Positions 1 through 64,000 of a stretch of 64,000 nt of DNA are shown piece by piece. Numbering within the stretch: position 1 is the stretch's first letter; the number at the start of each line of letters is the position of its first letter. The position numbers were made by a program, and so were the translations under genes. The stretch is from contig CAKOPC010000002.1 in assembly GCA_934098705.1 (NCBI GenBank), forward strand, positions 158,457 to 222,456, written 5' to 3'. This DNA is from an uncultured Bacilli bacterium. Lineage in GTDB: Bacteria > Bacillota_I > Bacilli_A > RF39 > UBA660. The notes beneath the pieces are model-generated. The model did not search any database and was not told the origin of the DNA. It was given only the letters and a program-made list of their open reading frames with translations.

Positions 1-1000
1 CTACTGATTTATATAATCCACTTGCATCTCCAACACTTGAATATGTATCAGTAAGTGTTGCAGTAGCACTTAATACATTACTATTATTAGTACCTAATAT
101 TAACGTACTAAGTGATTTTGAATTTGATTTTATACTTAAACTTTCTGTTGTACCATAACCCTTTATTTTAAATGTAAATGTTTCACTATTTGTATCTGCG
201 ACATGTTCCACATTTGTACTTGTTCTTTTCTTTATTATATTATTTGTAAGCATATATTTAATCATATTATTATCTTCTGCAGCACCATCTAAAAATTCTA
301 GTGTTTGTCCTTCTATAGAACCAGTACCATTACAAAATGCTGTTGCAACATCAGTACTAACTGATACAGCATTTGCAACAAATGTAGCACATGCTGAAAC
401 ACTTACTACTTCATACTTTTCACTTCTTGCAATTATTGGAAGTTTATAATTTTCATCTATCCATGCTTTTAATGTGTATGTATGTACTTCACTTCCACTT
501 ATTACATCTGTTAATAAAACATGACTATCCATAATGTTTTCTATATAAAGTGGTTTAAAACTAGATATTAATTCTCCTTTATTTTCTGTAAAGCCTGCCC
601 CTACCTCATTTCCCTTTTTCAAATATATTTTTATGTAGTCTTGTGTTAAAGTATTTCCTTCTTGTATATCTGTTATACCTAAGGCATAATTTACTTTAGT
701 ATCTCCTGTTATATCACTTGTAACAGTAAATGTCATTTGTGAATTTGTATCAGTATTTGCTAAGCCTTCACTATCTGTTTCAGGATACCTATTTTGAATA
801 CTAATATTATTCACATCATTAAATGTAATTACTATATGTCCTGTTTGTATTACATTTTCTTTTGTTCCACTGCCTGTAAATGTATACATAGCATATGAAA
901 GTCCAACCGTTATTACTAAAAGAAGTATTACAAATATTACTGGTATTATATACCTTTTAGTTTGTGATACCCCCCCCCCAGTTGTAAACATTTGTTTCAT
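1..1000 (-). CDS. Secreted TasA/camelysin-like protein with a SipW-cognate-type signal peptide. Partial: the C-terminus runs off the window start.
   Basis: The minus-strand frame is open from an ATG at 1000..998 to position 1 (checked by hand). The N-terminus reads MKQMFTTGGGVSQTKRYIIPVIFVILLLVITVGLSYA|MYTFTGSGTKENVIQTG, which is a signal anchor with S-x-A before a predicted cleavage site. The same architecture and motifs (NALP-like segment, Y-x-L-K-A-W near the C-terminus) occur in the paralogs at 13758, 38014, 39466, 40222, 40992 and 41779. The ORF track does not list it because it is truncated by the window edge. Confidence 0.6.
   Translation of the reverse strand, partial: MKQMFTTGGGVSQTKRYIIPVIFVILLLVITVGLSYAMYTFTGSGTKENVIQTGHIVITFNDVNNISIQNRYPETDSEGLANTDTNSQMTFTVTSDITGDTKVNYALGITDIQEGNTLTQDYIKIYLKKGNEVGAGFTENKGELISSFKPLYIENIMDSHVLLTDVISGSEVHTYTLKAWIDENYKLPIIARSEKYEVVSVSACATFVANAVSVSTDVATAFCNGTGSIEGQTLEFLDGAAEDNNMIKYMLTNNIIKKRTSTNVEHVADTNSETFTFKIKGYGTTESLSIKSNSKSLSTLILGTNNSNVLSATATLTDTYSSVGDASGLYKSV
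970..979 (-). repeat. Homopolymeric tract of 10 C on the plus strand, that is G10 on the coding strand, inside codons 8-11 of the TasA-like paralog.
   Basis: Read directly from the sequence: tgataCCCCCCCCCCagttg. On the minus strand it encodes GGG GGG GGG G and is in frame as sequenced. A 10-bp G/C homopolymer is far outside expectation for a genome of about 25% GC. Confidence 0.8.
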
Positions 1001-1139
1001 AAAACATCCTTCTTTCTTATCTTTTTCATATTTATTTTAACAAAAAAATTTGTTAATTACAAGTAATTTAAAAAAATAGTTTTATGTATAATTTTTAAAT
1101 CATTTTTCATAATAAAAATAGATAAAAAGGAGAAAGTTT

Positions 1140-3104
1140 ATGAAGATTATAAAAAATATATTAAGAGTGTTAGTAATTATATTTTTATTATTTAGTAGTT
1201 TTAATCTTTTTGGCAATATATATGCTAAATTTTCTCCTAAAATAAATATAAAAAGTGCTAATAGTTTTTACATGTATGATAAAGATAAAACTCTTATATA
1301 TCATGGTAGTAGTATTGGTAATAATACTTGGGTTAATTTAGAAGATATGGGAGATTATGCTGTTAAAGCAACTCTTTCAGTTGAAGATAAAGATTTTTTT
1401 AATCATAATGGTTTTAACTATTTAAGAATAATAAAAGCAATTTATGAAAATATAAAACATAGAGAAATAGTTCAAGGTGCCTCAACTATTACTCAGCAAT
1501 ATGCTAAAAACTTATTTTTATCTTTTGATAAAACATGGCAAAGGAAATGGAAAGAAATGTGGCTTACCTTTACTCTTGAGGGCAATTATAATAAAGATGA
1601 AATATTAGAAGGTTATTTAAACACAATAAATTATGGTAATGGCTGTTATGGTATTGCAAGTGCTTCTAAATATTATTTTAATAAAGATGTAAAAGATTTA
1701 AATCTAGCACAAATATCAATACTTGTTGGTATTCCTAATTCTCCAAGTAACTATTCTCCTAATTATAATTATGACTTATCAAAAGAAAGACAGGAAGTTG
1801 TATTAAATAGAATGGTTGATAATGGTTATATAACAGAAAATGAAAAGGATATAGCATATAATACAAAATTAGAGTTTTATAATAAGCATGATACTTATAA
1901 CTTAACAACTCTTTCTTATTATAAAGATGCTGTTATAAAAGAACTTGAAACTATATCAAGTGTACCTGATAATTATATTGAAACAAATGGTCTTAAAATA
2001 TACACAAATCTTGATATGTTAGCGCAAACATCTCTTGAAGATGGTTTAAAGGAAAATAAAAAGGTAAAAAATTCTCAAAGTGCAAAAGTTATGATAAGAA
2101 ATAAAGATGGTGCTATAATCGCTCTTGTTGGAGGTATAAATTATGAAGAATCATCATTTAATAGAGCAACTGATTCTATAAGACAACCTGGTTCTTTAGT
2201 TAAACCGTTTTTATATTATAAAGCTTTAGAGCAAGGTTTTACTGCAAGTAGTAGTTTTGAAAGTGCTAAAACGACTTTTAATTTTAGTGATAAAGATAGT
2301 TATACTCCAACCAACATAAATGGAACATATGCTAATAAAAAAATTACTATGGCCCAAGCATTAGCCTACTCAGACAATATCTATGCAGTTAAAACTCATC
2401 TTTTTTTAGGAGAAGAAAAATTAGTTGAAATTTTAAAAAAATTAAATATTACAACACCTTTAAGCCCTTCCCCATCTCTTGCTCTTGGAACATATGAGGT
2501 AAATATAATTGAACTTGCAAGTGCTTATGCAACTTTAGCAAATGAAGGTATGATGATAAAACCTCATCTAATAAATGAAGTTTATGATATGAATGATAAT
2601 TTATTATATAAATATGAAAATAAAGATGAAGTAAAACTACTTGATGCAAAATTAACCTTTATAATAAGTGAACTTTTAACTGGTACATATGACACTAACT
2701 TAATTGACTATACTTATCCAACCTGCATCAATTTGCTTGATAATATAACTCATAAATACGCCATTAAAAGTGGTAGTACCGATACTGATGCTTGGGTTAT
2801 TGGCTACAACAAAGATTATGTTCTTGCTTCTTGGTCTGGATATGATGACAATAAAAAAATTGAAAATAGTATTGTTTCAAATAATAAAACATCTTGGATA
2901 AAATCAATGGAAATGTACTTAAAAGATAAAAAAGACTCTTGGTATAAAATACCTGAAGGTGTTGTAGGTGTATTAACTGATCCAACAACAGGAGAAGTTG
3001 CAACAGAAGATAGTAAGCATAAAAAAATTCTTTATTATGTAAAAGGTACAGAACCTAATAGTAATAAAGAAATTGATGATTTAATCAAAGATATGGTAAA
3101 CTAA
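1140..3104 (+). CDS. Class A penicillin-binding protein (bifunctional glycosyltransferase/transpeptidase, PBP1A family)
   Basis: It has an N-terminal signal anchor. The GT51 motifs are present: SVEDKDFFNHNGFN, GASTITQQYAKN, RKWKEM and LEGYLN. The transpeptidase motifs are present: SLVK (SxxK), YSDN (SxN) and KSGST (KTG-like). Confidence 0.85.
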   Translation: MKIIKNILRVLVIIFLLFSSFNLFGNIYAKFSPKINIKSANSFYMYDKDKTLIYHGSSIGNNTWVNLEDMGDYAVKATLSVEDKDFFNHNGFNYLRIIKAIYENIKHREIVQGASTITQQYAKNLFLSFDKTWQRKWKEMWLTFTLEGNYNKDEILEGYLNTINYGNGCYGIASASKYYFNKDVKDLNLAQISILVGIPNSPSNYSPNYNYDLSKERQEVVLNRMVDNGYITENEKDIAYNTKLEFYNKHDTYNLTTLSYYKDAVIKELETISSVPDNYIETNGLKIYTNLDMLAQTSLEDGLKENKKVKNSQSAKVMIRNKDGAIIALVGGINYEESSFNRATDSIRQPGSLVKPFLYYKALEQGFTASSSFESAKTTFNFSDKDSYTPTNINGTYANKKITMAQALAYSDNIYAVKTHLFLGEEKLVEILKKLNITTPLSPSPSLALGTYEVNIIELASAYATLANEGMMIKPHLINEVYDMNDNLLYKYENKDEVKLLDAKLTFIISELLTGTYDTNLIDYTYPTCINLLDNITHKYAIKSGSTDTDAWVIGYNKDYVLASWSGYDDNKKIENSIVSNNKTSWIKSMEMYLKDKKDSWYKIPEGVVGVLTDPTTGEVATEDSKHKKILYYVKGTEPNSNKEIDDLIKDMVN

Positions 3105-4168
3105 TAATTAATGTTATTAGTTTTTATTTTATTTAACTCTTTCTCTAACATATTAACAAATATTGATGGTGTTACAATATAGGAGTCAAAACCAAAATCT
3201 CTTAAATAACTTTTTATAATTTTATTAACATCTTGATTAGTAATGTTACAGTTAGATAAAAGTTCTCTACTATTACCATCTCTTGTAAAACATTTATAAT
3301 CAATATTATTATTTGATAAAGCTTTTATTAAGTGTGTTTTACCATATTTTTCTAAAGTATTAAAACATGCATTTAAAAAGACATCTTGTTTATATTTAAA
3401 CATAGCCTCTTCTTTTTTTATATTACTAGGGCTACCTATAATATCATAAATACTTCTATTTTGATTACATGATAAAGCAACTATTTTATATATCTTTTTA
3501 AGTGTTTTATCATCTACTATATTAGCACTATTATTAGCATAATTTTTAAAATCATTAACAGAACTTAAACCTGTTTGTAAAAAACTATGTATAAGTGTTG
3601 CTGTTTCATAATTATATGATTTATTAGCATCATGTGATAATCCTACATTTCCTTCTTTTATAACAAAAGGATTAGTATCTATAGCACCTTCTTTTAAATA
3701 TTTATTATTGTTAACAAATTCTATAACTTTTAAAGCCTCTTCCCTGTTTGATACTCTAATTACTATATCATCACTTCTTACAGTACTTGCTACTTTACTT
3801 TGATGTTTTATATTATTATCATCTAAAAATCTAAATATAGAAACTGCTCCATTATATATATGTTCTTTATCAAGTGGTACATATAGTTTTATTTCAGTGT
3901 CATTGCATGGAAAATAATCTTTACTTTTAAAAAGACAAAACGAACTAGCTCTTTCATTTCTATATGAATACATATTTTTAAATTTTAAATCTAAAAAATC
4001 TTTAAAATAAAAACTAATATCTTCTGGTCTATTAAAATTTGAAATGCCATGACAAAGACGTGAATAAATAAAGTTAGCATCAATACGACCTGGGTTTTCC
4101 ATCATAAATTTCTTTATAACTTGCAAAAAATTATTTATTTTGTCTATATTATTCATAAAATTCCTCAT
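3101..4168 (-). CDS. Hypothetical protein, 355 aa, with no recognisable motifs. It is translationally coupled to pduL.
   Basis: A long ORF with coding-like composition. Its start overlaps the upstream pduL stop by 20 nt. Confidence 0.5.
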   Translation of the reverse strand: MRNFMNNIDKINNFLQVIKKFMMENPGRIDANFIYSRLCHGISNFNRPEDISFYFKDFLDLKFKNMYSYRNERASSFCLFKSKDYFPCNDTEIKLYVPLDKEHIYNGAVSIFRFLDDNNIKHQSKVASTVRSDDIVIRVSNREEALKVIEFVNNNKYLKEGAIDTNPFVIKEGNVGLSHDANKSYNYETATLIHSFLQTGLSSVNDFKNYANNSANIVDDKTLKKIYKIVALSCNQNRSIYDIIGSPSNIKKEEAMFKYKQDVFLNACFNTLEKYGKTHLIKALSNNNIDYKCFTRDGNSRELLSNCNITNQDVNKIIKSYLRDFGFDSYIVTPSIFVNMLEKELNKIKTNNINY

Positions 4169-4790
4169 TTTCTATTTTATCTTGGCTTATGTTATATACA
4201 TAAACTTCTTGATTATTATATTTATAAATATCAGTATTTATAATATCTACCATATCTCCATTTTTAAGAAGACAACAATTTGCATCATCTGTATCTAAAT
4301 GAAGTTCAAATTTAAAGTTATCATTTACTTTTAAATGGACATTTTCTAGAATAACCCCTTTTACTCCGCCAACTCTTATTTCATAAACATCTTTAAAAAG
4401 TTTATATTTTAACTGTTCCTCTTTATTTAAATGAATATGTCTATTTTGAATTATACAGCACTTTCTCTCTATCATGTTTGGACCATTTATAATAGTTATA
4501 TTACTTGCATCTTCTAAATTGCCAGATGATGTAACTGGAGGAGTTATTCCTAATTTATATGCATCTGTTTGTGATACTTCAACCTGTGTATAACTTCTTA
4601 AAGGTCCTAAAACTCTAACATTTGGAATTTCTCCCTTCGGTCCTTTAATCGTAACTGTTAATGTACTTGCAAATTCCATCCCTTGATTTAAATCATTTCT
4701 TTTTGTAAAATTTGTATCGTTAAATAAAGCTTTATAATCATCAAAACTTAAATGAACATGTCTATTTGATATTCCAACTGAAATCTTCAT
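4149..4790 (-). CDS. pduL: Phosphate propanoyltransferase / phosphotransacetylase, PduL family
   Basis: There are two PduL repeats: ISNRHVHLSFDDYKALF and IQNRHIHL. RVLGPLRSYTQVEVSQTDAYKLGI and LHLDTDDANCC also match the Salmonella PduL signatures (VSNRHIHLS, RLLGPLRSVSQVEISRTDA, MHIDTDEANAA). Confidence 0.85.
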   Translation of the reverse strand: MKISVGISNRHVHLSFDDYKALFNDTNFTKRNDLNQGMEFASTLTVTIKGPKGEIPNVRVLGPLRSYTQVEVSQTDAYKLGITPPVTSSGNLEDASNITIINGPNMIERKCCIIQNRHIHLNKEEQLKYKLFKDVYEIRVGGVKGVILENVHLKVNDNFKFELHLDTDDANCCLLKNGDMVDIINTDIYKYNNQEVYVYNISQDKIENEEFYE

Positions 4791-4934
4791 ATAATACCCT
4801 CCATTATATAAATTATACCACGTATAATAGTTAAACTTTAAATTTTTTTTAAATATTATTTTTTTTGACGTTAAGAACTTATATTTTTATTATTATATAC
4901 ATATATTTAATTAGTAATATGGAAAGGAGAATTT

Positions 4935-5285
4935 ATGAATAACGGATATTATAACCCAAATTATAATAGTATGATGCCAAATAACAACATGACACCAAGT
5001 AGTAGTAACATGATCCCAAATAGTGATTATAGTAGTGAATTACCATTAGAGCAGTCTTATGTTGAAAATATTTTAAGATTAAATAAAGGTAAAATAGCTA
5101 GTTTTTACATGTCTTACCCTGATTCTAATGAGTGGCGTGATAAAATTTTTACTGGAATTGTTGAACAAGCTGCAAGAGATCATGTTGTAATAAGTGATCC
5201 TAAAACAGGAAAATGGTATATATTACTTTCAATTTATATGAACTTTATAGTATTTGATGAAGAAATAAATTATAAAGTTATTTAA
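4935..5285 (+). CDS. gerQ: Spore coat protein GerQ family
   Basis: The C-terminal domain SYVENILRLNKGKIASFYMSYPDSNEWRDKIFTGIVEQAARDHVVISDPKTGKWYILLSIYMNFIVFDEEI matches the GerQ core (YIENILRLNRGK, AGRDHIILSDPKTG, ITFEEEI). The N-terminus is N/P/S-rich and low in complexity, as in GerQ. An RBS (ggaaaggaga) lies upstream. Confidence 0.7.
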   Translation: MNNGYYNPNYNSMMPNNNMTPSSSNMIPNSDYSSELPLEQSYVENILRLNKGKIASFYMSYPDSNEWRDKIFTGIVEQAARDHVVISDPKTGKWYILLSIYMNFIVFDEEINYKVI

Positions 5286-5340
5286 CACATCTTGAAGTAA
5301 TTTAACTTTTTTGTTATAATTTTTATTGTAAATTAGGAAG

Positions 5341-5859
5341 GTGATTATTTTGTTTAAAATAATACTTATGATAGTTATTTTAATACTTATTTTTATTGGA
5401 CTATATATATATAATGCTTATCAAAAAATGAAAGATTTAAGTGATAATATAAATACTTCCAAAAATAAAATAAAAGAATTACTTGATAAAAAACTTGATT
5501 TAATGGAAAAACTTGCTAAAAATTCTAAAGACAAAGATTTAAAAGTTATGTTAAAAAAGGAAACTGATACTATTTTTGAAATGGAAGATATGTTATATAA
5601 TGCTAGATGGAAACTTGAAAATTTAATAAATAATGATAAGTATGAACCAAAAGATGAATTTAAAACTTATTTTGATACTTTAAAAGGTATCGAAGAAGAA
5701 ATCGAAGGATTAAAAGACTATTATAATAGTAAAGTTGTTATTTATAATGAGTTATTTAATGTTAAAGTTTTAAATAATATCTACAAATTATTGAAGTTAG
5801 AAAATCAAAAGAAATTTAAACTTAGAAAAATAGAAAGTTATGAAATATTAAAAGATTAG
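5341..5859 (+). CDS. LemA family membrane protein
   Basis: An N-terminal transmembrane helix is followed by a coiled-coil. The LemA-like motifs are YNAYQK, MEDMLYNAR and a C-terminal YNSKVVIYNELFN, which resembles YNEAVQNYN. Confidence 0.55.
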   Translation: MIILFKIILMIVILILIFIGLYIYNAYQKMKDLSDNINTSKNKIKELLDKKLDLMEKLAKNSKDKDLKVMLKKETDTIFEMEDMLYNARWKLENLINNDKYEPKDEFKTYFDTLKGIEEEIEGLKDYYNSKVVIYNELFNVKVLNNIYKLLKLENQKKFKLRKIESYEILKD

Positions 5860-6518
5860 TCAAGATGAAAATCTACTGGACTAATCTTTTTTGATATTAA
5901 AAAGTTATTTGTTTTAGAAAATGGTTTACTTCCAAAGAAGCCATAATTACAAGAAAATGGCGAAGGATGAGAACTTGTAAGTACAAGATGTCTTTTATTT
6001 GTAATAAGCTTAGCTTTACTTTTGGCATAATTACCCCAAAGTATAAAGACAACTGGTGTTTCCTTTTCGTTTATTTTTTCTATAATAGCATCTGTAAATG
6101 TTTCCCAGTTATATTTTTTATGAGATAAAGGCTTATCTTTTTCAACTGTTAAAATACTGTTTAACAAAAGCACCCCTTCTTTTGCCCATTTTACAAGACA
6201 ACCAGATGATGGCATATCATATCCTAAATCATCATGAAGTTCTTTAAAAATGTTAACAAGTGAAGGAGGCATTTTAACACTTGGTAAAACAGAAAAAGAA
6301 AGTCCATGTGCCTCACCTTCACCATGATATGGATCTTGTCCTATTATAACTACCTTTATTTTAGAATATGGCGTGTATTTCATAGAATTAAAAACATCAT
6401 TTGCTTTTGGGTAACAAGTATGTGTTTGATATTCATATCTAATATCTTTAACTAATTTTTTAAAGTAATCTTTTTTATATTCATCCCCTAAAATACTATC
6501 CCATTCTTTTGTTATCAT
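5856..6518 (-). CDS. ung: Uracil-DNA glycosylase
   Basis: The motifs GQDPYHGEGEAHGLSFSV, HPSPFS and LLLN are present. Length is 220 aa. Confidence 0.9.
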   Translation of the reverse strand: MITKEWDSILGDEYKKDYFKKLVKDIRYEYQTHTCYPKANDVFNSMKYTPYSKIKVVIIGQDPYHGEGEAHGLSFSVLPSVKMPPSLVNIFKELHDDLGYDMPSSGCLVKWAKEGVLLLNSILTVEKDKPLSHKKYNWETFTDAIIEKINEKETPVVFILWGNYAKSKAKLITNKRHLVLTSSHPSPFSCNYGFFGSKPFSKTNNFLISKKISPVDFHLD

Positions 6519-6869
6519 AAATCAATCATCCTAACCTTTTTATCTATTATATTTTTACTAATATTATAAAATTTATTTTTTTCTTTAGTTGTTAATATTT
6601 TAACACTAAAACAAGTAGCTAGTAAATCTTTTTTACGTAAAATATTGTAAACGTATTTACCTTAACATTTACTACTTGATATTAATTAAAATGTTTAGTT
6701 ATGATTTTCCTTAAAAGTTATTAAGTGGTACACCTAAGTAAAATAGTGCAAAGTTTTGATATATTTTTAAGGCATTATAAACAATATCTTCCAATTTTTG
6801 ACTATTATTTTCAATATTTAGAACAAATGATGGAGTGTCAAATTCAAATAGTTCTATATTTTTATAATA

Positions 6870-8168
6870 TTATTCCTTTATTTTATTTTTTAATTTTACT
6901 ATAGCATAAATATTAATAACTGATAAAATCAAAATAAATATATCAATAATATTCCAAATAAAACTTGATGATAAAATACCCCCTAAGAAAATAACAATAA
7001 CTGTTAATAACTTAAGTAAAAAGATTAATATCTTTTTTGAAGTAAAAAGCTTAAGCCCATTTTCACAGTAATAATACCCCGTTATAATACTTGATACCGC
7101 AAACATAACAACAATTATTAAAAGCATAACATCCCCAAAATGACCCAATAAATTGTTAAAAGCATATCTTGTTATTTCAATACCATTTATATTAGAAATA
7201 TTTAATGCTTTATAATTACTAAAGTAAACAATTATACCTGTTAAAAAAGTTATAAATATATTAATAAAATAGGTTGATATAACTCCTAAATAGCCATCCT
7301 TTTTAGGGTTTTTACTGCTACTACAAGCACATAGTATAGCACCACTTCCAAGCCCCGCTTCACTACTAAAAATACCTCTTTTAATACCCAAAATTAAAGA
7401 CGTTAAAAATCCAGCATTTAAAGATTTTGTACTACTAAAAGCACTAGTTACTATATCACTTAAAAATCTTGGTACATTATTTATATTAAGCGTAAACACA
7501 ACTATTCCAACAATTAAATAAATAATACACATAACAGGAACCAATGAAGAACATAATGAAGATATTGATTTTATACCCTTAAAAATAAAGTAGCATGAAA
7601 ATAAAGCAACTATTAAAGACACAATATAAGTATTAGTATTATAAGTTACATAAAAAAATTTAGTAATCGTATTATTTTGAATAGTTATAAAACCAAAAAG
7701 ATAAGTAAAAATAAGCAAAATAGAATAAATATTACTAAGTATCTTTTTATTCATACCGTACTTTATATAATAAGAAGGTCCACCTTTATAATACTTTCCA
7801 TCTTTTATTTTATATAGTGATGCCAAATAATTTTCTAAATAGCTATTAATTGATATGAAAAATGAAAAAATAATTATCCAAAAAATAACTCCAATTCCAG
7901 CATAATATATAGCAAAAGATATACCAGATAAAGAACCTACCCCAATTTTAGAGGCTAAAGACATGAAAAGTGTTTCAAAAGATGTAATACCCATTTCTTT
8001 AGAGGTACCTTCCCTTAAATTTTTTATCATATCTTTTATATTTAACTGAGGAAACTTAAGTTTTAATGAAAAATATAAAGAATTTATAAGTATTACAATG
8101 ACAAATATTATCCAAAGAAAGTTTTCTATAGTAATCCCCCTTTTAATTATATGAAAAAGACACATCAT
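6870..8168 (-). CDS. Sodium:alanine (amino acid:cation) symporter, AGCS family
   Basis: A polytopic membrane protein. The N-terminal segment FETLFMSLASKIGVGSLSGISFAIYYAGIGVIFWI resembles the AGCS signature (ALxTAL..TVGTGNI.GVA.AI..GGPGA.FWMW). Confidence 0.55.
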   Translation of the reverse strand: MMCLFHIIKRGITIENFLWIIFVIVILINSLYFSLKLKFPQLNIKDMIKNLREGTSKEMGITSFETLFMSLASKIGVGSLSGISFAIYYAGIGVIFWIIIFSFFISINSYLENYLASLYKIKDGKYYKGGPSYYIKYGMNKKILSNIYSILLIFTYLFGFITIQNNTITKFFYVTYNTNTYIVSLIVALFSCYFIFKGIKSISSLCSSLVPVMCIIYLIVGIVVFTLNINNVPRFLSDIVTSAFSSTKSLNAGFLTSLILGIKRGIFSSEAGLGSGAILCACSSSKNPKKDGYLGVISTYFINIFITFLTGIIVYFSNYKALNISNINGIEITRYAFNNLLGHFGDVMLLIIVVMFAVSSIITGYYYCENGLKLFTSKKILIFLLKLLTVIVIFLGGILSSSFIWNIIDIFILILSVINIYAIVKLKNKIKE

Positions 8169-8623
8169 TATTTATGATATGTTTCATTATTTAATATTTT
8201 AAAACTACGATAAATTTGTTCAAGTAGCATTGCTCTAAATAATCCATGTGGAAATGTCATTTTAGAAAAAGATATTCTTTTATTTGCCATATTTAAAATA
8301 TCAGGACTTAATCCATTTGAAGAACCAATTATAAAAGTAATATTACTATTTATTGTAAGTTCTTTTTCAATAAATTTAGCAAAAGATACACTATCAAATG
8401 TTTCTCCATTAATATCTAAGACAACTAAATTATCTTTAGGGGTAATTTGCTTTAATATTAATTGTTTTTCCTTCAAAAGACATGTACTAACTTCAGTATC
8501 TTTATAATCTAAAAGTTCAATAATACTAAATTTTGTATACTTTTCTATTCTTTTTTTATAATCATCTATTAAATCTTTTAAATATTGTTCTTTTATTTTA
8601 CCTAAAACTATTACTTTTATCAT
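8168..8623 (-). CDS. rlmH: 23S rRNA (pseudouridine1915-N3)-methyltransferase RlmH (SPOUT)
   Basis: The protein is 151 aa. MIKVIVLGKIKEQYLKDLIDDYKKRIEKY matches the RlmH N-terminus. It lies downstream of the yycJ-like MBL gene, as in B. subtilis (yycJ...yydA). Confidence 0.85.
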   Translation of the reverse strand: MIKVIVLGKIKEQYLKDLIDDYKKRIEKYTKFSIIELLDYKDTEVSTCLLKEKQLILKQITPKDNLVVLDINGETFDSVSFAKFIEKELTINSNITFIIGSSNGLSPDILNMANKRISFSKMTFPHGLFRAMLLEQIYRSFKILNNETYHK

Positions 8624-9364
8624 TTAAACCTCTATTTTTTCAAGAACCTCTTTTTGTTTAGCTATTAAAACTTTATCTAACTTTATATTATTTTTAACAA
8701 GCATATTATTTAACTCTTCATATGCAACAGAAGGAGTATTATTATGTTCACTTAAATGAGCTAAAATAACTGTTTTAGTTAAAGGCCCAATTAAATTTTT
8801 TAAATACTTACATACATCTTTATTTGAAAGGTGCCCTGTATCACTTATTATCCTTTGTTTTAAATAAAAAGGATAAGGACCATTCATAAGAAGTTCTGTA
8901 TCATGATTACTTTCAATGATATAAGTATTTTTATTTTTTATAATATTAAGTACTTTTTGACTTATATAACCAGTATCTGTAATATAAACAAGTTCATTAT
9001 TATCCAAAGTATCTTTTATTAAAAAACCTATACAAAAACTATCATGAGATAAATTAAAACTTTTAATATTCAAAGTATCAAGTATTAACTCTTCCTCTAA
9101 ATAAATAGATTTATATAATGCGCTATTTAATACTTCTTCATTTCTTGTATAAATAAGCGGTTTAAATTCTTTATATAAAAGTTTTAACCCACTTGTATGA
9201 TCACTATGGCTATGAGTTATTAAAATAACATCAATATTTATATTGCTATTATAATTTTTAAGTTCTTTTAAGGTAATTCCAGCATCAATTAATATATTTA
9301 AGTTATTTGTTTCAATTAATGTAGAATTACCTTTAGAACCACTTTTTAACACTGTTACTTTCAT
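8624..9364 (-). CDS. MBL-fold metallo-hydrolase (YycJ/WalJ-like)
   Basis: The HxHxDH motif is present (ITHSHSDHTSGL). Length is 246 aa. Synteny with rlmH and dnaB matches the B. subtilis yycJ neighbourhood. Confidence 0.7.
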   Translation of the reverse strand: MKVTVLKSGSKGNSTLIETNNLNILIDAGITLKELKNYNSNINIDVILITHSHSDHTSGLKLLYKEFKPLIYTRNEEVLNSALYKSIYLEEELILDTLNIKSFNLSHDSFCIGFLIKDTLDNNELVYITDTGYISQKVLNIIKNKNTYIIESNHDTELLMNGPYPFYLKQRIISDTGHLSNKDVCKYLKNLIGPLTKTVILAHLSEHNNTPSVAYEELNNMLVKNNIKLDKVLIAKQKEVLEKIEV

Positions 9365-10870
9365 CTATGTATATAACTGGAATGGATCAAAATTATTACC
9401 ATTATAACTTGTTCCAAAGTGTAAGTGGCAACCAGTTGAATAACCAGTTGAACCCATCCTTCCTATCTGCTGTCCCATTTCAACAGCTTGTCCAACAGAC
9501 ACATTACCACTATCAGCCATATGAGCATATAAAGTCTTATATCCATTATTATGATTTATCTCAACATAGTAACCTAAACTATCATTATATCTTACTGTTA
9601 TAACAGTTCCATCATTTGCAGCATAAATTGGAGAACCGCATCCAGTACCTGTTATATCAAGAGCAGCATGCCATCTACTGTAACCAAGTCCAGAGTCCCA
9701 GCCATAATATGTACTTATGTAATATCCAGAACGTGTTGGCCATGCCCAAACACCAGTATTACCAACAACATACTGAGTTCTACTACCAGTCTTAACAATT
9801 CTGTTAATCGCAGGTTTTGTTTCAATAGAGTTAGTAACAAGTGCTGTTTGTACCTTACCATTTTCCCTTAAAACCTTTGTTGTTACAAGTTCCTCACCAT
9901 TTGAACCAGACTGAATAACTTCACTATAACCAACATATATTGAAGAATCCTCAATAATTTCTGTTTTAAATTTTTTTTCTTTAAATTCAACCTCAGTTGT
10001 CTCTTCTGTAATAGTAAGAACAGGATTTATTAAATCAACTATTACCTCTTGTCCTTGAAATAATAAAGTATCAACACTTGAAATATTTTTATTAGCAATT
10101 AAAAACTCTCTTGTATTAAGCTCATTATCATAAGCAATGGAAGATACCGTATCTCCCTGTTTCACAGAGTAAGTTTTTAAATTATCTAAAGAACTATAAA
10201 GTAAATACTGAGCAAGTGTTTTACTATCTGTAAATATTTCCTCATTAACAGAAATATAATCTTGCTTTATATAAACATCCTCTTTTAAATAGACATTATC
10301 TATAACTTGTCCTTCTTCCATATCTTTTATCTTTGGTTGTTCCTCATTTACATAATTTTGATAGTCCTCTTCATCAATAAAAGCTAGAATTGTTTCATCC
10401 ATTGCATCAATAAATATTTGTTTATTCAAAACATTTATTGTATTTTTTAAAACACGTTCTGTTTTTTCTTTATTATCTTTATCATCATCAGTTTTTCCTT
10501 TTTCATATATCTTTATAACATAACCTTTAATAGTAAAAGGTTCATTATCTTTAATTTCTTCATAAATATCTTTAGCTTCCTTTAAACTTTCATTATATGT
10601 AAGCTCTTTATTTATTGTAAGACCATTAGGAGCATAAACTGTATCAATATTATACTGTTCTTTTATTTTTACCTGTTCCTTATTTATATAACTTTCTAAC
10701 TTTTTAGGATCTTTTATAAGTCCAATAGAGTTACCATTAAGATATACCCTGTAAATACTTTGAGCTCCATAATAAATTTTTTTAGTATTTGTTAACATTG
10801 CAAACAACAAACTAATAAATAAAGCTAAAATTGTTAAAATTATCGTCCCTTTCTTACTCAAGTTTTTCAC
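9365..10870 (-). CDS. Membrane-anchored M23 (LytM) family metallopeptidase with a LysM-like domain
   Basis: It has an N-terminal transmembrane helix. The C-terminal M23 motifs are HAALDITG (HxxxD), YAHM and GCHLHFG (HxH). A LysM-like segment, VKQGDTVSSIAYDNELNTREFLIANK, is present. Confidence 0.75.
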   Translation of the reverse strand: MKNLSKKGTIILTILALFISLLFAMLTNTKKIYYGAQSIYRVYLNGNSIGLIKDPKKLESYINKEQVKIKEQYNIDTVYAPNGLTINKELTYNESLKEAKDIYEEIKDNEPFTIKGYVIKIYEKGKTDDDKDNKEKTERVLKNTINVLNKQIFIDAMDETILAFIDEEDYQNYVNEEQPKIKDMEEGQVIDNVYLKEDVYIKQDYISVNEEIFTDSKTLAQYLLYSSLDNLKTYSVKQGDTVSSIAYDNELNTREFLIANKNISSVDTLLFQGQEVIVDLINPVLTITEETTEVEFKEKKFKTEIIEDSSIYVGYSEVIQSGSNGEELVTTKVLRENGKVQTALVTNSIETKPAINRIVKTGSRTQYVVGNTGVWAWPTRSGYYISTYYGWDSGLGYSRWHAALDITGTGCGSPIYAANDGTVITVRYNDSLGYYVEINHNNGYKTLYAHMADSGNVSVGQAVEMGQQIGRMGSTGYSTGCHLHFGTSYNGNNFDPFQLYT

Positions 10871-12209
10871 CTTCTTTATTATCCTTTTTATAATTTAAAA
10901 ATGACACTGTATTTTTCTTAAATAAAACCTCAGCAGTTCCAATATTACCACTTCTGTTTTTTCTTACTATAACCTCAGTTTTACTCATATTATCATCTAA
11001 CTTGTTTTCAGGATGGTAATAATCATCTCTATATATAAAAGCAACAATATCAGCATCCTGTTCTATTGAACCAGACTCTCTTAAATCACTTAAAATAGGT
11101 CTTTTATCTTCACGAAGTTCTGGTGTTCTTGAAAGTTGTGCCAAACATATAACAGGTATTTTAAGTTCAAGTGCTAATGTTTTTAAAGCTCTTGAAATTT
11201 CAGATACTTCTTGTTGTCTATTACCAGCATACTTATTAGTTGTTGATATTAAAGTTAAATAATCTATAAATATAGCACCCAAATTAGGATCAATACTTGA
11301 TACTCTTCTTGATTTTGCTTTAATATCACCGATAGTAACACCAGGAGAATCATCTATATATATATTTGCCTCTCCAAGCTGGCTCATAGCCTCATTTACC
11401 CTTTTCCAATCATCATTTAATAAATTGCCATTTTGAAGCTTATTTGCCTCTATTTGACCCGTTGCAGAGATCATACGAGAAACAAGTTGTTCAGCTCTCA
11501 TCTCTAACGTAAAAATAATAACTGATTTTTTCTCATTTAAAGCAATATTTGTTGCCATATTAAGAGCAAGTGCTGTTTTACCCATCGCAGGACGGGCAGC
11601 TAAAATAATAAGTTCATTTTCATGAAAACCATTAGTTATCTTATCAAGATCAAAAAGTCCTGTTGAAAGACCACTTATCTTACCCTTATTATTAGCTAAC
11701 ATCTCAAGATTAGCTTGCACATCAGTTAAAACTTCTGGCATCATCTTAAACTCACTTGATTTTCTATTTTTAACAACATCAAGTATTCTACTTTCAGCCT
11801 TATCAAGTGTTTCCGCAACTGGAGATGTAACATCATATCCTAAAGATACAATATCAGTTGCAGTTGTAATTAAATTTCTTAAAATACTCTTATCATTTAC
11901 TATATCAATGTAATATTCAACATTAGCAGCAGTAGGAGTTTCATCAAGTATCTCAGTTAAGTATTCAACTCCTCCTATCTCATTTAATATCTTTTTATTT
12001 TTAAGTTCATCAACAACTGTTGTTAAATCAACTTCTACCCCTTTATTATATAAATCTTTTAAACAATCAAATAATTTACCATGTTTATCTAAAAAGAAAC
12101 TATCATTATTTAATGATTCTATAGCTTTTTGAAGAGCAACTTTTGATAAAAACATTGCCCCTATAACAGATTTTTCAGCTTCTATATTATTTGGTATTTC
12201 TCTATTCAT
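10854..12209 (-). CDS. dnaB: Replicative DNA helicase (DnaB family; DnaC in B. subtilis nomenclature)
   Basis: The protein has the Walker A motif ARPAMGKTALALN, the sequence IFIDYLTL and a RecA-like C-terminal domain. Its position next to rplI is conserved. Confidence 0.92.
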   Translation of the reverse strand: MNREIPNNIEAEKSVIGAMFLSKVALQKAIESLNNDSFFLDKHGKLFDCLKDLYNKGVEVDLTTVVDELKNKKILNEIGGVEYLTEILDETPTAANVEYYIDIVNDKSILRNLITTATDIVSLGYDVTSPVAETLDKAESRILDVVKNRKSSEFKMMPEVLTDVQANLEMLANNKGKISGLSTGLFDLDKITNGFHENELIILAARPAMGKTALALNMATNIALNEKKSVIIFTLEMRAEQLVSRMISATGQIEANKLQNGNLLNDDWKRVNEAMSQLGEANIYIDDSPGVTIGDIKAKSRRVSSIDPNLGAIFIDYLTLISTTNKYAGNRQQEVSEISRALKTLALELKIPVICLAQLSRTPELREDKRPILSDLRESGSIEQDADIVAFIYRDDYYHPENKLDDNMSKTEVIVRKNRSGNIGTAEVLFKKNTVSFLNYKKDNKEGEKLE

Positions 12210-12217
12210 ATAAACCT

Positions 12218-12652
12218 CTACTTAAAAAGCAATACTTTAACATTAGCTTTTATGTCTTTATATAAATTAATAGAAACATTATGATAACCTAAAGAAGATA
12301 AGGGAGTCTTCATATCTATCATATTTTTATCTATATTATAATCTTCTAACTTTTGCTTTATTTGTTTTACAGATATACTACCAAAAACTCTATCGTGTTC
12401 CCCAGTTTTAACTTTAAATTCTAAAGTTAATCCTTCCAAAGTTTTTTTAATATCCTCTGCCTTTTTTCTGTTTTCTAAATCCTTTGCCATCTCTTGTTTT
12501 TTAGCAATTTCTAAATTATGTAAATTAGTACTTGTTTTAGCAACAGCTATACCATTTTTTATTAAAAAATTTGTAGCATAACCATCTTTAACTAATTTTA
12601 TATCACCTTTTTTGCCTTGACCTTTTAAATCTTTTACAAATATAACTTCCAT
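12218..12652 (-). CDS. rplI: 50S ribosomal protein L9
   Basis: [40 protein letters not shown] is the canonical L9 N-terminus. Confidence 0.92.
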
Positions 12653-12736
12653 AATTTACACCTCCATAAATAAATGTACCTATTATTTTAATACATTTTA
12701 TTAATTTTGAAAAGTATTTTATAACAAAAGATAATA

Positions 12737-13696
12737 TTATTTTTTAATTAAAATACCTTTAAGCTTATTAACAGCATCAGTAATAGAAATATCATAAATA
12801 ATTGTTGCACCCTCACTATTATTACCTCCGCCACCTAATTTTTTCATTATATTAGAAATATTTATATTACCATAACTTCTACCACTTATACCAACCACTC
12901 TTTTATCTAAGTAACCAATAGTAAATGATGCCTCTATTTTTTCAAATAAAAGCAGGCTTTGTGATGTACGTGCTAAATCATCCCTTTTATAAATATCAAA
13001 TGATTTACCAACAGAAATAGCTATTTTTTTATTTATAATTTCTATATTACTTAATAGTTTTTGCCTTTTTATAAATTTTTTTATATCTTGCTTTAATAAA
13101 TATTGCACTTTAACAGTATCTGCACCATTACTAAGTAAATAAGTAGCACATCTAAAAGTATTGGCAGTAGTTCTTAAAGTAAAATTATTCGTATCAATAA
13201 CTATTCCCGCTAAAATAATATTAGCACATACTGCATCTATTTTTATACCAAGCCTATATAAAATACAAGTCATAACTTCACTTGCACTAGAAAAAGTAGT
13301 ATCAATATATTTAGTACCAATATTTATTGTATTTTTAGATATATCATGATGATCTATAACTATAACATCAAAAAATTGATTTAAGTTATCTAAACATATT
13401 AAATCATATTTATTAGTGTCAACAACAACTAAAAGAGAAGATGAAAAGTCATTAATATCTTCTTTTTTAACAATTTTAACACCTGATGAAATACTATCTA
13501 TTGCTTTACTTACACTATCTTCTAAAATATCATCATTTATTATAATATAGCACTCTCTTTTATACTTATTAGCTATTTTAAAAACTGCTATACTAGCTCC
13601 TAAAACATCTAAATCTATAAAATTATGTCCTACAACATATACTTTATCAGCTTTTTTTATTTTCTTTTTTAAATCTTTTTTTAATTTTTCTAACAT
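12737..13696 (-). CDS. DHH/DHHA1 family phosphoesterase (NrnA-like or a short GdpP-like catalytic core)
   Basis: The DHH motif IVIDHHD and a DHHA1 region with GGGG are present. It lies upstream of rplI, where Bacillus has gdpP, but there are no transmembrane, PAS or GGDEF regions and it is only 319 aa. Confidence 0.7.
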   Translation of the reverse strand: MLEKLKKDLKKKIKKADKVYVVGHNFIDLDVLGASIAVFKIANKYKRECYIIINDDILEDSVSKAIDSISSGVKIVKKEDINDFSSSLLVVVDTNKYDLICLDNLNQFFDVIVIDHHDISKNTINIGTKYIDTTFSSASEVMTCILYRLGIKIDAVCANIILAGIVIDTNNFTLRTTANTFRCATYLLSNGADTVKVQYLLKQDIKKFIKRQKLLSNIEIINKKIAISVGKSFDIYKRDDLARTSQSLLLFEKIEASFTIGYLDKRVVGISGRSYGNINISNIMKKLGGGGNNSEGATIIYDISITDAVNKLKGILIKK

Positions 13697-13757
13697 ATTA
13701 ACTCCTAAATTTTTAAAAATTCATAAATATATAACTTATGAATTTCATATTTTAAGA

Positions 13758-14429
13758 TTAAGCTATTGTTTCAACATTTACCTTAAATTTATAACTATAA
13801 TTTTCTAAAACAATATGTTGTTCTCCATTATCTTCTTTTGTATTTGTAAATAATGAATTTATATCATATCCATCTTTAATCCATAAACGAAGTCTAAAAG
13901 TTTGAGAAAGTTCTCCCCCATCTTCATTTTCAAAAGTAAATATTCCTTGAGTTAAATACTTATAACTTCCTAAATAATCATCAAGATTACTTACTAAAGT
14001 TGGAAAAATATTTTGTACTTCAGTCCCACTACTAAGAGTTGTAAGATAAGCTTTTATAGCATCATCTGGATAATCATAATCTGTTTCTATTCTTTGTAAG
14101 TAAACAACATAATTTATAACTGTTGGTCCATCTGCTGTTGCCTTAACAGTAAACTCATAATAATCATCCATTATTTTACCATCATCATCAGTTAAAGAAC
14201 CATATGCTAAAAAGTTATAATTATCTACTTGTTCTTTGTATGAAAATGAAATTTTAGAAGTTGTAATACTATGTTCTTTATTACCTTCCAAAACTATATT
14301 ATAAGCTGCAAAAGAAAAACCAATTATAAAGACTAACCCAACAAGTATTAAAATAAAAAGCTTTTTTGCATTTTTATTTTCCATATTCATAAAATCACCT
14401 TCGTCTATCATATATATAAATTTTATCAT
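13758..14429 (-). CDS. Secreted TasA/camelysin-like protein with a SipW-cognate-type signal peptide (scattered paralog)
   Basis: It has the signal anchor LFILILVGLVFIIGFSFA|AYNIV. Shared family motifs are ITTSKISFSY and FRLRLWIKDGY (compare LRIWVDANAD and LKAWIDENY in the paralogs). Confidence 0.55.
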   Translation of the reverse strand: MIKFIYMIDEGDFMNMENKNAKKLFILILVGLVFIIGFSFAAYNIVLEGNKEHSITTSKISFSYKEQVDNYNFLAYGSLTDDDGKIMDDYYEFTVKATADGPTVINYVVYLQRIETDYDYPDDAIKAYLTTLSSGTEVQNIFPTLVSNLDDYLGSYKYLTQGIFTFENEDGGELSQTFRLRLWIKDGYDINSLFTNTKEDNGEQHIVLENYSYKFKVNVETIA

Positions 14430-14676
14430 AAAAGATATAAAAAATAAATAGTAAATTAAAAGGAATAGAAATTAATTCTATTCAAAAAAAGAAAAATTAA
14501 AGTTATATAATAGATAAATTATTTATTAAAATTAAACAAATTATTTTATTAAATAAAAAATCATTAAATCATATATTATTAATAACAAATTCTACTTTTA
14601 ATCATAATAAAAAAGTATATATTTTATCTTTTGTATGTTATAATTTATTTATAATATAAAAAAGGAGTAATAAAAA

Positions 14677-15690
14677 ATGAATAATTTTAAAAAATGGATA
14701 ATTAATAATATTAAAGTTATAATACTTACCATACTATCTATTGTAATTATAACTACATTTATAATGATGCTACTTAATAAACAAAATAATAATATGACTA
14801 AAAATAGCAATAATACAGAATCAAATACAAATGTTAAAGTAAATGAAGATACTTCTAATAATATGGAAAATAAAGCGGATAATAATAGTAATAATGATAA
14901 TAATGATAATGATGATAAACAAGATGAAACAAATAATAATAAACAAAATAATATAAATACTGATTTTAATACCAACAATGACAATAACAAAGGAAACAAT
15001 GAATCAAAAGAAAATATACAAGAATATCCCTCTTACGTTTCTTTTGAACAAGCTGAAGACTTACATTTAACCGTTGGTGATACCTACCAATTAAAACTCA
15101 AAACAGACCCAGTAAATGTAAAAAATAATAATGGTACTTATAGTTCTACTGATGAATCTATAGCAACTGTTGATTCAAATGGTAAAATAACAGCATTAAG
15201 AAATGGTTTTTGCAATATAACATTTACTACAGAAAATGGTTTAAAAGCATCAATATATTTAGGAGTTTTTTATACAATTTTAGGCACAAAAAATTTTAAC
15301 AAAGTAATATATAATCAAAATGGCATAACAATAACGGTCGAGAATTTTATATATGATATGGAAGCAGACTCAAGTCCAATGTATTTTAGAGTAATTAACA
15401 ATAGCGGAAGCACAATTGGAATATTTGTATCAAACAAACCAAACTATGCATCTGCTTCTGATTTTGGGGTTACCATCAATGGAAAGCAAATAAATAACCA
15501 ACAAATGAGCTATGTAATAGTAAGCGACGTTGTAGATGATTCCGCAAAAAATGGCTATATTTCATTTAAACAAGATTATTTAAGAATTAACCAAATAAAA
15601 CAAATAAATACTTTAAGTTTCTACTTAATATTTATCGATGATAAATATACGCAAAAATTCTCTTCAGATTTAATAACAATAGATTTTTAA
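14677..15690 (+). CDS. Membrane-anchored protein with an N/D-rich low-complexity linker and a bacterial Ig-like (Big_2) domain
   Basis: It has an N-terminal transmembrane helix and an N/D/K-rich repeat region. The Big_2 signature is LTVGDTYQLKLKTDPVNV...STDESIATVDSNGKITALRNGFCNITFTTENGLKASIYLGV. Confidence 0.6.
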   Translation: MNNFKKWIINNIKVIILTILSIVIITTFIMMLLNKQNNNMTKNSNNTESNTNVKVNEDTSNNMENKADNNSNNDNNDNDDKQDETNNNKQNNINTDFNTNNDNNKGNNESKENIQEYPSYVSFEQAEDLHLTVGDTYQLKLKTDPVNVKNNNGTYSSTDESIATVDSNGKITALRNGFCNITFTTENGLKASIYLGVFYTILGTKNFNKVIYNQNGITITVENFIYDMEADSSPMYFRVINNSGSTIGIFVSNKPNYASASDFGVTINGKQINNQQMSYVIVSDVVDDSAKNGYISFKQDYLRINQIKQINTLSFYLIFIDDKYTQKFSSDLITIDF

Positions 15691-15717
15691 AAACAAGTTT
15701 ACTACTTGTTTTTTTAT
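15691..15717 (+). terminator. Intrinsic terminator hairpin plus T-tract after the Big_2 gene
   Basis: The hairpin is aaacaagt-ttact-acttgttt (8-bp stem) followed by ttttt, immediately after the stop codon at 15690. Confidence 0.6.
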
Positions 15718-15889
15718 ATTAAAAAAGCCATATTATAACCTTAAAATAAAATTATTAAAAATTTAACAACTTTGAAAATCATAATTATTACAGTACATAA
15801 TATACCAAGTTTGATAATCCAGTATAACTATTTTTAAGATGTCCTAAAAATTGCTTATATAAACAAATTACTTTGATTTTTATTTCAAA

Positions 15890-15935
15890 AAAAGACTACT
15901 GACAAAGCAAAATCTTGTCAATAGCCTGAAAATAG
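15890..15935 (-). terminator. Probable rpoC terminator (imperfect hairpin plus U-tract on the minus strand)
   Basis: The arms gactactgacaa and ttgtcaatagc are complementary with mismatches. On the minus strand they are followed by a T7 run (plus-strand aaaaaaa at 15889-15895). Confidence 0.35.
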
Positions 15936-15944
15936 AAATTAATT

Positions 15945-18900
15945 CTATTCCATAAATTCTTCTTCCAATACTTCCATTGGTTCATCTGTTAAAAATTGTT
16001 TTTCAAGTTCATATGATACATCTCTATATTGTTTAGCCCCTGTTCCTGCTGGAATAAGTTTACCAATAATTACGTTTTCTTTTAATCCTTGTAATGTATC
16101 TACTTTACCTTTTATAGCAGCATCTGTTAATACTCTTGTTGTCTCTTGGAATGATGCAGCTGATAAGAATGATTCAGTTTCAAGAGATGCTTTTGTAATA
16201 CCAAGTAATATTGGTTTTCCTAAAGCTGGTTTTTTACCCTTTAAGATAACTTCCTTATTAGCTTCAGTAAATCTTCTCATACTTATTAATTCTCCAACAA
16301 GAAGTTCTGTATCTCCACCATCAATAATTCTAATTTTAGAAATCATTCTACTTACAACAACTTCAATATGTTTATCAGAAATATCAACACCTTGTGCACG
16401 GTATGCTTTTTGAATTTCTTTTAAGATATATTGTTCTGTTGTAATTGGATCAGTTACAGCAAGTAATTCTTTTGGAGCAATATTACCTTCTGTTAATTTA
16501 TCACCAGGTTCTACCATATCACCTTTACTAACACGAAGTTTTGCACCATAATTTGTAACATGCTCTATTTCTTCTAATTTATTTTTAACATAAATTTTAT
16601 ATTTACTATGATCTTCAACAATTTTTGAAATAATTCCTGCTGTTGTTGCTATTGTTGATTGTCCTTTTGGATTTCTTGCTTCAAATAATTCTTCAACACG
16701 AGGAAGACCTTGAGTGATATCTTCACCACCAGCAACTCCTCCTGTATGGAATGTTCTCATTGTAAGTTGTGTTCCTGGTTCTCCAATAGATTGTGCAGCC
16801 ATAATACCAATAGCTTCTCCTACTTCAACTAAATTACCAGTTGCTAAGTTTCTACCATAACATTTTTGACATACACCATTTACTGTAGAACATGTAAGAA
16901 CACTTCTTATTTCAACTTTAGTAATTCCTGCATTAACAATTTTTTCAGCTAATTTTTCAGTAATCATTTCATTTTTATCGACAATTACTTCTTTAGTTTC
17001 AGGATTAATAATCTTCTTACTTGAATATCTACCAACAATACGGTCATATAATCCTTCAATTACTGTATTATCTTTATCATTTATAAATGTTGAAACAGTA
17101 ACACCAAAATCAGTTCCACAATCTTCTTCTTTAATAATTACATCTTGTGATACATCAACAAGTCTTCTTGTTAAATATCCAGATGATGCAGTATTTAACG
17201 CAGTATCGGCACTACCTTTTCTAGCACTATGTGTAGATAAGAAAAATTCTGATACTGATAATCCCTCTTTAAATGATGAAATAACTGGGATTTCGATTAC
17301 TTTTCCACCTGGTTTAGTCATAAGACCTCTCATACCAGACATTTGAACGAATTGTGAAATTTTACCACGAGCTCCTGAATTCATCATACAAACTATTGGA
17401 TTATCAACAGCTTCATCTGCAATTTTCTTAAGGTCAGTTTGAACCTCATCCTTAGCTTTTTCCCAAACTTTTACAACACTTTCAAATCTTTCTTCATCAG
17501 TTATTAAACCTCTTGCATATTGTTTATTGATTTTATCAACCATCTTTTTAGCTGCTGCAATAATCTCTCCCTTTTCTGGAACAGATATAACATCATCTAT
17601 AGATACTGTTGTACCAGAAATAGTTGAATAATTAAATCCTAAATCTTTTAATCTATCTAGCATAACTGATGTTTCAGTTGTCTTATATAATTTAAATATT
17701 TGAGCTATTATATCTTTTAAAGTCTTAACAGGGAAAGGATTAACTAAAGGCATTTCCTTTATAGCAGCCTTTATATCAGTTCCTTTTGGTAAGAAATACT
17801 TATTAGGAGTTATTGTTGTAATATTTTCTTTTGTAGGTTCATTAATAAATGGAAAACTATCAGGCAAAATTTCATTAAATATAAGTTTACCAACAGTTGT
17901 TACCAAATATTTATCTTTTTGCTCATCTGTAAATATTTTATGGTTAAATGATGAAACTGGTAAAACTATTCTTGTATGAAGTGGAAGATCTCCTCTTTCA
18001 TATTCCATTAATGCTTCATTTGCATTTTTAAATACTCTACCTTCGTTTAACTCATCATGTTTTTCTTTTGTTAAATAATAATTACCAATAACCATATCTT
18101 GTGCTGGTGTAACAACTGGTTCTCCTGATTTTGGATGTAAAATGTTATTTGCACCAAGCATTAAAAGTCTAGCTTCAGCTTGAGCTTCTTCAGATAATGG
18201 TACGTGAACTGCCATTTGGTCTCCATCGAAATCCGCATTAAATGCAGGACAAACAAGTGGATGTAATCTTATAGCTTTACCACCAATAAGTTTAGGTTCA
18301 AATGCTTGAATACCTAATCTATGAAGAGTTGGTGCTCTATTTAACATAACTGGATGTTCTTTAATAACTTCTTCAACAACATCCCAAACTCTTGGATCTT
18401 GATTATCAATTAACTTTTTAGCAGCTTTTATATTATGAGCTATATCTTTTTCAACAAGGCCATGTATAACATGGGGTTTAAATAACTCAAGTGCCATACC
18501 TTTTGGTAAACCACATTGATACATTTTAAGACTTGGTCCAACAACGATAACACTACGTCCTGAATAGTCAACTCTTTTACCAAGTAAATTTTGTCTAAAT
18601 CTACCTTGTTTACCTTTTAACATACTAGAAAGTGATTTTAAAGCACGATTTCCAGCACCAGTTACACTCTTACCACGTCTTCCGTTGTCAAATAAAGCGT
18701 CAACTGCCTCTTGTAACATTCTTTTTTCATTTTGAATGATAATAGTTGGAGCACCAAGTTCAATAAGTCTTTTTAAACGATTATTACGATTTATTACTCT
18801 TCTATATAAATCATTTAAATCACTAGTTGCAAATCTACCACCATCTAACTGAATCATTGGTCTAAGTTCTGGAGGTATAACTGGAATAACATCCATAATC

Positions 18901-19577
18901 ATCCATTCAGGTTTATTACCTGATTTATAAAAAGCATCTAATATATCAAGTCTTTTAAGTAAACTTGCTCTTTTTTGACCTTGAGCATTTTCAAGTTTTG
19001 CTCTTATATCTTCTATTTCTTTACCTAAATCTACTTTTTTAAGTAATTCTTTTATAGCTTCAGCACCCATTCCTACTTTAAAGCCATCGCCGTATTTTTC
19101 ATAATATGCACGATATTCTTTTTCGGATAAAGTTTGCTTATCTTCAAGTGGTGTTATTCCCTTATCAATAACAACATATGATACAAAATATAATACCTCT
19201 TCAAGATCTCTTTGGCTCATATCAAGTACAGTTCCCATACGTGATGGAACACCTTTAAAGAACCAAATATGAGATACTGGAGTAGCAAGCTCAATATGTC
19301 CCATTCTCTCACGTCTAACTTTTGATCTTGTTACTTCTACTCCACATCTATCACATACAATATTTTTATATTTTACTCTTTTATATTTACCACATGCACA
19401 CTCAAAATCTTTAGTAGGACCAAATATTTTTTCACAATATAATCCATCTCTTTCAGGTTTTAGTGTTCTATAATTTATTGTCTCTGGTTTTTTTACTTCT
19501 CCATAAGACCATTCTCTTATTTTATCAGGAGAGGCAATTCCAATTTTTAGAGCTTCAATTTTATTAACATCTATCAT
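15945..19577 (-). CDS. rpoC: DNA-directed RNA polymerase subunit beta-prime
   Basis: The protein is 1210 aa. The motifs [12 protein letters not shown], the zinc-finger cysteines [21 protein letters not shown] and the trigger loop are present. The start overlaps the rpoB stop. Confidence 0.97.
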
Positions 19578-22500
19578 TAGAAATCCTCCTTCTCATAATC
19601 ATCATCAAATTCATCAAAATCATTATCTTCTAAATTTTCTTCGTCTAAACTGGATAAGTTTTCTTCATTTTCCATATCTTCTTCTTGTTCTTTATCCATC
19701 GTATCTTCATTTATTTCTTTAGCAAGTTTACTGATTTCAACATCATCAAGTGATAAATTCATTGTTTCATTTGTTTCTTCTTTTTCTATTTGTTTTAAAT
19801 CTAAAACTTCATTTTTATCATTAATTATTTGGATATCAAGTCCTAAAGCTTGGAATTCCTTAATTAATACTCTAAAGCTTTCTGGAACACCTGCTTGATC
19901 TACTTTTTGTCCTTTAACTAATGCTTCATATACTTTAACACGTCCCACAACATCATCTGATTTTACAGTTAAGATTTCTTGTAATGTATGAGCTGCACCA
20001 TATGCATATAATGCCCAAACTTCCATTTCTCCAAATCTTTGTCCACCAAACTGTGCTTTTCCTCCTAAAGGTTGTTGTGTAACAAGTGAATAAGGTCCAG
20101 TTGCTCTTGCATGCATCTTATCTTCAACCATGTGACATAGTTTAATCATATACATAACTCCAACTGATACACGGTTATCAAAAGGACGTCCTGTTCTACC
20201 ATCATATAAAACAGTCTTTCCATCTGGATCCATCTTTGCTTCTGCCATCATATCTCTTACATCTTGTTCTGTTGCACCATCAAATACTGGTGTTGCAAAA
20301 TGTACGCCTAATTTTTTACCAGCCATACCAAGATGTAACTCTAATACTTGACCTAAGTTCATACGTGATGGAATACCAAGTGGATTTAACATTACATCAA
20401 CTGGAGTACCATCTGGTAAATATGGCATATCTTCTTCAGGTAAAATAAGTGAAATAACACCTTTATTACCATGACGACCAGACATCTTATCTCCAACTTG
20501 AATTTTTCTTTTTTGAACTATATATACACGAATTAATTTAATAACTCCTGCAGCAAGTTCATCACTATCTTTCCTTGTAAAGATCTTAACATCATGTACT
20601 ATACCTTCTCCACCATGTGGAACACGAAGTGATGTATCCCTAACTTCTCTTGTTTTTTCACCAAATATAGCATGAAGTAATTTTTCTTCACTTGTAAGTT
20701 CAGCCATACCTTTTGGTGTTACTTTACCAACTAAAATATCGCCTTCTTTTACTTCAGTACCAATTCTTATAATACCATTTGCATCAAGATTCTTTCTTGC
20801 ATCTTCACTAACATTTGGAATATCTCTTGTAATTTCTTCCGGTCCAAGTTTAGTTTCACGACAAGGCATTTCATAATCTTCAATATGAACTGATGTTAAA
20901 GCATCTTCTTTTACTAATCTTTCATTTAAGATAACAGCATCCTCATAGTTATAACCATGGAACATTGTAAAGGCAACAACTAAGTTTTTACCAAGAGCAA
21001 GCTCTCCATTATTAGTTGATGGTCCATCTGCAATTACTGTATTTCTTAAAACTTTATCTCCAACTCTTACAATAGGTCTATGATGGAAACAAGTATTTTG
21101 GTTAGAAGCCATAAAATCTGATAAATAATATGTATCTTCTCCGCCTTTATTTTTTACAACAATTTTTCTTGCATCAACATATGTTACAACACCATCTGCT
21201 TTAGCAACTATTGTTGAACCAGAATCTCTTGCAGCAATCCATTCAACACCAGTTCCAACATATGGAGCTTCTGTTGTTAAAAGTGGTACTGCTTGACGTT
21301 GCATGTTAGAGCCCATTAAAGCACGAGTTGCATCATCATGTTCCAAGAAAGGAATACAACTTGTTGTAATTGATACAACTTGTTGTGGTGAAACATCTAT
21401 ATAATCAACTTTATCTGGAGTTGTCATAATAGTTTCTCCTCTATAACGAGCAGCAACTTGATCTTGAATTATCTTATTGTTTTCATCTGTTTTAACAGTT
21501 GATTCAGAAATTATTAAGTCAGTTTCTTCATCAGCTCTAAAGTATTTCACTTCATCTGTTATAACACAATTAGTAACCTTACGATAAGGTGTTAAAATAA
21601 ATCCATAATCATCAATTTTAGCATAACTTGCAAGTGCAGTAATAAGTCCAATGTTAGGTCCTTCTGGAGATTCAATAGGACAAATTCTACCATAGTGAGA
21701 TTCATTAACATCTCTAACTTCCATACCAGCTCTATCACGAGATAATCCACCAGGTCCTAATGCTGATAAACGTCTTTTATGAGTAAGTTCTGCAATAGGG
21801 TTTGTTTGATCCATGAATTGTGATAATTGTGATGAACCAAAGAACTCCTTAAGTATTGCAGTAACAGGTCTTATATTAATTAAAGTTTTTGGAGTAACTT
21901 CATCTATTTCCTGAGTTGTCATTCTCTCTCTTATTACTCTTTCCATTCTTGTAACACCAACTCTAAATTGATTTTGTAAAAGTTCTCCAACTTGTCTTAC
22001 TCTTCTGTTTCCTAAATGATCTATTTCATCAAAATTACCAATACCATCAAGTAAATTTAAATAATAAGAACATGCAGCATAAAAATCTGAAATAGTTAAA
22101 CGTTTAGATTCTATTGTATAATCATTACCAATAATTCTAATCTTTTTCTTTTTATTAGATGGATCATATATAGTAATAGTTTGAACTTTATTATAAGAAT
22201 CTAAATCTTCATTTATTTTAGTTTCTTTTAAATTATAACCATTATTAAATACTTCTTTTAACTGTGCTAAAATATCTTTAGTTATTACTGTACCTTTAGC
22301 AAATAAAACTTCTCCATCAACTTTTATATCTTCGGCAAGGGTTTGATTTAAAACTCTTTCTAAAACATTAAGCTTTAAGTTAAATTTATATCTTCCTACC
22401 TTTGCTAAATCATATCTAAATTCATCAAAGAATCTAGTTATAATTTGGTTTTTACTACTATCTAAAGTAGCAGGCTCTCCAGGTCTTAACTTTTCATATA

Positions 22501-23206
22501 TTTCAATTAATGCTTCATCAGTATTTCTTGTTGAATCTTTTGCTATAGTATTTTTAATGTAATCATTATCACCAAAAAGGTTAATAATATCATCATCACT
22601 AGATAGACCAAATGCTCTTAAAAGAGTTGTTAGTGGTACCTTTCTAGTACGATCAATTCTAACATATAAAATATCTCTTGCATCAGTTTCAAACTCAAGC
22701 CAAGTTCCTCTTGTTGGTATAATTTGAGAAGTTATAAGAAGTCTACCATTTTTATCTATTTCACGGTTAAAATAAACACTTGGACTTCTTACAAGTTGAG
22801 ATACAATTACACGCTCTGCTCCATTTATAACAAAAGTTCCACTATCTGTCATAAGTGGCATATCACCCATAAATATTTCTTGTTCTTTTACTTCTCCTGT
22901 TTCATTATTAAATAATCTCACATCAACTTTTAAAGGTGCAGAATAAGTTGCATATCTTTCCTTACACTCTTTAATAGAATATCTAGGTTCTTCAAAACGA
23001 TAATCGCCAAACTCAAGTGATAAAGTTCCTGCAAAATTCTCGATTGGAGATAAATCAGTAAGTACCTCTTCTATTCCTTTTTCAACAAACCAGTTGTATG
23101 ATTTTTTTTGGATTTCCAATAAGTCCATCAATGGATATGTATTTTTTATCCCTGAAAAACTTCTTCTTTGACGGTGGTTTCCACAATTAATTACTTTGTA
23201 CGCCAC
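19577..23206 (-). CDS. rpoB: DNA-directed RNA polymerase subunit beta. It carries an acidic C-terminal tail.
   Basis: The protein is 1209 aa. The rif-cluster region is [32 protein letters not shown]. The C-terminal approximately 40 aa are D/E-rich. Confidence 0.97.
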
Positions 23207-23305
23207 TAAAAGTCACCCCTACTTTCAAAAATTTAAATTATATGAACATGTTTCAAAAAAAGAAACATCGCCAACTTATATTAATAGCACAAGTAAAGCA
23301 ATTTG

Positions 23306-23896
23306 TCAATTAAATTTTACCTTAAAAACATAAAAACCTTTATTTTTATCTATTAGCTTAACATCTGCTATTTTTTCTAAATCTTTTTTTGTTGTTAAAG
23401 CTCCCTGATTCTTATTTACAACATAATAAAGAGTACCATTATTCTTCAAGTGTTCTTTAGCATCAAATAATATTTTATAGACTATATTTTTACCTGCTCT
23501 TATTGGGGGATTAGTAACAATATAATCATATTTTTTAGTTACTTTATCGTAAATGTTACTTTCAAATGCCATAACTTTATCACTTACTTTATTTTCTTTA
23601 ATATTCATACAAGATAAATGAACCGCTCTTTTATTAACATCTACCATATCACAATTTAAAGAAAAAAAGGTTGATAAAATAATTCCGATAACACCATATC
23701 CACAACCAACATCAAGTAAATTTCCAGTTAAGTTTTCTTTAAGTAAAGCATTAATTAATGTTCTACTTCCAAAATCTAATCCTTTCTTTGAAAATACTCC
23801 TAAGTCAGTATTAAATGTAAATGTCTTATCTTCAATTTTTATCAACACTTTTTTAATTTTACTTTCTAACCTTTCATTTGTAAAATAATGATTCAT
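23306..23896 (-). CDS. ybxB: Class I SAM-dependent methyltransferase, small-domain (MTS) type, YbxB-like
   Basis: The SAM motif LLDVGCGYGVIGIIL and the NPPI motif (IVTNPPIRAG) are present. Its position between rplL and rpoB is exactly that of B. subtilis ybxB. Confidence 0.75.
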   Translation of the reverse strand: MNHYFTNERLESKIKKVLIKIEDKTFTFNTDLGVFSKKGLDFGSRTLINALLKENLTGNLLDVGCGYGVIGIILSTFFSLNCDMVDVNKRAVHLSCMNIKENKVSDKVMAFESNIYDKVTKKYDYIVTNPPIRAGKNIVYKILFDAKEHLKNNGTLYYVVNKNQGALTTKKDLEKIADVKLIDKNKGFYVFKVKFN

Positions 23897-23967
23897 AAGT
23901 ATAACCCCCTTTTAAACAAGAAAAACCCAAATGCATAAAATAATGCTATTTAGGTTAGATAAAATTA

Positions 23968-24336
23968 CTATTGTAATTCTATTTCAGCGCCAGCTTCTTC
24001 AAACTTAGCTTTTAATTCATTAGCTTCATCAACTGAAATATTTTCTTTAATATTTCCACCATTATCAGCAACTTCTTTTGCTTCTTTTAAACCTAAACCT
24101 GTAACTTCTCTAATTAATTTAATTACATTAATTTTAGCAGCTCCAGCATTTTTTAATACTACAGTTTTAGTTGTAGGTCCTTCGTTTACATCAGCTTGAG
24201 CTGGCATAGCAGCAACTGCTACTGCAGATGGATCAACACCAAACTCTTCCTTCATTGCGTCAACTAATTCCTTTACTTCTAATAATGTCATTTCTTTTAA
24301 TGAACTAATAAAATCTTCTTTTGTTATTTTTGCCAT
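23968..24336 (-). CDS. rplL: 50S ribosomal protein L7/L12
   Basis: MAKITKEDFISSLKEMTLLEVKELVDAMKEEFGV; the hinge is AAMPAQA; the C-terminus is KAKFEEAGAEIEL. Confidence 0.95.
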   Translation of the reverse strand: MAKITKEDFISSLKEMTLLEVKELVDAMKEEFGVDPSAVAVAAMPAQADVNEGPTTKTVVLKNAGAAKINVIKLIREVTGLGLKEAKEVADNGGNIKENISVDEANELKAKFEEAGAEIELQ

Positions 24337-24368
24337 AATATATTCCTCCTTAATTTTTTATATTATTA

Positions 24369-24860
24369 TTAATTTTCTTTTTGTTCTGCTAAAAGATTTA
24401 AAGCGATACTTAAATCTTTTACAATAGCTATCATACCACAAGATAACATTGCATATAATCCATCTCTTCCAGGAATACTTGCGAATTCTTTTATCTTTGC
24501 AGTATCACATGTACTACCTTCAACCATACCAGCTTTTAATTCTAGTACTTTGTGGCCTTTAGCATAATCACTTAAAACTTTAATTGCTGCTATATCATCA
24601 CTTGAAAATGCGATAGCAGTAGGTCCTTCAAGATAACTATCTAAATTAATATTTTCATCATTTAAAGCAAGCTTTAATAATGTATTCTTATAAATTTTAT
24701 AATCTGAGTTATTGTCTTTTAATTTAGCTCTTAACTCTTTTGACTCGTTATCTGTAAGACCACGATAATTAAATAAAACTATAGATTTAGAATTATTTAA
24801 CTTATCCTTAATTTCATTAACTACTTTTTTCTTTTCTTCTAATGCTTTAACACTTGGCAT
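24369..24860 (-). CDS. rplJ: 50S ribosomal protein L10
   Basis: The protein is 163 aa and lies between rplA and rplL. The N-terminal region is L10-like (NYRGLTDNESKELRAKLK). Confidence 0.9.
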   Translation of the reverse strand: MPSVKALEEKKKVVNEIKDKLNNSKSIVLFNYRGLTDNESKELRAKLKDNNSDYKIYKNTLLKLALNDENINLDSYLEGPTAIAFSSDDIAAIKVLSDYAKGHKVLELKAGMVEGSTCDTAKIKEFASIPGRDGLYAMLSCGMIAIVKDLSIALNLLAEQKEN

Positions 24861-25040
24861 AAGACACCTCCTTATAAAATATATTTTAATCGTGCCTTTA
24901 TAAAAAGTCTTTGTAAGACACTACAAAGACTTTAATATACTTAATTTTAAAGTCCTCGGTAGGATTTACTTTTACAACCTACTGTCTACGGCACAAATAA
25001 ATTTCAAATGTATTATATAATACTTTTATTAATTTGTAAA
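24861..25040 (-). promoter_or_regulatory. Putative L10 (rplJL) leader / autoregulatory 5-prime UTR
   Basis: A 190-nt untranslated gap lies between rplA and rplJ. It contains a perfect 11-bp hairpin (aagtctttgta-agacac-tacaaagactt at about 24907-24934) and further GC-containing stems (cctcggtaggattt...cctactg). This location carries the L10 leader in Firmicutes. Confidence 0.4.
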
Positions 25041-25048
25041 CAACTTTT

Positions 25049-25741
25049 TTAGAAATTGTTTATATCTAATTTTATAGATGGACTCATAGTTGATGAAATA
25101 GAAATTGATTTAACATATGTTCCCTTTACAGTTGCAGGTTTAATTCTTAAAATTGTTTTAACAAATGCTTCTAAGTTTTCTTTTAAATCTTCATCTGTAA
25201 ATGATATCTTACCAACAACTCCATGGATATTACCATAAGAATCTGTACGATATTCAACTCTACCTGCCTTAGCATCTAATACTGCTTTTTCAATATTAGT
25301 TGTAACAGTACCTGTTTTAGGATTTGGCATTAAACCTTTTGGTCCTAAAATTTTACCAAGTTTTCCTAAAGCTGGCATCATATCAGGTGTTGCAATCATC
25401 ATATCAAAATCAAACCAGTTTTCTTTTTCTATTTTTTCTAAAATATCTAAATCTCCAACATAATCAGCGCCAGCTTTTTTAGCAGTTGTTGCATAATCTC
25501 CTTTAGCAACTACTAAAACTTTAACACTTTTACCAGTTCCTTTTGGTAATACTAAGGCACCTCTTAATTGTTGATCTGCTTTTTTAACATCTAAGTTTAA
25601 ATTCATAGAAACTTCAACAGTTTCATCAAATTTTGTATTTGCAATACTCTTTAATAAAGTAATTGCAGAAGATGTATCATATAATCTATTTTTTTCTATT
25701 TTTTCTTTTACAGATCTATAATTTTTTCCTCTATATTTCAT
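25049..25741 (-). CDS. rplA: 50S ribosomal protein L1
   Basis: The protein is 230 aa. MKYRGKNYRSVKEKIEKNRLYD is followed by the L1 fold motifs. Confidence 0.93.
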   Translation of the reverse strand: MKYRGKNYRSVKEKIEKNRLYDTSSAITLLKSIANTKFDETVEVSMNLNLDVKKADQQLRGALVLPKGTGKSVKVLVVAKGDYATTAKKAGADYVGDLDILEKIEKENWFDFDMMIATPDMMPALGKLGKILGPKGLMPNPKTGTVTTNIEKAVLDAKAGRVEYRTDSYGNIHGVVGKISFTDEDLKENLEAFVKTILRIKPATVKGTYVKSISISSTMSPSIKLDINNF

Positions 25742-25816
25742 TTTTTATTCCTCCTTATGTGGTATTTTTTTTATAAGCGATATTTCTATCTCCCACGTAA
25801 GTAACTTTAATAGTTA

Positions 25817-26410
25817 CTATTCTTCAGTAGTTGTTTCTTCTGTATTTTCAGCTACTGTTTGTTCTTTATTTTCTAATACTTCTTTTTCAAGTTCTGCTAA
25901 CTCTTCTTTACGTTCTTCAAGTTCTTTTTCCTTTTCTTTTGCTTCTTCTGCTTGTTCTTGAAGTTCTTTATCGTTAAGTCCTTTTACAGCAACACCCATA
26001 TTACGTGCAGTACCTTCAACAATTTTCATTGCTTCTTCTACTGTATATGCATTTAAATCAGGTAATTTTATTTCAGCTATTTCTTTTAATTGCTCTTTTG
26101 TTAATGTTGCAACAACATCATTAGCACCTTTTGCTGAACCCTTATTAATTTTTGCATATTTCTTAATTAAAAATGCAGCTGGTGGAGTTTTAATTACAAA
26201 ATCAAATGATCTATCATCATAAATTGAAATTTCAACAGGTAAAATATCACCCATTTTATCTCTTGTAGCTTCATTATATTTTGTACAAAATTCTCCTAAA
26301 TTGATTCCTGCTGGACCTAATACAGTTCCTACTGGAGGAGCTGGTGTTGCTTTTCCAGCAGCAATTTGTAATTTGATTTTTTTAACAACTTCTTTTGCCA
26401 CGAAAAACAC
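25817..26410 (-). CDS. rplK: 50S ribosomal protein L11 with an approximately 55-aa acidic/coiled-coil C-terminal extension. The true start is probably the second GTG, at 26401.
   Basis: [34 protein letters not shown] is the canonical L11 N-terminus. The RBS aaggagag lies 8 nt upstream of the GTG at 26401. After [10 protein letters not shown] the ORF continues in frame for about 55 residues that are rich in E/K. Confidence 0.9.
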
Positions 26411-26536
26411 TCTCCTTTTTTATATTTTTTTTCGTGAGTGGTCATAATGACTATTTGCCTCCCACTAAATTTATATCAATAAACATTGATAAACGTAACA
26501 ATAATAACATTATTTTTAAATATTTGCAAGCAATTT

Positions 26537-26899
26537 TTATATTTTTTTGGTTTTTTTAATTATTTTAGGATTATTATAATTTAATGTTTCACTTTTAAGA
26601 TTATAAATACGTTGCATATTAAAATCACTTATCTTACATTTAGAAGCATTAATATCCATAAAAAGATCATTCCATCTATTATATAAATCTTCATCAAATA
26701 TTTCTATCATATTTAAAAGTTCATGTGATTTTTTTCCTAAAAGTGCCCCATTATCTATATCTTCTAAACCTTTCATACATCTTTTAGTAATATGATGAAA
26801 AGTCAAAAAATTCCTTTTTGAAATCTTAAATCCCATCCAGTCTTTTTCATAAGTACAGTAAACCTTTTGCATTTCAAGTAAAATATTTTTATCTCTCAA
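26537..26899 (-). CDS. Small HNH (His-Me finger) endonuclease-like protein
   Basis: LTFHHITKRCMKGLEDIDNGALLGKKSH matches the HNH core pattern (hDHIiP..GG.d..DNlqLL...CH). The protein is 120 aa. It is inserted between nusG and rplK, which are normally adjacent. Confidence 0.5.
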   Translation of the reverse strand: MRDKNILLEMQKVYCTYEKDWMGFKISKRNFLTFHHITKRCMKGLEDIDNGALLGKKSHELLNMIEIFDEDLYNRWNDLFMDINASKCKISDFNMQRIYNLKSETLNYNNPKIIKKTKKI

Positions 26900-26921
26900 A
26901 ATAAAAACCCCCTAAATAATA

Positions 26922-27467
26922 TTATGCTCTTTCTATCTCTGAAATCATAACCTCAACACTTGTTTCTTGTCCAAATAAATCAAGTAATATCATAACTTTA
27001 TTATTGGCTAAATCAAGAGAATCAATCTTTCCTTCCATGCCATTAAATGGTCCCGCAATAACTTTAACTTTATTACCAGGTTGTAAATCAGTACCAGCCT
27101 CAAGTCTTGTCATACCCATACTACCAAGAATCTTATCAACTTCATATGGTTGTAAAGGAGTAGGTTTTGCACCCTTTCCAGAGGAACCAATAAATCCAGT
27201 AACACCTGGAGTATTTCTAACAATAAACCAAGCCTCATCTGTCATAATCATTTCAACTAAAATATAACCAGGGAAAAGTTTTTTAACTCTTTCTTTTACC
27301 TTTCCATCCTTTTCTACTTCCTCTTTTGTTTCTGGTACAATAACTCTAAAAATATAGTTTTCCATACCCATAGAATTTGTACGCATTTCAAGCTTTTCTT
27401 TTACCTTATTCTCATGTCCTGAATAAGTATTAACAACATACCATTTCTTATCCATTACGCAACCCAC
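26922..27467 (-). CDS. nusG: Transcription termination/antitermination factor NusG
   Basis: The NGN domain is KWYVVNTYSGHENKVKEKLE. The KOW motif is GPFNGMEGKIDSLD. Confidence 0.93.
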   Translation of the reverse strand: MGCVMDKKWYVVNTYSGHENKVKEKLEMRTNSMGMENYIFRVIVPETKEEVEKDGKVKERVKKLFPGYILVEMIMTDEAWFIVRNTPGVTGFIGSSGKGAKPTPLQPYEVDKILGSMGMTRLEAGTDLQPGNKVKVIAGPFNGMEGKIDSLDLANNKVMILLDLFGQETSVEVMISEIERA

Positions 27468-27691
27468 ACCTTCACAAATGACATTAAAGCACTAATTAAA
27501 TAAAAGAATACTGCAAGTAAGATAACAAATACTAAGGTAACTATTGTATACTTTAAAATGTATTTTTTATCAGGCCAATGTACCTTTTTCATCTCTTCAA
27601 TAACATTTTTTAAAAAACTATTTTTCTTTACTTTTTTACTTTTTTCTTTTGTTTTTATTTTTTTTTCTTTTTCTTTAACCATTTTATCCAC
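27455..27691 (-). CDS. secE: Preprotein translocase subunit SecE
   Basis: The protein is 78 aa with a K-rich N-terminus. It has a single C-terminal transmembrane helix preceded by the conserved VHWPDKK motif. It overlaps the nusG start. Confidence 0.8.
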   Translation of the reverse strand: MDKMVKEKEKKIKTKEKSKKVKKNSFLKNVIEEMKKVHWPDKKYILKYTIVTLVFVILLAVFFYLISALMSFVKVWVA

Positions 27692-27696
27692 CTCTA

Positions 27697-27730
27697 TTTT
27701 TTTTCAAAATAAAAACACGTCTTCGTGTTT
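27697..27730 (-). other. Terminator-like hairpin plus U-tract located between a TTGACA element and the secE RBS. It may be a leader element or a residual terminator.
   Basis: On the minus strand the hairpin aaacacg-aaga-cgtgttt is followed by tttttattttg and then gaggtgg-N5-ATG (secE). A TTGACA sits about 30 nt upstream of the hairpin. Confidence 0.3.
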
Positions 27731-27926
27731 ACATATATAAAGTAACACAAAAAGTATTAAATGTCAATAATAAAGGATAATGTTAATTTAAAATGTATTT
27801 TTTACTATTTTTAGTATAAATATTATTTTTTTATATCTTTATTTTCTGGAGTGTTTATTATATTATTTTGTTTTATAATATTATTTTTTCTTTTCTAATA
27901 CTACATTTACTTTAAAATTAATTTAT

Positions 27927-27959
27927 AAAAAAAGTAGATATTATTTTTAATGTATCTAC
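27927..27959 (-). terminator. Intrinsic terminator downstream of the dus gene
   Basis: On the minus strand the hairpin gtagata-N12-tatctac is followed by a T7 run, starting about 35 nt after the dus stop. Confidence 0.45.
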
Positions 27960-27996
27960 AATTTATTACTTTTAAACTGTTATTTATGTATTTTAT

Positions 27997-28989
27997 TTAA
28001 GCATTTAAATCACTTATTTTTTCTTTAAAATCAAGTAATATTTTTAAAACTTCATCTTTATCCTTAGTTTTAAAAATAACATCTCTCACTTCTTTATAAC
28101 CATCTATTCCCTTTAAATACCATAAAACATGATTTCTAATTTCTAATACTGCAACTTTTTCATTATGATATTTTAATAAATAATTAAAATGTTTAATAAG
28201 CATATCTACTTTTTCTATATCAGTTGGTTTATCTATAACTTTTCCATTTTTAATATACTCATTTATTTCTTTAAATATCCAAGGATTTCCAAATGAAGCA
28301 CGTCCTACCATTACTAAATCACAGCCTGTTTCATCCATCATTTTTTTAGCATCATATATTGTTTTAATATCACCATTACCTATAACAGGAATTTTTACAC
28401 TTTGCTTCACTTCTTTTATAATATCAAGATTAACTTTACCACTATAACCTTGACTTCTTGTTCTACCATGTACAAATATAGCACTTACTTTAGCTTCCTC
28501 TAAAACTTTAGCAACTTTAGCAGCATTAATACTATCATCATCCCATCCTATCCTTATTTTACAAGTTACAGGGCAATTAACATTTTTTATAACTTCTGTT
28601 ACTAAATTTTTTATTTTTGTTACATCTTTTAAAAGATAACTACCAGCTTTAGATCTTAAGGCAACCTTTGGAACAGGACATCCCATATTTATATCAATTA
28701 TAGCATTGTGATACATATTATTTAGTATTTTAGCAGCTTCTGCCATATTAACAATATTAGAACCAAAAATTTGAATAGCAACTGGTATTTTTATATCTTC
28801 AATTCCCTTTAACATATCAAATGTCTTTTTGTTACCTCTTATAATAGCTTCACAACTTATAAGTTCAGTAACAGCATAGCCAAGGCCTAATTCCTCACAA
28901 ATTTTTATATAAGCAGAATTTGATATGCCCGCCATTGGAGCAAGACATGAAAAACCCTCTATTTTTTTATTTCCAATATAAACGCTCAA
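27997..28989 (-). CDS. dusB: tRNA-dihydrouridine synthase (DusB family)
   Basis: The motifs LAPMAGISNSAYIKICEELG and NMGCPVPKV (active-site Cys) are present in a TIM-barrel flavoenzyme architecture. Confidence 0.88.
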   Translation of the reverse strand: MSVYIGNKKIEGFSCLAPMAGISNSAYIKICEELGLGYAVTELISCEAIIRGNKKTFDMLKGIEDIKIPVAIQIFGSNIVNMAEAAKILNNMYHNAIIDINMGCPVPKVALRSKAGSYLLKDVTKIKNLVTEVIKNVNCPVTCKIRIGWDDDSINAAKVAKVLEEAKVSAIFVHGRTRSQGYSGKVNLDIIKEVKQSVKIPVIGNGDIKTIYDAKKMMDETGCDLVMVGRASFGNPWIFKEINEYIKNGKVIDKPTDIEKVDMLIKHFNYLLKYHNEKVAVLEIRNHVLWYLKGIDGYKEVRDVIFKTKDKDEVLKILLDFKEKISDLNA

Positions 28990-29003
28990 AAAACATCACC
29001 TAC

Positions 29004-29909
29004 CTAAAACATACTATTTATCGCATCTTTATATATTTCTTTTGCAATAGCATATCCATTGTCTATGAAATTAACAACCTTTTCTATAGAAACACCACTA
29101 TTAATTTCAAGTACTTTATATTTGTTATCTACTGTTTTTACTATATCAATTGATACAAAATTACAATCAATGTTATTAACAATTTTGTTAACAACTTTTA
29201 TAAGTTCTTTCTTTATTTCTTCATCTGTAACAATAAATGCCCTGGAACCTTTTGATAAATTAAATTTAAAATCATAATTATATACTTCATTCTTTTTTAA
29301 TATATAATTTTTTATTTTTTTATTTTTAAAATATGGTTCATTAAATTTTACTAGTAAATCCTTTAAACTTGACATGCCATCTCCAACAACAACAGGATTT
29401 TTCTTACCATACATAAGTTTTATTTCTTTATTTAAGACAATAACTCTATACTCGTTTATAATTTTTTCATATGGAGTTACACTTAATGATCTATTAGATA
29501 AAAAAAGTTTATTACTTGTTAACAAAAATGATGAAAAACTATTAATATGATACACTCCAAAACCTTTGGAACCATTATTAACTTTTAATACAATATCTTT
29601 ATTATATTTATTAAATATCTCTTTCATATAAGAAATACCACTTTTATTTTTAGCATATCTACTTTTATTTTTACTACTATATAAAATACTATGTTCTATA
29701 ACAGGAACATCTATATTTTTAAGCACCTCATAAGTTGCATATTTATCATCAAATGCTATACCTAAGCCATGGTTATTTAAATCAAATTTGTTACCCCAAA
29801 TAAATTTAGTTTTCCCATTTTTCTTAAGACATATTAAATAGTTATTGGATATTATCTTATACTCTATATCAAGTTCTTGACATATATCATCTAAAAGTTC
29901 TTTAAGCAA
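29004..29909 (-). CDS. ATP-grasp domain protein of unknown substrate
   Basis: The central segment is YEKIINEYRVIVLNKEIKLMYGKK. The C-terminal segment DCNFVSIDIVKTVDNKYKVLEINSGVSIEK matches the ATP-grasp consensus (E.R..V..G.; VLE.N..PG). Confidence 0.55.
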   Translation of the reverse strand: MLKELLDDICQELDIEYKIISNNYLICLKKNGKTKFIWGNKFDLNNHGLGIAFDDKYATYEVLKNIDVPVIEHSILYSSKNKSRYAKNKSGISYMKEIFNKYNKDIVLKVNNGSKGFGVYHINSFSSFLLTSNKLFLSNRSLSVTPYEKIINEYRVIVLNKEIKLMYGKKNPVVVGDGMSSLKDLLVKFNEPYFKNKKIKNYILKKNEVYNYDFKFNLSKGSRAFIVTDEEIKKELIKVVNKIVNNIDCNFVSIDIVKTVDNKYKVLEINSGVSIEKVVNFIDNGYAIAKEIYKDAINSMF

Positions 29910-29959
29910 TATAAAAGCCTCCTTAAAACAAAAGTATGACTAAATCATACTTTTACTTT

Positions 29960-31981
29960 TTAATTATTAGTTTTATTTTCCTCTTGTTCTTCTTTTGCTT
30001 CCTCTTTTTGTTCTTCTTTTATCTCTTTATTTTCTGCTTTTTTTAAAGATTCTCTTAATTCTTCTTCAGTAAGTTTAGTATAACCTTTTATTTCCTTTTC
30101 TTTAGCAGCACGTTTTAAATCTTCATATTCCATTTTGTCATAATCTTCATCTGGTAATACTTTATGTTCTATTAAATAATCAATTTGTTCTTTTGTTAAT
30201 GTTTCTCTCTCTACTAAAGTATTAGCAATTAAAGTTACTAAATCCATATTTTCTTTTATAATTTTTTCAGTTGTTTTATAACAACCATCTATTATTTTTC
30301 TTATTTCTTGATCTACCATAAAAGCAACTTGATCTGAAGAATTTCTTGATTTATTGTAATCTCTTCCTAGGAAAACACTAGAGTTATTTTCTTCAAGCTG
30401 AATAGGTCCCAAATCACTCATACCATATTCAGTTACCATAGAACGAGCTATTTTTGTTGCACGTTCTATATCATTAGATGCTCCAGTTGTTATTTCATTA
30501 AATACAAGTTGTTCTGCAACACGACCAGCAAGAAGAGTTGATATAGTTTCAAGTAATTCTGTTTTAGTTGTATGCATCTTTTCTTGTTCTTCTTGAATAT
30601 TAGTATAGCCACCAGCCATTCCTCTTGGTATTATTGTAACCTTTTGAACGATACTTGAACTTTCTAATTTTAATCCTGCAACAACATGTCCTGCTTCATG
30701 GAAAGCAGTAATTTTTTTATCTTTAACACTTGGCTTTCTACTAACCTTAGCAGGTCCCATTAAAACTCTATCATGAGCTTCATCAATTTCAGCCATAGTT
30801 ATTTCATCCTTACCTCTTCTAACAGCAAGAAGTGCAGCTTCATTAAGTAAATTTTCAAGATCAGCTCCTGAAAAACCTGATGTTCTTTGTGCTAAATATT
30901 TTAAAGTTACATTTTTAGCAAGAATTTTATTTTTTGAGTGAACCTTTAATATAGCTTCACGTTCTTTAGTATCAGGAAGTGATACAGTAACTTGTCTATC
31001 AAATCTACCTGGTCTTAAAAGAGCTGGATCAAGTACATCTGGACGGTTTGTTGCAGCAATTATTATAATACCCTCATTAGCACCAAATCCATCCATTTCA
31101 GTAAGTAACTGATTTAATGTTTGTTCTCTTTCATCATGTCCACCGCCAAGACCTGTTCCTCTTTGACGACCAACGGCATCAATTTCATCTATAAATATTA
31201 AGCAAGGTGCATTTTGTTTTGCTTGTTTAAACATATCACGAACTCTACTTGCTCCAATACCAACAAAAAGTTCAACAAAATCAGAACCACTTATAAAATA
31301 AAATGGCACATTAGCTTCCCCAGCAACAGCTTTTGCAAGTAATGTTTTACCAGTTCCTGGAGGACCAACAAGTAATACTCCTTTAGGAATTCTAGCACCT
31401 AATTTTTGGAATTTTTTAGGGTTCTTTAAAAAGTCTATAATTTCTTTCACTTCTTCTTTTTCCTCAACAAGACCTGCAACATCACTAAATTTTTTCTTAT
31501 CATTATCAGAATTTAATCTTGCTCTACTTTTACCAAAATCAAATGATTTACCAGCACCACCAATTTGTTTATTTAAGAAAAACATAGCAACACCACATAA
31601 AAGAACCATAGGTAAAAAGTTTGCTAAAAATACAACAACTGTTGATGTCCCAGGATCCTGCTTTACAACAAGTTTTAAATCATTAGTCTTGCCAACATTT
31701 ACAATATCCTCAATTATAACATCAGATATTGGAGCAATAAGCTTAAATGATTCATTTTTATTATATCCTTCCATCTTACCCTTTAACTCGTAAACAGAAG
31801 AATTAGTACGAGGAGTAATAACAAGTTCAGTAATCTTACCTTCCTCTAAATATTTAGAAAACTCATTATAACTAAATTCATGAGTTACAACATTAAACAT
31901 ATTAAATAATATGTAAACAATTACTAAAAATAATATAAGTCCCCCATAAGATATAAAATTTCTGCTATTTCTTTGTTTCAT
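29960..31981 (-). CDS. ftsH: ATP-dependent zinc metalloprotease FtsH
   Basis: The motifs are Walker A GPPGTGKT, the second region of homology and zinc-binding HEAGH. There are two N-terminal transmembrane helices and a K/E-rich C-terminal tail. Confidence 0.97.
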
Positions 31982-31994
31982 AAAAAACCTCCTT

Positions 31995-33314
31995 TTAATA
32001 ATACCTTAATAGTATATCACATTTTTTTGATTTTGGAATATCAAATTTAGACTTTTTAATTCCTGGTATCCATACTATTTTATCCTTTGAATCAACAACA
32101 ATAGGCCACTTATCTCTTTCATCTTTTGGTATTTTACTATTTATAAATATATCTTTTACCTTTTTTGGAGATTCCATACCCTTAACAATCATTTTATCTC
32201 CACTTTGTCTTGTTCTAACTCTAAGTGGCATAGCAATATCACTTTCATTTAATCTACAATAATAATTAGAATTGCAATCACTCTCTTCTATTTTTTCGAT
32301 AACCTTACCATTTGGTAAACTTGCAAAATTAGATATTTCAATTTCATAACTATCTATTTCTTTTGTTACAAGTCCAAATGATACATTATTATAACTCTTA
32401 ACAATTTTAACATTATTAGGTAAATATATATAAGCTGATGCTCTATTAGAATAAATTATCTTTTTTATTAAATTAACATGGCAATCATTTATAAGTATTA
32501 AATCATCCTGATAATAATCTTTTAAAATCTTATAAATTATTTTATTTTGTATTAGCTCATCTAAAGTTTTAAACTTTACTGTATCAAGTACATTATCTTT
32601 ATATACCATATTATAATTTTTCAATACTTCTTCATTTATATATTTATCATACATTAAAAGTTCATTACTAAATTTCAAAAACTTTTCATGTACATTTTTA
32701 TCTTCATTTTTTAAAAATGGTAAAACATATTTTCTATATCTATTTCTTGTATATTTAGTTTTAAAGTTTGATTTATCAATAACATATGGAATCTTATTTT
32801 TCTTATCGTAATCCTCTATTTCTTTTTTAGTATGATTAATAAGTGGTCTTATAAGTTTATAATGTGGGTAATTAACAACTTTAGAAAATCCAGCATAACC
32901 ATTAAGTGTTGAACCCCTTACAATTCTCATAAGAATTGTTTCCATAAGATCATCTCCATGATGAGCTGTAAAAAGATAACTTGCTTTATATTTATCAATT
33001 AAACTATTAAAGAAATTATATCTTATACTTCTTGCTTCATTATGAAAATTGTCATCTCCATACTTTTCAATAAGCATATATTCAAATAAAACATCATATT
33101 TCTTACAATAATCTTCCATAAATATTTTTTCTTTAAAAGAAGCCTTTCTTACATTATGATTTACATGAGCACATACGATTTTTATTGGTACATCCCCTCT
33201 TACCTTAATAAGAAGATCAAGTAAACACATTGAATCAGGTCCTCCAGAACAACCTAAAACAACAACATCATCCTTTTTTAATAGTCCTTTTAAATAATCA
33301 TAAACATCTTTCAT
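31995..33314 (-). CDS. tilS: tRNA(Ile)-lysidine synthetase
   Basis: The PP-loop SGGPDS (LGCSGGPDSMCLLDLL) is present. Length is 439 aa. It is adjacent to ftsH, as in Bacillus. Confidence 0.9.
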   Translation of the reverse strand: MKDVYDYLKGLLKKDDVVVLGCSGGPDSMCLLDLLIKVRGDVPIKIVCAHVNHNVRKASFKEKIFMEDYCKKYDVLFEYMLIEKYGDDNFHNEARSIRYNFFNSLIDKYKASYLFTAHHGDDLMETILMRIVRGSTLNGYAGFSKVVNYPHYKLIRPLINHTKKEIEDYDKKNKIPYVIDKSNFKTKYTRNRYRKYVLPFLKNEDKNVHEKFLKFSNELLMYDKYINEEVLKNYNMVYKDNVLDTVKFKTLDELIQNKIIYKILKDYYQDDLILINDCHVNLIKKIIYSNRASAYIYLPNNVKIVKSYNNVSFGLVTKEIDSYEIEISNFASLPNGKVIEKIEESDCNSNYYCRLNESDIAMPLRVRTRQSGDKMIVKGMESPKKVKDIFINSKIPKDERDKWPIVVDSKDKIVWIPGIKKSKFDIPKSKKCDILLRYY

Positions 33315-33428
33315 TAAGACAACATCTCCTAAAAATATATAGTAATTTATTTTAAGAAAAAAAACAAGTATTAATTATAATTTTAAGTAAATAATTAAAA
33401 ACTCGAAAAAAAATAATAACAAAAGTTA

Positions 33429-33719
33429 TTACTTTATTTTTATTATGTATTCATCATTACCTGAATAAAATAATTTCTCTCTTGCATATTTTGCAACATA
33501 TGAAGAATCTTTTAACTTATTAAGTTCACCCTTTAAACTTTCCTCTTCCTCTTTTAATGCTACAACCTCACTACTAAGTGTCTCTTTTTCTTTTCTTTTA
33601 GCAAGTATTTCACTCCAAGTATTATATAAAGAGTAGATAACATATAAATTTACAACAAGACAGATAACACCAAAAAGAAGAAAATTATTTAATGACTTCT
33701 TACTTTTTTTTCTTGCCAC
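33429..33719 (-). CDS. divIC: Septum formation initiator DivIC/FtsB family protein
   Basis: It has an N-terminal transmembrane helix plus a coiled-coil (LKEEEESLKGELNKLK), and a YAREKL motif. Its position after yabQ is conserved. Confidence 0.7.
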   Translation of the reverse strand: MARKKSKKSLNNFLLFGVICLVVNLYVIYSLYNTWSEILAKRKEKETLSSEVVALKEEEESLKGELNKLKDSSYVAKYAREKLFYSGNDEYIIKIK

Positions 33720-33794
33720 AAATTATTCACCTACCTACTACCTATAATTTTAGCAAAAGTAAATAAATAATTCAAGCACTATGACAAAAGATTA

Positions 33795-34073
33795 CTAAAG
33801 TTTACACCTTAAATGTTTAAAAATTAAATTACCAAGTATAAATGATATTAAAAATATCACTAAAAAATAAATATGTATAATTCCAAAACTTATTAAATTA
33901 TTTGTAATACAAAATATAAAGGTTGCCATTAACATAAATATAATATTTGCTACCACTTTAACTATTTTTGTACTTAAAAAAAGATATTTATAAAAAAGAT
34001 TAAAAAACAAAGAATATAAAAGTCCAAATATAAAATAATAAAATATAGATATTATTTGTATATCAAGTTTCAT
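33795..34073 (-). CDS. yabQ: Spore cortex biosynthesis membrane protein YabQ
   Basis: A small polytopic membrane protein immediately downstream of, and overlapping, yabP. The yabP-yabQ-divIC order is conserved. Confidence 0.6.
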   Translation of the reverse strand: MKLDIQIISIFYYFIFGLLYSLFFNLFYKYLFLSTKIVKVVANIIFMLMATFIFCITNNLISFGIIHIYFLVIFLISFILGNLIFKHLRCKL

Positions 34074-34360
34074 TTAAATAACTTATTAAATATACTATTT
34101 TCTTTATTTGCTTTTTTTTCATCTTCAATATAACTTAAACTTATAAAAGTACCCTTTATTGATACTATACCATCTTTAGTATCAAGTCTTACAATTTCAA
34201 GTCCTAATCCTTTTATAACAAGATAACCCATTGTTGTTTCAATTAAAAATTCTTCTTCATCAAAACTATCAATTTTTAAAACCCCTGTTATATACATACT
34301 TTTTCTTTCATTAACACTGATACCATGATTTTGACTTATACTATTTAAATTTTTATCCAT
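34070..34360 (-). CDS. yabP: Sporulation protein YabP
   Basis: ISVNERKSMYITGVLKIDSFDEEEFLIETTMGYLVIKGLGLEIVRLDTKDGIVSIKGTFISLSY aligns with B. subtilis YabP (VTIRERKHLSVSGVDHIDSFDEEYLLLETNMGKLVIEG...). Confidence 0.85.
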   Translation of the reverse strand: MDKNLNSISQNHGISVNERKSMYITGVLKIDSFDEEEFLIETTMGYLVIKGLGLEIVRLDTKDGIVSIKGTFISLSYIEDEKKANKENSIFNKLFK

Positions 34361-34404
34361 AATATATTCCTCCGTTATAAATATATGTAAAAATTTTTAT
34401 TAAA

Positions 34405-34430
34405 GTACAAAAAAATCCCCTAAGGGATTT
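34405..34430 (-). terminator. Intrinsic terminator of spoVG
   Basis: On the minus strand the hairpin aaatccc-ttag-gggattt is followed by a T8 run, 30 nt after the spoVG stop. Confidence 0.7.
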
Positions 34431-34459
34431 AATTACTAGTTTTAAAGCTTATCCTGCTC

Positions 34460-34717
34460 TTATTCTGCAGTTTTATATGCTTCTAAAATAGCATTTTCAA
34501 ACATTGTACGAGTTTCAGGATTAATTGGATGAGCTATATCACGATATCCTCCAGTTGCTGTTTTTCTACTTGGCATAGCTATAAATAAACCATTATCGCC
34601 CTCAATTATTCTAATATCATGAACTGCGAAGCTATCATCAATTAGAACTGATGCTATTCCTTTCATACGAGATCCTTCTTTTTCAATTTTACGTACATTG
34701 ACTGATGTTATTTTCAT
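34460..34717 (-). CDS. spoVG: Septation protein SpoVG
   Basis: [52 protein letters not shown] is the canonical SpoVG. Confidence 0.93.
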
Positions 34718-34825
34718 CTAACGTTCCTCCTTTTAAAAAGCAAGATGCTTCCTAACTTTAATTTTAGATAAAAGTAAGTAAAAAGTCAAGTAATCTTATA
34801 AAGTTTACAAAATATTTGCAAACCT

Positions 34826-35041
34826 TTACTTAATAATTTCTAAACTACCTATAAAAATATCTGCATATGAAAAAGATTTTATAACATCATCATCATTTAT
34901 TTTTATTAAAAATACTGATTTATAACATTTTACTATTTTACCTTCAAAAGTATAAATTAAATTTCTACTACCATTATATCTAAAAGTTAAATTTTTACCC
35001 TGCATACTATTTATATAGTTTCTAATTTTTTCAAGTTGCAT
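34826..35041 (-). CDS. veg: Veg (biofilm-stimulating small protein, DUF1021)
   Basis: The protein is 71 aa. KSVFLIKINDDDVIKSFSYADIFIGSLEI resembles B. subtilis Veg ([28 protein letters not shown]). It is adjacent to yabG. Confidence 0.8.
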   Translation of the reverse strand: MQLEKIRNYINSMQGKNLTFRYNGSRNLIYTFEGKIVKCYKSVFLIKINDDDVIKSFSYADIFIGSLEIIK

Positions 35042-35835
35042 TATCTAGGATACCCAATATACATTGTACCATTTGTTATAATTCCTCCCATACCATCGGT
35101 ACCATATTTTGTCTTTCCAAGTATTTTAATTAAATCAATATCTTTATTTTTACTAGATAAACTAACTGATGCTGCAATTATTGCTGGATCAAGGGCATGA
35201 ATATTAATTCTTTTAGGGCTTGATGCAAAATTAGAACCAGCCTTTATTAATTCTTCATAATTAGACTGACAAGCTCCTGCTATAACAATCAATTTATCAT
35301 GATCTTTTTCATAACTTCTTGCAACCTTTACAGCTTGTATAAAATTATCACTATTTTTATAGTTAGACATGTTAGTATAATCACCATCTTTATTATAGTA
35401 AGCATCATGTCCTGTTATAACTAAAATATCAGGTTTTATTCTCTCTAAAATTTCATTTAAAGATGATGCAACATCTTTTTCCTTTAAAGTAACTCCATAT
35501 GATAATACATTCATTTCTTTATAAAACTTCATGCACCTATCTAAGTAATCTTTATCAGCATCAATATGCAAAATTTTGCCAGGTAAATAAAAGTATTCAT
35601 CACGATTTAAATTAATAAGATCATTCATTCTATTTATAATACTTCGATCATCTTTTATTAAATCTTGTTCTAAAGACTTATCAACATGTACTAAATCACT
35701 TATACTACTATCTGCAATAAGTCTTATATTTACTCCCTTTAAAATAGCTATTTCATTTTCTATATTAATTATTTTAAAAACAGTATCGTTATTATGAGAC
35801 TTTCTAGTAACTAAATCACCTATATTAAAAAGCAT
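35041..35835 (-). CDS. yabG: Sporulation-specific protease YabG
   Basis: The N-terminus MLFNIGDLVTRKSHNNDTVFKIINIENEIAILKGVNIRLIADSSISDLV aligns with B. subtilis YabG (MQFQIGDMVARKSYQMDVLFRIIGIE...AILHGDEVRLIADSDFSDLV). Confidence 0.85.
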   Translation of the reverse strand: MLFNIGDLVTRKSHNNDTVFKIINIENEIAILKGVNIRLIADSSISDLVHVDKSLEQDLIKDDRSIINRMNDLINLNRDEYFYLPGKILHIDADKDYLDRCMKFYKEMNVLSYGVTLKEKDVASSLNEILERIKPDILVITGHDAYYNKDGDYTNMSNYKNSDNFIQAVKVARSYEKDHDKLIVIAGACQSNYEELIKAGSNFASSPKRINIHALDPAIIAASVSLSSKNKDIDLIKILGKTKYGTDGMGGIITNGTMYIGYPR

Positions 35836-35945
35836 ATAATCCCTCCCAAAAAATTATATGAAACAAGGCCCAAAAAAAGAATATAAAAAAAGTAACCGTC
35901 CTAAAAAACTGCACTTATTACGTTTACTTTATCATTTTCAATTAT

Positions 35946-36761
35946 TTATAAGTTATTAGAAATATCAACAAATACATCAAGAGGTAAATCTTCTGCTCTA
36001 ACAGATAAGTCATAACCATATTTAGATAAAACATTTGAAATCTTATCTAAATCATACCCTTCCAAATTATTTCTAATAGTTTTTCTTTTAAATCTAAAGC
36101 TATCCTTTACTAGCTTAAAGAACAATTTTTCATCTTTTAACTTTAAACTTTCCTTTTTAGTAAATGATATAACAATACTATCAACATTTGGTACAGGAAC
36201 AAAGTTACCTCTGCCAACTTCGAATTCCTTTTTTATGTCAAAATAATAATTCAAGTATACAGTTAAAGAACCATATTCTTTAGTTTTTGGACTAGCACAA
36301 AATCTATCCCCTACTTCTTTTTGAACCATAAATACCATTTTTGATATATCAATATCACTTGTTATTAATTTTTCAATAATAGGAGTTGTAATATAATATG
36401 GTAAGTTACCAAAAACATAAAGATTATCATACTTATATGACTTTAAATCATCCTTTAGATTTCTTTTTAAAAAGTCATCACATATTACTTTACAATTATT
36501 AAAATCTTTTAAATTTTCATATAAATAAGGTATTACTTCCTTATCAATTTCATAGCCTAGTACTCTTTCATAGTCATTACATAATTCTTTAGTTAATCTA
36601 CCATCACCACAACCTATTTCAATAACTAAACTACCTTTTTTTTCTCCAATCACACTAGATATTTTTTTTACAATATTTTCCTGTTTTATAAAATTTTGCC
36701 CGAATCTTTTTTTAAATTTGAAATTCATCTTACACTCTACACCCTTCTTCCATATTAACAT
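35946..36761 (-). CDS. rsmA: 16S rRNA (adenine1518/1519-N6)-dimethyltransferase
   Basis: The motifs FGQNFI, EIGCGDGRLT and GNLPYYITTPII are present. Confidence 0.92.
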   Translation of the reverse strand: MLIWKKGVECKMNFKFKKRFGQNFIKQENIVKKISSVIGEKKGSLVIEIGCGDGRLTKELCNDYERVLGYEIDKEVIPYLYENLKDFNNCKVICDDFLKRNLKDDLKSYKYDNLYVFGNLPYYITTPIIEKLITSDIDISKMVFMVQKEVGDRFCASPKTKEYGSLTVYLNYYFDIKKEFEVGRGNFVPVPNVDSIVISFTKKESLKLKDEKLFFKLVKDSFRFKRKTIRNNLEGYDLDKISNVLSKYGYDLSVRAEDLPLDVFVDISNNL

Positions 36762-36803
36762 TTACTACACATAACACATTATAGCATAAGAAGAGTTATA
36801 TTA

Positions 36804-37328
36804 CTATAACTCTTCCATATTTTGTTCTTTTACGGGCATATTTGTACTATTTTGTCGTAAATTGTCGGTACTTGCTTCTACATAACTTATCATATTTTCA
36901 TCCTTGGATTTTAATAAAGATGAAATAATAAGAAATATATTAGAAGCACTAAGGCAGTATAAAAGTGCCTTAACTGATGATAAATTATCTGCTAAATAAC
37001 TAGGATTATAATTTATCTTATATTTATAATATAAAAGCATATTAGTATCAAATTTAGCTCTTAAACCAATTATTATAATAACTACATATACTAAAACACT
37101 AGCAAAATTAAATAATAAGTTTTCAGCAGATTTTGACTTTTTATAAATTATATTAACAACTGTTAAAATAAATACTAAAGCAAATGGAATAAATATATTA
37201 ATTGCATCAGTTAAACTCTTATCAAGTCTTTTATAAGTAAATAAAATTCCAATAAATATAAGAGCAAATGCAATAAACATTAAAATAAATTTTAAAAAAT
37301 TAAACATCTTAGAAATTATCTTTTTCAT
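36804..37328 (-). CDS. Small polytopic membrane protein; the last gene of the sipW-containing operon
   Basis: The protein is 174 aa with 4 predicted transmembrane helices. It follows the 37331 gene at a 2-nt spacing. Confidence 0.5.
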   Translation of the reverse strand: MKKIISKMFNFLKFILMFIAFALIFIGILFTYKRLDKSLTDAINIFIPFALVFILTVVNIIYKKSKSAENLLFNFASVLVYVVIIIIGLRAKFDTNMLLYYKYKINYNPSYLADNLSSVKALLYCLSASNIFLIISSLLKSKDENMISYVEASTDNLRQNSTNMPVKEQNMEEL

Positions 37329-37330
37329 AC

Positions 37331-38017
37331 TTAATTACCTCCTGCATTATCTAAATACCAATTAGCAATTAAAGTAACATCATTAAGTAATATATCATAA
37401 TTAGTAGTAGTTAAATTAAAATAATTTAGTAAATCATTATAAATAGAAACCTTACTATTAACAGTTGTAAAATAATAACTACTATTATTAAGTAAATGAT
37501 TTTTCATATCTTCTCCATAACTTGATAACATATTTTTATCATTTTCTATTCTGTCATAATAATCATATTTAAGATTACTATTATAATCTTCTATACCCTT
37601 TTTTATAAAGTAATTAGTTTTAAATAAACAGTTATACTGTAATTTACCAATTAACTCATTATTATAATCATAAATGTCCTTATATTTTATATATTCTTTA
37701 TTTAAATTATAATAGCCACCTTTTTCTATTTCTTCTAAACAGGAAATTAAATCAAGCTGTGCAGTTGATAATACAAGTTTATTATCTAAAGATTTAGTAC
37801 TAGTATTTTTAATTTTTTCTTTCATAGATGTTATCTTTTCTTTATACTCCTTAAACCTATCACTATTTGCATAATCAGTATAATATTCATATTTTATTTC
37901 ATTATAATGATATAAATTAATAAATATTAAAAATCCAGATAACATAACTGTTATAATACATAAAAAATCAGTAAAAATACTTGAAAACTCATATAAAACC
38001 TCTTTTAATTCTTTCAT
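37331..38017 (-). CDS. Single-pass membrane protein of unknown function in the sipW operon
   Basis: An N-terminal transmembrane helix is followed by a 180-aa Y/N-rich domain. It overlaps the 38014 gene by 4 nt. Confidence 0.5.
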   Translation of the reverse strand: MKELKEVLYEFSSIFTDFLCIITVMLSGFLIFINLYHYNEIKYEYYTDYANSDRFKEYKEKITSMKEKIKNTSTKSLDNKLVLSTAQLDLISCLEEIEKGGYYNLNKEYIKYKDIYDYNNELIGKLQYNCLFKTNYFIKKGIEDYNSNLKYDYYDRIENDKNMLSSYGEDMKNHLLNNSSYYFTTVNSKVSIYNDLLNYFNLTTTNYDILLNDVTLIANWYLDNAGGN

Positions 38018-38631
38018 GGTAACACCTCTATTCTATATTTATAACCTTTATTAGCACCACTATTACTCCATAATTTTAATACGTAAGTATCTTTATTATT
38101 ATCTTTAGTAACTTCTTTTACTAAATGATTAGAAGTTATATCTTTTAAAGTACCACTTGCAACTTTTTTATTATTTTTATATAAAGCATAAGATATCATT
38201 GTTTTATCTATCATAGGTATATTAACTTCATTTAAAACTTCAGTTGTTATATAAATATTATAATTTAGTTCATGATTATTATCATTCATTATATAAAATT
38301 TATACTCATTAGCTTTATTTTCACTTGTATATTTAGAAAAGGAATTTATTGTAGTACCAAAATCAATTTTAGAATGAATAACAGCAATATCACCATCTTT
38401 TATAGTTTTATAATTTATATATTTTTTAGGCATGAAAAACGCATAATAAATTGAAAATAAAAGTAATAATAAAGATATAATAAATAAAATTATTATAATT
38501 ATATTAATCTTTCTTTTTTCCTTTAATGTAGGGTCTTTTCTATTTTCAACATCATTTGCAGGAATTTCATCATAAAACTCATCATTAAGATTAAATACAC
38601 CTTTTTTATAAGATTTCACAGTCATCATCAC
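38014..38631 (-). CDS. TasA-like paralog with an N-terminal cytoplasmic extension plus a signal anchor
   Basis: It has a 45-aa charged N-terminus, then IIIIILFIISLLLLLFSIYYA|FFMPKKY, which is a transmembrane segment followed by an AFF motif like the CalY AFFSD. The C-terminus LKLWSNSGANKGYKY carries the family W motif. Confidence 0.45.
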   Translation of the reverse strand: MMMTVKSYKKGVFNLNDEFYDEIPANDVENRKDPTLKEKRKINIIIIILFIISLLLLLFSIYYAFFMPKKYINYKTIKDGDIAVIHSKIDFGTTINSFSKYTSENKANEYKFYIMNDNNHELNYNIYITTEVLNEVNIPMIDKTMISYALYKNNKKVASGTLKDITSNHLVKEVTKDNNKDTYVLKLWSNSGANKGYKYRIEVLP

Positions 38632-39451
38632 CCTTTACATCATTGTTAATATCAGTAACATTATTATTAGCGTTATTAGCATTATTAATATCAGTAGTAT
38701 TAACATTGACATTAACATTATTATTATTGTTATCATAATCATCAAGTATTTCTACCTGTCTATTATCAATTCCCATATTATCATATACTTCATCAAGTTT
38801 TTCTTGTAAATCTGGTGAAACATACTTATTGTCTAATATTTTATTTAAATCTTCTCTTTTTGCTTTTGTTTTAGAATCTTTTAAACTTTCCTTAAAAAAT
38901 TTACCTTTCATCATTTTTTCAAAGATTTTAACAATATCATAAACAATAATAGCAAGACAAGGAAGCACAACAACAACAAGCCATCCAAATTTACTAACAA
39001 CAAACTGTTGTATAAACCCAGCCTTTGGTATTTTTAAAATTACTTTTCCAATTACATTAGTTGCAGATACTGGAGATCCATCTGCAGTATTATTAGCATC
39101 TCCTTTAGTATAATAAAAGTAACTACCGTTAACAATTTTTGTATCAATAATTCTATGGGTTATAATAACACCCTTTGAAATATTACCTTCGGATACAAAA
39201 GTAATGGGATCACCTGTTTTATAAATATTATTTTTATCCTTTAACGTAATAACTATATCTCCAGCTTTAATAGTGGGAGTCATACTAGTTGTTAGAATTG
39301 TATAAAAGTTTATTGGAATATCTCCTAATTTATCCTGCTTTTTATAAACATTAATTAATATAATATATCCAATAAGTAAAATTATAACAAGAAGTAAAAT
39401 ATAAAATATAATATTAGATATTATTTTAGCAACCTTTTTTACATTTTTCAT
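38606..39451 (-). CDS. sipW: Signal peptidase I, SipW (archaeal/ER type). It has an approximately 90-aa low-complexity C-terminal tail.
   Basis: An N-terminal transmembrane helix is present. The catalytic Ser is in ILTTSMTPTIKAGDIV and the catalytic His in VIITHRII. GDANNTADG is present, then a C-terminal transmembrane helix (WLVVVVLPCLAIIVY). The extra tail is rich in N/V/D repeats. Confidence 0.8.
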   Translation of the reverse strand: MKNVKKVAKIISNIIFYILLLVIILLIGYIILINVYKKQDKLGDIPINFYTILTTSMTPTIKAGDIVITLKDKNNIYKTGDPITFVSEGNISKGVIITHRIIDTKIVNGSYFYYTKGDANNTADGSPVSATNVIGKVILKIPKAGFIQQFVVSKFGWLVVVVLPCLAIIVYDIVKIFEKMMKGKFFKESLKDSKTKAKREDLNKILDNKYVSPDLQEKLDEVYDNMGIDNRQVEILDDYDNNNNNVNVNVNTTDINNANNANNNVTDINNDVKGDDDCEIL

Positions 39452-39465
39452 AATTTTTCCCCTTT

Positions 39466-40107
39466 TTAATATGCATCAACATTTACATAACAACTAAAAG
39501 TTTTTTTAATTTCATCAAGTTCATAATCCTTAGATAGCCACATTTTAAATGTATATGCCTTTCTTGAATCACTAAGTACTGTTGTTTTATAAAGAACCTT
39601 AGAATTTGGTCTTATACTACTATTAGGTAAGTCAGCATAATTATTTACACTTCTATTATTAATAAGTATTTCCTTGCCATCTTCAAGAAGATATATTCTA
39701 ACATACTTTGAATCAAGTGTTGTAATATTTGGTGTTAATGATATTTCATATGTTATTTTACTCTGTTTTTTAGATTTTATAGATGTTGCAACTCCAAATG
39801 TGAAATATTCTCCCTCTTTAAAATTTTGTTTACCTATATCATCACTTGTTGGAAGAGCATTATCAATATTAATAGCTCTGTTTCCCTCTTCAAAAGAAAA
39901 CAAAATACTTCCTGTTTGAATATAATTATCAACATAAGGGTCATGAATTGAAAAGTTTGAAAATATTAGTAGTGAAAAGAAAGAAACAAGTAAAACAAGT
40001 AATATTAAAAGAACCCAAAGAAAAACATTAGTATCTTTTTTCCTTATTAATATTTCATCTGCTACTTTATCCGCTACCTTTAAATCCTTTTTATTAAATT
40101 CTTCCAT
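39466..40107 (-). CDS. TasA-like paralog. By position it occupies a TapA-like slot upstream of sipW.
   Basis: It has an N-terminal charged segment plus a transmembrane helix. It shares NALPTSDDIGKQ with 40992/41779 (NALPISDDAGKK) and has YTFKMWLSKDYELD. Confidence 0.5.
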   Translation of the reverse strand: MEEFNKKDLKVADKVADEILIRKKDTNVFLWVLLILLVLLVSFFSLLIFSNFSIHDPYVDNYIQTGSILFSFEEGNRAINIDNALPTSDDIGKQNFKEGEYFTFGVATSIKSKKQSKITYEISLTPNITTLDSKYVRIYLLEDGKEILINNRSVNNYADLPNSSIRPNSKVLYKTTVLSDSRKAYTFKMWLSKDYELDEIKKTFSCYVNVDAY

Positions 40108-40170
40108 AGTATCCCTACCTTATTATCTATATATATATTAACACATATTTTTAGTAAAAAAAAGTAAAAT

Positions 40171-40206
40171 ATAAAAAAAACATTACTATTTTTGTATAGT
40201 AATGTT
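40171..40206 (-). terminator. Strong intrinsic terminator after the gene at 40222..40944
   Basis: On the minus strand the perfect 11-bp hairpin aacattactat-N6-atagtaatgtt is followed by a T8 run. Confidence 0.75.
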
Positions 40207-40221
40207 AATGTATATTCTCTA

Positions 40222-40944
40222 TTAAGCTTGTTGTTCAGCGTAAAGTTTAATTTTGAATTCATACTTTTCAGATAAAGATTCATTAGAATGAGTGTTACCA
40301 GTTGAAGTATCTTTAGTAGGTAATACATATTTATCATTTACCCAAGCACGTAGTTCATAAGATTTAAGACCTGAAGCTGTAAATGAATCAGCATCAAGTA
40401 AATAATTAGCTATTCTACCTTCAGCATTATTTGCTTTACCTAAAGTACCTTCAGCTTCAGCTATTGTATTAAATCCAACTCCAGTTGTAGCAGTACCTTT
40501 TAAATATTCAGTACCTTTCTTTAAATTGAAGTTAACTTCACTATCTTGTAAGCATCCATAAGTTACAGCACCATCAGTTGTTTCAGTACAAGCATTTTTT
40601 GTAATTCCTACTTCATAATTAATAGTAGTATTACCACTTAAAGTTGCTGCAACATAAAATTTTAATAATGCAGATTCTCCTGTTGCAGGAGTAATTGCAG
40701 AACCTTTGCCATCTGTCATTGCATATTGATTAGTTAATTTTATTTGTGTTTGATCTGTCAACGCATCTCCAGTTTCTGGGTCTGTTGTTGGATCAACAAC
40801 AACTGAAATACTACCTGTTGTGATTACGTTTTCTTTTGTACCAGTTCCAGTGAAACTATACATAGCATAAGAAACGCCAACAACAACTACGATTAGTACT
40901 AAAACACCAATAACAGAAAGCATTAATGTTTTTTTATTATCCAT
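40222..40944 (-). CDS. Secreted TasA/camelysin-like protein (SipW-cognate signal peptide)
   Basis: LMLSVIGVLVLIVVVVGVSYA|MYSFTGTGTKENVITTGSISV parallels the CalY sequence GGGTFA|FFSDKEVSNNTFAAGTLDL. The protein is T/G/A-rich and beta-type. The C-terminal motif is YELRAWVNDKY. Confidence 0.6.
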   Translation of the reverse strand: MDNKKTLMLSVIGVLVLIVVVVGVSYAMYSFTGTGTKENVITTGSISVVVDPTTDPETGDALTDQTQIKLTNQYAMTDGKGSAITPATGESALLKFYVAATLSGNTTINYEVGITKNACTETTDGAVTYGCLQDSEVNFNLKKGTEYLKGTATTGVGFNTIAEAEGTLGKANNAEGRIANYLLDADSFTASGLKSYELRAWVNDKYVLPTKDTSTGNTHSNESLSEKYEFKIKLYAEQQA

Positions 40945-40991
40945 AATTATTATTCCTTTCTATAAATTAAATTTTATTTGTCAATTATTTA

Positions 40992-41621
40992 TTATTGTCC
41001 TATTGCGTTTACTTTAGAATCAACGTTTACTTTAATTTTGTATTCTTGTTCTTTAATTGTATTAGCATCAGCATTTGCATCAACCCAAATTCTTAAATTA
41101 TAAGTTGTTGTTGCTTCACCTGTTTTTACAGTACCATTTTCATATGCAACACTTGTTTCATAAAGTTTGTATGCATCAGTTCTTAATGCTGATTTGTTAG
41201 AATCAAGTACAACTGCTGACATTAATTGTTTTGGAACTACTTCAGTTTCAGTTGTTGTACCTTTTGTTAAGTAAACTGCAACTGCAGAATCTGCAAGTGT
41301 TGAAGTTTCTTTAGTAATATTGATTTCATATGGTACAGTAACTGTTCCACTTGCTGTTGTTGCAACTGTAAATGTAAATACATTTTTATCACCAGTTAAT
41401 TTCTTTCCAGCATCATCAGAAATTGGTAATGCATTCTCAAGTAAAATACCGTTAGTTGGTTCAGTATAACTCATTGTAATAGTACCTGTTGAAATTGAGT
41501 TATCTTTTCCAGTTGCTCCTGTTGAATAAAGTGCAAAAGATACACCTACTACTGCAACAAGTAATATTGCTACTCCTAATACTGATAAGAATACTTTTCT
41601 TGAATTGTCTTCTTCCATCAT
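40992..41621 (-). CDS. Secreted TasA/camelysin-like protein, candidate major subunit (tandem duplicate A)
   Basis: GVAILLVAVVGVSFA|LYSTGATGKDNSISTGTITMSYTEP. It is about 80% identical to 41779..42408. The C-terminal motif is YNLRIWVDANADA. Confidence 0.6.
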   Translation of the reverse strand: MMEEDNSRKVFLSVLGVAILLVAVVGVSFALYSTGATGKDNSISTGTITMSYTEPTNGILLENALPISDDAGKKLTGDKNVFTFTVATTASGTVTVPYEINITKETSTLADSAVAVYLTKGTTTETEVVPKQLMSAVVLDSNKSALRTDAYKLYETSVAYENGTVKTGEATTTYNLRIWVDANADANTIKEQEYKIKVNVDSKVNAIGQ

Positions 41622-41778
41622 TTTTTTCTATCCTCCTTATATTATGATAATACTATATTTTTTGGGGAATTGCAATATTTTTTTGTTCTATTTTTTTATA
41701 ATTTTTAAAAATTAAATGTTTTATGTAAAGTATAAAAAAGGTATTACCCAAAAGGCAACACCTAAGTATTTAATTCTT

Positions 41779-42408
41779 TTATTTTCCTATTGCGTTTACT
41801 TTAGAATCAACATTTACAAATAGCTTATATGTTTGATCTTTAATAGCGTCAGCATCAGCATTTGCATCAACCCAAATTCTTAAATTATAAGTTGTTGTTG
41901 CTTCACCTGTTTTTACAGTACCATTTTGATATACAACATTTGTACTGTAAAGTTTATAAGAGTCAGTTCTATAAGTAGATTTATTAGCAGTTGTTACAAC
42001 TTGAGACATTAATTTTTTTGCAACAACCTCAGTTTCAGTTGTTGTACCTTTTGTTAAATAAACTGCAACTGCTCCATCAGCAAGAGTTGTTGAAGAATCT
42101 TTAGTTATATTTATTTCATATGGTACAGTAACTGTTCCACTTGCTGTTGCAGAAACTGTAAATGTAAATACATTACCTTCACCCTTCAAACTCTTTCCTT
42201 CTGCATCAGATATTGGTAAAGCATTTGTTAAGTTAATACCATTTGATGGTTCAGTATAACTCATTGTAATAGTACCTGTTGAAATTGAGTTGACTTTTCC
42301 AGTTGAACTAGTTGAATAAAGTGCAAATGATACACCTATTACTGCAACAACTAGAATTGCTACTCCTAACACTGATAAAAGTACCTTTCTTGAACTATTT
42401 TCTTCCAT
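41779..42408 (-). CDS. Secreted TasA/camelysin-like protein, candidate major subunit (tandem duplicate B)
   Basis: GVAILVVAVIGVSFA|LYSTSSTGKVNSISTGTITMSYTEP. The rest is near-identical to 40992..41621. Confidence 0.6.
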   Translation of the reverse strand: MEENSSRKVLLSVLGVAILVVAVIGVSFALYSTSSTGKVNSISTGTITMSYTEPSNGINLTNALPISDAEGKSLKGEGNVFTFTVSATASGTVTVPYEINITKDSSTTLADGAVAVYLTKGTTTETEVVAKKLMSQVVTTANKSTYRTDSYKLYSTNVVYQNGTVKTGEATTTYNLRIWVDANADADAIKDQTYKLFVNVDSKVNAIGK

Positions 42409-42468
42409 GAATCTATCCTCCTTATATTATGATAATACTATAAATTATAGGTTTAAGCAAGATGTTTT

Positions 42469-43227
42469 TTATATTTTCAAATTAAATACCTCTTTAACAT
42501 TATTTGTTGTATCAGTTTGTACTTTTTCTATACTAACACCTCTTACACTACTTATCACCTCAGCAATTAAAGGTATATTTTTAGGTTCATTTTTCTCTCC
42601 CCTAATAGGAGAAAGATAAGGACTATCAGTTTCTAAAATAAAATCTTTACTAGACAGTTCTTTTACAACTTCAAAAAGTTTACTATTTTTAAAAGTTACA
42701 ACCCCACCAATTCCTAGTTTAAATCCAAGTTTAATATACATTTTAGCAACCTCTAAACTTCCTGAAAAACAATGTATTACTCCCTTTACTTTATATTCTT
42801 TTAAAATATTATAAGTATCAAGTGTTGCATCTCTTGAATGAATAACAACAGGCAAATTATACTTTTCAGCAAGTTTTATTTGCCTTATAAATAAATTTTT
42901 TTGTTTCTCTTTTATATAATCACTATTATCATAATGATAATCAAGTCCTATTTCTCCAATACCTACTACTTTTTCTCTATTATTAATTATTACATTTTCT
43001 AAAACGTTAAAATCATCTTCTTGTATATTTAATACTTCTTCTGGATGATACCCTATAGTTATATAAACTTCCTTATATTTTTTACTAAGCTCTACATCCA
43101 TTTTAGTTATTTCCTTGTTTATACCACCAAGTATGAAGTATAAAACACCGACCCTTTCAGCATTTTTTATAACTTCATCAATATTATAATCTTCATTACT
43201 TAAATGTAAATGTGAATCTATATACAT
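42469..43227 (-). CDS. tatD: TatD family hydrolase (YabD)
   Basis: MYIDSHLHL and the TatD metal-binding histidines are present. It lies directly downstream of metS, as does B. subtilis yabD. Confidence 0.85.
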   Translation of the reverse strand: MYIDSHLHLSNEDYNIDEVIKNAERVGVLYFILGGINKEITKMDVELSKKYKEVYITIGYHPEEVLNIQEDDFNVLENVIINNREKVVGIGEIGLDYHYDNSDYIKEKQKNLFIRQIKLAEKYNLPVVIHSRDATLDTYNILKEYKVKGVIHCFSGSLEVAKMYIKLGFKLGIGGVVTFKNSKLFEVVKELSSKDFILETDSPYLSPIRGEKNEPKNIPLIAEVISSVRGVSIEKVQTDTTNNVKEVFNLKI

Positions 43228-43524
43228 AAAATCCTCCCTTATTAAATTTAAAAAAGTCTAAATAAAAGACTTTTTCTTTAAAAGTACCACAAAAATTAAA
43301 ATACTTAAAACTACATCAATTATATCTATTATATTATTTAATATTAAGGGTACTACAATAGATAAAAAAAATACAATAAATATAGATACTACCATACAAA
43401 AACTTATTTTCATATTATCTCCCTATATCTATATAACTGCAACCTCATTATAATATTTTTGACTATTAAAACAAACAAAAAACAATGCATACTTATTAAC
43501 TTTACATTGTTTTTTACACTTTTA

Positions 43525-45045
43525 TTAAATTCTTTCAAATAAAATACTAGCTTCACCAAGTTTATGATTATCTTCCAAATATCCAAATTTAGATGTTGTA
43601 TCATAAGTTGTTTTATCTGTATTTAACTGTTTAAATATAGCTTTTGATGTATCAGGAATAAAAGCACTTAAATAGATACTACAAATCCTAATACTTTCTA
43701 AAATATTATATAAAACAGTTTGTAATCTATCATAATTAGAAAGTTTAGCAAGATTCCAAGGCATTGTGTCATCTATATATTTATTACATGCCTTTAGTAC
43801 ATTAAATATATCCTCAAGGGCTAAACTTACATTGTATTTAGACATATCATTTTCTACGATTTCTTTTAAAGATGTAACAGAATCTATTAAATCTTTATCA
43901 ATATCTTCATTTACTTTAGTATTTGTTATAACACCATCAAAATATTTATAAGTCATAGCTATTGTTCTATTTAATAAATTTCCTAAAGTATTACATAAAT
44001 CAGTATTTCTTCTTTGTTTTAAATATTCTTCATCAAATGAACCATCATTTCCAAATGGAACTTCTCTTAAAGCAAAGTATCTTACAGCATCAACACCATA
44101 ACTTTTAATATATTCTCTAGGATCTTTATAATTACCAAGTGATTTTGATATTTTTTCCCCATTTATTTTAAGCCAACCATGTGCAAATATTTGTTTTGGA
44201 AATGGAAGGTCAAGTGCCATTAATATCGCAGGCCATATAATAGCGTGAAATCTTACAATTTCTTTACCAACAAGATGAAGATCACAAGGCCAGTACTTTT
44301 TAAATAAACTATCACCATCCCCTGTTTCATAACCTAGTGCTGTTAAATAATTTGTCAAGGCATCAAGCCATACATAAACAACATGACTTTTATCAAACGA
44401 TACTGGTATACCCCAAGTAAAACTTGTTCTTGAAACACATAAATCATCAAGTCCTTTGTCTAAAAAGTTATTAATCATTTCATTTTTTCTTGATTCTGGT
44501 AATAAAAAGTCTTTATTATCTAATAACTTTCTTATTCTATCTTCATATTTTGATAATTTGAAAAAGTATGCTTCCTCTTTTACTTTTTTAACTTCCCTAT
44601 GACAATCAGGACAACAACCATCAATTAAATCTTTAGAAGTCCAAAAAGATTCACAAGGAGTACAATATAAACCTTCATAATAACCTTTATAAATATCTCC
44701 TTTTTCATATAACCTATTAAAAATATTACTTACTGCCCTTACATGATAATCATCTGTTGTTCTTATAAATTTATCATAACTTATCCCTAAAGATTTCCAT
44801 AAATCTTTAGCATTTAAAACAATCTCATCAACATACTCTTTTGGAGTTTTATTAACCTCTTTTGCCTTATTTTCTATCTTTAAACCATGCTCATCAGTTC
44901 CAGTTAAAAAGAAAACATCATATCCTTGTAATCTTTTAAAACGTGCTATTGCATCTGCAATTATAGTAGTGTAACAATGCCCTATATGAAAATTAGCACT
45001 TGGATAATATATAGGGGTTGTTATATAAAATTTATTATTTTCCAT
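43525..45045 (-). CDS. metS: Methionine--tRNA ligase (core enzyme, no C-terminal EMAP/tRNA-binding domain)
   Basis: The HIGH motif is ANFHIGH and the KMSKS motif is KISKS. The zinc-knuckle cysteines are CTPCESFW...CCPDC. Length is 506 aa. Confidence 0.95.
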   Translation of the reverse strand: MENNKFYITTPIYYPSANFHIGHCYTTIIADAIARFKRLQGYDVFFLTGTDEHGLKIENKAKEVNKTPKEYVDEIVLNAKDLWKSLGISYDKFIRTTDDYHVRAVSNIFNRLYEKGDIYKGYYEGLYCTPCESFWTSKDLIDGCCPDCHREVKKVKEEAYFFKLSKYEDRIRKLLDNKDFLLPESRKNEMINNFLDKGLDDLCVSRTSFTWGIPVSFDKSHVVYVWLDALTNYLTALGYETGDGDSLFKKYWPCDLHLVGKEIVRFHAIIWPAILMALDLPFPKQIFAHGWLKINGEKISKSLGNYKDPREYIKSYGVDAVRYFALREVPFGNDGSFDEEYLKQRRNTDLCNTLGNLLNRTIAMTYKYFDGVITNTKVNEDIDKDLIDSVTSLKEIVENDMSKYNVSLALEDIFNVLKACNKYIDDTMPWNLAKLSNYDRLQTVLYNILESIRICSIYLSAFIPDTSKAIFKQLNTDKTTYDTTSKFGYLEDNHKLGEASILFERI

Positions 45046-45526
45046 TATTTTCCTCCTTTGATGTACTACCTATACCTCCGCATCTTTTATTAAGTATTAC
45101 ATCCTCATCATCTACTTTTAAATATTTTATAAAAATTCCCTGACATATTTTATCACCCTTATTTATAATAAATGGTTTATCACCCTCATTTTGTAAACAA
45201 ATAAAAATATGTCCCTCGTTTGAATTATTATTAAAATAATCCTTATCTATTACACCAATTTGATTACACATTCGTACATTATACTTAAAACCCATACTGC
45301 TTCTTACAATAAGTAGTAATACTTCATCCTCTTCCATATCAGCTTTAATACCAGTTGGAATCTTTTTTATTTCCTTGGGATTTATTACACAATCATAAAG
45401 TGAAACAAAATCATATCCCGCACTAAATAAAGTACTTCTTTCTGGTAATTTATAAGTATCATACAACTCATCACCTAAATTAAGCTTTAAAAATTCATCT
45501 TTACTTATTTTATAAAATTTTCTCAT
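45035..45526 (-). CDS. dut: dUTP diphosphatase (Bacillus YncF/YosS-type trimeric dUTPase)
   Basis: LLLIVRSSMGFKYNVRMCNQIGVIDKDY, KGDKICQGIF and GGIGSTS align with YncF (PRSSTYKNFGV...GVIDESYKGDND...KGDRICQF...GGLGSTG). Confidence 0.8.
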   Translation of the reverse strand: MRKFYKISKDEFLKLNLGDELYDTYKLPERSTLFSAGYDFVSLYDCVINPKEIKKIPTGIKADMEEDEVLLLIVRSSMGFKYNVRMCNQIGVIDKDYFNNNSNEGHIFICLQNEGDKPFIINKGDKICQGIFIKYLKVDDEDVILNKRCGGIGSTSKEENNGK

Positions 45527-45542
45527 AAAATCCTCCTTACAT

Positions 45543-45775
45543 AAAAAAAATTTTCATCCCAAAGGACGAAAATATCGTGGTACCACCTTATTTTATAAGT
45601 ATAACAAAATAACAATGTTAAAACTTATCTCAATCTTTTAACGCAAGATAAACGTATTTACTTACATATCAGTAAATCTGTTCCAAAACCATGTTCAGTT
45701 TTATCTACTACTTATTTACACCGACCATAAGCTCTCTATTAATAAATATAAACCTACTCTTTTCTTCACAACATT
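45543..45775 (-). promoter_or_regulatory. Putative T-box riboswitch leader (specifier probably AUG/Met) ahead of dut-metS
   Basis: The minus strand carries AGAGAG followed by cttATGg (a candidate specifier). Further on is AAGGTGGTACCACGA, which matches the T-box sequence AGGGTGGTACCGCG. Then comes the terminator hairpin ttttcgtcc-tttg-ggatgaaaa plus a T8 run, then the RBS aaggagga and the ATG. Confidence 0.55.
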
Positions 45776-45807
45776 TTTTTAATGCATAAATTATAACATA
45801 TATTTTT

Positions 45808-46338
45808 TTATTCTTCAATATATTTTCCTAAAAATTTAGCAGCTATAGATATAGTTTTTACATCAAAATCATCTAATCTTCTTGTTGTTGACATCATAAT
45901 AACAGCTCCAATAGCATCTCCATTACCTATAATTGGTGCAATAATATAACTTGATAGTTCTAAAACATTTGGTATAAGTGAAAATTCTTTAAAAGAAGGC
46001 TCAAAAACAACATTTCTCTTTTGTATTATTTTATCTATTTCATCTGATATAGACATATTTAAATACTTTTTCTTTAAACTACCCGCTATAGCAACAATAT
46101 TATTTCTATCAACAATTATTATATTTTCATTAACATATAAATTTATACTATCTGCATAATTTTTATAAAAATCTACTAAATCGCCTAAATCTGAATATTT
46201 TTTTAAAATAATATTATCACTATCTAAAAATATTTCAAGAGATTCACCATCTTTTATACGCATACTCTTTCTAATCTCTTTGGGAATTACAATTCGTCCT
46301 AAATCATCTATCCTTCTTACAACTCCTGTTGTTTTCAT
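45808..46338 (-). CDS. spoVT: Stage V sporulation protein T (AbrB-N domain plus GAF)
   Basis: MKTTGVVRRIDDLGRIVIPKEIRKSMRIKDGESLEIF is an AbrB/SpoVT swapped-hairpin N-terminus. The C-terminal 120 aa are GAF-like. It follows mfd, as in Bacillus. Confidence 0.85.
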   Translation of the reverse strand: MKTTGVVRRIDDLGRIVIPKEIRKSMRIKDGESLEIFLDSDNIILKKYSDLGDLVDFYKNYADSINLYVNENIIIVDRNNIVAIAGSLKKKYLNMSISDEIDKIIQKRNVVFEPSFKEFSLIPNVLELSSYIIAPIIGNGDAIGAVIMMSTTRRLDDFDVKTISIAAKFLGKYIEE

Positions 46339-46488
46339 TTATATCACAATCCTTTCATCTATACTTATTCTTCCAAAATAAAAACAATTTATACCAGATA
46401 TTAACATATATTATTATAATATTTTTAAGTATACTTTTTTGCTGGTAAAATTTGGCAATTTTTACCAATATTTATTAAACTTTTATGT

Positions 46489-46517
46489 AACAAAAAAAGA
46501 TGCCCTAAAACATCTTT
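46489..46517 (-). terminator. Intrinsic terminator of mfd
   Basis: On the minus strand aaagatg-ttttaggg-catcttt is followed by a T7 run immediately after the mfd stop. Confidence 0.6.
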
Positions 46518-46524
46518 AAAACTA

Positions 46525-49500
46525 CTACATTATATCTAATAAATAATTTAAAAAAGTAAGTGGATCATCCTTTAAATTTGCCTTTAAAATCTTAACATAA
46601 AATAAATTATTTCTATAACTAAATTTAAAATTATTAAATATTTTAAGTGATTTTATAAATAAATCCTGATAATCTATAAACTTTGACTTTTCAATATTAA
46701 ATTCAAGTTCTATATAATTATTATTCGTTATAACTTTAGAAACACCTTTATTTTTACATAAATTTTCAAATAATTGTTTATTCATATAACTTAACATATC
46801 ATTATCAACAACACCAAATCTATCTTCTATCTCTAAACGAACTTCTTCATATTTTTTAAAACTATCTATTGATGTTATAAGTTTATGTAACTCTATTTTT
46901 AACTCATCTTCTTTAACTAAAGTATCTTTTATATGATTATTTACAACTATTGTATCTTTATCATTTTCTAAAGTCTCATCATCATCTTTTACTTCTATAC
47001 CTTGTAATTTTTTTATTTCATCCTCAAGTAATTTCATATATAAATCAATTCCAACTGCATTTATAAAACCAGCTTGCTCTGCTCCTAATATATCTCCAGC
47101 ACCTCTTATTGATAAATCCCTTGATGCAATTCTAAAGCCACTACCAAGTTCAGTAAACTCCTTTATAACTTTAAGCCTTTTAACAGCTATTTCATTTAAT
47201 TGCTTATGTTTATCATATAAAAGATATGCATAACTTGTTCTATCACTTCTACCTACTCTTCCTCTTATTTGGTAAAGCTGTGATAAACCAAATCTATCAG
47301 CATCATATATTATTAAACTATTAGCTCTTGGAATATCAATACCAGTTTCAATTATAGTAGTACAAACAAGCACATTATACTCTCCATTAATAAAACTTGT
47401 CATTCTATCTTCAAGTTCTTGCTTACTCATCTTACCATGAGCAAATATTACTTTAGCATCAGGAACTAATTTTTTTATTTCTAATGCCTTAAGTTCTATA
47501 TCCATAACTTTATTATATAGAACAAATACTTGTCCATCTCTTGATATTTCTTTATAAATAATATCCCTTACTATATTTTTATCTTCATGTATAACATAAG
47601 TTTGAACTGATTTTCTATTTTGAGGAGGAGTTTCAATAAGTGATAAGTTTTTAATACCTAAAATAGCCATTTGTAATGTCCTTGGTATTGGTGTTGCCGT
47701 AAGTGTTAAAACATCAACATTACTTTTCATTTCCTTTATTTTTTCCTTATGTGAAACACCAAAACGTTGTTCTTCATCTACTACCAAAAGTCCTAAATCA
47801 TGTGGTATAACATCCTTACTTAAAATTCTATGTGTTCCAAATAAAATATCAATTTTACCATCTTTAAAATCTTTTAGTATTTCATTTTTTTCCTTATCTT
47901 TCGTAAATCTATTTAATAAAGCAATATTAACAGGAAATGATGCAAATCTTTCTTTACAGCTTTCATACTGCTGTTTTGATAATAGTGTTGTGGGACATAA
48001 ATACATAACTTGTTTTGAATCTTGAACTGCTTTAAACATACATCTAAAAGCAACTTCTGTCTTTCCATACCCAACATCCCCACATAAAATATGATCCATT
48101 GGTACTTCACTTTCCATATCTTTTTTTATGTTTTCAGTTGTTATTAGTTGATCTTTTGTCATATCATATTTAAATTCACTCTCAAATAATTCCTGAAGAG
48201 GAGTATCTTTTGAAAAGGCAAAGCCCTTCTTCATCTTTCTTTCAGCTTGCACCTTTAAAAGCCTTTCAGCCTCATATCTTATCTTTTTCTTTACTTGTTC
48301 CTTAGTCTTTTCCCAAGCTGTTCCCCCTAAAGTATTAACTTTTGGTGCATATCCTTCCTTAGCAGAATACTTTGATAAATAATCAATTTTTGAAGCAGGA
48401 ATATATAATTTATCGCCTTTTGCATATAAAACTTCAATATAATCATTTAAATAACCATTTTTTGACAAAGTCTTAATACCATTATAAATACCAACACCAT
48501 GAAGGTTATGAACAACATAATCACCAACCTCTATTTTGGAAATATCTTTTATTTTACTACCACCAAAATTAATCCTTTTTACTTTTTTTATAGTTTTTCT
48601 ATTAAATAACTCATACTCAGTTAAAAAAACATAATTATCTTTTATAAAACCAGATAAAAGCGGATATTTTATTATATTTAAGGTGCCATCTATTATATTA
48701 TTTTCATCTGTTATAACATATTTAGCAGTTAAAGTATCTAAAAAACCATTTAAATTATTAAGTTGTAAACATAAAATAACTGTTTTACCACTACTTAATA
48801 AACCATTTATATACTTATTTATTTTTGATATATCGCCACCCATTACATCTGGTGTTGTAACAGCATAATTAGTGATAGATTTTACATCTAAACTTTTATA
48901 ATCTTCATCAAGGTCTAAATAATATATTTTATTTTCAACATTTATATCTTCCAAAGGAACTATATAATCTTTATAATCATTAGTATGATAAGAAAAAATT
49001 TCATCTACTAATCTTTCGTAAGAAACTTTTATTAAATTATAATCCTTATAAACAAGAGTAGGATTATCAAAAAATGATAAAATATTACTATTATCTTTCT
49101 TTTCATCAAAAGAATAAATTGTAACATCATTTATAGTATCAATAGTTCTTTGGGTATCAACATCAAATACCTTTATTTCTTCAATTTCATCCCCAAAAAA
49201 TTCTATTCTAATTGGATTATCCATAAAAATAGGAAAAATATCAACAACAAAACCACGAACTGCTACATCGCCAGGTTTACCAACAATGGTTTCTCTATTA
49301 TAATTAAATTCCACTAAATTTTCTATTAAATTTTGTTGATTTATAGTTTGACCTTTTCTTAATTTTATAACGTTACTAATAATATCTTTCTTACTTTCAA
49401 TATGACCCAAATACCCAGAAACATCAGTCAAAACAATACGATTAGAATCAGTTGCAAGTTCTTTTAAAGTATTAAGTCTTTCTAACTTTAACTCTTTTGA

Positions 49501-49740
49501 AGAAGCATAAGACATCTCTTCTATTAAATTATCAACTTGATAAAGTAAGGGGCTTGTAATATTTAAAAGCTCATTATATATTTTATTTGCTTCATACATA
49601 TTAGAAAAGACAACAACAACTGCTTGTTTTGTTTCATCATGTAATTTTTTTAAGTAACACGCAAAAAAAGAGGGATTTAAATTTGATACCCCTATATCCT
49701 TATAAGAATCAATATTTATTAATTTAGAAAAAATATTCAT
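46525..49740 (-). CDS. mfd: Transcription-repair coupling factor
   Basis: The protein is 1071 aa. It has the helicase motifs (GDVGYGKTEVA, DEEQRFGV), the TRG motif and a UvrB-homology N-terminus. Confidence 0.95.
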   Translation of the reverse strand: MNIFSKLINIDSYKDIGVSNLNPSFFACYLKKLHDETKQAVVVVFSNMYEANKIYNELLNITSPLLYQVDNLIEEMSYASSKELKLERLNTLKELATDSNRIVLTDVSGYLGHIESKKDIISNVIKLRKGQTINQQNLIENLVEFNYNRETIVGKPGDVAVRGFVVDIFPIFMDNPIRIEFFGDEIEEIKVFDVDTQRTIDTINDVTIYSFDEKKDNSNILSFFDNPTLVYKDYNLIKVSYERLVDEIFSYHTNDYKDYIVPLEDINVENKIYYLDLDEDYKSLDVKSITNYAVTTPDVMGGDISKINKYINGLLSSGKTVILCLQLNNLNGFLDTLTAKYVITDENNIIDGTLNIIKYPLLSGFIKDNYVFLTEYELFNRKTIKKVKRINFGGSKIKDISKIEVGDYVVHNLHGVGIYNGIKTLSKNGYLNDYIEVLYAKGDKLYIPASKIDYLSKYSAKEGYAPKVNTLGGTAWEKTKEQVKKKIRYEAERLLKVQAERKMKKGFAFSKDTPLQELFESEFKYDMTKDQLITTENIKKDMESEVPMDHILCGDVGYGKTEVAFRCMFKAVQDSKQVMYLCPTTLLSKQQYESCKERFASFPVNIALLNRFTKDKEKNEILKDFKDGKIDILFGTHRILSKDVIPHDLGLLVVDEEQRFGVSHKEKIKEMKSNVDVLTLTATPIPRTLQMAILGIKNLSLIETPPQNRKSVQTYVIHEDKNIVRDIIYKEISRDGQVFVLYNKVMDIELKALEIKKLVPDAKVIFAHGKMSKQELEDRMTSFINGEYNVLVCTTIIETGIDIPRANSLIIYDADRFGLSQLYQIRGRVGRSDRTSYAYLLYDKHKQLNEIAVKRLKVIKEFTELGSGFRIASRDLSIRGAGDILGAEQAGFINAVGIDLYMKLLEDEIKKLQGIEVKDDDETLENDKDTIVVNNHIKDTLVKEDELKIELHKLITSIDSFKKYEEVRLEIEDRFGVVDNDMLSYMNKQLFENLCKNKGVSKVITNNNYIELEFNIEKSKFIDYQDLFIKSLKIFNNFKFSYRNNLFYVKILKANLKDDPLTFLNYLLDIM

Positions 49741-50309
49741 TAAATACCCCTCCTATCATTATATTTACTCATCACTTTATTAAAATCAAGTTGCAAAAAA
49801 GCATCAATTATACAATTTGTAGTATCAAGTATACCATCAACAATATTAAGCTCTTCCTTACTCAATTTACCCAAAACATAATCTTTAACATCTATAGATT
49901 TTTCCTTTGAAATACCCACCTTTAATCTTTTAAAATCATATGTACCAAGATGCAAAGCAATATTTTTCAAGCCATTATGTCCTCCACTTGACCCACTTTC
50001 CTTAAGTTTTATTTTACCTGTTGGCATATCAAGGTCATCACTTATTATTAAAATATCACTAGGTGAAATATGAAAATAAGAAGCAAATTTTGAAACAACT
50101 TCACCAGATAAATTCATATATGATAAAGGTTTAAGTAATATAACATCAACCCCATCTTCATTAAAATTTACATAACTACCATTAAATTTTTGCTTATCTA
50201 TAGATAAATTTTTGCTTTTAGCATAATTATCTATTACCTTAAAACCTATATTATGTCTTGTATTTGTATACTCATCACCAGGATTTCCAAGCCCTACAAC
50301 TAATTTCAT
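49740..50309 (-). CDS. pth: Peptidyl-tRNA hydrolase
   Basis: MKLVVGLGNPGDEYTNTRHNIGF and GGHNGLKNI are present. Length is 189 aa. Confidence 0.95.
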   Translation of the reverse strand: MKLVVGLGNPGDEYTNTRHNIGFKVIDNYAKSKNLSIDKQKFNGSYVNFNEDGVDVILLKPLSYMNLSGEVVSKFASYFHISPSDILIISDDLDMPTGKIKLKESGSSGGHNGLKNIALHLGTYDFKRLKVGISKEKSIDVKDYVLGKLSKEELNIVDGILDTTNCIIDAFLQLDFNKVMSKYNDRRGI

Positions 50310-50319
50310 AATGCACCTC

Positions 50320-51108
50320 TTATAATTTTATTTCAACAACTGTACCATTGTCTTTTTCTACCTTGTAACTTCTCTTTAAAATATCAACATCTGTTACTTT
50401 ACCAGTTACATCACTAGTATTTATATTATCCCCAACACTTGGAAGACCATTCCTACATTCTTTATAAAAATCATTTTCATACGCTAAACAACACATAAGT
50501 CTCCCACAAGCACCATTAATTTTGGTAGGATTAAGTGCCAAATTTTGATTTTTTGCCATATTAATTGATACTGACGACATATCCTTTAAAAAACTATAAC
50601 AGCAAAGAGTTCTACCACACTGTCCTATACCACCAACTTCTTTTGCTTTATCTCTAACTCCAATTTGCCTTAATTCTATTCTTGTTTTATAAACTGAAGC
50701 AAGTTTTTTAGCAAGTTCTCTAAAATCAACCCTATCATCCGCTAAAAAGTTAAAAAGTAATTGATTTCTATCAAAAGTAAAACTAGCATTTAAAATTTTC
50801 ATATCAATACCAAGTTCTTTAATAAATTTATTAGCACTTTTTATAGCACGTTCATTATCCTTTACATTTTTTTCATTTATTTTAGCATCTTCTAAAGTAG
50901 CAATCCTTAATATATTTTTAACAGGTATTAAAATTTTTGTTTCATCAACCTCTATTAATTTTGTTGAAACCTTACCATATTGTAAACCTCTTTCAGTTTC
51001 AACAATAACAAAATCATTTAAATTACATATATTATCATTTGGCAAAAAATAATATATTTTATTTGACTTTTCAAAACAAACACCAACAACTTTAATCATT
51101 ATAATCAC
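50320..51108 (-). CDS. ricT: PSP1 domain protein YaaT/RicT (stage 0 sporulation / RNase Y regulator complex)
   Basis: The Cys cluster CGRTLCCYSFL...CGRLMCCLAYE typical of YaaT is present. It is adjacent to holB. Confidence 0.8.
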   Translation of the reverse strand: MIIMIKVVGVCFEKSNKIYYFLPNDNICNLNDFVIVETERGLQYGKVSTKLIEVDETKILIPVKNILRIATLEDAKINEKNVKDNERAIKSANKFIKELGIDMKILNASFTFDRNQLLFNFLADDRVDFRELAKKLASVYKTRIELRQIGVRDKAKEVGGIGQCGRTLCCYSFLKDMSSVSINMAKNQNLALNPTKINGACGRLMCCLAYENDFYKECRNGLPSVGDNINTSDVTGKVTDVDILKRSYKVEKDNGTVVEIKL

Positions 51109-52033
51109 CCATACTTATAATAAAATTGTCAATAAATAAATCCCTATTTAAATTTAATTTGTTTAAGAAAATAAATTTGTTAACAATTTCAATTTTTCTT
51201 ATTATATCACAAATTTTATTTTTATTTGCCACTTTTTTTATTTCAGCTTCATAATCTTTCATATAACATATCGTTTTTTCAAGTAAAACATTTAAAACTT
51301 CTATATAAAAATATAAAAAAATAGTAAAAATAAGTTCTAATTTATCCTTGTAATCATATAAATTTTGATATGCAATAACTTGTTCTTTATAATTTTCTAA
51401 GTCAACTAAAAAAAACACTGCAAAATTATTAATATTTTTCTTAAATTCCTCTATATTATCCAAATCATTATATTTTTGGTACAATTCTTCTTTTATTTTT
51501 GTATTATTATTCTTTAAAGATAAAATTTGACATCTTGATACTATTGTATCTATGCAATTATAAACATTATCAGTAATTAAAATAGCTATTATATTTTCAT
51601 GTGGTTCCTCTAAAAATTTAAGTATAGTATTAGCGGAAGCTTTATTTAAAAGATTAGCCTGTTTTATTATATAAATAAGATATTTTCCATATAAATTTTT
51701 AAATTTAAATTCTTCTTGCAACTCTAATAATTGTTCCTTTTTTATATTTTTACCATCAGTTTCTATTATTTTTAAATCAGGATAATTACCTTTATCAATA
51801 TTACTACAAATATTACATGAAACACATTTACTACTATTTGTATAATTTTTAGGACACAAAAAAGTTTTTGCTAAAGCAAGTGCTATACCAAATCCTTCAT
51901 CACATCCATTTGTTTCAATTAAATATGCATGACTAATTTTACCATTTTGTATTATTTTAGAAACATATTTTAGAAACAAAGGTTGAGTATCTTTAAAATC
52001 ATCTAACATAAATATCACCACCCTAAAAGGCAA
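51092..52033 (-). CDS. holB: DNA polymerase III subunit delta-prime
   Basis: ISHAYLIETNGCDEGFGIALALAKTFLC (a degenerate Walker A) and a zinc module CPKNYTNSSKCVSCNIC are present. It lies between yaaT and bofA. Confidence 0.75.
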   Translation of the reverse strand: MPFRVVIFMLDDFKDTQPLFLKYVSKIIQNGKISHAYLIETNGCDEGFGIALALAKTFLCPKNYTNSSKCVSCNICSNIDKGNYPDLKIIETDGKNIKKEQLLELQEEFKFKNLYGKYLIYIIKQANLLNKASANTILKFLEEPHENIIAILITDNVYNCIDTIVSRCQILSLKNNNTKIKEELYQKYNDLDNIEEFKKNINNFAVFFLVDLENYKEQVIAYQNLYDYKDKLELIFTIFLYFYIEVLNVLLEKTICYMKDYEAEIKKVANKNKICDIIRKIEIVNKFIFLNKLNLNRDLFIDNFIISMGDYND

Positions 52034-52208
52034 TTAATTTAAAAACAACTAACAAAATTAATCCTGGTATTCCTAAAAAACCAACAATTACTGTATTAAA
52101 TAAATTAATTGGAACTATAACATTAAGTGGAACTGCTATAACATTATATAAATATAAAATAAACGGAGCAAGCAAAAAACCTCTTAAGAAAACTAAGACT
52201 TTTTTCAT
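52023..52208 (-). CDS. bofA: Sigma-K processing regulatory protein BofA-like membrane protein
   Basis: VPINLFNTVIVGFLGIPGLILLVVFK aligns with B. subtilis BofA (VPINLVTTAISGILGIPGIAALVVIK). Its position after recR is conserved. Confidence 0.6.
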   Translation of the reverse strand: MKKVLVFLRGFLLAPFILYLYNVIAVPLNVIVPINLFNTVIVGFLGIPGLILLVVFKLIAF

Positions 52209-52243
52209 ATAAATATATCACCATGATATTATATGAAAAACTT

Positions 52244-52849
52244 TTATTTTTTATTGTTTAACTCAAGTCTATTTTTTAAAGCTTGTTCCAAAGTCAATGC
52301 ATCAACATAATCCATTTCTGCTCCTATTGGAATACCACTTGCAATTTTTGTTATTTTAACATTCTTGCCTTCTAACATCTTTTTAATATATAAAGAAGTT
52401 GTATCTGCTTCAATACTAGATTTTATTGCCAATATTATTTCTTTTACGCCATTTTCATCTACTCTTTTTACCAATGACTTTAAGTTTATATCATCAGGAA
52501 GTATACCATCAATAGGAGAAATAAAGCCCCCTAGTACATGATAATACCCCTTAAAATTACCTAGTTTTTCAAATAAAAAAGCATCTTTAGAGTCTTCAAC
52601 TACAATAAGTTCTTCTTTATCTCTTGTAACATCTCTGCATACAAAACAAGTATCACTATCAGTTAACATACCACAATTTTTACACGGTTTTATAATTTTT
52701 TTTAAATTTGATATGCTGTCACTAAATAAATCAATGTCTTCATCTGCAAAAGATAATAAAGAAAATGATAACCTTTCTGCTGTTTTCTCACCTATCCCAG
52801 GTAACTTTTTAAAAGATTCTATTAAATCATTTAATACTTTAGGATACAT
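52244..52849 (-). CDS. recR: Recombination protein RecR
   Basis: The HhH motif LPGIGEKTAERL, the C4 zinc finger CKNCGMLTDSDTCFVC and a Toprim domain are present. Confidence 0.95.
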   Translation of the reverse strand: MYPKVLNDLIESFKKLPGIGEKTAERLSFSLLSFADEDIDLFSDSISNLKKIIKPCKNCGMLTDSDTCFVCRDVTRDKEELIVVEDSKDAFLFEKLGNFKGYYHVLGGFISPIDGILPDDINLKSLVKRVDENGVKEIILAIKSSIEADTTSLYIKKMLEGKNVKITKIASGIPIGAEMDYVDALTLEQALKNRLELNNKK

Positions 52850-52852
52850 AAA

Positions 52853-53149
52853 CTACATAATACCTTGCATCATACTAGCATATTTACCAAGTTTAGATTC
52901 TTTAAACTTATCAACTTGAGAAAAAGCATCATTTAAAGCTAACATAATCATATCTTCTAACATTGATAAATCATCTTTTAAATCCTCTAAACCATCTATT
53001 GAAACATCCTTTACTTCTTTTGTACCCATTACTTTTACTGTAACCACTCCATTTTTGCCAACAAATTCTGTTTCATTAATTGTTTTTTGAGCTTGAGTTA
53101 TCTCTTTTTGCATCATTTGTGCTTGTCTCATTAAAGCTTGCATATTCAT
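52853..53149 (-). CDS. ybaB: Nucleoid-associated protein YbaB/EbfC
   Basis: The protein is 98 aa. MNMQALMRQAQMMQKEI...GVVTVKVMGTKEV...MLEDMIMLALNDA is the canonical YbaB. Confidence 0.93.
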   Translation of the reverse strand: MNMQALMRQAQMMQKEITQAQKTINETEFVGKNGVVTVKVMGTKEVKDVSIDGLEDLKDDLSMLEDMIMLALNDAFSQVDKFKESKLGKYASMMQGIM

Positions 53150-53166
53150 AATTTTTTATCTCCTTT

Positions 53167-54882
53167 TCACTTTAATTCTATTAATTCATCACCAAATAGA
53201 TCTTTTGCCTCATCTAACATTTCATTAGAATCTAAATTTTTAGATGATTCATCACTTATTTTTTCATCATCTAAATTTTTTTCCTGTTGTATCTCATATT
53301 TTATACCATTTTTTAAATCTTGTATATACTTTTGTTTTAAATCCTTCCACTCGTCTTCTAAAATAAAAGCAATTTTATAATGATGTTTCATGGCATCTTC
53401 AAGTAACTCCTCTATTTTAGATATATTAATTAAAGCATTTTTCAAAATTGAACTATATTTTACAGAAACTATTATGTAGTTGTTAGAAGCAACCTTTAAA
53501 ACTCCATCATTCAAATAAGAGCATACTTTACTATATTTTTCAGTAAAAGAATATTCATTTATAGTAGGCCAATTTAACCTTAATTTTTCTAAAATATTCT
53601 TATCAGCCTCTGCAAAAGCATTATTTATTCTAATTAACCTATTTTCTTCAATAACAGAAGACAATTTTGAAATTTTATCATTTAATTCTTTAGATTCTTC
53701 AAATTTTACCTTACCATCTTCAACATAAATACTTTTTTCCTTTATTAAATTAATAGGTGTTACTAAATCTTCTTTAGTATTTTCTTTTTCTTTTTGTAAA
53801 TTTTCAGGTACAAAATTACCAAAATTTTCCTTTTTTTGATTTTTTTCTAATATTTTTAATAATCCAACTTGTAAAATTATTTTAGGAAAGCTACTATTTT
53901 TCATGTTAATAGAAACATCATTTAATATATCAATAGCATCATATATCACTTTTGCATCTAATATACTATTTTTATTATTTTCTATTGCATCAACTAACAT
54001 ATCTTTTAAAAATATCATTAATTCTTGTGCTAATAAGACAAGATTCTTGCCTTTACTATCTTCATCATCAATTTTATCAAACATTTGTTTGATATTGTCG
54101 TTATTAATGCAATCAACAATTATCTTTAAATCCTCTTGCTTAGTAAGCCCCCTTATCTCATAAAAATCATCTTCAGTTACTTTATTATTACAAGAAATAA
54201 GTTTATCAAGCATATTAATAGCATCTCTTAATCCACCATCACTATATTTTGCAATTAATTCCAATGTTCCACGTGGAACATCTAAATTTTCACGTTCTAC
54301 TATCTCATTTAATTTCTTTACTATATCTTTTTCACTTATTTTTTCAAAATTAAAGCATTGGCATCTTGAAACAATAGTTTCTGGAACTTTATAAAATTCG
54401 GTTGTTGCTAATATAAATATTACATGTTGAGGAGGCTCTTCCAAAGTTTTTAGTAAAGCATTAAACGCTCCTATAGACAACATATGTACCTCATCTATAA
54501 TATAAACTTTATATTTTGAAATTGAAGGCATTAAATCTACTTTTTCTTTTATTTCTCTAATTTCATCAACACCATTATTTGAAGCAGCATCAATTTCAAT
54601 AATATCAGGGTTATTCTTATTATTATAAGCTATACAACTATCACATTTATCACAAGCTACTAAACCAGTTCTATTAGAACAATTAACTAATTTAGCAATT
54701 AATTTGGCTGTAGTAGTCTTACCAGTACCCCTAGGACCTGAAAACAAATAAGCATGAGATATTTTATTATTATTAATTGAATTTTCAAGTATTTTTACTA
54801 TTTTATTTTGTCCCACAACTTCTTCAAATTTTTGTGGTCTATATTTTCTATATAAAGCTAAATAACTCATATTCCCACTCAC
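53167..54882 (-). CDS. dnaX: DNA polymerase III subunits gamma/tau
   Basis: YRPQKFEEVVGQ, GPRGTGKTT (Walker A), the zinc module CDKCDSC and DEVHML are present. Confidence 0.95.
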   Translation of the reverse strand: MSGNMSYLALYRKYRPQKFEEVVGQNKIVKILENSINNNKISHAYLFSGPRGTGKTTTAKLIAKLVNCSNRTGLVACDKCDSCIAYNNKNNPDIIEIDAASNNGVDEIREIKEKVDLMPSISKYKVYIIDEVHMLSIGAFNALLKTLEEPPQHVIFILATTEFYKVPETIVSRCQCFNFEKISEKDIVKKLNEIVERENLDVPRGTLELIAKYSDGGLRDAINMLDKLISCNNKVTEDDFYEIRGLTKQEDLKIIVDCINNDNIKQMFDKIDDEDSKGKNLVLLAQELMIFLKDMLVDAIENNKNSILDAKVIYDAIDILNDVSINMKNSSFPKIILQVGLLKILEKNQKKENFGNFVPENLQKEKENTKEDLVTPINLIKEKSIYVEDGKVKFEESKELNDKISKLSSVIEENRLIRINNAFAEADKNILEKLRLNWPTINEYSFTEKYSKVCSYLNDGVLKVASNNYIIVSVKYSSILKNALINISKIEELLEDAMKHHYKIAFILEDEWKDLKQKYIQDLKNGIKYEIQQEKNLDDEKISDESSKNLDSNEMLDEAKDLFGDELIELK

Positions 54883-54984
54883 TTTCTTAAAATATACATT
54901 AATATTATACCTTATAACCCATTTTATTTAAAGATTTTTGTCATTTTAAAGAAAAATATTTAATAATTTTTGTTAATATCTCAA

Positions 54985-55000
54985 TGTTCCACGTGGAACA
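54985..55000. repeat. parS-type palindrome TGTTCCACGTGGAACA (copy 1)
   Basis: An exact 16-bp palindrome with one symmetric substitution relative to the ParB/Spo0J consensus TGTTTCACGTGAAACA. It sits within the 20-bp perfect palindrome AATGTTCCACGTGGAACATT. Confidence 0.75.
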
Positions 55001-55151
55001 TTATAAAAATAATATAAAAATAACTGAAAATTGATAATTTTAGCCTTTTTTAGCTTAAATTAACATTATTTTTATATTTTATATCAAATTTATAAAGTAT
55101 ATTGCATATAATTTTTTTTATAAACATCACTTTTATTGTTAATAACTCCAA

Positions 55152-55167
55152 TGTTCCACGTGGAACA
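55152..55167. repeat. parS-type palindrome (copy 2)
   Basis: TGTTCCACGTGGAACA, preceded by the conserved flank ttattgttaata. Confidence 0.75.
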
Positions 55168-55253
55168 TTGGGCATTTTTATATTAAATAACCAAAATTAT
55201 TATTTTTTATATTTACAAAATAATTATATTTAAAATATAATATCTTTAAAAAT

Positions 55254-55269
55254 TATTTCCCGGGAAATA
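55254..55269. repeat. Noc-binding-site (NBS) palindrome TATTTCCCGGGAAATA (copy a)
   Basis: An exact match to the published B. subtilis Noc-binding consensus. It sits within the 20-bp palindrome ATTATTTCCCGGGAAATAAT. Confidence 0.7.
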
Positions 55270-55374
55270 ATTTTTTATTTGTTAAATTATAACATTATCG
55301 TTTTAATTTATTAATATATCAAAACTATATTAAATATAGTTTTGATATTGTACTTTTTATTGTTAATAAATCAA

Positions 55375-55390
55375 TGTTCCACGTGAAACA
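55375..55390. repeat. parS site TGTTCCACGTGAAACA (copy 3, variant)
   Basis: Identical to the B. subtilis spo0J-internal parS sequence. Confidence 0.8.
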
Positions 55391-55569
55391 TTAAAATTAA
55401 TTTAAATAATGGTATTTAGAATAACATTTAATTAAATATCAAGACATTATTAAATCATATATATAAATATAGTTTTATTTTTTATAATATAAAATTAATT
55501 ACTAATAAATATGTATAATTTTATAATTAAATTTAAAAATTATATTTTATATTTTGTTAATATTTATAA

Positions 55570-55585
55570 TGTTCCACGTGGAACA
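55570..55585. repeat. parS-type palindrome (copy 4)
   Basis: TGTTCCACGTGGAACA with the flank tttgttaatatttata. Confidence 0.75.
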
Positions 55586-55696
55586 TAGTAATCATTAATT
55601 AAAACCATTCCAATCATAATTAATAAAAAGTAATTAAAAAATATATATTATTACTTTTTATTATAATCTATGTTTTTTTTATTGTTAATATCTTAA

Positions 55697-55712
55697 TGTT
55701 CCACGTGGAACA
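55697..55712. repeat. parS-type palindrome (copy 5)
   Basis: TGTTCCACGTGGAACA. Confidence 0.75.
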
Positions 55713-55825
55713 TTATATATGTTATATATAAAATAGTAAAAAAAATGCACATTTTAATATATTTAATATATAGTAATATATTTATAATTTGTTATATTTA
55801 AATTTGTTAAAAATATTAAAAAAAT

Positions 55826-55841
55826 TATTTCCCGGGAAATA
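55826..55841. repeat. NBS palindrome TATTTCCCGGGAAATA (copy b)
   Basis: An exact NBS consensus with a conserved flank (aaaattatttcccgggaaataattttttattt). Confidence 0.7.
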
Positions 55842-55915
55842 ATTTTTTATTTATTGATTAAAATATATAATTATTTTTATATAAATATTGAAAAATATTA
55901 TTGTTAATAAATCAA

Positions 55916-55931
55916 TGTTCCACGTGGAACA
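55916..55931. repeat. parS-type palindrome (copy 6), abutting or overlapping the tadA stop codon
   Basis: TGTTCCACGTGGAACA. The 20-bp palindrome ends at 55933, which is the tadA stop. Confidence 0.75.
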
Positions 55932-55932
55932 T

Positions 55933-56340
55933 TTACCTTAATTTATCAAAAAAAGTATTTAAAAGCTTACTATAACTGATTTTATCCGCTATTTTATAAT
56001 AATTTATATTGTTTACAAAATTTTTATGATAGTTAGAGTCCAAAATATAATATACTTTAGAAATTCTCGATTCATTTATCGCACCCTCACACATTTTACA
56101 TGGTTTTAACGTTGTATATAATATACAATCACTTAATATCCATGTTTTTAATTTTTTACAAGCCCTTTTTATAGCAATTATTTCAGCATGAGCTATAGAA
56201 ATATTAGTTGAATTTTTCATATTATGAGCTTTTGCAATTACTTTGCCATCTTTTACAATAATTGCACTTACTGGTACATTATTGTTTTTATATGCTTTCT
56301 TTGCTTCCTTAAAAAGAATTTCCTCATACTTATCATTCAT
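55933..56340 (-). CDS. tadA: tRNA-specific adenosine(34) deaminase TadA. The start is reassigned to the internal ATG at 56340; the ORF track extends it to 56460.
   Basis: HAEIIAIKRA and PCKMCEGAI (the CDA zinc motifs H-A-E and PC-x-x-C) are present. MNDKYEEILFKEAKKAY aligns with the TadA N-terminus. The RBS ggtgg lies 7 nt upstream of the ATG at 56340. The first 40 aa of the longer ORF have no homology. Confidence 0.85.
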   Translation of the reverse strand: MNDKYEEILFKEAKKAYKNNNVPVSAIIVKDGKVIAKAHNMKNSTNISIAHAEIIAIKRACKKLKTWILSDCILYTTLKPCKMCEGAINESRISKVYYILDSNYHKNFVNNINYYKIADKISYSKLLNTFFDKLR

Positions 56341-56512
56341 AAATACCACCATTTTTTTAATATTAATAAAAAAGTGCACACACATAGAGGTTATTAAGGC
56401 TGCTACTTTCCAATCCTGACCTATTTCTAACATTTGTGTTGCACATATAAATACTAACAAAAATATTATTACTTTGTCAATAAATATTTATTTTTTTATT
56501 ATTAATATTTAA

Positions 56513-56528
56513 TGTTCCACGTGGAACA
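56513..56528. repeat. parS-type palindrome (copy 7)
   Basis: TGTTCCACGTGGAACA. Confidence 0.75.
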
Positions 56529-56631
56529 TTAATAAAGATGATAAATAATTTTTGCAAATATAGTATAATTTATTTAAAAAAATGCTATTATTATTATTTA
56601 TAATGGTTTTTTACTATTGTTAATAAATCAA

Positions 56632-56647
56632 TGTTCCACGTGGAACA
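56632..56647. repeat. parS-type palindrome (copy 8)
   Basis: TGTTCCACGTGGAACA with the flank ctattgttaataaatc. Confidence 0.75.
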
Positions 56648-56743
56648 TTGTACGTTTTTATATAAAATAACTAAAGTTATCATTTTTTTATATCAATAAA
56701 ATAATTATATTTAAATTTTTAAAATATAATATCTTTCAAAAAT

Positions 56744-56759
56744 TATTTCCCGGGAAATA
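56744..56759. repeat. NBS palindrome TATTTCCCGGGAAATA (copy c)
   Basis: An exact NBS consensus. Its flanks are about 90% identical to those of copy a. Confidence 0.7.
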
Positions 56760-56880
56760 ATTTTTTTATTTATTAATTACATTGTTAATGCTTAAAATTA
56801 TTAATAATTTGATTTATCAATATATAATAACAATATCAAATATATTTTTAATATTGTATTTTTTATTGTTAATAAATCAA

Positions 56881-56896
56881 TGTTCCACGTGGAACA
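56881..56896. repeat. parS-type palindrome (copy 9)
   Basis: TGTTCCACGTGGAACA with the flank ttttattgttaataaatc. Confidence 0.75.
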
Positions 56897-57078
56897 TTGA
56901 AATTAAATTAAATAATGAAGTATAAAAAATAGTTGATTAGATAATAAAATATTAGTAATTGATATATAAACTATTACATTGGTATTTTTTTGTTTATAAT
57001 ATTAAAATTATTGATACTATCACAATTAAATTAAAATATTAGTAAATAATATATTTTAAAATTTGTTAATATTTATAA

Positions 57079-57094
57079 TGTTCCACGTGGAACA
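57079..57094. repeat. parS-type palindrome (copy 10)
   Basis: TGTTCCACGTGGAACA with the flank tttgttaatatttata (the same as copy 4). Confidence 0.75.
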
Positions 57095-57258
57095 TTGACT
57101 AACAATACATATTACTTAATACATATTTCAAATATTAATATCTAAATTAAAAGTATAATAAAATATACATATATATTAATTGTTTATCTTTTACTTTAAA
57201 ATGTTATTATTTTTGTAAAATATTATTAGTTAATGAATAATATTTTACAAAAATGCAA

Positions 57259-57274
57259 TGTTCCACGTGGAACA
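57259..57274. repeat. parS-type palindrome (copy 11), embedded in a 28-bp perfect palindrome that ends at the gyrA stop
   Basis: ATGCAATGTTCCACGTGGAACATTGCAT at 57253..57280. The gyrA stop codon is at 57280..57282. Confidence 0.75.
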
Positions 57275-57279
57275 TTGCA

Positions 57280-59733
57280 TTAATTATTATTTTCTTCAGT
57301 ATTATCAAATACCTCTTCTTCTTCTTTTTCAGTAATAGTAACTGATGTAACAGTTTGATTTTCCTTTAGTGAAATTAATCTAACACCTTGAGTATTTCTC
57401 TTTAATGTAGAAATTTTATTAATATCAAGTCTTATAACAATACCATTATTTGTTGTTATAATTGCATCTTCATCACCATCTATTGATTTAAATGCTACCA
57501 AATGTCCATTTTTATCAGTAATGTTTAATCCTTTAACACCCTTACTACCTCTATGTGTTAAACGATATTCTAAAACATTTGTTCGCTTTCCGTAACCCTT
57601 TTCTGTAATGATTAAAATCATTTTATCTTTATTAACAATTTCAGCTCCTACAACAACTTCATCTTCTTTTATATCAATTCCTTTAACACCAGAAGCACTT
57701 CTACCCATTAAACGAACTTCATCTTCAGTAAATCTTACCATTCTACCATTATTTGAAGCCATTATTACTTCATCAATACCAGAAGTCTTACAAACACTTA
57801 TTAATTCATCATCATCTTTTAAAGTTATAGCTATTTTACCAGTTTTTCTTATTAAATCAAATTCTTCTGTTGGAGTACGTTTTACAAGACCTTTTTTAGT
57901 AAAGAATATTAAACTTAAAGGTTTATCCTCATTTTTATCACTATAATTAATAATTGACCTAATACTTTCACCCTTATCTAACTGTAAAAGATTAATTATA
58001 GGTATTCCCTTAGATTGTCTACTAAATTCTGGAATTTCATAACCCTTAATTCTATAAACTCTACCATAATTACTAAAGAATAAAATATAATCATGTGAAC
58101 TACATGTTATAAGTTGTTCTACATAGTCCTCTTCATTTGTTGTCATACCTTTTATTCCAACACCACCACGGTTTTGTGATTTATAAGTATTTACAAGCAA
58201 ACGTTTTATATATCCCTTACTTGTAAGAGAAATCATTATTTTTTCTTCAGGAATTAATGACTCATCCTCTATATAATCAATAGCTGTCATATCAATATTA
58301 GTACGACGTTCATCTGCATATTTTTCTTTTATTTCAAGTAATTCACTCTTAATTATACCAAGTACCTTTTCATCACTTGCTAATATTGAATTTAATTCAT
58401 CTATTAATTTTAACAATTCTTGTAATTCATTTTCAACTTTATCACGTTCAAGACCTGTTAAACGACGTAATTTCATTTCCAAAATAGCATCAGCTTGAAT
58501 TTCTGTTAAACCAAAATTACTAATTAATCCTTGTTTTGCAATTTCATCAGTTTTTGATTCACGAATAAGTTTAATTACGGCATCAATATGATCAAGTGCT
58601 ATTTTTAAGCCTTCTAAAATATGAACTCTAGCTTGAGCTTTACTTAAATCAAACCTTGTCCTACGAATTATTACTTCTCTTTGGAAATCAATATACTTTG
58701 AGATTATATCCTTTAAACATAAAGTTTTAGGAGTACCATTATCAAGCATTAAGAATATAATTCCATATGTTGTTTGAAAAGCAGTATGCTTATATAATTT
58801 ATTTAAAATAACCTGTGGATTAGCATCTTTTTTCAAAGTAATTGTTATTTTAATACCATTTTTTAAATCACTATGATAATCAGTTATACCATCTATTGTT
58901 TTGTTATGAACTAACTCTGCAACCTTATTTTTTAATTCTGATGTATTAACACCATATGGTACTTCATCTATTATAATATAATGTTTTCCATTTTTTTCCT
59001 CTATTGTAGCTTTACTTCTTATAGTAATACTACCTCTTCCTGTTTCATATGCCTTTTTAATACCACTATTACCTAAAATAGTTGCTCCGGTTGGAAAATC
59101 AGGTCCTTTTATAAACTTCATTAAACCATCTGTATCTATATCAGGATTGTCTATATAAGCTACACAACCATCAATTACTTCACCTAAATTATGAGGTGGT
59201 ATATTAGTTGCCATACCAACTGCTATTCCCATTGTTCCATTTACTAATATATTAGGAAACCTTGATGGTAAAACAGAAGGTTCTTTTTCTGAATCATCAA
59301 AGTTTGGAACAAAATCAACCGTATCCTTATTTATATTTCTTAAAAGTTCAAGTGATATTTTTGATAAACGAGATTCTGTATAACGCATTGCAGCAGCTCC
59401 ATAACCTTCTATATTACCAAAATTACCATGTCCATCAACTAACATATGTCTGTAAGAAAAATCCTGTGCCATTCTTACCATAGCTTCATAAATTGAACTA
59501 TCACCATGTGGATGATATTTACCCATTACATCTCCAACTATTCTTGCACTTTTTTTATGAGGTTTATCAGGTGTATATCCAGATTCATACATAGAATATA
59601 AAATTCTTCTATGTACTGGCTTTAAACCATCTCTTAAATCAGGTAAAGCACGAGCAATGATAACACTCATTGAATAGTCCAAAAATGAATCTTTTACTTC
59701 TTTTACTATATTATTTTTTTCTAAACGATCCAT
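57280..59733 (-). CDS. gyrA: DNA gyrase subunit A
   Basis: The active-site region is AAMRYTE. The QRDR region [16 protein letters not shown], the GyrA-box and an acidic C-terminal tail are present. Confidence 0.97.
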
Positions 59734-59748
59734 AAACTTACCTCCCTA

Positions 59749-62767
<3,019 letters not shown>

Positions 62768-62878
62768 GTAATTTTCCTAAAAAGCCCTCATTTTGCTCCA
62801 TCTCCCCTAAACTAGTACTCCACTACTTACATAATAATTATACCACAAAAACGGCAAAAAGAAGCAATAAAATGTATT

Positions 62879-63346
62879 TTATTCTTCTTTTTTTAGACTT
62901 GTTCTAACATTTAATACAGAATTTAAAAGTGATGCTTTAACCATTTGATTATATATTTGATTATATGGTATTCTTATAATAAATTTTTTACCAGTTTTAA
63001 AAAGTATAAGCGTATTTTTATCCTTTTTTTTAAGTTCTAAAATATTATTAAAAGCAATCCACATATTATTAGATAATCTAGGAGATGTTGTTGGAAAAAA
63101 CGTTATATTATTTCTTTCATCTATTATAATTGGTGTTTTATATATTTTTCCAAGCAAATTTTTACTACCTTCTATCCTCCCATTATAAGAACTACCATAA
63201 AATTTACAACTATCATTAACTATTGTATAAATATCACAGTTTACTCTGTATTCTTTATTATTTTCAATAACTTTTGTCACTGTTTGCTTTAATGGCACTA
63301 AAGCACAAGTATTTTCATTAATCAAATAACCCATAAAATCCCCCAA
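62879..63346 (-). CDS. comK: ComK-family competence transcription factor homolog
   Basis: CKFYGSSYNGRIEGS is close to B. subtilis ComK CRFFGSSYAGRKAGT. KTPIIIDERNNITFFPTTSP is close to KPPIMVDPSNQIFLFPTLSS. IRIPYNQIYNQMVKASLL is close to LPISYNSFENQVYRTAWL. Confidence 0.65.
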   Translation of the reverse strand: MGDFMGYLINENTCALVPLKQTVTKVIENNKEYRVNCDIYTIVNDSCKFYGSSYNGRIEGSKNLLGKIYKTPIIIDERNNITFFPTTSPRLSNNMWIAFNNILELKKKDKNTLILFKTGKKFIIRIPYNQIYNQMVKASLLNSVLNVRTSLKKEE

Positions 63347-63415
63347 TATAAGTAAAAAATTGTAATAAAAAAGTATTACGAAATAATCATAATACTTTAA
63401 TTTGTAAAAATTTGT

Positions 63416-64000
63416 CTAATTATCTTTATTTTTGCCAATTATTTGAATTATTCTTAAAAATAAATTTATATAATCAAGGTATATTTGAAAAGCTGCATAT
63501 ATAGCTCCTTTACTATCACCATACATATAATTCGAATTAGGTAATACATGATTAACATCATACGCTGTAAACATTAGAAATACTATAATTCCTACTATGT
63601 TAATAACAAAGTCTATATTTTGACTTCCAATAAATATATTAACAATAGTTGTTATTATAATTCCTAAAAGTGCAAAGAGTAAATAAATACCCCATTTTGT
63701 TAAATCTCTTTTAGTAAAATAACCATATAATGCAAGTAATAAAAATAATATTGAAGTTATTAAAAATACAAATATTATTGATGACATATTATATAGTAAA
63801 AATATTGATGATAATGTAAATCCTGTTGTAAACGAATAAAGTATATAACATGCATAAGCAAGAAATGTTGGCATCTTAGAAAGCAGAAAATTAAAGACAA
63901 TAACTATTCCTATTTCTAATAATAATATAAACAAAAGTGAAGTACTTGAAAACATTTTTATTATAAGTTCTGGATTTAATGATACACAGTAACCTGTTAA
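63416..64000 (-). CDS. Bax-inhibitor-1/YccA family membrane protein. Partial: the ORF stays open upstream of the annotated Met to the window end.
   Basis: It has multiple transmembrane helices and a basic C-terminus (IIGKNKDN). The frame stays open (LTGYCVSLNPELIIK) from 64000 down to the Met at 63955. Confidence 0.5.
   Translation of the reverse strand, partial: LTGYCVSLNPELIIKMFSSTSLLFILLLEIGIVIVFNFLLSKMPTFLAYACYILYSFTTGFTLSSIFLLYNMSSIIFVFLITSILFLLLALYGYFTKRDLTKWGIYLLFALLGIIITTIVNIFIGSQNIDFVINIVGIIVFLMFTAYDVNHVLPNSNYMYGDSKGAIYAAFQIYLDYINLFLRIIQIIGKNKDN

Follow-up and report, generated by a model that had tools for sequence, protein, structure and literature searches.

The start of the window, by which we mean the whole 64-kb stretch of DNA analysed here, carries the 5′ part of a gene read on the minus strand. 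The complete gene encodes a product of 569 aa (P0129, 100% identical to the window over residues 1-333), with an N-terminal beta-sandwich domain and a C-terminal DUF6273 domain that includes a DGR variable region and lies past window position 1. The features of its 5′ end are as follows.

1..1000, minus strand: visible part of the gene, 333 codons; the open frame runs off the window start
887..889, minus strand: ATG of M38, the first in-frame start past the tract, just past the predicted SYA cleavage motif
890..952, minus strand: hydrophobic segment, a predicted signal or anchor, Y17-A37, YIIPVIFVILLLVITVGLSYA, from the translation
946..948, minus strand: TAA that ends the -1 state (G9 or G12), product 17-18 aa
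957..959, minus strand: TAA that ends the +1 state (G11, also G8 or G14), product 14 aa
970..979, minus strand: G10 homopolymer (C10 on the plus strand), the putatively hypermutable tract
998..1000, minus strand: ATG start codon of the tract-bearing gene, invariant in 20/20 tract copies from ~7 loci
1007..1012, minus strand: GAAGGA, a good ribosome-binding site 6 nt before the ATG, invariant in 12 aligned tract-bearing copies
1034..1062, minus strand: promoter-like site TTGTAA-17 nt-(TG)TAAAAT, from a consensus scan

Reading the sequence confirms the run of ten C residues that the first-pass annotation had placed at 970-979 of the plus strand, and also the frame that it had assigned to the coding strand: ATG(1000-998) AAA CAA ATG TTT ACA ACT GGG GGG GGG GTA, in frame as sequenced. 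The tract begins at nt 22 of the coding sequence, 21 nt after the ATG at 1000, and codes for part of T-GGG-V in the n-region of the predicted signal/anchor peptide. The GC content of the window is 25.8%, and the tract is its sole G/C run longer than 5 nt, all other G or C runs being of 5 nt or less. Under a mononucleotide model, 8e-4 C10 runs and 4e-6 G10 runs are expected per 64 kb, which bears out the earlier claim that such a run is nearly impossible by chance. Codon usage is similarly unfavorable: GGG makes up 6% of the glycine codons in the window's genes, and three in succession have P ~2e-4.

Alignment of the paralogous 5′ modules shows that their similarity starts ~65 nt upstream of the ATG, at the promoter-like site, and that the sequence farther upstream is locus-specific. 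Two other roles for the tract were considered and rejected: it lies 21 nt inside the coding sequence and not between promoter hexamers, so it is not a promoter spacer, and an intramolecular quadruplex needs more than a single G run.

The predicted signal/anchor segment lies 3′ of the tract and is therefore lost in every frameshifted state. An AlphaFold2 model places a helix at residues 13-40, and all tract-free homologs keep an equivalent N-terminal helix. Truncation had been predicted after about 11 residues; the actual products are somewhat longer, 14 residues for G11 (stop at 959-957) and 17 for G9 (stop at 948-946). The stretch from the tract to the hydrophobic helix contains no ATG, GTG or TTG in frame, and M38 lies past the predicted signal or anchor and lacks a ribosome-binding site. 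These features rule against a real start downstream of the tract, an outcome that would have undone the original proposal. With the ribosome-binding site and ATG upstream of the tract, and with no in-frame start before the signal helix, a frameshift is predicted to abolish the product. In frameshifted alleles, gene callers place the start at M38. A dual-frame start, using the ATG at 1007-1005 that is in frame with the body of the gene at G9, was also rejected, since it is not a conserved start: paralogs L009, L011, L017 and L101 read ATG TAA at the matching position.

We surveyed tract length in 20 tract copies from at least 16 samples, covering ~7 chromosomal loci with the common 5′ module; all of these sequences are short-read metagenome assemblies. 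The most direct comparison is between the window and contig L002 (sample ERZ4566944): over 6,105 nt there are 0 mismatches and 1 gap, and that gap is the tract, G10 in the window vs G11 in L002. Contig L004 (sample ERZ27287019) shares the G10 tract and shows 100% identity to the window across 5,292 nt. The comparison of strains, which the first-pass annotation had put forward as a check, thus speaks against a uniform tract length, in that two sequences with no other difference in 6.1 kb differ here. Tract lengths seen at the DNA level at the same position in related contigs are G5, G7, G10 and G11; G13 is inferred only, at the protein level, from one additional N-terminal glycine in P0147. In-frame copies account for 9 of the 20: six with G10 (the window, L004, L009, L012, L101, L102), one with G11 behind a 5-nt context (L011), one with G7 (L103) and one with G5 (L010). 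The other 11 copies are out of frame, and 11/11 are G11 (L001-3, L013-17, L098-100); the -1 state (G9 or G12) was not seen among the 20 natural copies. Both in-frame and frameshifted states occur at locus A (which adjoins PBP1A), at locus B (Lon_C..RlmN) and at locus F (DUF6512..RimM). The flanking contexts keep the frame despite differing tract lengths: AGACTT-G10 vs AGATT-G11, AAACTT-G7 and AGTAC-G5. We take these compensating changes as an argument for a genuinely coding N-terminus, kept by selection.

The family was found in Hadza and other human gut samples and in pig gut. A DNA-pattern scan of JGI metagenomes returned one contig only, L012, and a scan of IMG/VR by DNA pattern gave no match. 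In a species-representative genome collection, a protein-pattern scan gave 334 pattern matches and 0 confirmed relatives, and the family is absent there; a scan for RpoB had its best matches, at 78, 72 and 70% identity, in MAGs of 'uncultured Bacilli'.

Except in L003, a variant at locus A that an extensive internal deletion has reduced to a remnant of 62 aa, the out-of-frame alleles examined retain an intact frame of 519-543 codons from M38 to the normal C-terminus. Public assemblies contain alleles in both an ON and an OFF form that are otherwise identical: in five pairs (P0129/P0122, P0001/P0121, P0131/P0132, P0149/P0144 and P0163/P0162), the N-terminus is present in one member and absent from the other, while the remaining 519-532 residues are identical, including the hypervariable DGR region. 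From these pairs it follows that the tract changes faster than point mutation or turnover of the variable region. Because the off alleles are otherwise intact, switching is reversible in principle. The same two forms appear in protein clusters: 54 cluster representatives have one of two N-termini, MKQMF (in-frame) or M38-type, of which 15 are full-length and 39 begin at M38, and within ten clusters there are ~20 full-length vs 34 truncated calls. The off share of ~2/3 is also the neutral-drift expectation among three reading frames.

Taken together, the length polymorphism between near-identical genomes, the reading frames and the intact off frames make it quite probable that the G10 tract is a hypermutable simple-sequence repeat acting as a translational on/off (contingency) switch of a signal-peptide-bearing protein. 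The first-pass annotation had proposed that the 5′ end of this gene contains a slipped-strand contingency switch, and the proposal is supported: lengths vary between near-identical strains, and both states are found per locus. Slipped-strand mispairing at replication would lengthen or shorten the run by a single G. At G10 (likewise G7 or G13), translation from the ATG at 1000 would continue across the basic n-region and hydrophobic helix to the end of the 569-aa protein; with G11, the ribosome would halt after 14 codons, and with no remaining start able to supply an export signal, the protein would presumably be either not made or not exported. The protein would probably be exported to the surface, with export lost in the off state, and switching would be frequent and reversible. 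The tract appears to sit in an N-terminal export/anchor segment that is removed if the SYA motif is the cleavage site, in which case in-frame changes of tract length would leave the mature protein unharmed. Paralogs at ~7 chromosomal loci begin with this promoter-RBS-ATG-polyG-signal module, and each would switch independently.

It is instructive to weigh the alternatives against these data. One is an artefact of sequencing or assembly, in which the tract truly has a single fixed length and the split into G10 and G11 comes from a miscounted homopolymer or from collapse of the repeated 5′ modules onto one another. The short-read origin of every sequence is compatible with this, several contigs stop or start in or close to the repeated module (L006 runs to window position 996, L004 starts at 813), and assemblers could mis-assign or collapse tract lengths in a module that is near-identical at ~7 loci. 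However, G10 and G11 both come from the same projects and assemblers: the Hadza assemblies hold L009 with G10, but L002, L013, L015-17 and L098-100 with G11. The G11 form recurs across 11 contigs and at least 9 samples, with coverage reaching 58x; the in-frame G5, G7 and compensated G11 copies are real sequence differences and not +/-1 noise; and the inferred G13 of P0147 points in the same direction as the G5 and G7 variants. Illumina chemistry seldom miscounts a 10-mer at the consensus level, and the tract is only ~90 nt from locus-specific sequence, a distance that we take to be within typical final k-mer sizes. We therefore regard an artefact as very unlikely. The intact off frames bear on another alternative, pseudogenisation, in which the G11 copies would be defunct members of a redundant paralog family and the tract a mutation-prone site with no regulatory role. 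A proportion of ~2/3 of copies out of frame, near the neutral expectation, would agree with decay, as would the internal deletion and short remnant of L003. Yet the off alleles examined, other than the deleted L003, have no second lesion over 519-543 codons, and five of them are identical to on alleles, residue for residue. Conservation extends to the tract, to where it sits and to the module around it, at ~7 loci and in human and pig gut samples, despite a strong AT bias that should erode G runs. The compensated in-frame variants show purifying selection on the frame, so that pseudogenisation is highly improbable.

A third alternative concerns how completely the switch closes. Control could be graded, with G11 not fully off and in-frame product made either by RNA-polymerase slippage or by TTG initiation (AGACTT-G11: C TTG GGG GGG GGG GTA). 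The complete absence of G9 and G12 among the frameshifted alleles, 11/11 of which are G11, is in line with this idea, and the AGACTT and AAACTT contexts with G11 do create an in-frame TTG upstream of the n-region and helix. RNA polymerase is known to slip on homopolymers of 9 or more, but the documentation is best for A/T runs and poorer for G/C runs, which weakens the first route. The second is weakened by the distance of the TTG from the ribosome-binding site, ~25 nt and beyond SD-directed initiation, by the window's own locus, where ACAACT yields CTG and not TTG, and by the gene callers, which favored M38. Graded control is thus unlikely as an account of the data. The restriction of off alleles to the +1 state could fit a two-length toggle, or a G11 form that is favored or leaky instead of fully off.

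The probable on/off switch is accompanied by a second source of variation in the same gene family. The DGR variable region of the tract gene lies just left of the window, beyond what the first-pass annotation could see, so we took L002, which equals the window strain apart from the tract, for the DGR flank of the window's gene. Sequence comparison places its repeats as follows.

L002 915-1015: DGR template repeat (TR)
L002 1228-1328: DGR variable region (VR)

Between the TR and VR of L002, 17/37 adenines are changed and 0/64 other bases. The same adenine specificity is seen at a distance: L009, a remote paralog, has 20 adenine differences from the TR and 0 others, and L010 has 19 adenine differences and 1 other. 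A gapless search for variable regions matching the L002 TR returned only L002, L009 and L010, the variable regions of the remaining paralogs differing from it in length. Genes for bAvd and a reverse transcriptase adjoin the TR and VR: in the Pfam annotation, a 346-aa product carries RVT_1 and a 118-aa product carries bAvd, the reverse transcriptase being cut by the locus end and the bAvd profile scan giving E=1e-8 and 36.1 bits, below the 40-bit cutoff. The DUF6273 match of P0129 (residues 457-549) scores 26.2 bits vs a cutoff of 23.5, and DUF6273 is a C-type-lectin-like DGR target domain (PMC10743442). A Foldseek search with the full-length AF2 model (pLDDT 72.5) gave no lectin match. Every switched gene examined at the DNA level is a DGR target too.

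These observations suggest a division of labor in which the poly-G tract would set which copies are expressed and the DGR would set the look of their ligand-binding face, with a possible functional interplay between the two. We tentatively extend this to a two-tier scheme, possible though somewhat less than probable in our judgment: a single DGR on the chromosome would act in trans to rewrite the ligand-binding tips in at least ~7 scattered paralogs, each gated by its own poly-G tract, so that silent copies could diversify free of selection until a one-base slip exposed a new variant. If true, this would be a strategy of mutating in the dark and then testing, in which opa-style combinatorial on/off control is joined to retroelement hypermutation. 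The question it addresses is an open one for DGRs, namely what allows cells to tolerate continual mutagenesis of a functional surface protein, and what links its diversification to selection. A switch that keeps most copies silent would be an answer open to direct test.

A close counterpart is the Neisseria opa family of 11-12 adhesin copies, in which CTCTT repeats lie in the signal-peptide-coding region, length changes shift the frame and leave the mature protein unaltered, and scattered paralogs switch independently with most copies off. The two systems share a leader-coding repeat, scattered paralogs, most copies off at once and hypervariable exposed regions. In opa, however, the repeat is a pentanucleotide, whereas here it is a homopolymer, and the products are Gram-negative outer-membrane beta-barrels whose hypervariable regions are diversified by recombination, not by a retroelement. 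The gut lineage studied here is a commensal that probably runs an opa-like multigene on/off system. To our knowledge, poly-G contingency loci, textbook material for a handful of Gram-negative pathogens, have scarcely been described from gut Firmicutes/Bacilli and not from uncultured commensals.

Published accounts describe intragenic tracts of G8-G13 in the AT-rich genomes of Campylobacter jejuni, Helicobacter and Neisseria meningitidis, with hmbR, hpuA, lgt, capsule and flagellin-glycan genes as examples (PMC8355987, PMC3786947, PMC2192423, PMC5084427). The present tract resembles these in being an intragenic G run with proposed translational on/off control and adjacent lengths dominant in populations. 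It differs in that those systems belong to Proteobacteria/Campylobacterota, with tens of tracts per genome and switching rates measured experimentally, whereas here there is one tract in 64 kb, restricted to a single gene family, in an uncultured gut member of Bacilli. Among DGR proteins, those with a C-type-lectin-like variable region (Bordetella phage Mtd, Treponema TvpA, Legionella LdtA and the DUF6273 'tentaclins') share with the present family the C-terminal VR, adenine-specific TR differences, adjoining bAvd and reverse transcriptase genes, DUF6273 and several targets per TR; the targets here differ in being chromosomal, scattered among housekeeping genes and headed by a common poly-G module. 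Our literature searches found no described DGR target gated by a simple-sequence repeat. The slippage-switch mechanism is classical, and its application to a DGR target family appears unreported.

The label 'TasA-like', given to the protein in the first-pass annotation, is unconfirmed: there is no Pfam or NCBIfam family match, no PDB sequence match and no TasA among the top 50 Foldseek matches. Neither the 333-aa fragment nor full-length P0129 matched Peptidase_M73/TasA or any NCBIfam model, even at E<=5, and a PDB sequence search of the tract protein likewise returned nothing. Foldseek searches against the PDB, run with the N-domain and with the full-length model, yielded nothing better than weak beta-sandwich/adhesin matches (TM <=0.25). 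The motif ENVIQTGHIVI, past the predicted cleavage site, bears in our reading a loose resemblance to that of TasA; we know of no simple-sequence-repeat phase variation or DGR diversification of TasA. The window does contain a gene for a SipW/archaeal-type signal peptidase (38606-39451; TIGR02228, 95.8 bits), which adjoins four small secreted proteins whose N-domain is 27-32% identical to that of the tract protein, making them distant paralogs. The tapA-sipW-tasA operon of Bacillus subtilis similarly pairs SipW with TasA and TapA. An operon of this type beside distant paralogs is suggestive, circumstantial support for TasA likeness, and under the two-tier scheme the tract proteins might serve as the variable adhesins of a TasA-like fibre system processed by SipW. 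Elsewhere in the window, Rfam and tRNA scans identified a T-box, an L10 leader and SRP RNA only, with no rRNA or tRNA.

The proposed switch also has a consequence for annotation. With ~2/3 of the genes called from M38, the signal peptide is dropped from most predicted proteins and the secreted nature of the family is hidden.

The homopolymer flagged in the first-pass annotation is confirmed: C×10 lies at 970-979 of the plus strand, and the minus strand reads ATG (1000-998) AAA CAA ATG TTT ACA ACT GGG GGG GGG GTA, in frame, opening a frame of 333 codons up to the window edge. In the window (GC 25.8%), all remaining G or C runs are ≤5 nt, GGG makes up only 6% of the glycine codons of its genes, and a composition model predicts ∼8e-4 such runs, so the tract is indeed real and far from a chance occurrence. 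The window is strongly asymmetric in GC skew (mean ∼-0.26 on the plus strand; C 10,380 vs G 6,139) and its genes are nearly all on the minus strand; the G tract thus lies on the G-rich, gene-rich strand. Upstream of the ATG are two features:

1062-1034, minus strand: promoter-like TTGTAA-17 nt-TG-TAAAAT, resembling a promoter in sequence
1012-1007, minus strand: ribosome-binding site GAAGGA, 6 nt upstream of the ATG

On available evidence, the true start appears to lie upstream of the tract. The encoded protein has a short, basic n-region that holds the glycine run, followed by a hydrophobic helix (residues 13-40, AlphaFold2 prediction) ending in SYA. There is no in-frame ATG, GTG or TTG between tract and helix, and the first in-frame ATG after the tract (M38, 887-889) sits just past the helix and lacks a ribosome-binding site; a start downstream of the tract, which had been raised as an objection, is therefore not supported. 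An equivalent helix is present in all tract-free relatives (N-termini MSKKKD... and MEKDKKK...), and the frame is kept across tract lengths by compensating adjacent bases: AGACTT-G10, AGATT-G11, AAACTT-G7 and AGTAC-G5. A one-base indel would cut the product short, as proposed, but to 14 residues (one extra G) or 17 (one fewer) rather than about 11.

We surveyed contigs coding for a PBP1A identical to that of the window, or for members of the family, and retrieved 20 copies, window included, of the 5′ module, the promoter-to-signal segment common to the paralogs:

In frame, G10: window, L004, L009, L012, L101, L102
In frame, G11 following the 5-nt context AGATT: L011
In frame, G7: L103
In frame, G5: L010
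Out of frame, G11 following a 6-nt context: L001-3, L013-17, L098-100

The 11 frameshifted alleles are without exception +1 (G11), with no G9 or G12 among them, a hint of either a two-length toggle or a G11 state that is low in expression rather than fully off. At the protein level, an extra glycine in P0147 would imply G13, and the STGGG of P0123, against STG in L010, a long tract. The copies occupy about seven distinct chromosomal loci:

Locus A: next to PBP1A
Locus B: Lon_C..RlmN
Locus C: MurJ-like..DivIVA
Locus D: QueH..XseA
Locus E: in L012
Locus F: DUF6512..RimM
Locus G: upstream of Obg

At three of these, loci A, B and F, in-frame and out-of-frame copies both occur. Similarity between the paralogs sets in at the promoter, ∼65 nt before the ATG; the aligned modules vary at the tract and the 6 nt adjoining its 5′ end, with scattered single-base differences elsewhere. 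The suggested strain comparison gave a clear result: L002 carries G11 and the window G10, with 0 mismatches and 1 gap across 6,105 nt, the tract being the sole difference.

We used L002, in which 1861 corresponds to window position 1, to show the sequence left of the window. There we found what looks like a complete diversity-generating retroelement (DGR) cassette (L002 1-1330, plus strand), immediately left of window position 1 and so invisible to the first-pass annotation:

L002 1-311: reverse transcriptase, cut by the locus end
L002 292-648: accessory gene bAvd, next to the repeats
L002 915-1015: template repeat (TR), 313 nt from the variable region
L002 1228-1328: variable region (VR), 101 nt, at the 3′ end of the tract gene

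Between VR and TR, 17 of 37 adenines are changed and none of the 64 other bases; a paralog at another locus (L009) matches the same TR, differing at 20 adenines and nowhere else. The C-terminal domain of the tract protein is DUF6273 (26.2 bits, cutoff 23.5), which PMC10743442 describes as C-type-lectin-like and as a domain of DGR targets. By these sequence signatures (adenine-specific changes, bAvd and reverse transcriptase, DUF6273), the tract gene encodes a DGR variable protein.

The same two states are seen among the proteins. Among the 54 cluster representatives whose N-terminus is either MKQMF (in-frame) or M38-type, 15 retain the complete form, and the gene calls of the other 39 begin at M38 and are exactly 37 residues shorter; every M38-called gene inspected as DNA has G11. 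Ten 90%-identity clusters hold both forms together (∼20 full-length vs 34 shorter), and five ON/OFF pairs (P0129/P0122, P0001/P0121, P0131/P0132, P0149/P0144, P0163/P0162) are identical at all remaining 519-532 residues, VR included. With the VR serving as a lineage barcode, these pairs show that the tract, as judged from sequence, outpaces both point mutation and VR turnover. P0131 (full-length) and P0144, P0162 and P0172 (from M38) have the same longest-contig entry, 399,157 bp; from this equal size they appear to share one 399-kb contig, in which case on and off copies coexist in one genome.

Within the limits of comparative data, these results support the phase-variation reading, and a classical slipped-strand contingency switch is the best explanation, and a probable one. 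Could the length differences be assembly or sequencing artefacts? The module is repeated and the assemblies are short-read, a genuine concern, but both lengths come out of the same pipelines, G11 recurs in 11 contigs at coverage up to 58x, compensated G5, G7 and G11 variants do not resemble ±1 noise, and unique sequence lies only ∼90 nt from the tract; we consider an artefact very unlikely. Decay of the G11 copies into pseudogenes is harder still to credit: the off frames are intact, ON/OFF pairs are identical, and the G run is conserved despite the high AT content of the genome. Graded rather than binary control is somewhat less improbable, though still unlikely. The uniform +1 state of the off alleles would fit it, G11 preceded by AGACTT or AAACTT aligns a TTG with the body's reading frame, and RNA-polymerase slippage is a further possible source of product; however, a long distance separates the TTG from the ribosome-binding site, and at the window's own locus the context yields CTG.

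Under a slipped-strand switch, G10, G7 or G13 would give a full-length exported protein and G11 a 14-residue peptide without the export signal. The tract lies inside an N-terminal export/anchor segment, probably a cleaved leader, so that in-frame length changes would leave the mature protein unaltered. Replication slippage, switching rate, within-clone reversibility, loss of export and surface location are the steps that we infer rather than observe. In operation the switch resembles poly-G genes of Campylobacter, Helicobacter and Neisseria; its closest known likeness is the multi-copy Neisseria opa family, whose repeats in leaders follow the same logic, while the protein itself belongs to the DGR target class. 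Full-text literature searches turned up no paper in which a simple-sequence repeat controls a DGR target: the mechanism is standard, and what appears unreported is its placement ahead of every member of a multigene family diversified by a DGR, in a lineage of uncultured gut Bacilli. More tentatively, silencing might let the DGR diversify copies hidden from selection, which a one-base slip would then expose.

A database search gave ∼120 relatives of the tract protein, nearly all from gut metagenome assemblies; P0129 (569 aa, 100% identity across the visible part) is the window's full-length product. The 333 visible residues have no Pfam/NCBIfam match. After the helix, the N-domain is a predicted beta-sandwich (AlphaFold2, pLDDT 76). 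The label "TasA-like" failed direct tests: neither a family match, with E values up to 5 allowed, nor a match among PDB sequences was obtained, and Foldseek returned only weak beta-sandwich/adhesin matches. Its circumstantial support comes from an apparent signal peptidase operon and N-domain paralogs:

36804-42408, minus strand: apparent operon of signal peptidase and four small proteins (209-240 aa)
38606-39451, minus strand: SipW/archaeal-type signal peptidase I (TIGR02228, 95.8 bits)
13758-14429, minus strand: fifth N-domain paralog

The domain of the four operon proteins is a distant paralog (27-32% identity) of the tract protein's N-domain, and their leader and post-leader motif are very similar to its own; none of the five paralogs has a long homopolymer. 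We therefore describe the tract protein as putatively secreted and possibly SipW-processed, not as TasA-like. Possibly, the operon region encodes a fibre or pilus-like system that includes the DGR-variable proteins.

The neighbours of the tract gene are chromosomal housekeeping genes (PBP1A, PduL, GerQ, Ung, with rpoB/rpoC further on). The nearest RpoB sequences are from "uncultured Bacilli" MAGs (78, 72 and 70% identity), and the contigs that match originate from human gut samples, Hadza and others, and from one pig gut sample. The host is a low-GC uncultured gut member of Bacilli, probably spore-forming, as it encodes GerQ. At locus A the PBP1A side is constant and the far side strain-dependent:

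L002: DGR cassette
L001: ABC transporter
L003: mraZ-rsmH-ftsL-PBP
L010: radC-mreC
L011: cofD-whiA

This suggests chromosomal rearrangement through recombination between scattered paralogs. In L003, an internal deletion has joined the 5′ module to the VR end, leaving a 62-aa remnant. Gene bodies within one 90% cluster bear different 5′ modules (P0154, P0157, P0159 and P0173 vs P0026, P0025 and P0039), and tract-free MEKDKKK... and MSKKKD... leaders occur beside poly-G MKQMF...; like bodies with unlike modules imply a cassette exchange of the 5′ end that would lock a copy "on". These lysine-rich leaders may carry poly-A runs.

Other features of the window are as follows:

24892-25009: L10 leader (Rfam)
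45559-45778: T-box leader (Rfam)
56358-56453: SRP RNA (Rfam)
3101-4168, minus strand: 355-aa ORF between PBP1A and pduL

The 355-aa ORF has no Pfam/NCBIfam match and is conserved across every related contig, with a called length there of 351 aa.

Follow-up and report, generated by a model that had tools for sequence, protein, structure and literature searches.

In the window, the 64,000-nucleotide stretch of DNA analysed as a whole, eight minus-strand genes lie between tatD (yabD) and rsmA (ksgA): four clear paralogs (P1–P4), a SipW-like signal peptidase, a divergent fifth paralog (P5), and X and Y, both membrane proteins without annotation. The sequence-only reading of this DNA had placed eight ORFs between yabD and ksgA; all of their coordinates were verified, as were both neighbours. 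The paralogous jelly-roll proteins, referred to here as F proteins, fall into four subfamilies and constitute a hitherto undescribed protein family. Pfam and NCBIfam profile searches, including PF12389 (TasA/camelysin) and TIGR04088, matched them to no family.

All features described below are on the minus strand. P1 (41779..42408, 209 aa) has a signal peptide ending in VSFA↓LYST, followed by a jelly-roll core, and P2 (40992..41621, 209 aa) is 79% identical to P1. P3 (40222..40944, 240 aa) represents a second subfamily, with the signal peptide end VSYA↓MYSFTGTG and the same N-terminal signature as a paralog targeted by a DGR. P4 (39466..40107, 213 aa) belongs to a 'pre-sipW' subfamily with a longer cytoplasmic N-terminus and a TM segment, which hhalign relates to the upstream class with 100% probability (E 2e-52). 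The paralogy of P1–P4 is clear in BLASTP (E 1e-18 to 1e-115). P5 (38014..38631, 203-205 aa), a divergent 'post-sipW' paralog with a TM segment, was recognized by jackhmmer and hhalign and is a true paralog, as its homology persists after TM trimming (96.8% probability, E 2e-10, 134 columns). Two further ORFs belong to the family, bringing the members in the window to seven, as had been claimed: a stand-alone sixth paralog (13758..14429, 223 aa; signal peptide end GFSFA↓AYNIV; family HMM E 2e-52), and a seventh (1..1000), of which the window's left end leaves the N-terminal 333 aa of a protein of ~570 aa.

Most family members have a conserved signal peptide ending in S-F/Y-A↓x-F/Y, with an aromatic P2' residue. 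The pattern [ST]-x-A↓x-[FYW] was found in 144/175 upstream copies and 46/69 pre-sipW copies, but in only 2/68 post-sipW copies; the canonical S-x-A↓x-F site was not found in P4 of the studied genome, nor the S-x-A↓x-aromatic site in P5. Three motifs had been ascribed to all five cluster paralogs: xL(R/K)xW is present in 5/5, whereas NALP(I/T)SD occurs in 3/5, as does S-(F/Y)-A, which is missing from P4 and P5. In the upstream copies, the hydrophobic segment is highly conserved (L19 99%, V23 and G25 95%, S27 96%). The N-terminal extension, too, ranks with the best-conserved parts of the proteins (N40 99%, T44 and G45 98%). The mature F proteins are ~180 aa long.

The middle gene (38606..39451, 281 aa), designated sipW in the sequence-only reading, indeed encodes a Ser-His signal peptidase I of the ER/archaeal type, scoring 95.8 bits against TIGR02228 (cut-off 51.85) and 94 bits against NF046067, under the cut-off of 190. 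S56 (SMxP), H99 (THR), D118 (KGD), N120, and D124 are shared by all 69 orthologs, and the C-terminal tail is variable and N/D-rich. From the gene context and the sequence motif, we infer that the paralogs are cleaved by this peptidase.

X (37331..38017, 228 aa) has a single TM segment at the N-terminus and a domain of ~190 aa. N34, H37, C93, C130, Y207, and W220 are invariant in the alignment of X; its relatives amount to just 47 clusters among 1.84 billion representatives. Y (36804..37328, 174 aa) is a four-TM protein with invariant R34, L35, P48, N74, R90, D94, and Y124. Neither X nor Y has a Pfam or PDB match, and relatives of known function were not detected for either protein.

Of the 4-nt overlaps reported for the sipW unit, only that of P5/X was reproduced; sipW and P5 overlap by 20-26 nt, and gaps of 14 nt and 2 nt separate P4/sipW and X/Y, respectively. 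Instead of the two transcription units claimed, three were found, since P1 ends in a terminator of its own and P2 has a separate copy of both promoter and ribosome-binding site. For P1, a promoter-like site TTGCTT-17-TATTAT (42432..42460) and a ribosome-binding site AAGGAGG (42417-42423) precede the gene, and an intrinsic terminator (41739..41763; hairpin of -13.9 kcal/mol, z -4.0, then a U-run) follows it. For P2, the promoter-like site is TTGCAA-17-TATTAT (41647..41675), and a promoter-proximal segment of ~30 nt together with the ribosome-binding site is duplicated from P1. The 'strong terminator' placed after P3 consists of an AT-only stem (40173..40205; -10.3 kcal/mol, z -5.3) followed by U8, likely the terminator of the P2-P3 unit. 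A hairpin of -14.4 kcal/mol with a weak U tract spans the stop codon of Y (36785..36816), possibly marking the end of the P4-sipW-P5-X-Y unit. Across related loci, a promoter of the form TTGxxx-17/18-TAxxxT, often with an extended -10 element, lies ahead of the first F gene together with AAGGAGG in 58/65 cases, at a constant distance from the start codon. By consensus matching, this promoter looks like a housekeeping-sigma (sigma-A-type) site rather than one for sigma-E, -K, -F, or -G.

All 54 related MAG loci covering the interval from tatD to rsmA have the order F(1-7)-SipW-(F)-X-Y; these complete loci contain between 1 and 7 upstream F copies, and X and Y are both found in every one. The module is thus fixed between tatD and rsmA across a lineage of uncultured gut Bacilli, probably the order RF39. 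The description of the cluster as 'inserted' is therefore misleading, and a recent insertion is rejected, because all 54 spanning loci carry the cluster at this position.

As a SipW-type peptidase among TasA-like secreted paralogs, the cluster agrees with the sequence-only reading in architecture, but the sequence tests were negative. The proposed profile search against PF12389 and TIGR04088 gave no match to either, and no F member passes any threshold of PF12389, NF046066, or TIGR04088; the NCBIfam TasA model matched 2/32 members weakly (best E 0.007). The profile searches also gave no assignment to an unrelated family, which would have told against the TasA reading. In hhalign, the F family and TasA were aligned at the cleavage site, over the donor-strand region, and at an N-L-x-N-x-x-P motif, with E values of 2.6e-4 to 2.4e-3, compared to 0.09-0.24 for unrelated controls. 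This likeness is confined to the signal peptide and the N-terminal strand (12-42% probability): the full-length TasA probability fell to 12% when the family alignment was broadened, and upon removal of the signal peptide the signal was gone (probability 0.3%, E 0.2). Comparison by structure gave the TasA fibre as the best PDB structural match. In Foldseek, there was no match at E <= 0.001, TasA lay outside the top 50, and rank 18 went to the archaeal TasA-like pilin 7ueg (E 0.028). Two AF2 models showed a beta-sandwich core with pLDDT >90, and in both of them the N-terminal extension, near-invariant in sequence, was nevertheless left unplaced (pLDDT <50).

The secreted protein of the cluster most resembles the fibre protein TasA, and therefore the cluster probably builds cell-surface fibres. 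We consider the chances slightly better than even that the locus is a divergent, donor-strand surface-fibre system of the TasA/BsaA kind with new accessory proteins. F precursors would be exported by Sec and cleaved after S-F-A by the cluster's peptidase, the aromatic P2' residue making the site a poor LepB-type substrate, as with TasA; the P2' Phe of TasA (TWA↓AF) has been given as a reason for its dependence on SipW rather than LepB (PMC10269814). Cleavage would release the conserved N-terminal extension (A-F/Y-S/T ... N-T-I-T-T-G-T-I-T-M-S-Y) as a donor strand, which would enter the beta-sandwich of the next subunit to give a fibre; TasA itself polymerises by N-terminal donor-strand exchange (PMC9674648). 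P1 and P2 would probably be major subunits made in abundance, given the strong sigma-A-type promoter and perfect Shine-Dalgarno sequence of each gene, and P3 and P4 would be minor subunits. P5, probably the membrane anchor or base subunit, would retain its transmembrane helix and anchor the fibre base, X and Y may together provide a membrane platform for assembly or anchoring, and paralogs with a C-terminal head, one of them DGR-diversified, would act as adhesins shown on the fibre. The earlier suggestion of multiple subunit types is reasonable.

A possible but doubtful alternative is that the F proteins, although processed by SipW and then displayed on the surface or secreted, do not polymerise; they could be a coat or a glycan-binding lectin/adhesin set, held at the membrane by X and Y. 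The copy number range of 1 to 7 would then serve antigenic or ligand diversity, one paralog has a DGR-diversified ligand-binding head, and polymerisation of the F proteins is inferred. However, the N-terminal extension is highly conserved yet unplaced in the monomer model, and an inter-subunit strand therefore fits better than a linker. The extension is also in register with the donor-strand region of TasA, and the combination of cleavable copies with one uncleavable copy has no obvious use for monomers.

TasA was first described as CotN, a spore-coat-associated protein. This spore-associated history (PMC9674648) and the sporulation genes near the cluster (yabG, spoVG, yabP, yabQ, spoVT, and a GerQ-like gene) suit a spore-surface structure, fibres or coat, made in sporulation. 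Such a role is improbable, since the neighbourhood is an ordinary Bacillota backbone and the conserved promoter at the first F gene matches the sigma-A-type consensus, disfavouring the spore-surface role raised earlier.

It is very unlikely that the N-terminal helix is kept, in which case the F proteins would resemble pilins or be type II membrane proteins, with conserved helices packed as in type IV/archaeal pili, and the peptidase would serve other substrates. In favour of this reading, the hydrophobic segment is conserved beyond usual signal peptides, and the sole PDB sequence matches are the archaeal pilins 6nav and 8tib. However, it is the hydrophobic helix that produces these matches (E 0.3-0.5), and a canonical -3/-1 SPase I site comes immediately after this helix. 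There is neither a G/A at position -1 nor a class III signal motif, and genes for a prepilin peptidase, an ATPase, or a platform protein are absent from the cluster. Signal peptides of dedicated peptidases are also known to be conserved, which is why a TIGR04088 model exists.

The fibre system proposed here resembles B. subtilis tapA-sipW-tasA in the dedicated ER-type SipW peptidase gene beside its presumed substrates, the A↓x-aromatic cleavage site, and a conserved N-terminal strand region ahead of the jelly-roll core. It differs in that the F proteins lack significant sequence matches to TasA profiles, are shorter when mature (TasA, 234 aa), and form four subfamilies with up to eight copies per locus, whereas B. 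subtilis has one TasA. In addition, the cluster has no TapA-like gene, includes a putative membrane-anchored paralog and the new proteins X and Y, and keeps its place in a housekeeping region throughout an entire lineage. By published description, the BsaA/TasA family, including C. perfringens sipW-bsaA-bsaB-bsaC, likewise comprises highly divergent TasA relatives with several paralogs and signal peptidases in operons, and BsaA oligomers are membrane-anchored without LPXTG (PMC11580942), which the F cluster also lacks; donor-strand exchange has been proposed for that family, with heteropolymers possible (PMC11580942). For a candidate N-E-K isopeptide triad in the F proteins, N40, E53, and K115 are conserved family-wide, but position 115 is Ala in P1 and P2. 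Unlike the bsa system, the F cluster has no vWA protein or link to type IV pilus genes.

The archaeal bundling pili (AbpA/AbpB) and cannulae (CanX) also have jelly-roll subunits complemented by donor strands, as presumed for F, a kinship to TasA detectable by the most sensitive methods only, and operons with membrane proteins. These archaeal systems rely on the general signal peptidase; the F cluster, by contrast, contains a dedicated one and has no AbpB/TapA-like gene. The operon logic of major, minor, and basal anchoring subunits with a dedicated membrane-bound processing enzyme is shared with Gram-positive sortase-assembled pili, but the F cluster has no LPXTG signal or sortase, and F processing is N-terminal. 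The related orders RFN20 and ML615J-28 are reported to be without sortases in a study that does not name RF39 (PMC10868615).

On a contig 99.9% identical to this DNA (L084), the C-terminal DUF6273 head of the seventh paralog is the target of a DGR. This element has genes for a reverse transcriptase and bAvd, and each of the 17 mismatches between its TR and VR repeats lies at an adenine of the template. In a full-text literature search joining DGR or DUF6273 with TasA or SipW, only TasA/SipW papers were among the matches listed. The arrangement is akin to that of DGR-diversified surface proteins of gut bacteria, except that the variable head is joined to an F-family module, which forms the N-terminal part and carries a SipW-type signal. 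Another F paralog carries a Gly-rich head.

Eight open reading frames, all on the minus strand, lie between tatD/yabD (42469-43227) and rsmA/ksgA (35946-36761), and the base composition of this cluster is similar to that of its surroundings. In the direction of transcription, they encode the paralogous proteins P1 (41779-42408, 209 aa), P2 (40992-41621, 209 aa), P3 (40222-40944, 240 aa), and P4 (39466-40107, 213 aa), a SipW-like signal peptidase (sipW, 38606-39451, 281 aa), a fifth paralog, P5 (38014-38631, 203-205 aa), and two membrane proteins, X (37331-38017, 228 aa) and Y (36804-37328, 174 aa). The peptidase alone was recognised in Pfam and NCBIfam scans of the eight cluster proteins.

The arrangement of promoters and terminators indicates three transcription units, P1, P2-P3, and P4-sipW-P5-X-Y, instead of the two proposed by the sequence-only reading. 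A promoter-like site and a perfect AAGGAGG precede P1, which is followed by a terminator of its own (41739-41763, -13.9 kcal/mol). P2 is preceded by a duplicate of the promoter and ribosome-binding site of P1, and the P2-P3 unit ends with a hairpin of AT pairs only (-10.3 kcal/mol) and a U8 tract. The genes of the P4-sipW-P5-X-Y unit are closely packed, with a hairpin of -14.4 kcal/mol across the stop codon of Y; the 4-nt overlaps claimed along this unit were found for P5/X and at none of the other junctions. The ~30 nt 5' of the P1 and P2 start codons (TATAGTATTATCATAATATAAGGAGGATAGA; 42409-42445 and 41622-41660, minus strand) are near-identical; the duplication therefore included not only the gene but also its promoter-proximal region and ribosome-binding site. 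A TTGxxx-17/18-TAxxxT element, accompanied by AAGGAGG, lies ~26 nt before the start codon of the first paralog gene in 58 of 65 loci. As judged from its sequence, this promoter resembles the strong housekeeping type, which argues against sporulation-specific expression.

A scan of species-representative genomes yielded 78 loci. In all 54 loci spanning tatD to rsmA, the cluster is found at the same place in the order F(1-7)-SipW-(F)-X-Y, where F denotes a member of the paralog family, and three or four upstream copies are the commonest. Because all 54 loci share this order, the cluster, which had been described as inserted between yabD and ksgA, is an ancestral, fixed feature of the lineage and not a recent insertion. 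A phage origin was rejected, as the viral contig collection contained no relatives, and insertion by a mobile element was rejected because of the conserved synteny and the unremarkable base composition.

The metagenome-assembled genomes (MAGs) with these loci are labelled as uncultured Bacilli, 'Tenericutes', Mycoplasma sp. CAG:611, Clostridium sp. CAG:451, or Candidatus Onthousia. GTDB places the family CAG-611 within the order RF39 (PMC8035907), and RF39 is probably the order of the carrier lineage. The same syntenic locus was also seen in MAGs labelled Bacteroidaceae, Lachnospiraceae, Muribaculaceae, or Clostridia (contigs L007, L013, L068, L082, and others). These four types of labels probably stem from errors in binning or naming, because the MAGs share the metG-tatD-...-rsmA-yabG order.

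The cluster peptidase matched TIGR02228, the model of the ER/archaeal-type signal peptidase I, with 95.8 bits (cut-off 51.85, E = 2.3e-27) over model positions 2-156 of 158, and scored 94 bits against NF046067, the Bacillus SipW equivalog, below the cut-off of 190. These profile scores indicate that the peptidase is of the SipW/Sec11 type, with no ortholog-level match to Bacillus SipW. In 69 orthologs, S56, M57, P59, T98, H99, R100, K116, G117, D118, N120, and D124 are invariant. They include the boxes SMxP (S56), THR (H99), and KGD/N/D (D118, N120, and D124), corresponding to a Ser-His(-Asp) arrangement with no catalytic Lys, in which the Ser, His, and Asp residues would have the catalytic roles assigned by analogy with SipW. 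The C-terminal tail is variable, with the orthologs being 207-303 aa in total; here, the C-terminal ~105 aa after the second transmembrane (TM) segment (38606-38930, minus strand) form a long, unconserved, Asn/Asp-rich low-complexity tail. No LepB-type peptidase was found by a regex search within the window. Sites with an aromatic P2' residue, such as TWA↓AF in TasA (the arrow marks the cleavage site), are reported to be poor substrates for LepB-type peptidases, and TasA is cleaved by the dedicated ER-type SipW (PMC10269814). These two reports offer a functional rationale for encoding a peptidase within the cluster.

BLASTP, a family HMM, jackhmmer, and hhalign confirmed that the cluster contains five paralogs and the whole window seven. 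P1 and P2 are 79% identical, and P3, P4, the ORF at 13758-14429, and the truncated ORF at 1-1000 were retrieved as relatives with BLASTP E values of 1e-9 to 1e-27 and matched the family HMM at 1e-32 to 1e-93. P5 was marginal in BLASTP; a jackhmmer search seeded with P5 retrieved every other member, and hhalign aligned the P5 class with the upstream class, after trimming of the TM segments, with a probability of 96.8% (E = 2e-10, 134 columns). Among the motifs claimed for all five cluster paralogs, xL(R/K)xW was seen in five of five, and the S-(F/Y)-A signal end and NALP(I/T)SD were each present in three and missing from the other two. A database search found 762 relatives of the family; in the 120 of these that were listed, no Pfam domain was present, and only one carried a source name, 'hypothetical protein'.

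According to position relative to sipW, the family members fall into the upstream, pre-sipW (P4), and post-sipW (P5) classes. Copies that precede the last pre-sipW gene have a short polar N-region, a near-invariant hydrophobic stretch (VLLSVLGVAILVVAVVGV), and the sequence S-F-A↓A-F. The site [ST]-x-A↓x-[FYW] occurs in 144 of 175 copies of the upstream class, 46 of 69 copies of the pre-sipW class, and 2 of 68 copies of the post-sipW class. Within the window, the site is present in P1, P2, P3, the ORF at 13758-14429, and the truncated paralog, and is missing from P4 and P5. This pattern suggests that P5 would stay in the membrane, as perhaps would P4 here. The pre-sipW class also has a cytoplasmic N-terminal segment of ~15-37 aa (residues 1-27 of P4; gene 39466-40107, minus strand). 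The motif in this segment of P4, KVADEILIRKK, is conserved in the clade, with similar sequences in the loci L006 and L010, and hints at a cytoplasmic partner.

For the relationship to TasA, the sequence tests proposed earlier gave no matches: PF12389 (Peptidase_M73/TasA) had none at E <= 10 among 32 family members, and TIGR04088 (SipW-cognate signal peptide) had none at E <= 1 among the window proteins or at E <= 10 among the 32 members. The NCBIfam TasA model NF046066 matched two of the 32 members, with a best E value of 0.0067, far under the threshold. The Pfam and NCBIfam thresholds were reached by no paralog and by none of the 32 members, and scans of 32 family, 42 X, and 42 Y members produced no more than scattered and inconsistent sub-threshold matches, such as DUF7472, DUF7077, and Tai4.

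Profile-profile comparisons were made with a TasA sequence checked against PDB 8aur and with a 42-member TasA alignment built for hhalign. The family alignment A1 gave a probability of 22% (E = 9.4e-4) against the single TasA sequence and 42.5% (E = 2.6e-4, 61 columns) against the 42-sequence alignment, and 326 family sequences gave 12% (E = 2.4e-3) against the latter, where control comparisons with the unrelated X and Y alignments gave E values of 0.09-0.24. The same ~60 columns, covering the signal peptide and the N-terminal strand only, were aligned in each comparison, with S-F-A↓A-Y, N-x-I-x-T-G-T-I-x-x-S, and I-N-L-x-N-A-L-P of the family in register with T-W-A↓A-F, N-x-F-A-A-G-T-L-D-L, and F-D-L-S-N-L-K-P of TasA, respectively. 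When both signal peptides were removed, the same register was obtained at a non-significant 0.3% probability (E = 0.2), and hhalign with the full and mature regions found no profile-profile homology to TasA across the jelly-roll domain. Because the register recurs without significance once the signal peptides are removed, sequence homology between the family and TasA is suggested, not demonstrated. Two features of the TasA/CalY context are present, namely sipW inside the cluster in 54 of 54 complete loci and the A↓x-aromatic (P2') site in 144 of 175 upstream copies.

The AF2 monomer models gave pLDDT 80 and pTM 0.69 for full-length P1, and pLDDT 84 and pTM 0.80 for mature P1, with a beta-sandwich core of pLDDT > 90 in both. 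The first 16 residues past the predicted cleavage site had pLDDT < 50, and the values were low to ~residue 25; this N-terminal stretch includes positions that are among the most conserved in the family, N40 (99%), T44 (98%), and G45 (98%). Foldseek returned no significant match against the PDB. The top match was the TNF-like domain of Chlamydia Pgp3 (E = 3e-3, TM-score ~0.3), and the TasA-like archaeal pilin 7ueg ranked 18th. The modelled fold is compatible with that of TasA, its best match, at scores in the grey zone. In the upstream copies, N40, E53, and K115 (P1 numbering) are conserved in 99%, 86%, and 93%, respectively. Residue 115 is Ala in P1 and P2, Asn in P3, Arg in P4, and Lys in the ORF at 13758-14429 and the truncated paralog. 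BsaA is reported to have an N-E-K isopeptide triad, of which these three positions are reminiscent; a similar lock may exist in the family, but P1 and P2 have A115.

Type IV or archaeal pilins were also considered for the family. The archaeal pilins 6nav and 8tib, the only entries to appear in the PDB profile search, had E values of 0.3-0.5, driven by the hydrophobic helix, and were rejected as homologs. The residues before the helix are K-Q/K/V and not the class III G/A at -1, and the cluster has no genes for a prepilin peptidase, an ATPase, or a platform protein. Sortase pilins were rejected as well, as no paralog has an LPXTG-like motif with a C-terminal anchor and the cluster has no sortase.

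X consists of a single N-terminal TM segment and a ~190-aa domain, in which N34, H37, C93, C130, Y207, and W220 are invariant, and Y has four TM segments with R34, L35, P48, N74, R90, D94, and Y124 invariant. In the family scans and PDB profile searches, X had no Pfam or PDB match, and Y had no Pfam match and PDB profile hits at the level of noise only. When 1.84 billion representative proteins were searched exhaustively, relatives of X were found in only 47 clusters, mostly full-length (~205-237 aa) with a few shorter fragments; a word-indexed search had returned five proteins only. X and Y are specific to this lineage and cluster. From their conservation and position alone, we infer that they form an assembly or anchoring platform.

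Some family members carry additional C-terminal domains. The paralog at 1-1000 (minus strand) continues in a related contig, L084, which is 99.9% identical to window positions 1-1139. In L084 (region 6271-9860), this paralog is ~570 aa long, with an N-terminal family module and a C-terminal DUF6273 domain (26.4 bits, cut-off 23.5). Directly downstream, just outside the window, are a bAvd gene (E = 1e-8, 36.1 bits, below the cut-off of 40) and a reverse transcriptase gene (RVT_1, 53.4 bits). A 101-nt template repeat (L084:7915-8015) is paired with a variable repeat in the 3' end of the paralog gene (L084:8228-8328), and all 17 mismatches between the two are at template adenines. By the reverse transcriptase, Avd, and adenine-specific mismatches, the L084 paralog is identified as the target of a diversity-generating retroelement (DGR). 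In a 92% identical strain (L083), the paralog has another C-terminus, without a DGR. In another species, a 549-aa protein downstream of yabG (L068:16007-17656) combines the family module (signal end SYA↓LFTD) with a glycine-rich C-terminal domain. The DUF6273 and glycine-rich heads on family modules therefore mark the module as a carrier for variable binding domains, which agrees with a fibre or display scaffold.

The analysis established the kind of peptidase, the paralog family with its subfamilies, the pattern of cleavage sites, a modelled jelly-roll core, the fixed gene order, and the layout of promoters and terminators. The most apt description is that of a variant SipW/TasA-type fibre system with putative polymerisation, in which an unannotated family is combined with new accessory proteins and whose carriers are an uncultured gut lineage. 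The SipW/TasA-like assignment of the sequence-only reading was right in kind, apart from the supposed insertion and the sequence tests that lent it no support. The BsaA/TasA family is described as highly divergent, and its operons often combine several paralogs with signal peptidases; the oligomers of BsaA are anchored in the membrane and lack LPXTG (PMC11580942). Like BsaA, the paralogs of this cluster have no LPXTG signal.

In the proposed mechanism, the precursors would leave via Sec and be cleaved by the peptidase of the cluster. Cleavage would free the conserved N-terminal extension for donor-strand exchange between subunits, by analogy with TasA, whose donor strand comprises residues 28-38 (PMC9674648). 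P1 and P2 would be the major subunits and P3 and P4 the minor ones, P5 would be an uncleaved membrane anchor that takes the last donor strand, X and Y would serve as the platform, and the head-bearing paralogs would act as adhesins.

A more far-reaching reading, which we consider rather unlikely, is that P5, X, and Y constitute a hitherto undescribed sortase-independent machine that assembles and anchors heteropolymeric donor-strand fibres at the membrane, displaying adhesin heads, including the one rewritten by the DGR, across an uncultured gut order, probably RF39. If so, this would be the first link of targeted protein hypermutation to a TasA-like fibre.

If the reading of the locus as a SipW/TasA-type fibre system is right, a DGR-diversified head on a fibre module would suggest a way to vary binding specificity in the gut. 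The SipW/TasA fibre principle would extend to a family that is invisible to current Pfam and NCBIfam models, and X and Y, as new conserved membrane partners, may explain anchoring without sortase or TapA. To our knowledge, the carrier lineage is uncultured and its cell surface undescribed; the fibre could be the principal surface appendage of these gut bacteria, and it could help to find or isolate them.

The window also contains a class A PBP gene (1140-3104) and sporulation-associated genes, comprising a GerQ-like gene, yabQ/yabP, spoVG, yabG, and spoVT (4935-5285 on the plus strand; 33795-34360, 34460-34717, 35041-35835, and 45808-46338 on the minus strand). From these genes, a peptidoglycan wall is probable and sporulation possible in this organism, even though MAGs carry labels such as 'Tenericutes' and 'Mycoplasma'.

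Follow-up and report, generated by a model that had tools for sequence, protein, structure and literature searches.

Interleaved parS and Noc-binding sites form a candidate composite centromere-like array near the replication origin of an uncultured Bacilli bacterium

Introduction

Divergence of a duplicated DNA-binding pair, in both specificity and genomic distribution, is classically illustrated by ParB-parS and Noc-NBS: parS sites are clustered at the origin, and Noc-binding sites (NBS) are dispersed. The 64-kb stretch of DNA analysed here (the window), which comes from a low-GC Bacilli bacterium of the gut, apparently an RF39 type, holds a crowd of 16-bp palindromes on both sides of tadA, between dnaX and gyrA, and a first-pass annotation of the sequence had read them as a ParB centromere built into the chromosome. 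The question raised by this locus is whether the palindromes are parS sites, whether they are all of one kind, and which proteins would be expected to load on them. The published consensus sequences are TGTTTCAC-GTGAAACA for parS and TATTTCCC-GGGAAATA for NBS (PMC7383237).

Two kinds of palindrome between dnaX and gyrA

The window contains 11 exact copies of TGTTCCACGTGGAACA and one variant with a single mismatch, TGTTCCACGTGAAACA, and all 12 match TGTTNCACGTGAAACA with 0-1 mismatch (Table 1). Identification of these palindromes as parS in the first-pass annotation is well founded, since the functional parS2 and parS3 sites of P. aeruginosa are identical to TGTTCCACGTGGAACA (PMC4368675) and TGTTCCACGTGAAACA is the "optimal B. 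subtilis parS" (PMC8299390). Its count of ten exact copies and one variant within 54983-57282 is reproduced by an exact scan. The 11 sites of its array are thus real, but a twelfth exact site, inside dnaX, had been missed. The perfect 20-mer AATGTTCCACGTGGAACATT, said to surround ten copies, is present in nine, as the copy at 55568 is imperfect and ends in ..ACATA. A flanking motif, TTGTTAATA, is common to 9 of the 12 sites. Nor is the region "purely non-coding" as described, because parS 1 lies in the dnaX open reading frame and a small SRP RNA gene (RF00169) is located between tadA and the parS sites upstream of it. The hairpin at parS 12 has a 13-pair stem (57252-57281, scored by the tool on the + strand). 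Reading by eye, there is a T-run after the parS 12 palindrome on the gyrA (minus) strand.

All 12 parS are confined to 54265-57274, where shuffling gives an expectation of 0.02 and none of 100 shuffles reaches 12; the remaining ~61 kb of the window has none. Interleaved with them is a second 16-bp palindrome, TATTTCCCGGGAAATA, which is the NBS. It occurs in three exact copies and nowhere else in the 64-kb window (chance expectation 0.02), and the three copies lie within 29-31 bp of mutual identity. Three independent metagenome assemblies with identical GyrA (L001-L003) each carry the same 12 parS and 3 NBS, and the array is therefore not an assembly artefact.

Table 1. Positions of binding sites, modules and embedded genes in the window
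Feature	Position	Strand	Description
parS 1	54265..54280		exact TGTTCCACGTGGAACA; inside dnaX ORF 53167-54882(-), encoding LDVPRGTLE
parS 2	54985..55000		exact; perfect 20-mer
Module A	55100..55620	+	parS-NBS-parS-parS, ~480 bp; paralogous to module B by alignment
parS 3	55152..55167		exact; perfect 20-mer; opens module A
NBS 1	55254..55269		TATTTCCCGGGAAATA, exact consensus Noc-binding site
parS 4	55375..55390		variant TGTTCCACGTGAAACA, the B. subtilis optimal parS
parS 5	55570..55585		exact 16-mer; 20-mer imperfect (..ACATA)
parS 6	55697..55712		exact
NBS 2	55826..55841		exact consensus
parS 7	55916..55931		exact; ends 2 bp short of tadA stop codon
tadA	55933..56340	-	135 aa; embedded in array, context; 135-aa deaminase gene also called in L001
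Small SRP RNA gene (ffs)	56358..56453	-	Rfam RF00169, 58.7 bits (gathering score 40), E = 2.5e-10; context
parS 8	56513..56528		exact
Module B	56580..57130	+	parS-NBS-parS-parS; paralogous to module A by alignment
parS 9	56632..56647		exact; opens module B
NBS 3	56744..56759		exact consensus
parS 10	56881..56896		exact
parS 11	57079..57094		exact
parS 12	57259..57274		exact; centre of 26-bp palindrome adjoining gyrA stop codon; terminator-like hairpin

Duplicated modules and selection on the sites

Part of the array consists of two paralogous modules, A and B, in which the order of sites is the same. When the modules are aligned, 63 of the 64 site columns are identical, whereas identity is 75% over the 450 non-site columns and a further 44 columns are gaps; our own binomial estimate for this difference is P ~2e-7. 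Across species the palindromes are 80-100% conserved and the spacers differ. The array probably evolves in the manner of a satellite, with units being duplicated and homogenised within a species while spacers diverge and both palindromes stay fixed.

The palindromes might instead be primarily RNA or DNA hairpins, e.g. intrinsic terminators or a dispersed repeat of the REP/MITE type, and not centromere sites. All eight terminator-like matches in the region are indeed parS hairpins (0.4 expected), one of them adjoining the gyrA stop, and the shared TTGTTAATA flank is consistent with spread by duplication. Most of these hairpins, however, do not have a proper T-tract on the coding strand, and the 16-mers reproduce two protein-binding consensuses base for base. 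A dispersed repeat is also at odds with the absence of any copy from ~73 kb of own-species DNA outside the array and of parS from 1.15 Mb of relatives, and with palindromes that are conserved between species when their flanks are not. We consider the hairpin explanation extremely improbable.

Origin proximity and the encoded proteins

The sign of the GC skew switches in the dnaA/rpmH spacer, ~9.7 kb from the array, where gene orientation diverges as well, and this bears out the earlier proposal that the locus is origin-proximal. The other side of the origin is covered by a 20.6-kb locus (L085) that reaches ~12 kb beyond oriC; L085 and L001 both belong to scaffold_175, the same contig as the array. 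Approximately 9 kb beyond the skew switch the gene order is rsmG, RNase R, a ParB-family protein of 411 aa, ParA (263 aa; 18458-19249 of L085), a ParB of 293 aa (19233-20114) and DUF951. Both parA and a Spo0J-type parB are thus encoded on the same contig, which favours the first-pass annotation, since it had named a genome with no parB/spo0J homologue as refuting. The L085 locus has no parS, including in or near parB, and this result together with the parS-free ~61 kb of the window speaks against the generic repeat family that the first-pass annotation had named as its own alternative.

The two ParB-family proteins differ in their closest relatives of solved structure and in the residues that set specificity. 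The 293-aa protein is best matched by Spo0J (6SDK, 221 bits, against 162 bits for Noc), and in a phmmer search of PDB chains the 411-aa protein is best matched by Noc (7NG0/7NFU/7OL9, 213 bits, against 174 bits for Spo0J). Four positions distinguish the families, with ParB having invariant R and G among them and Noc having Q,K,K,R (Jalal et al., 2020). The 293-aa ParB has R,I,T,G at these positions and the 411-aa protein has Q,K,N,R, matching three of Q173, K179, K184 and R201 with N at position 184; in a published scan, ~91% of NBS-specific variants needed K/R at only one of positions 179 and 184. The 411-aa protein also has a Noc-like C-terminal domain. Its score against NCBIfam TIGR04285 (nucleoid_noc) is 300.8 bits, just under the cut-off of 315, and the ParB paralogue scores 237.7. 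Judged by sequence, the 411-aa protein is a Noc-like paralogue, closer to Noc than to ParB.

The CTP-binding motifs GERRxR and ENLQR are kept in both proteins (as GERRFR in the 411-aa paralogue). Among 120 Noc-like homologues, Q-K-N-R is found in 116 and GERR(F/Y)R in all. The N-terminal 10-aa amphipathic membrane-targeting helix of Bacillus Noc is absent from the 411-aa protein and from all 120 homologues. An in-frame TAA lies two codons 5' of the ATG, residue 5 aligns with Noc residues 26-28, and 119 of the 120 homologues start with MNL(E/D).. The linker of the Noc-like proteins is variable (100-350 aa) and contains a conserved NIFxxLR motif. In L085, L086, L087, L208 and L209, the Noc-like gene is directly upstream of parA-parB and near rsmG.

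Conservation across the lineage

Sites were counted at ≤1 mismatch in 80 related genome loci, taking the 3.5 kb after gyrA (171 kb in total) as the array region. This region holds 282 parS and 247 NBS, although these counts from metagenome-assembled genomes (MAGs) are uncertain because 31 of the 80 contigs end less than 1 kb past gyrA. Elsewhere in these loci, in 1.148 Mb that is itself origin-proximal DNA, there are 0 parS and 16 NBS, so that NBS are ~100-fold denser in the array region than outside. Of the 49 loci in which the sequence continues for at least 1 kb past gyrA, 45 have both motifs. A few related loci have a single motif, L042 and L052 with parS only, and L049 and L078 with NBS only. 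At least 120 metagenome loci contain adjacent parS-NBS pairs, and nearly all of the matches listed are low in GC and have the gyrA-tadA-dnaX context. Short-read assembly fails at gyrA, on account of the array, in ~40% of the related MAG contigs, which leaves the array under-represented in genome catalogues.

In many relatives the two kinds of site alternate strictly, and the period (76, 84, 97 or 127 bp) depends on the species. In the closest sister species, parS and NBS instead occupy separate blocks. Strict interleaving is therefore not obligatory, given these blocks and the 12:3 ratio of parS to NBS in the window species. The 16 NBS outside the arrays, at ~1 per 72 kb close to the density in B. 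subtilis, indicate that the Noc-like protein probably has dispersed sites as well, and it may thus also take part in conventional nucleoid occlusion.

These counts bear on the simplest explanation, in which only the parS matter, the three CCCGGG palindromes are incidental, and the array concentrates ParB and SMC loading by oriC. Multi-parS origin clusters are well known, ParA and ParB are encoded, parS outnumber NBS 12 to 3 in the window species, and arrays with parS only exist in L042 and L052. Such a centromere would nevertheless leave unexplained three 16-mers that agree exactly with the published Noc consensus and have 29-31 bp of mutual identity, the 247 NBS that accompany 282 parS in relatives at ~100-fold their outside density, and a paralogue with Noc-type specificity residues encoded beside parAB. 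We regard it as unlikely. The ParB centromere of the first-pass annotation is supported in part, by the parS array and by parAB, but the locus is not purely a ParB one, as it carries consensus NBS, which had been overlooked, and the genome encodes a matching Noc-like paralogue.

A conventional Noc system could also be merely adjacent, with Noc and ParB working independently and both site types tolerated or favoured near oriC. Noc would then carry out nucleoid occlusion or control initiation as in S. aureus, where it restrains replication initiation (PMC5540599). Known NBS are enriched in origin-proximal DNA, Noc spreads over 8-10 kb, and the dispersed NBS in relatives would suit such a system. 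Independence does not, however, lead one to expect strict parS/NBS alternation within one repeat unit in many species with differing periods, and 120 of 120 homologues are missing the N-terminal membrane-targeting sequence on which nucleoid occlusion by Bacillus Noc depends. Published genomic distributions of parS and NBS are moreover described as contrasting (PMC7383237). This explanation is in our judgement improbable.

Proposed model

The evidence makes it likely that the 3-kb gyrA-ffs-tadA-dnaX region serves as a centromere-like array of composite type close to the origin, with loading sites for two paralogous ParB-family CTP clamps. The 12 parS would be bound by the 293-aa Spo0J-type ParB, which together with ParA would form a partition complex segregating the origin region, and the 3 consensus NBS would be bound by the 411-aa Noc-like paralogue encoded just upstream of parA-parB. 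Each protein is predicted to nucleate at its own sites, close into a clamp and slide over a shared span of a few kilobases, behaviour expected of both because both keep GERRxR and ENLQR. The outcome would be a single mixed nucleoprotein complex ~10-13 kb from oriC.

Since it has a long variable linker and no N-terminal membrane-targeting helix, the Noc-like protein may be a centromere-associated factor at this locus. Possible functions are coupling of the origin region to the control of division or initiation, and shaping or limiting of the ParB complex. Classic nucleoid occlusion by dispersed membrane tethering is probably not its sole role. More speculatively, and with considerable doubt on our part, Noc in this lineage could be a centromere protein rather than, or besides, a dispersed nucleoid-occlusion factor, such that satellite-like repeat units, each with one parS and one NBS, co-load two orthogonal CTP-dependent clamps onto 1-3 kb and the mixed complex is the functional unit coupling origin segregation to division or initiation control. 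As noc is itself the product of a parB duplication, arrays of interleaved sites might even preserve an early stage at which the paralogue still functioned at the centromere.

Comparison with known systems

Chromosomal ParABS systems include Spo0J-parS of B. subtilis, the cluster of four sites in P. aeruginosa, and dense origin-proximal clusters of 20-23 sites in Streptomyces coelicolor and Listeria innocua (PMC7333895). Because such clusters are known, a high parS number alone is less unusual than the first-pass annotation had claimed. These systems and the present locus have in common the 16-bp palindrome, the origin-proximal location, a Spo0J-type ParB with the R and G residues and GERRxR, and an adjoining ParA. 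The array described here is nevertheless much denser (12 sites in 3 kb), almost entirely intergenic and arranged in diverged tandem modules; it has no parS in or near parB, and sites of a second paralogue are interleaved.

With the Noc-NBS systems of B. subtilis and S. aureus the locus shares an identical 16-bp NBS consensus and a paralogue in the noc position upstream of parA-parB, which has Q173, K179 and R201-type residues, the CTP-binding motifs and the Noc-like C-terminal domain. The NBS are here clustered and alternate with parS, whereas S. aureus has 41 mapped NBS loci and B. subtilis has ~70 NBS scattered around the chromosome. The paralogue further differs in having no 10-aa membrane helix, a 100-350-aa linker with NIFxxLR, N at position 184 and a score slightly under the NCBIfam cut-off.

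A structural parallel is provided by sopC of the F plasmid, in which a 43-bp repeat containing a SopB site recurs in tandem. Both sopC and this array are largely non-coding and are built from near-identical tandem units that carry a palindromic site for a ParB-family protein. Unlike sopC, the array is chromosomal and its units combine distinct sites for two paralogues, and in the window species the units have diverged and are interrupted by tadA and the SRP RNA gene.

Implications

No description of a mixed parS/NBS array was found in the literature searched. The array belongs to a lineage whose members are abundant in gut, rumen and termite gut and which has both site types in one repeat unit and a Noc without a membrane anchor. 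If the predicted binding is real, the loading, sliding and collision of two orthogonal CTP clamps on one stretch of DNA could be studied in a natural setting, the array would allow a test of whether Noc can do without its membrane helix, and satellite-like evolution could be followed in a bacterial centromere.

parS and NBS Sites in the Window

A mismatch-tolerant search of the window finds 11 exact copies of TGTTCCACGTGGAACA and one single-mismatch variant, TGTTCCACGTGAAACA. These 12 parS sites are all confined to the gyrA-ffs-tadA-dnaX region, and dinucleotide-preserving shuffles of the window yield 0.02 matches on average. The first-pass annotation counted ten copies and one variant between 54983 and 57282, which is right for that interval, but it missed a twelfth parS inside dnaX that encodes ..LDVPRGTLE.., and the perfect 20-mer AATGTTCCACGTGGAACATT that it reported ten times is counted 9 times. 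It also described the spacers as purely non-coding, whereas a small SRP RNA gene lies within them, and it overlooked a second palindrome, TATTTCCCGGGAAATA, which has three exact copies in the array and no other copy in the window. The same 12 parS and 3 copies of the second palindrome recur in three independent metagenome assemblies with identical GyrA, so the array is not an assembly artefact. The coordinates are collected in the table.

The SRP RNA gene is of the small (4.5S-type) form, which is notable in a Bacilli-lineage genome. Bacillus SRP RNA has the long form. Apart from this gene, two leaders complete the Rfam matches that reach gathering score in the window (see table).

The consensus sites are TGTTTCAC-GTGAAACA for parS and TATTTCCC-GGGAAATA for the Noc-binding site (NBS), and the second palindrome equals the NBS consensus at every base (Jalal et al. 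2020, PMC7383237). Two functional perfect palindromes of P. aeruginosa, parS2 and parS3, have exactly the sequence of the dominant parS form (PMC4368675), which leaves little weight to the earlier doubt about ParB binding to the GG/CC form. The variant has the sequence known as the "optimal B. subtilis parS" (PMC8299390).

Coordinates of features in the window and in related loci
Feature	Sequence	Position	Strand	Remark
Array	window	54265-57274		12 parS, 3 NBS
parS in dnaX	window	54265-54280		coding
Variant parS	window	55375		TGTTCCACGTGAAACA
NBS	window	55254, 55826, 56744		exact TATTTCCCGGGAAATA
Small SRP RNA gene	window	56358-56453	minus	RF00169 match; just upstream of tadA, inside array
Related modules	window	55100-55620, 56580-57130		~480 bp each
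parS with left-flank motif	window	54950-57070	plus	9 of 12 parS
gyrA-proximal palindrome	window	57252-57281		26 bp, perfect
T-box leader	window	45559-45778	minus	Rfam
L10 leader	window	24892-25009	minus	Rfam
Bax1-I and ComK-like genes	window	62879-63955		L001 5671-6855
Last ORF	window	63416-63955		no entry in record look-up
Noc-like gene	L085	17112-18347		homologues P0255-P0374
IS3-family element	L084	15138-16384		directly after rsmG
noc-like ORF, spacer, parA, parB	L163	741-4110		RCNI01008886.1, GC 0.49

Anatomy of the Array

Both spacers contain a related module with the order parS-NBS-parS-parS. When the two modules are aligned (44 gap columns), 63 of 64 site columns are identical vs 75% of 450 aligned non-site columns, and our binomial estimate from these identities is P ~2e-7. 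Such site identity indicates selection or homogenisation on the sites. The gyrA-proximal parS is the core of a perfect palindrome directly past the gyrA stop codon, which may double as the gyrA terminator because, by our own reading, a T-run trails it on the gyrA strand.

Most parS sites in the window carry TTATTGTTAATA or (T)TTGTTAATA 4-5 nt upstream, and the constant side of this motif gives the palindromes polarity. The idea that TTATTGTTAATA is a conserved element, such as a promoter element or a binding site of a third kind, was rejected; the flanks are unrelated in other species, and TTGTTAATA was therefore probably inherited through unit duplication. Sigma-70-like matches (62 vs 44.2 expected, sd 6.4) are uninterpretable, being too unspecific at ~20% GC.

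Conservation across Relatives

In a scan of 80 related genome loci at ≤1 mismatch, the 3.5 kb downstream of gyrA (171 kb in total) contain 282 parS and 247 NBS, and the other 1.148 Mb contain 0 parS and 16 NBS, about one per 72 kb. The rival explanation by hairpins or a generic repeat family has to be set beside these counts and beside the comparison between species, in which spacers diverge and palindromes remain constant (lineage consensus: parS aATGTTtCACGTGaAACATt, NBS AAATTATTTCCCGGGAAATAATTT). Both motifs are present in 45 of the 49 loci that have at least 1 kb after gyrA. A pure ParB centromere, as first proposed, is a rival reading to be weighed against this joint occurrence; on its side, the array of the window species is parS-rich (12 vs 3 NBS). 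That array is irregular, and ffs and tadA interrupt it. The nearest sister species has its parS and NBS in adjacent blocks.

Many arrays show strict parS/NBS alternation in tandem units with a species-specific period, which is 127 bp in L047, L062 and L083, 97 bp in L014, 84 bp in L079 and 76 bp in L072. A CRISPR-like reading of the regular arrays is ruled out, as their "spacers" recur between units. The array of locus L018 looks NBS-only but has slightly degenerate parS sites. Of the 80 related MAG contigs (L004-L083), 31 stop less than 1 kb past gyrA. Short-read assembly evidently fails at the repeat array, and MAG copy numbers are thus lower bounds.

A metagenome scan finds parS followed by NBS within 12-42 nt in at least 120 loci, and nearly all of the matches listed have 19-35% GC and lie between gyrA, tadA and dnaX. 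Locus L163, a metagenome contig, carries a 950-bp spacer with 4 parS and 1 NBS between a noc-like ORF and parA-parB; it belongs to a different, higher-GC lineage, so the co-location of parS and NBS may extend beyond the RF39-type lineage.

Nine related species have a single NBS ~7 kb downstream of gyrA at a similar offset (locus ~19100-21300), probably in or near pth/mfd, and the window species has no counterpart of it. Further dispersed NBS occur near yidC/jag in three species.

Position Relative to the Origin

The window has a GC content of ~25%, with all local genes on the minus strand and negative GC skew throughout. Its GyrA is found unchanged in human gut metagenome contigs. Relatives at 74-89% identity come from uncultured Bacilli MAGs, e.g. 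"Mycoplasma sp. CAG:877" and "Clostridium sp. CAG:710", with further titles such as "uncultured Mollicutes" and "Candidatus Onthousia"; we take these names to denote an RF39-type lineage.

Scaffold_175 carries mnmE, jag, yidC, rnpA and rpmH on one strand and, on the diverging strand, dnaA, dnaN, a Bax1-I gene, a ComK-like gene, recF, gyrB, gyrA, array, ffs-tadA, array, dnaX, ybaB and recR. Because the GC skew switches sign at the dnaA/rpmH spacer, the array starts ~9.7 kb and ends ~12.7 kb from the inferred oriC, which bears out the origin-proximal placement proposed earlier. A simple DnaA-box scan finds no enrichment in the origin locus, which leaves GC skew and gene order as the basis of the origin call. 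The order in the origin region is unusual, with genes for a membrane protein of the Bax1-I family and for a ComK-like protein between dnaN and recF.

The par Locus

Searches with B. subtilis Spo0J and Noc as queries (tblastn and phmmer) detect no ParB-family gene in the window, nor in 84 loci (L001-L084) up to 10 kb from gyrA, so the par genes are not near gyrA. A homologue search with a 139-aa MnmE fragment returned short fragments only. The par locus was found via a cluster member of Jag on L085, a locus across oriC on the same contig, and parA and parB, which the first-pass annotation had proposed to look for, are thus both encoded on the array's own contig. The gene order is rsmG, RNase R, a 411-aa ParB_N + HTH_ParB protein, ParA (263 aa), ParB (293 aa) and DUF951, which corresponds to the classic noc-soj-spo0J arrangement. 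In two further species this arrangement directly follows rsmG. The par genes of four species have no parS or NBS within them or nearby.

In the closest sister species (L084), rsmG is directly followed by an IS3-family element. The next 4 kb hold no ParB-family gene, and there is none within 10 kb, so the par locus of this species must be in another place or at a greater distance.

ParB and the Noc-Like Protein

Among solved structures, Noc is the top match of the 411-aa protein (7NG0, 7NFU, 7OL9; 213 bits vs 174 bits for Spo0J), and Spo0J is that of the 293-aa protein (6SDK; 221 bits vs 162 bits for Noc). Specificity depends on four positions, R173/T179/A184/G201 in ParB and Q/K/K/R in Noc, and R and G are invariant in ParB (Jalal et al., PMC7383237). 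In PDB alignments, on which the residue-level conclusions for both proteins rest, the 293-aa ParB has R, I, T, G, and the 411-aa protein has Q, K, N, R. The latter thus has the Noc-type residue at both specificity-switching positions and keeps one of the two permissive lysines; ~91% of NBS-specific variants in a published mutational scan have K/R at just one of 179 and 184 (Jalal et al., PMC7383237). GERRxR and ENLQR are kept in both proteins.

Three features set the 411-aa protein apart from Bacillus Noc, namely a missing N-terminal extension, a long linker (variable, acidic and proline-rich) and a TIGR04285 score of 300.8 bits, under the 315-bit cut-off. Its ATG is preceded, two codons upstream, by an in-frame stop, and the alignment places its residue 5 at Noc residues 26-28. 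Without the extension, it lacks the 10-aa membrane-targeting helix that Noc requires for nucleoid occlusion (PMC8429893). Judging from 120 Noc-like homologues (259-580 aa), these traits are typical of the lineage: 119 start with MNL(E/D)..., 116 have Q-K-N-R and all 120 have GERR(F/Y)R. The linker is highly variable among them, and full-length members span 315-580 aa. A short linker motif, NIFxxLR, is conserved, occurring in 87 of the 117 homologues with 300 aa or more, and could be a relocated membrane-binding or partner-binding peptide.

Relation to Known Systems and Proposed Role

Origin clusters of many parS are known, with up to 20-23 sites (PMC7333895), and the Noc-NBS system is already well characterised; we therefore rate the composite array as a variant of known systems and not as categorically new. 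Published work explicitly treats parS and NBS as contrasting in their genomic distribution (PMC7383237). A search of full-text literature, which included the exact site sequences and covered a minority of subscription journals, found no description of clustered NBS, of NBS alternating with parS or of a helix-less Noc subfamily.

The best-supported reading is a composite centromere that would load two paralogous CTP clamps. ParB would load at parS and act with ParA in segregation, the Noc-like protein would load at NBS, and both would slide over the same few kb beside oriC. The rival of independent ParB and Noc systems that are merely co-located is to be weighed against the repeat units that NBS share with parS. 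These shared units, together with the missing membrane helix, lead us to favour a centromere-associated role for the Noc-like protein, which may couple the origin to division or initiation control, or shape or limit the ParB complex. Given the 16 dispersed NBS in relatives, the protein may have a conventional dispersed function in addition. Noc of S. aureus has a restraining effect on initiation and spreads over 8-10 kb (PMC5540599); similar spreading from the array would almost reach oriC.

Follow-up and report, generated by a model that had tools for sequence, protein, structure and literature searches.

ParB, Noc and DnaA have been studied as separate systems with separate sites, and the cross-talk known between them is either indirect, through Soj in B. 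subtilis, or lacks an explanation, as for the restraint of initiation by Noc in S. aureus. The sopC centromere of the F plasmid consists of twelve tandem repeats of 43 bp. In model species, the Noc-binding sites (NBS) are scattered across the origin-proximal chromosome, with 41 loci in S. aureus (PMC5540599), and an N-terminal amphipathic membrane helix is required for nucleoid occlusion (PMC8429893). The DnaA-box clusters of B. subtilis are located near but outside oriC and have a functional link to Spo0J/Soj (PMC3245932), and in Caulobacter, according to the account of Mera 2014 given in PMC6399470, DnaA binds the centromere; a functional link to ParB is known there.

In the window analysed here, a 64-kb stretch of DNA, positions 54265-57274 are probably the chromosomal centromere, close to the origin, of an uncultured gut bacterium of low GC content within the Bacilli, composed of predicted parS sites, NBS and variant DnaA boxes. 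A search of the whole window for TGTTCCACGTGGAACA with up to two mismatches returned 12 parS matches against 0.02 expected, 11 of which are perfect copies of the 16-bp palindrome tGTTNCACGTGNAACa, and the NBS sequence ATTTCCCGGGAAAT has three perfect matches; all 15 sites are confined to this interval. No further NBS was found in the window even at two mismatches, and within the approximately 82 kb of the host genome that is covered, all three NBS are in the array; in relatives, a few NBS lie within or past dnaX. As in the Spo0J/parS system of B. subtilis, the same 16-bp palindrome is used, the sites are origin-proximal, ParA and a canonical ParB are present, and one site is in a coding sequence; the difference is that the 12 sites here occupy one locus, in 3 kb of mostly non-coding DNA, interleaved with NBS and predicted DnaA boxes. 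The Noc-NBS systems of B. subtilis and S. aureus have the identical NBS core and a paralogue encoded upstream of parA-parB, but here the NBS are concentrated in the centromere.

The array fills two non-coding spacers around ffs-tadA, with dnaX (53167-54870, minus strand) on one side and gyrA (57280-59733, minus strand) on the other. The first site, parS0 (54265-54280), lies within the dnaX coding sequence, where it encodes V-P-R-G-T, and is kept in all strains. Between dnaX and tadA are parS1 (54985-55000); Module A (55129-55590, plus strand), which consists of parS2 (55152-55167), NBS-a (55255-55268), parS3 (55375-55390, with one mismatch) and parS4 (55570-55585); and Module B (55676-55935, plus strand), which consists of parS5 (55697-55712), NBS-b (55827-55840) and parS6 (55916-55931). 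The tadA gene (55933-56340, minus strand) encodes 135 amino acids, the 175-residue open reading frame call extending into ffs, the small SRP RNA gene (56358-56453, minus strand), which is the one RNA family that Rfam identified on the array. The ffs gene has a promoter-like sequence (TTGACA-18-TAGTAT, 56480-56451), and parS7 (56513-56528) is located about 20 nt upstream of its -35 hexamer. On the gyrA side are Module C (56611-57098, plus strand), a paralogue of Module A with parS8 (56632-56647), NBS-c (56745-56758), parS9 (56881-56896) and parS10 (57079-57094), and finally parS11 (57259-57274), 5 nt past the gyrA stop codon and terminator-like on the gyrA transcript. The parS-bearing units are diverged and irregularly spaced, at 119-597 bp. 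In contig L001, which is identical to the window across the array, about 9.5 kb separate the start of the array from the point of divergence of rpmH and dnaA, where the GC skew changes sign and clusters of boxes are located.

The cognate proteins are predicted from a conspecific contig with the gene order gidB, RNase R, a Noc-like protein (411 aa), ParA and ParB (293 aa). ParB has the canonical motifs (LGRGL at the N-terminus, GERRxRA and ENLQR), R..G at positions 173/201 and an adjacent ParA. The four positions that set specificity in Jalal 2020 (PMC7383237) are R-I-T-G in ParB and Q-K-N-R in the Noc-like protein, which thus has the Noc specificity residues Q173, K179 and R201; one lysine of the two at K179 and K184 suffices for Noc specificity (PMC7383237). 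Among solved structures, the best matches of the Noc-like protein are Noc, and its NCBIfam Noc score of 301 bits is below the cutoff of 315. No amphipathic membrane-targeting helix is present at its N-terminus: the protein starts 16 residues ahead of PNRFQPR, stop codons interrupt the frame upstream of that start, and the alignment with 7NFU begins only at residue 26 of the latter. All 13 clade homologues examined have the same helix-less N-terminus. In contrast to Noc, the protein combines this lack of a membrane helix with a low-complexity linker of 100-350 aa, in which the motif NIFxxLR is conserved. Because its score falls under the Noc cutoff and the helix is absent, its function may differ from that of Noc.

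A sequence-only reading of the locus had proposed that the array was built from diverged direct copies of one parS-NBS-parS(-parS) module flanking tadA. Modules A and C bear this out: they are collinear over about 470 bp, and 395 of 514 alignment columns are identical (77%, against roughly 80% claimed, or 88% when gapped columns are left out). With parS and NBS masked, the self-alignment has strong diagonals only at offsets of 1480-1509, so that similarity extends outside the palindromes, as had been predicted. When spacer similarity with sites masked was expressed as z against dinucleotide shuffles, the three A/C spacers (73-78% identity) scored 9.9, 10.2 and 6.4, against a background in which unrelated AT-rich spacers reach 64-72% identity but z values near 0; the homology ends at the outer parS sites, past which z is 1.3. 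Modules A and C are therefore a real segmental duplication of a parS-NBS-parS-parS block of about 470 bp, present twice, on both sides of ffs-tadA; the SRP RNA gene in the interval had been overlooked when tadA was said to sit between the copies. That Module B is a third copy of the parS-NBS-parS core could not be demonstrated, since its spacers compared with those of A and C are at background (z of 0.7-2.6, not significant) and only site order and site-proximal flanks are common. Its parS6/NBS-b pair, immediately 3' of tadA, has an orthologous pair in sister species and is the ancestral anchor that they share. The copy next to gyrA, Module C, probably derives from the other, because NBS are found only on the tadA-dnaX side in the three nearest sister species; against this direction, NBS are common on the gyrA side in the wider clade, and the argument is based on those three species.

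Conservation of the flanks beyond the palindromes is less simple to interpret. The basic repeat is a parS with an adjacent predicted DnaA box, about 35-40 bp in all, and the flank is on the same side and in a single orientation in 10 of the 11 intergenic copies, which is the pattern that direct duplication would leave; copy 11 has no flank. An element said to precede copies 2, 3, 5, 6, 8 and 9 is present exactly (ttattgttaataaatc) at copies 3, 6 and 9 and with one changed base at copy 8, whereas copies 2 and 5 have only ttattgttaata in common with it. A second element, tttgttaatatttata, precedes copies 4 and 10 exactly as described, the shared context of NBS-a and NBS-c is as described apart from 1-nt indels, and related flanks were found at copies 1 and 7. 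However, the flank is itself a probable binding site, a variant DnaA box, which makes its conservation ambiguous as a sign of common descent; since flanks could stay alike through selection on this box, neither Module B nor any single parS unit is demonstrably a duplicate.

The sequence TTGTTAATA was counted 19 times in the window, where 5.8 would be expected; nine of these copies lie 5-7 nt before a parS on the plus strand, and TTGTTAATA(A) is TTATTAACA on the minus strand, the dominant repeat of the oriC spacers of this lineage. L001 has 8 canonical DnaA boxes, about the 7.6 expected, and none of them is in its oriC spacers; a variant box was therefore sought. No other word is as enriched as TTATTAACA in either the rpmH-dnaA or the dnaA-dnaN spacer, an AT-rich run follows it there, and 13 copies of TATTAACA were counted in the 558 bp of these spacers, against 0.24 expected. 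The recognition motif of DnaA is GGKNHATVMHS here and in two relatives that have the same variant boxes, compared with GGRDHTTV(L/I)HA in E. coli and B. subtilis. Because of this dominance in the oriC spacers and the altered recognition motif, the parS flank is most likely a variant DnaA box and not merely a scar of duplication. Nine such motifs, (T/A)TATTAACA, are located in the 2.4 kb of the array (54971-54979, 55137-55145, 55361-55369, 55555-55563, 55683-55691, 55902-55910, 56618-56626, 56867-56875 and 57064-57072, all on the minus strand), each 5-6 nt from a parS, and the exact 9-mer is 13-fold denser there than elsewhere in the window. The array is thus a predicted cluster outside oriC of DnaA boxes of the organism's own type. 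It resembles E. coli datA in having DnaA boxes near but outside oriC, but differs from datA, the B. subtilis clusters and the Caulobacter centromere in that the boxes abut single parS or NBS sites (0-8 nt) and were duplicated together with them, and in that a variant box sequence goes together with a changed recognition motif in DnaA. Two other candidate explanations of the flank were discarded. As a general extension of parS it was rejected, the 478 parS of the 119 species listed conserving only AATGTTNCACGTGNAACATT and AAAATTATTTCCCGGGAAATAATTTT; as a promoter it was dropped, with 56 promoter-like hits against 39 in shuffles, a count that is uninformative because the region is 20% GC.

In scans of sequence collections that required a parS-NBS pair, more than 200 related contigs among the matches listed have mixed parS/NBS arrays at this locus, and gyrA, tadA or dnaX adjoins the sites in 119 of 119 genome matches and 116 of 120 metagenome matches listed. 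The same scan of a viral contig collection gave no hits, and no description of interleaved parS/NBS arrays was found in the literature. Tandem units of parS plus NBS are found in two relatives, 75 bp in 8.8 copies at 92% identity (L045) and 82 bp in 8.1 copies at 93% identity (L013), and in a third (L253) a parS-NBS-box module of about 155 bp follows both gyrA and tadA, with tadA between its two copies, which are nearly identical in alignment. Like sopC-type centromeres, the array consists of direct repeats each with an inverted-repeat site, whose copy number is changed by recombination; unlike sopC, its units are diverged, irregular and chromosomal, with sites for up to three proteins. The relatives L045 and L013 alone have regular tandem arrays of the sopC kind; Tandem Repeats Finder detected no array, and hence no regular high-identity head-to-tail units, in the window. 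A parS directly past the gyrA stop codon is also found in sister species. No homology was found between the A/C spacers and the arrays of sister species, in which only ffs-tadA and the parS6/NBS-b pair can be aligned. Among the matches listed in other species, the canonical box TTATNCACA abuts parS 72 times (2.8 +/- 2.7 for permuted motifs) and NBS 40 times (2.1 +/- 2.9), although a canonical DnaA box lies within 20 nt of a site in only 31 of 242 other contigs listed; the nearest sister species are mostly without parS-adjacent boxes.

The assignment of TTATTAACA to DnaA is a prediction from sequence, and it is conceivable, though unlikely, that the repeat is bound by a different origin-associated protein or is an accident of base composition, given that it matches the canonical TTATCCACA at only seven of nine positions and that its one-mismatch form is frequent in AT-rich DNA (2.4 per kb in the window). 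Its rank at the top of both dnaA-flanking spacers, from which canonical boxes are absent, speaks against this, as do the altered DnaA recognition helix in all three species that have it and the occupation of the same parS-adjacent position by canonical boxes in other species. The sites could also have arisen independently, by point evolution or single-site insertion, and their flanks could be alike by functional convergence, each parS needing a DnaA box. The identity of the flank core with the oriC repeat, the background-level similarity of Module B spacers, the variation of the linkers between box and parS in length (5-7 nt) and sequence, and the different boxes that abut parS in other species are all consistent with such convergence; for A and C it is refuted by masked spacers with z of 6-10, collinear over 470 bp, and as an account of the whole array it is improbable, because copies 3, 6, 8 and 9 have the linker and a T-run beyond the box in common as well, the boxes are all on one side in one orientation, and relatives have tandem and duplicated modules.

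Two further explanations, of the palindromes and of the repeats, were weighed. All seven terminator-like sites called (0.2 expected) are parS; parS11 forms a hairpin with a 13-bp stem followed by UUUUUG past the gyrA stop codon (-19.2 kcal/mol, z = -5.4), parS6 and NBS-b lie after tadA, and the palindromes around these anchor sites are extended in sister species. Even so, it is very improbable that the palindromes are mainly terminators or insulators between gyrA, ffs-tadA and dnaX with protein binding secondary, for eleven terminators in 2.4 kb of spacer would be unnecessary, the matches to parS and NBS are exact and accompanied by genes for a cognate ParB and a Noc-like protein, and the NBS hairpins are weak (-8 to -9 kcal/mol, z of about -1.6 to -2.1). 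The source is metagenomic and rich in repeats, but collapse or chimerism during assembly is scarcely credible as the origin of the repeats: arrays of the same layout, 96.6-100% identical, are present in six independent metagenome assemblies on contigs of 55-108 kb (23 contigs have identical RecF), L001 is identical, and A and C, at 77%, are too diverged to be confused by an assembler.

The centromere reading allows a scheme, drawn from knowledge of the protein families, in which ParB-CTP clamps would load at parS to form the partition complex, a Noc-like paralogue would load at NBS and DnaA would occupy the boxes. Because all three would occupy sites of one array, and by comparison with the DnaA-box clusters and Spo0J/Soj of B. 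subtilis, segregation, Noc action and DnaA availability may be coupled in cis beside oriC. It is a tentative further suggestion that a large clade of uncultured gut and rumen Bacilli possesses a three-factor hub, at which ParB, a helix-less Noc paralogue and DnaA would bind abutting sites duplicated as one module. If so, the original or an alternative role of Noc would lie at the centromere or in the control of replication initiation and not in genome-wide nucleoid occlusion, and cross-talk between segregation and initiation would be encoded in cis. Three kinds of site within a few base pairs, recurring in hundreds of species, offer a natural system in which to ask whether ParB, Noc and DnaA compete, cooperate or block each other's sliding.

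Conspecific strains differ by indels of 215/226 bp and 127 bp that run from parS to parS, with breakpoints inside the repeat of parS and flank; the lost DNA has no close paralogue, and the three polymorphisms are best read as deletions, not expansions. Growth by duplication of a composite unit rather than by point evolution, as had been proposed, is supported in part: by A and C, by the tandem and duplicated modules of relatives, and by strain differences that comprise whole parS-to-parS units. The array may turn over by homologous recombination or slippage between identical 20-35-bp repeats of parS with or without the box, a process that the strain-level deletions demonstrate directly for loss, and we infer that it also produced the older A/C duplication. 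Within one species, a chromosomal centromere would thus be seen to evolve as repeat units arise and disappear, with loss observed and gain deduced. The locus also bears on the evolution of Noc/NBS from ParB/parS: two positions in each half-site distinguish NBS from parS, and here NBS lies inside arrays of duplicating parS units.

The window has a G+C content of about 25%, and nearly all of its genes lie on the minus strand, in the order recF, gyrB, gyrA (57280-59733), a 0.8-kb spacer, ffs encoding the small SRP RNA (56358-56453; Rfam, 58.7 bits), tadA (55933-56340), a 1.05-kb spacer, dnaX (53167-54870), ybaB and recR. The ffs gene is directly upstream of tadA: a 175-aa reading frame taken as tadA overlaps ffs, and the real product has 135 aa. 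The perfect palindrome TGTTCCACGTGGAACA (parS, the ParB site) has 12 matches in the window with up to two mismatches, versus 0.02 expected; all are within 54265-57274, 11 of them intergenic and one inside dnaX. The Noc-type site ATTTCCCGGGAAAT (NBS) occurs three times, always in the two spacers around ffs-tadA, and nowhere else in the window even at two mismatches. Both palindromes match published sequences (PMC7383237). Two copies, parS11 (within 57252-57281) and parS6 (within 55914-55933), lie immediately 3' of the stop codons of gyrA and tadA, form hairpins followed by T-rich tails, and probably double as transcription terminators of these genes. The copy within dnaX (54265-54280) is a perfect parS read as codons V-P-R-G-T, present in all strains and absent from sister species. 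A T-box leader (45559-45778) and a ribosomal protein L10 leader (24892-25009), both on the minus strand, are ordinary and unrelated to the array.

The sequence-only reading had described the array as diverged copies of a composite parS-NBS-parS(-parS) module on both sides of tadA. Because AT-rich DNA aligns well by chance, the sites were masked and shuffles were used for comparison. Similarity outside the palindromes was found: the sole strong diagonals in the masked self-comparison of 54883-57279, at offsets 1480-1509, match module A (55129-55590; parS2, NBS-a, parS3 and parS4) to module C (56611-57098; parS8, NBS-c, parS9 and parS10). The three A/C spacers are 73-78% identical (z = 9.9, 10.2 and 6.4), versus 64-72% (z near 0) for non-homologous spacer pairs, and 395 of 514 columns are identical in the alignment of 55129-55600 with 56611-57100. 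The similarity stops at the outer parS sites (z = 1.3 past them), so that parS units delimit the block that was duplicated. For the collinear A and C (masked spacers, z = 6.4-10.2), the proposed copying of a composite module to both sides of tadA thus holds, and such duplication recurs in relatives. Module B (55676-55935; parS5, NBS-b and parS6) had been considered a third copy of the parS-NBS-parS core, a status that the comparison does not support: site order and near flanks agree with those of A and C, but the spacers of B do not rise above background (z = 0.7-2.6). When single units were compared, parS pairs 3/9, 2/8 and 4/10 stood out, the other pairs having just a one-sided flank in common.

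At least 23 human-gut metagenome contigs encode a RecF identical to that of the window, and six of them (L001-L006) were read. L001 matches the window without any difference over the array and has the gene order gidB, mnmG, mnmE, jag, yidC, rnpA, rpmH, dnaA, dnaN, Bax1-I protein, ComK, recF, gyrB, gyrA, array; GC skew changes sign between rpmH and dnaA, which puts the start of the array about 9.5 kb from the origin. Gene orders around the origin that are otherwise conserved are interrupted in two unusual ways: by the ComK-family and Bax1-I membrane protein genes between dnaN and recF (window 62879-63955; L001:8705-9889) and, on another conspecific contig (L007), by an RNase R gene that separates gidB from the noc-like gene. 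The strain arrays are 96.6-100% identical; what distinguishes them is the presence or absence of a unit of 215/226 bp, another of 127 bp, and a piece of 66 bp whose absence removes NBS-b. The two larger units span one parS to the next, with breakpoints inside AATGTTCCACGTGGAACATTGA(C/T)TTATTAACAATA or the 20-bp parS core. No close paralogue of the missing DNA was found for any of the three pieces, so all three differences read as deletions.

Three sister species (DnaX 66-67% identical) have the site orders PPPP[tadA]PNNNNN, PP[tadA]PNN and PPP[tadA]PPNN (P, parS; N, NBS). As in the window, one parS closely follows the gyrA stop and another the tadA stop in all three, and in two of them an NBS is located 75-80 bp beyond the second of these parS sites. 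Only ffs-tadA and the post-tadA parS/NBS pair align between species; this pair being common to sister species, parS6/NBS-b is therefore ancestral. In comparison with these three, only the window's species has module C, with its NBS, on the gyrA side. Since A and C have diverged by about 23% whereas the strain arrays are 96.6-100% identical, the duplication is old relative to the strains, and it is young relative to the species split; the comparison with related genomes that had been proposed for timing the duplications thus places A/C after the separation of the sister species and before strain divergence. Every NBS of the sister species (L127, 4720-5900; L129; L130) has a conserved upstream flank of about 30 nt, AATACAAAAAAGTGGAGAAAATCGCCAATT, which is repeated five times in L127 and common to these species.

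The parS flank TTGTTAATA(A), whose minus-strand reading is TTATTAACA, is probably a DnaA box of variant type. No canonical box TTATNCACA is present in the rpmH-dnaA and dnaA-dnaN spacers of L001. The most enriched 8-mer of these 558 bp is TATTAACA, with 13 copies versus 0.24 expected; TTATTAACA at one mismatch occurs 14 times in the rpmH-dnaA spacer and six times in the dnaA-dnaN spacer, where an AT-rich run follows the putative boxes. The DnaA recognition motif (domain IV, L001:7050-7397) is GGKNHATVMHS, compared with GGRDHTTV(L/I)HA in Escherichia coli (1J1V) and Bacillus subtilis (8BTG); the altered D and T contact bases in the 1J1V complex. This motif, together with these variant boxes in oriC, recurs in two relatives (L251 and L252, with MnmG identities of 86% and 79%), and the combination of GGKNHATVMHS with TTATTAACA-type oriC boxes and no canonical ones possibly reflects co-evolution of initiator and box. 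Of the window's 15 exact TTATTAACA copies, five fall in the 2.4-kb array, and these all have minus-strand orientation; if ATATTAACA is counted too, a putative box lies 5-6 nt from nine of the 11 intergenic parS sites, on one side and in one orientation. Canonical boxes in other species abut parS (72 in 1740 half-flanks versus 2.8 +/- 2.7, maximum 18, for 200 permuted motifs) and NBS (40 versus 2.1 +/- 2.9 for permuted motifs). Their distance from the edge of the site is 0-8 nt in most cases, and 31 of 242 contigs contain them; for example, parS-TTATCCACA occurs three times in L117, and NBS-TTATACACA-parS in L037. The conserved flanks had been cited as evidence of duplication, and a one-sided flank is indeed common to the units, but this evidence must be re-read because the flank itself is likely to be a functional site.

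Contig L007 encodes, in order, gidB, RNase R, a 411-aa ParB-family protein, ParA and a 293-aa ParB. At the four specificity positions of Jalal et al., R173/T179/A184/G201 correspond to parS and Q/K/K/R to NBS, one lysine being enough (PMC7383237); the 293-aa ParB has R-I-T-G, and the 411-aa protein has Q-K-N-R. Against the NCBIfam Noc model, the latter (L007:11540-12775) reaches 301 bits, the cutoff being 315, and the solved structures that it matches best are those of Noc (7NG0, 7NFU, 7OL9). Just 16 residues precede PNRFQPR, and stop codons lie upstream in frame; the protein therefore lacks about 25 N-terminal residues including the membrane-targeting helix, which in Noc is N-terminal (PMC8429893). 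Its low-complexity linker is very variable in length across the clade (100-350 aa), and the 13 clade homologues examined likewise combine a short N-terminus and Q-K-N-R with linkers that differ in length. A small linker motif, NIFxxLR, is conserved in most Noc-like homologues examined.

The locus is a predicted centromere of repeat units with up to three kinds of putative binding site. The reading we favour, because of analogy with two known systems, is that ParB and the Noc-like protein would be loaded at the array, with DnaA titration coupled in cis. [quoted passage not shown] No description of interleaved parS/NBS arrays was found in the literature searched.

Two scans, one covering a single genome for each GTDB species (parS-N{85,115}-NBS) and the other metagenome contigs (parS-NBS gap of 15-45 nt), gave at least 119 and at least 120 stretches, respectively. 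Because both demanded a parS-NBS pair, these counts say nothing about the frequency with which such arrays are missing. Among the matches listed, those of the first scan are all low-GC MAGs labelled Bacilli, Tenericutes, Mollicutes or Erysipelotrichaceae, and 119 of 119 have gyrA, tadA and/or dnaX homologues, in one orientation, beside the sites; such homologues accompany 116 of the 120 listed in the second, three of the other four being contigs of less than 2 kb. Site order is highly variable, ranging from strict alternation (PNPNPN...) to NPPPPPN. Units of parS plus NBS are repeated in L045 (75 bp, 8.8 copies, 92% identity) and L013 (82 bp, 8.1 copies, 93% identity), and in L253 a module of about 155 bp (parS, NBS and an inverted pair of variant boxes) follows gyrA and again tadA, the two copies being nearly identical in alignment and followed by a third, partial one. 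Contig L209 (4540 bp, 49% GC), with a PPNP pattern and no gyrA, tadA or dnaX homologue, may show that parS/NBS arrays extend beyond the low-GC clade. In at least 22 related species (L048, L039, L049, L091 and about 18 other loci) the dnaX coding sequence contains, about 1.03-1.2 kb from its start, a perfect NBS, AAAATTATTTCCCGGGAAATAATTTC (coding K-I-I-S-R-E-I-I); six more species have an NBS at about 1.73-1.82 kb, which suggests selection for NBS even inside genes near the array.
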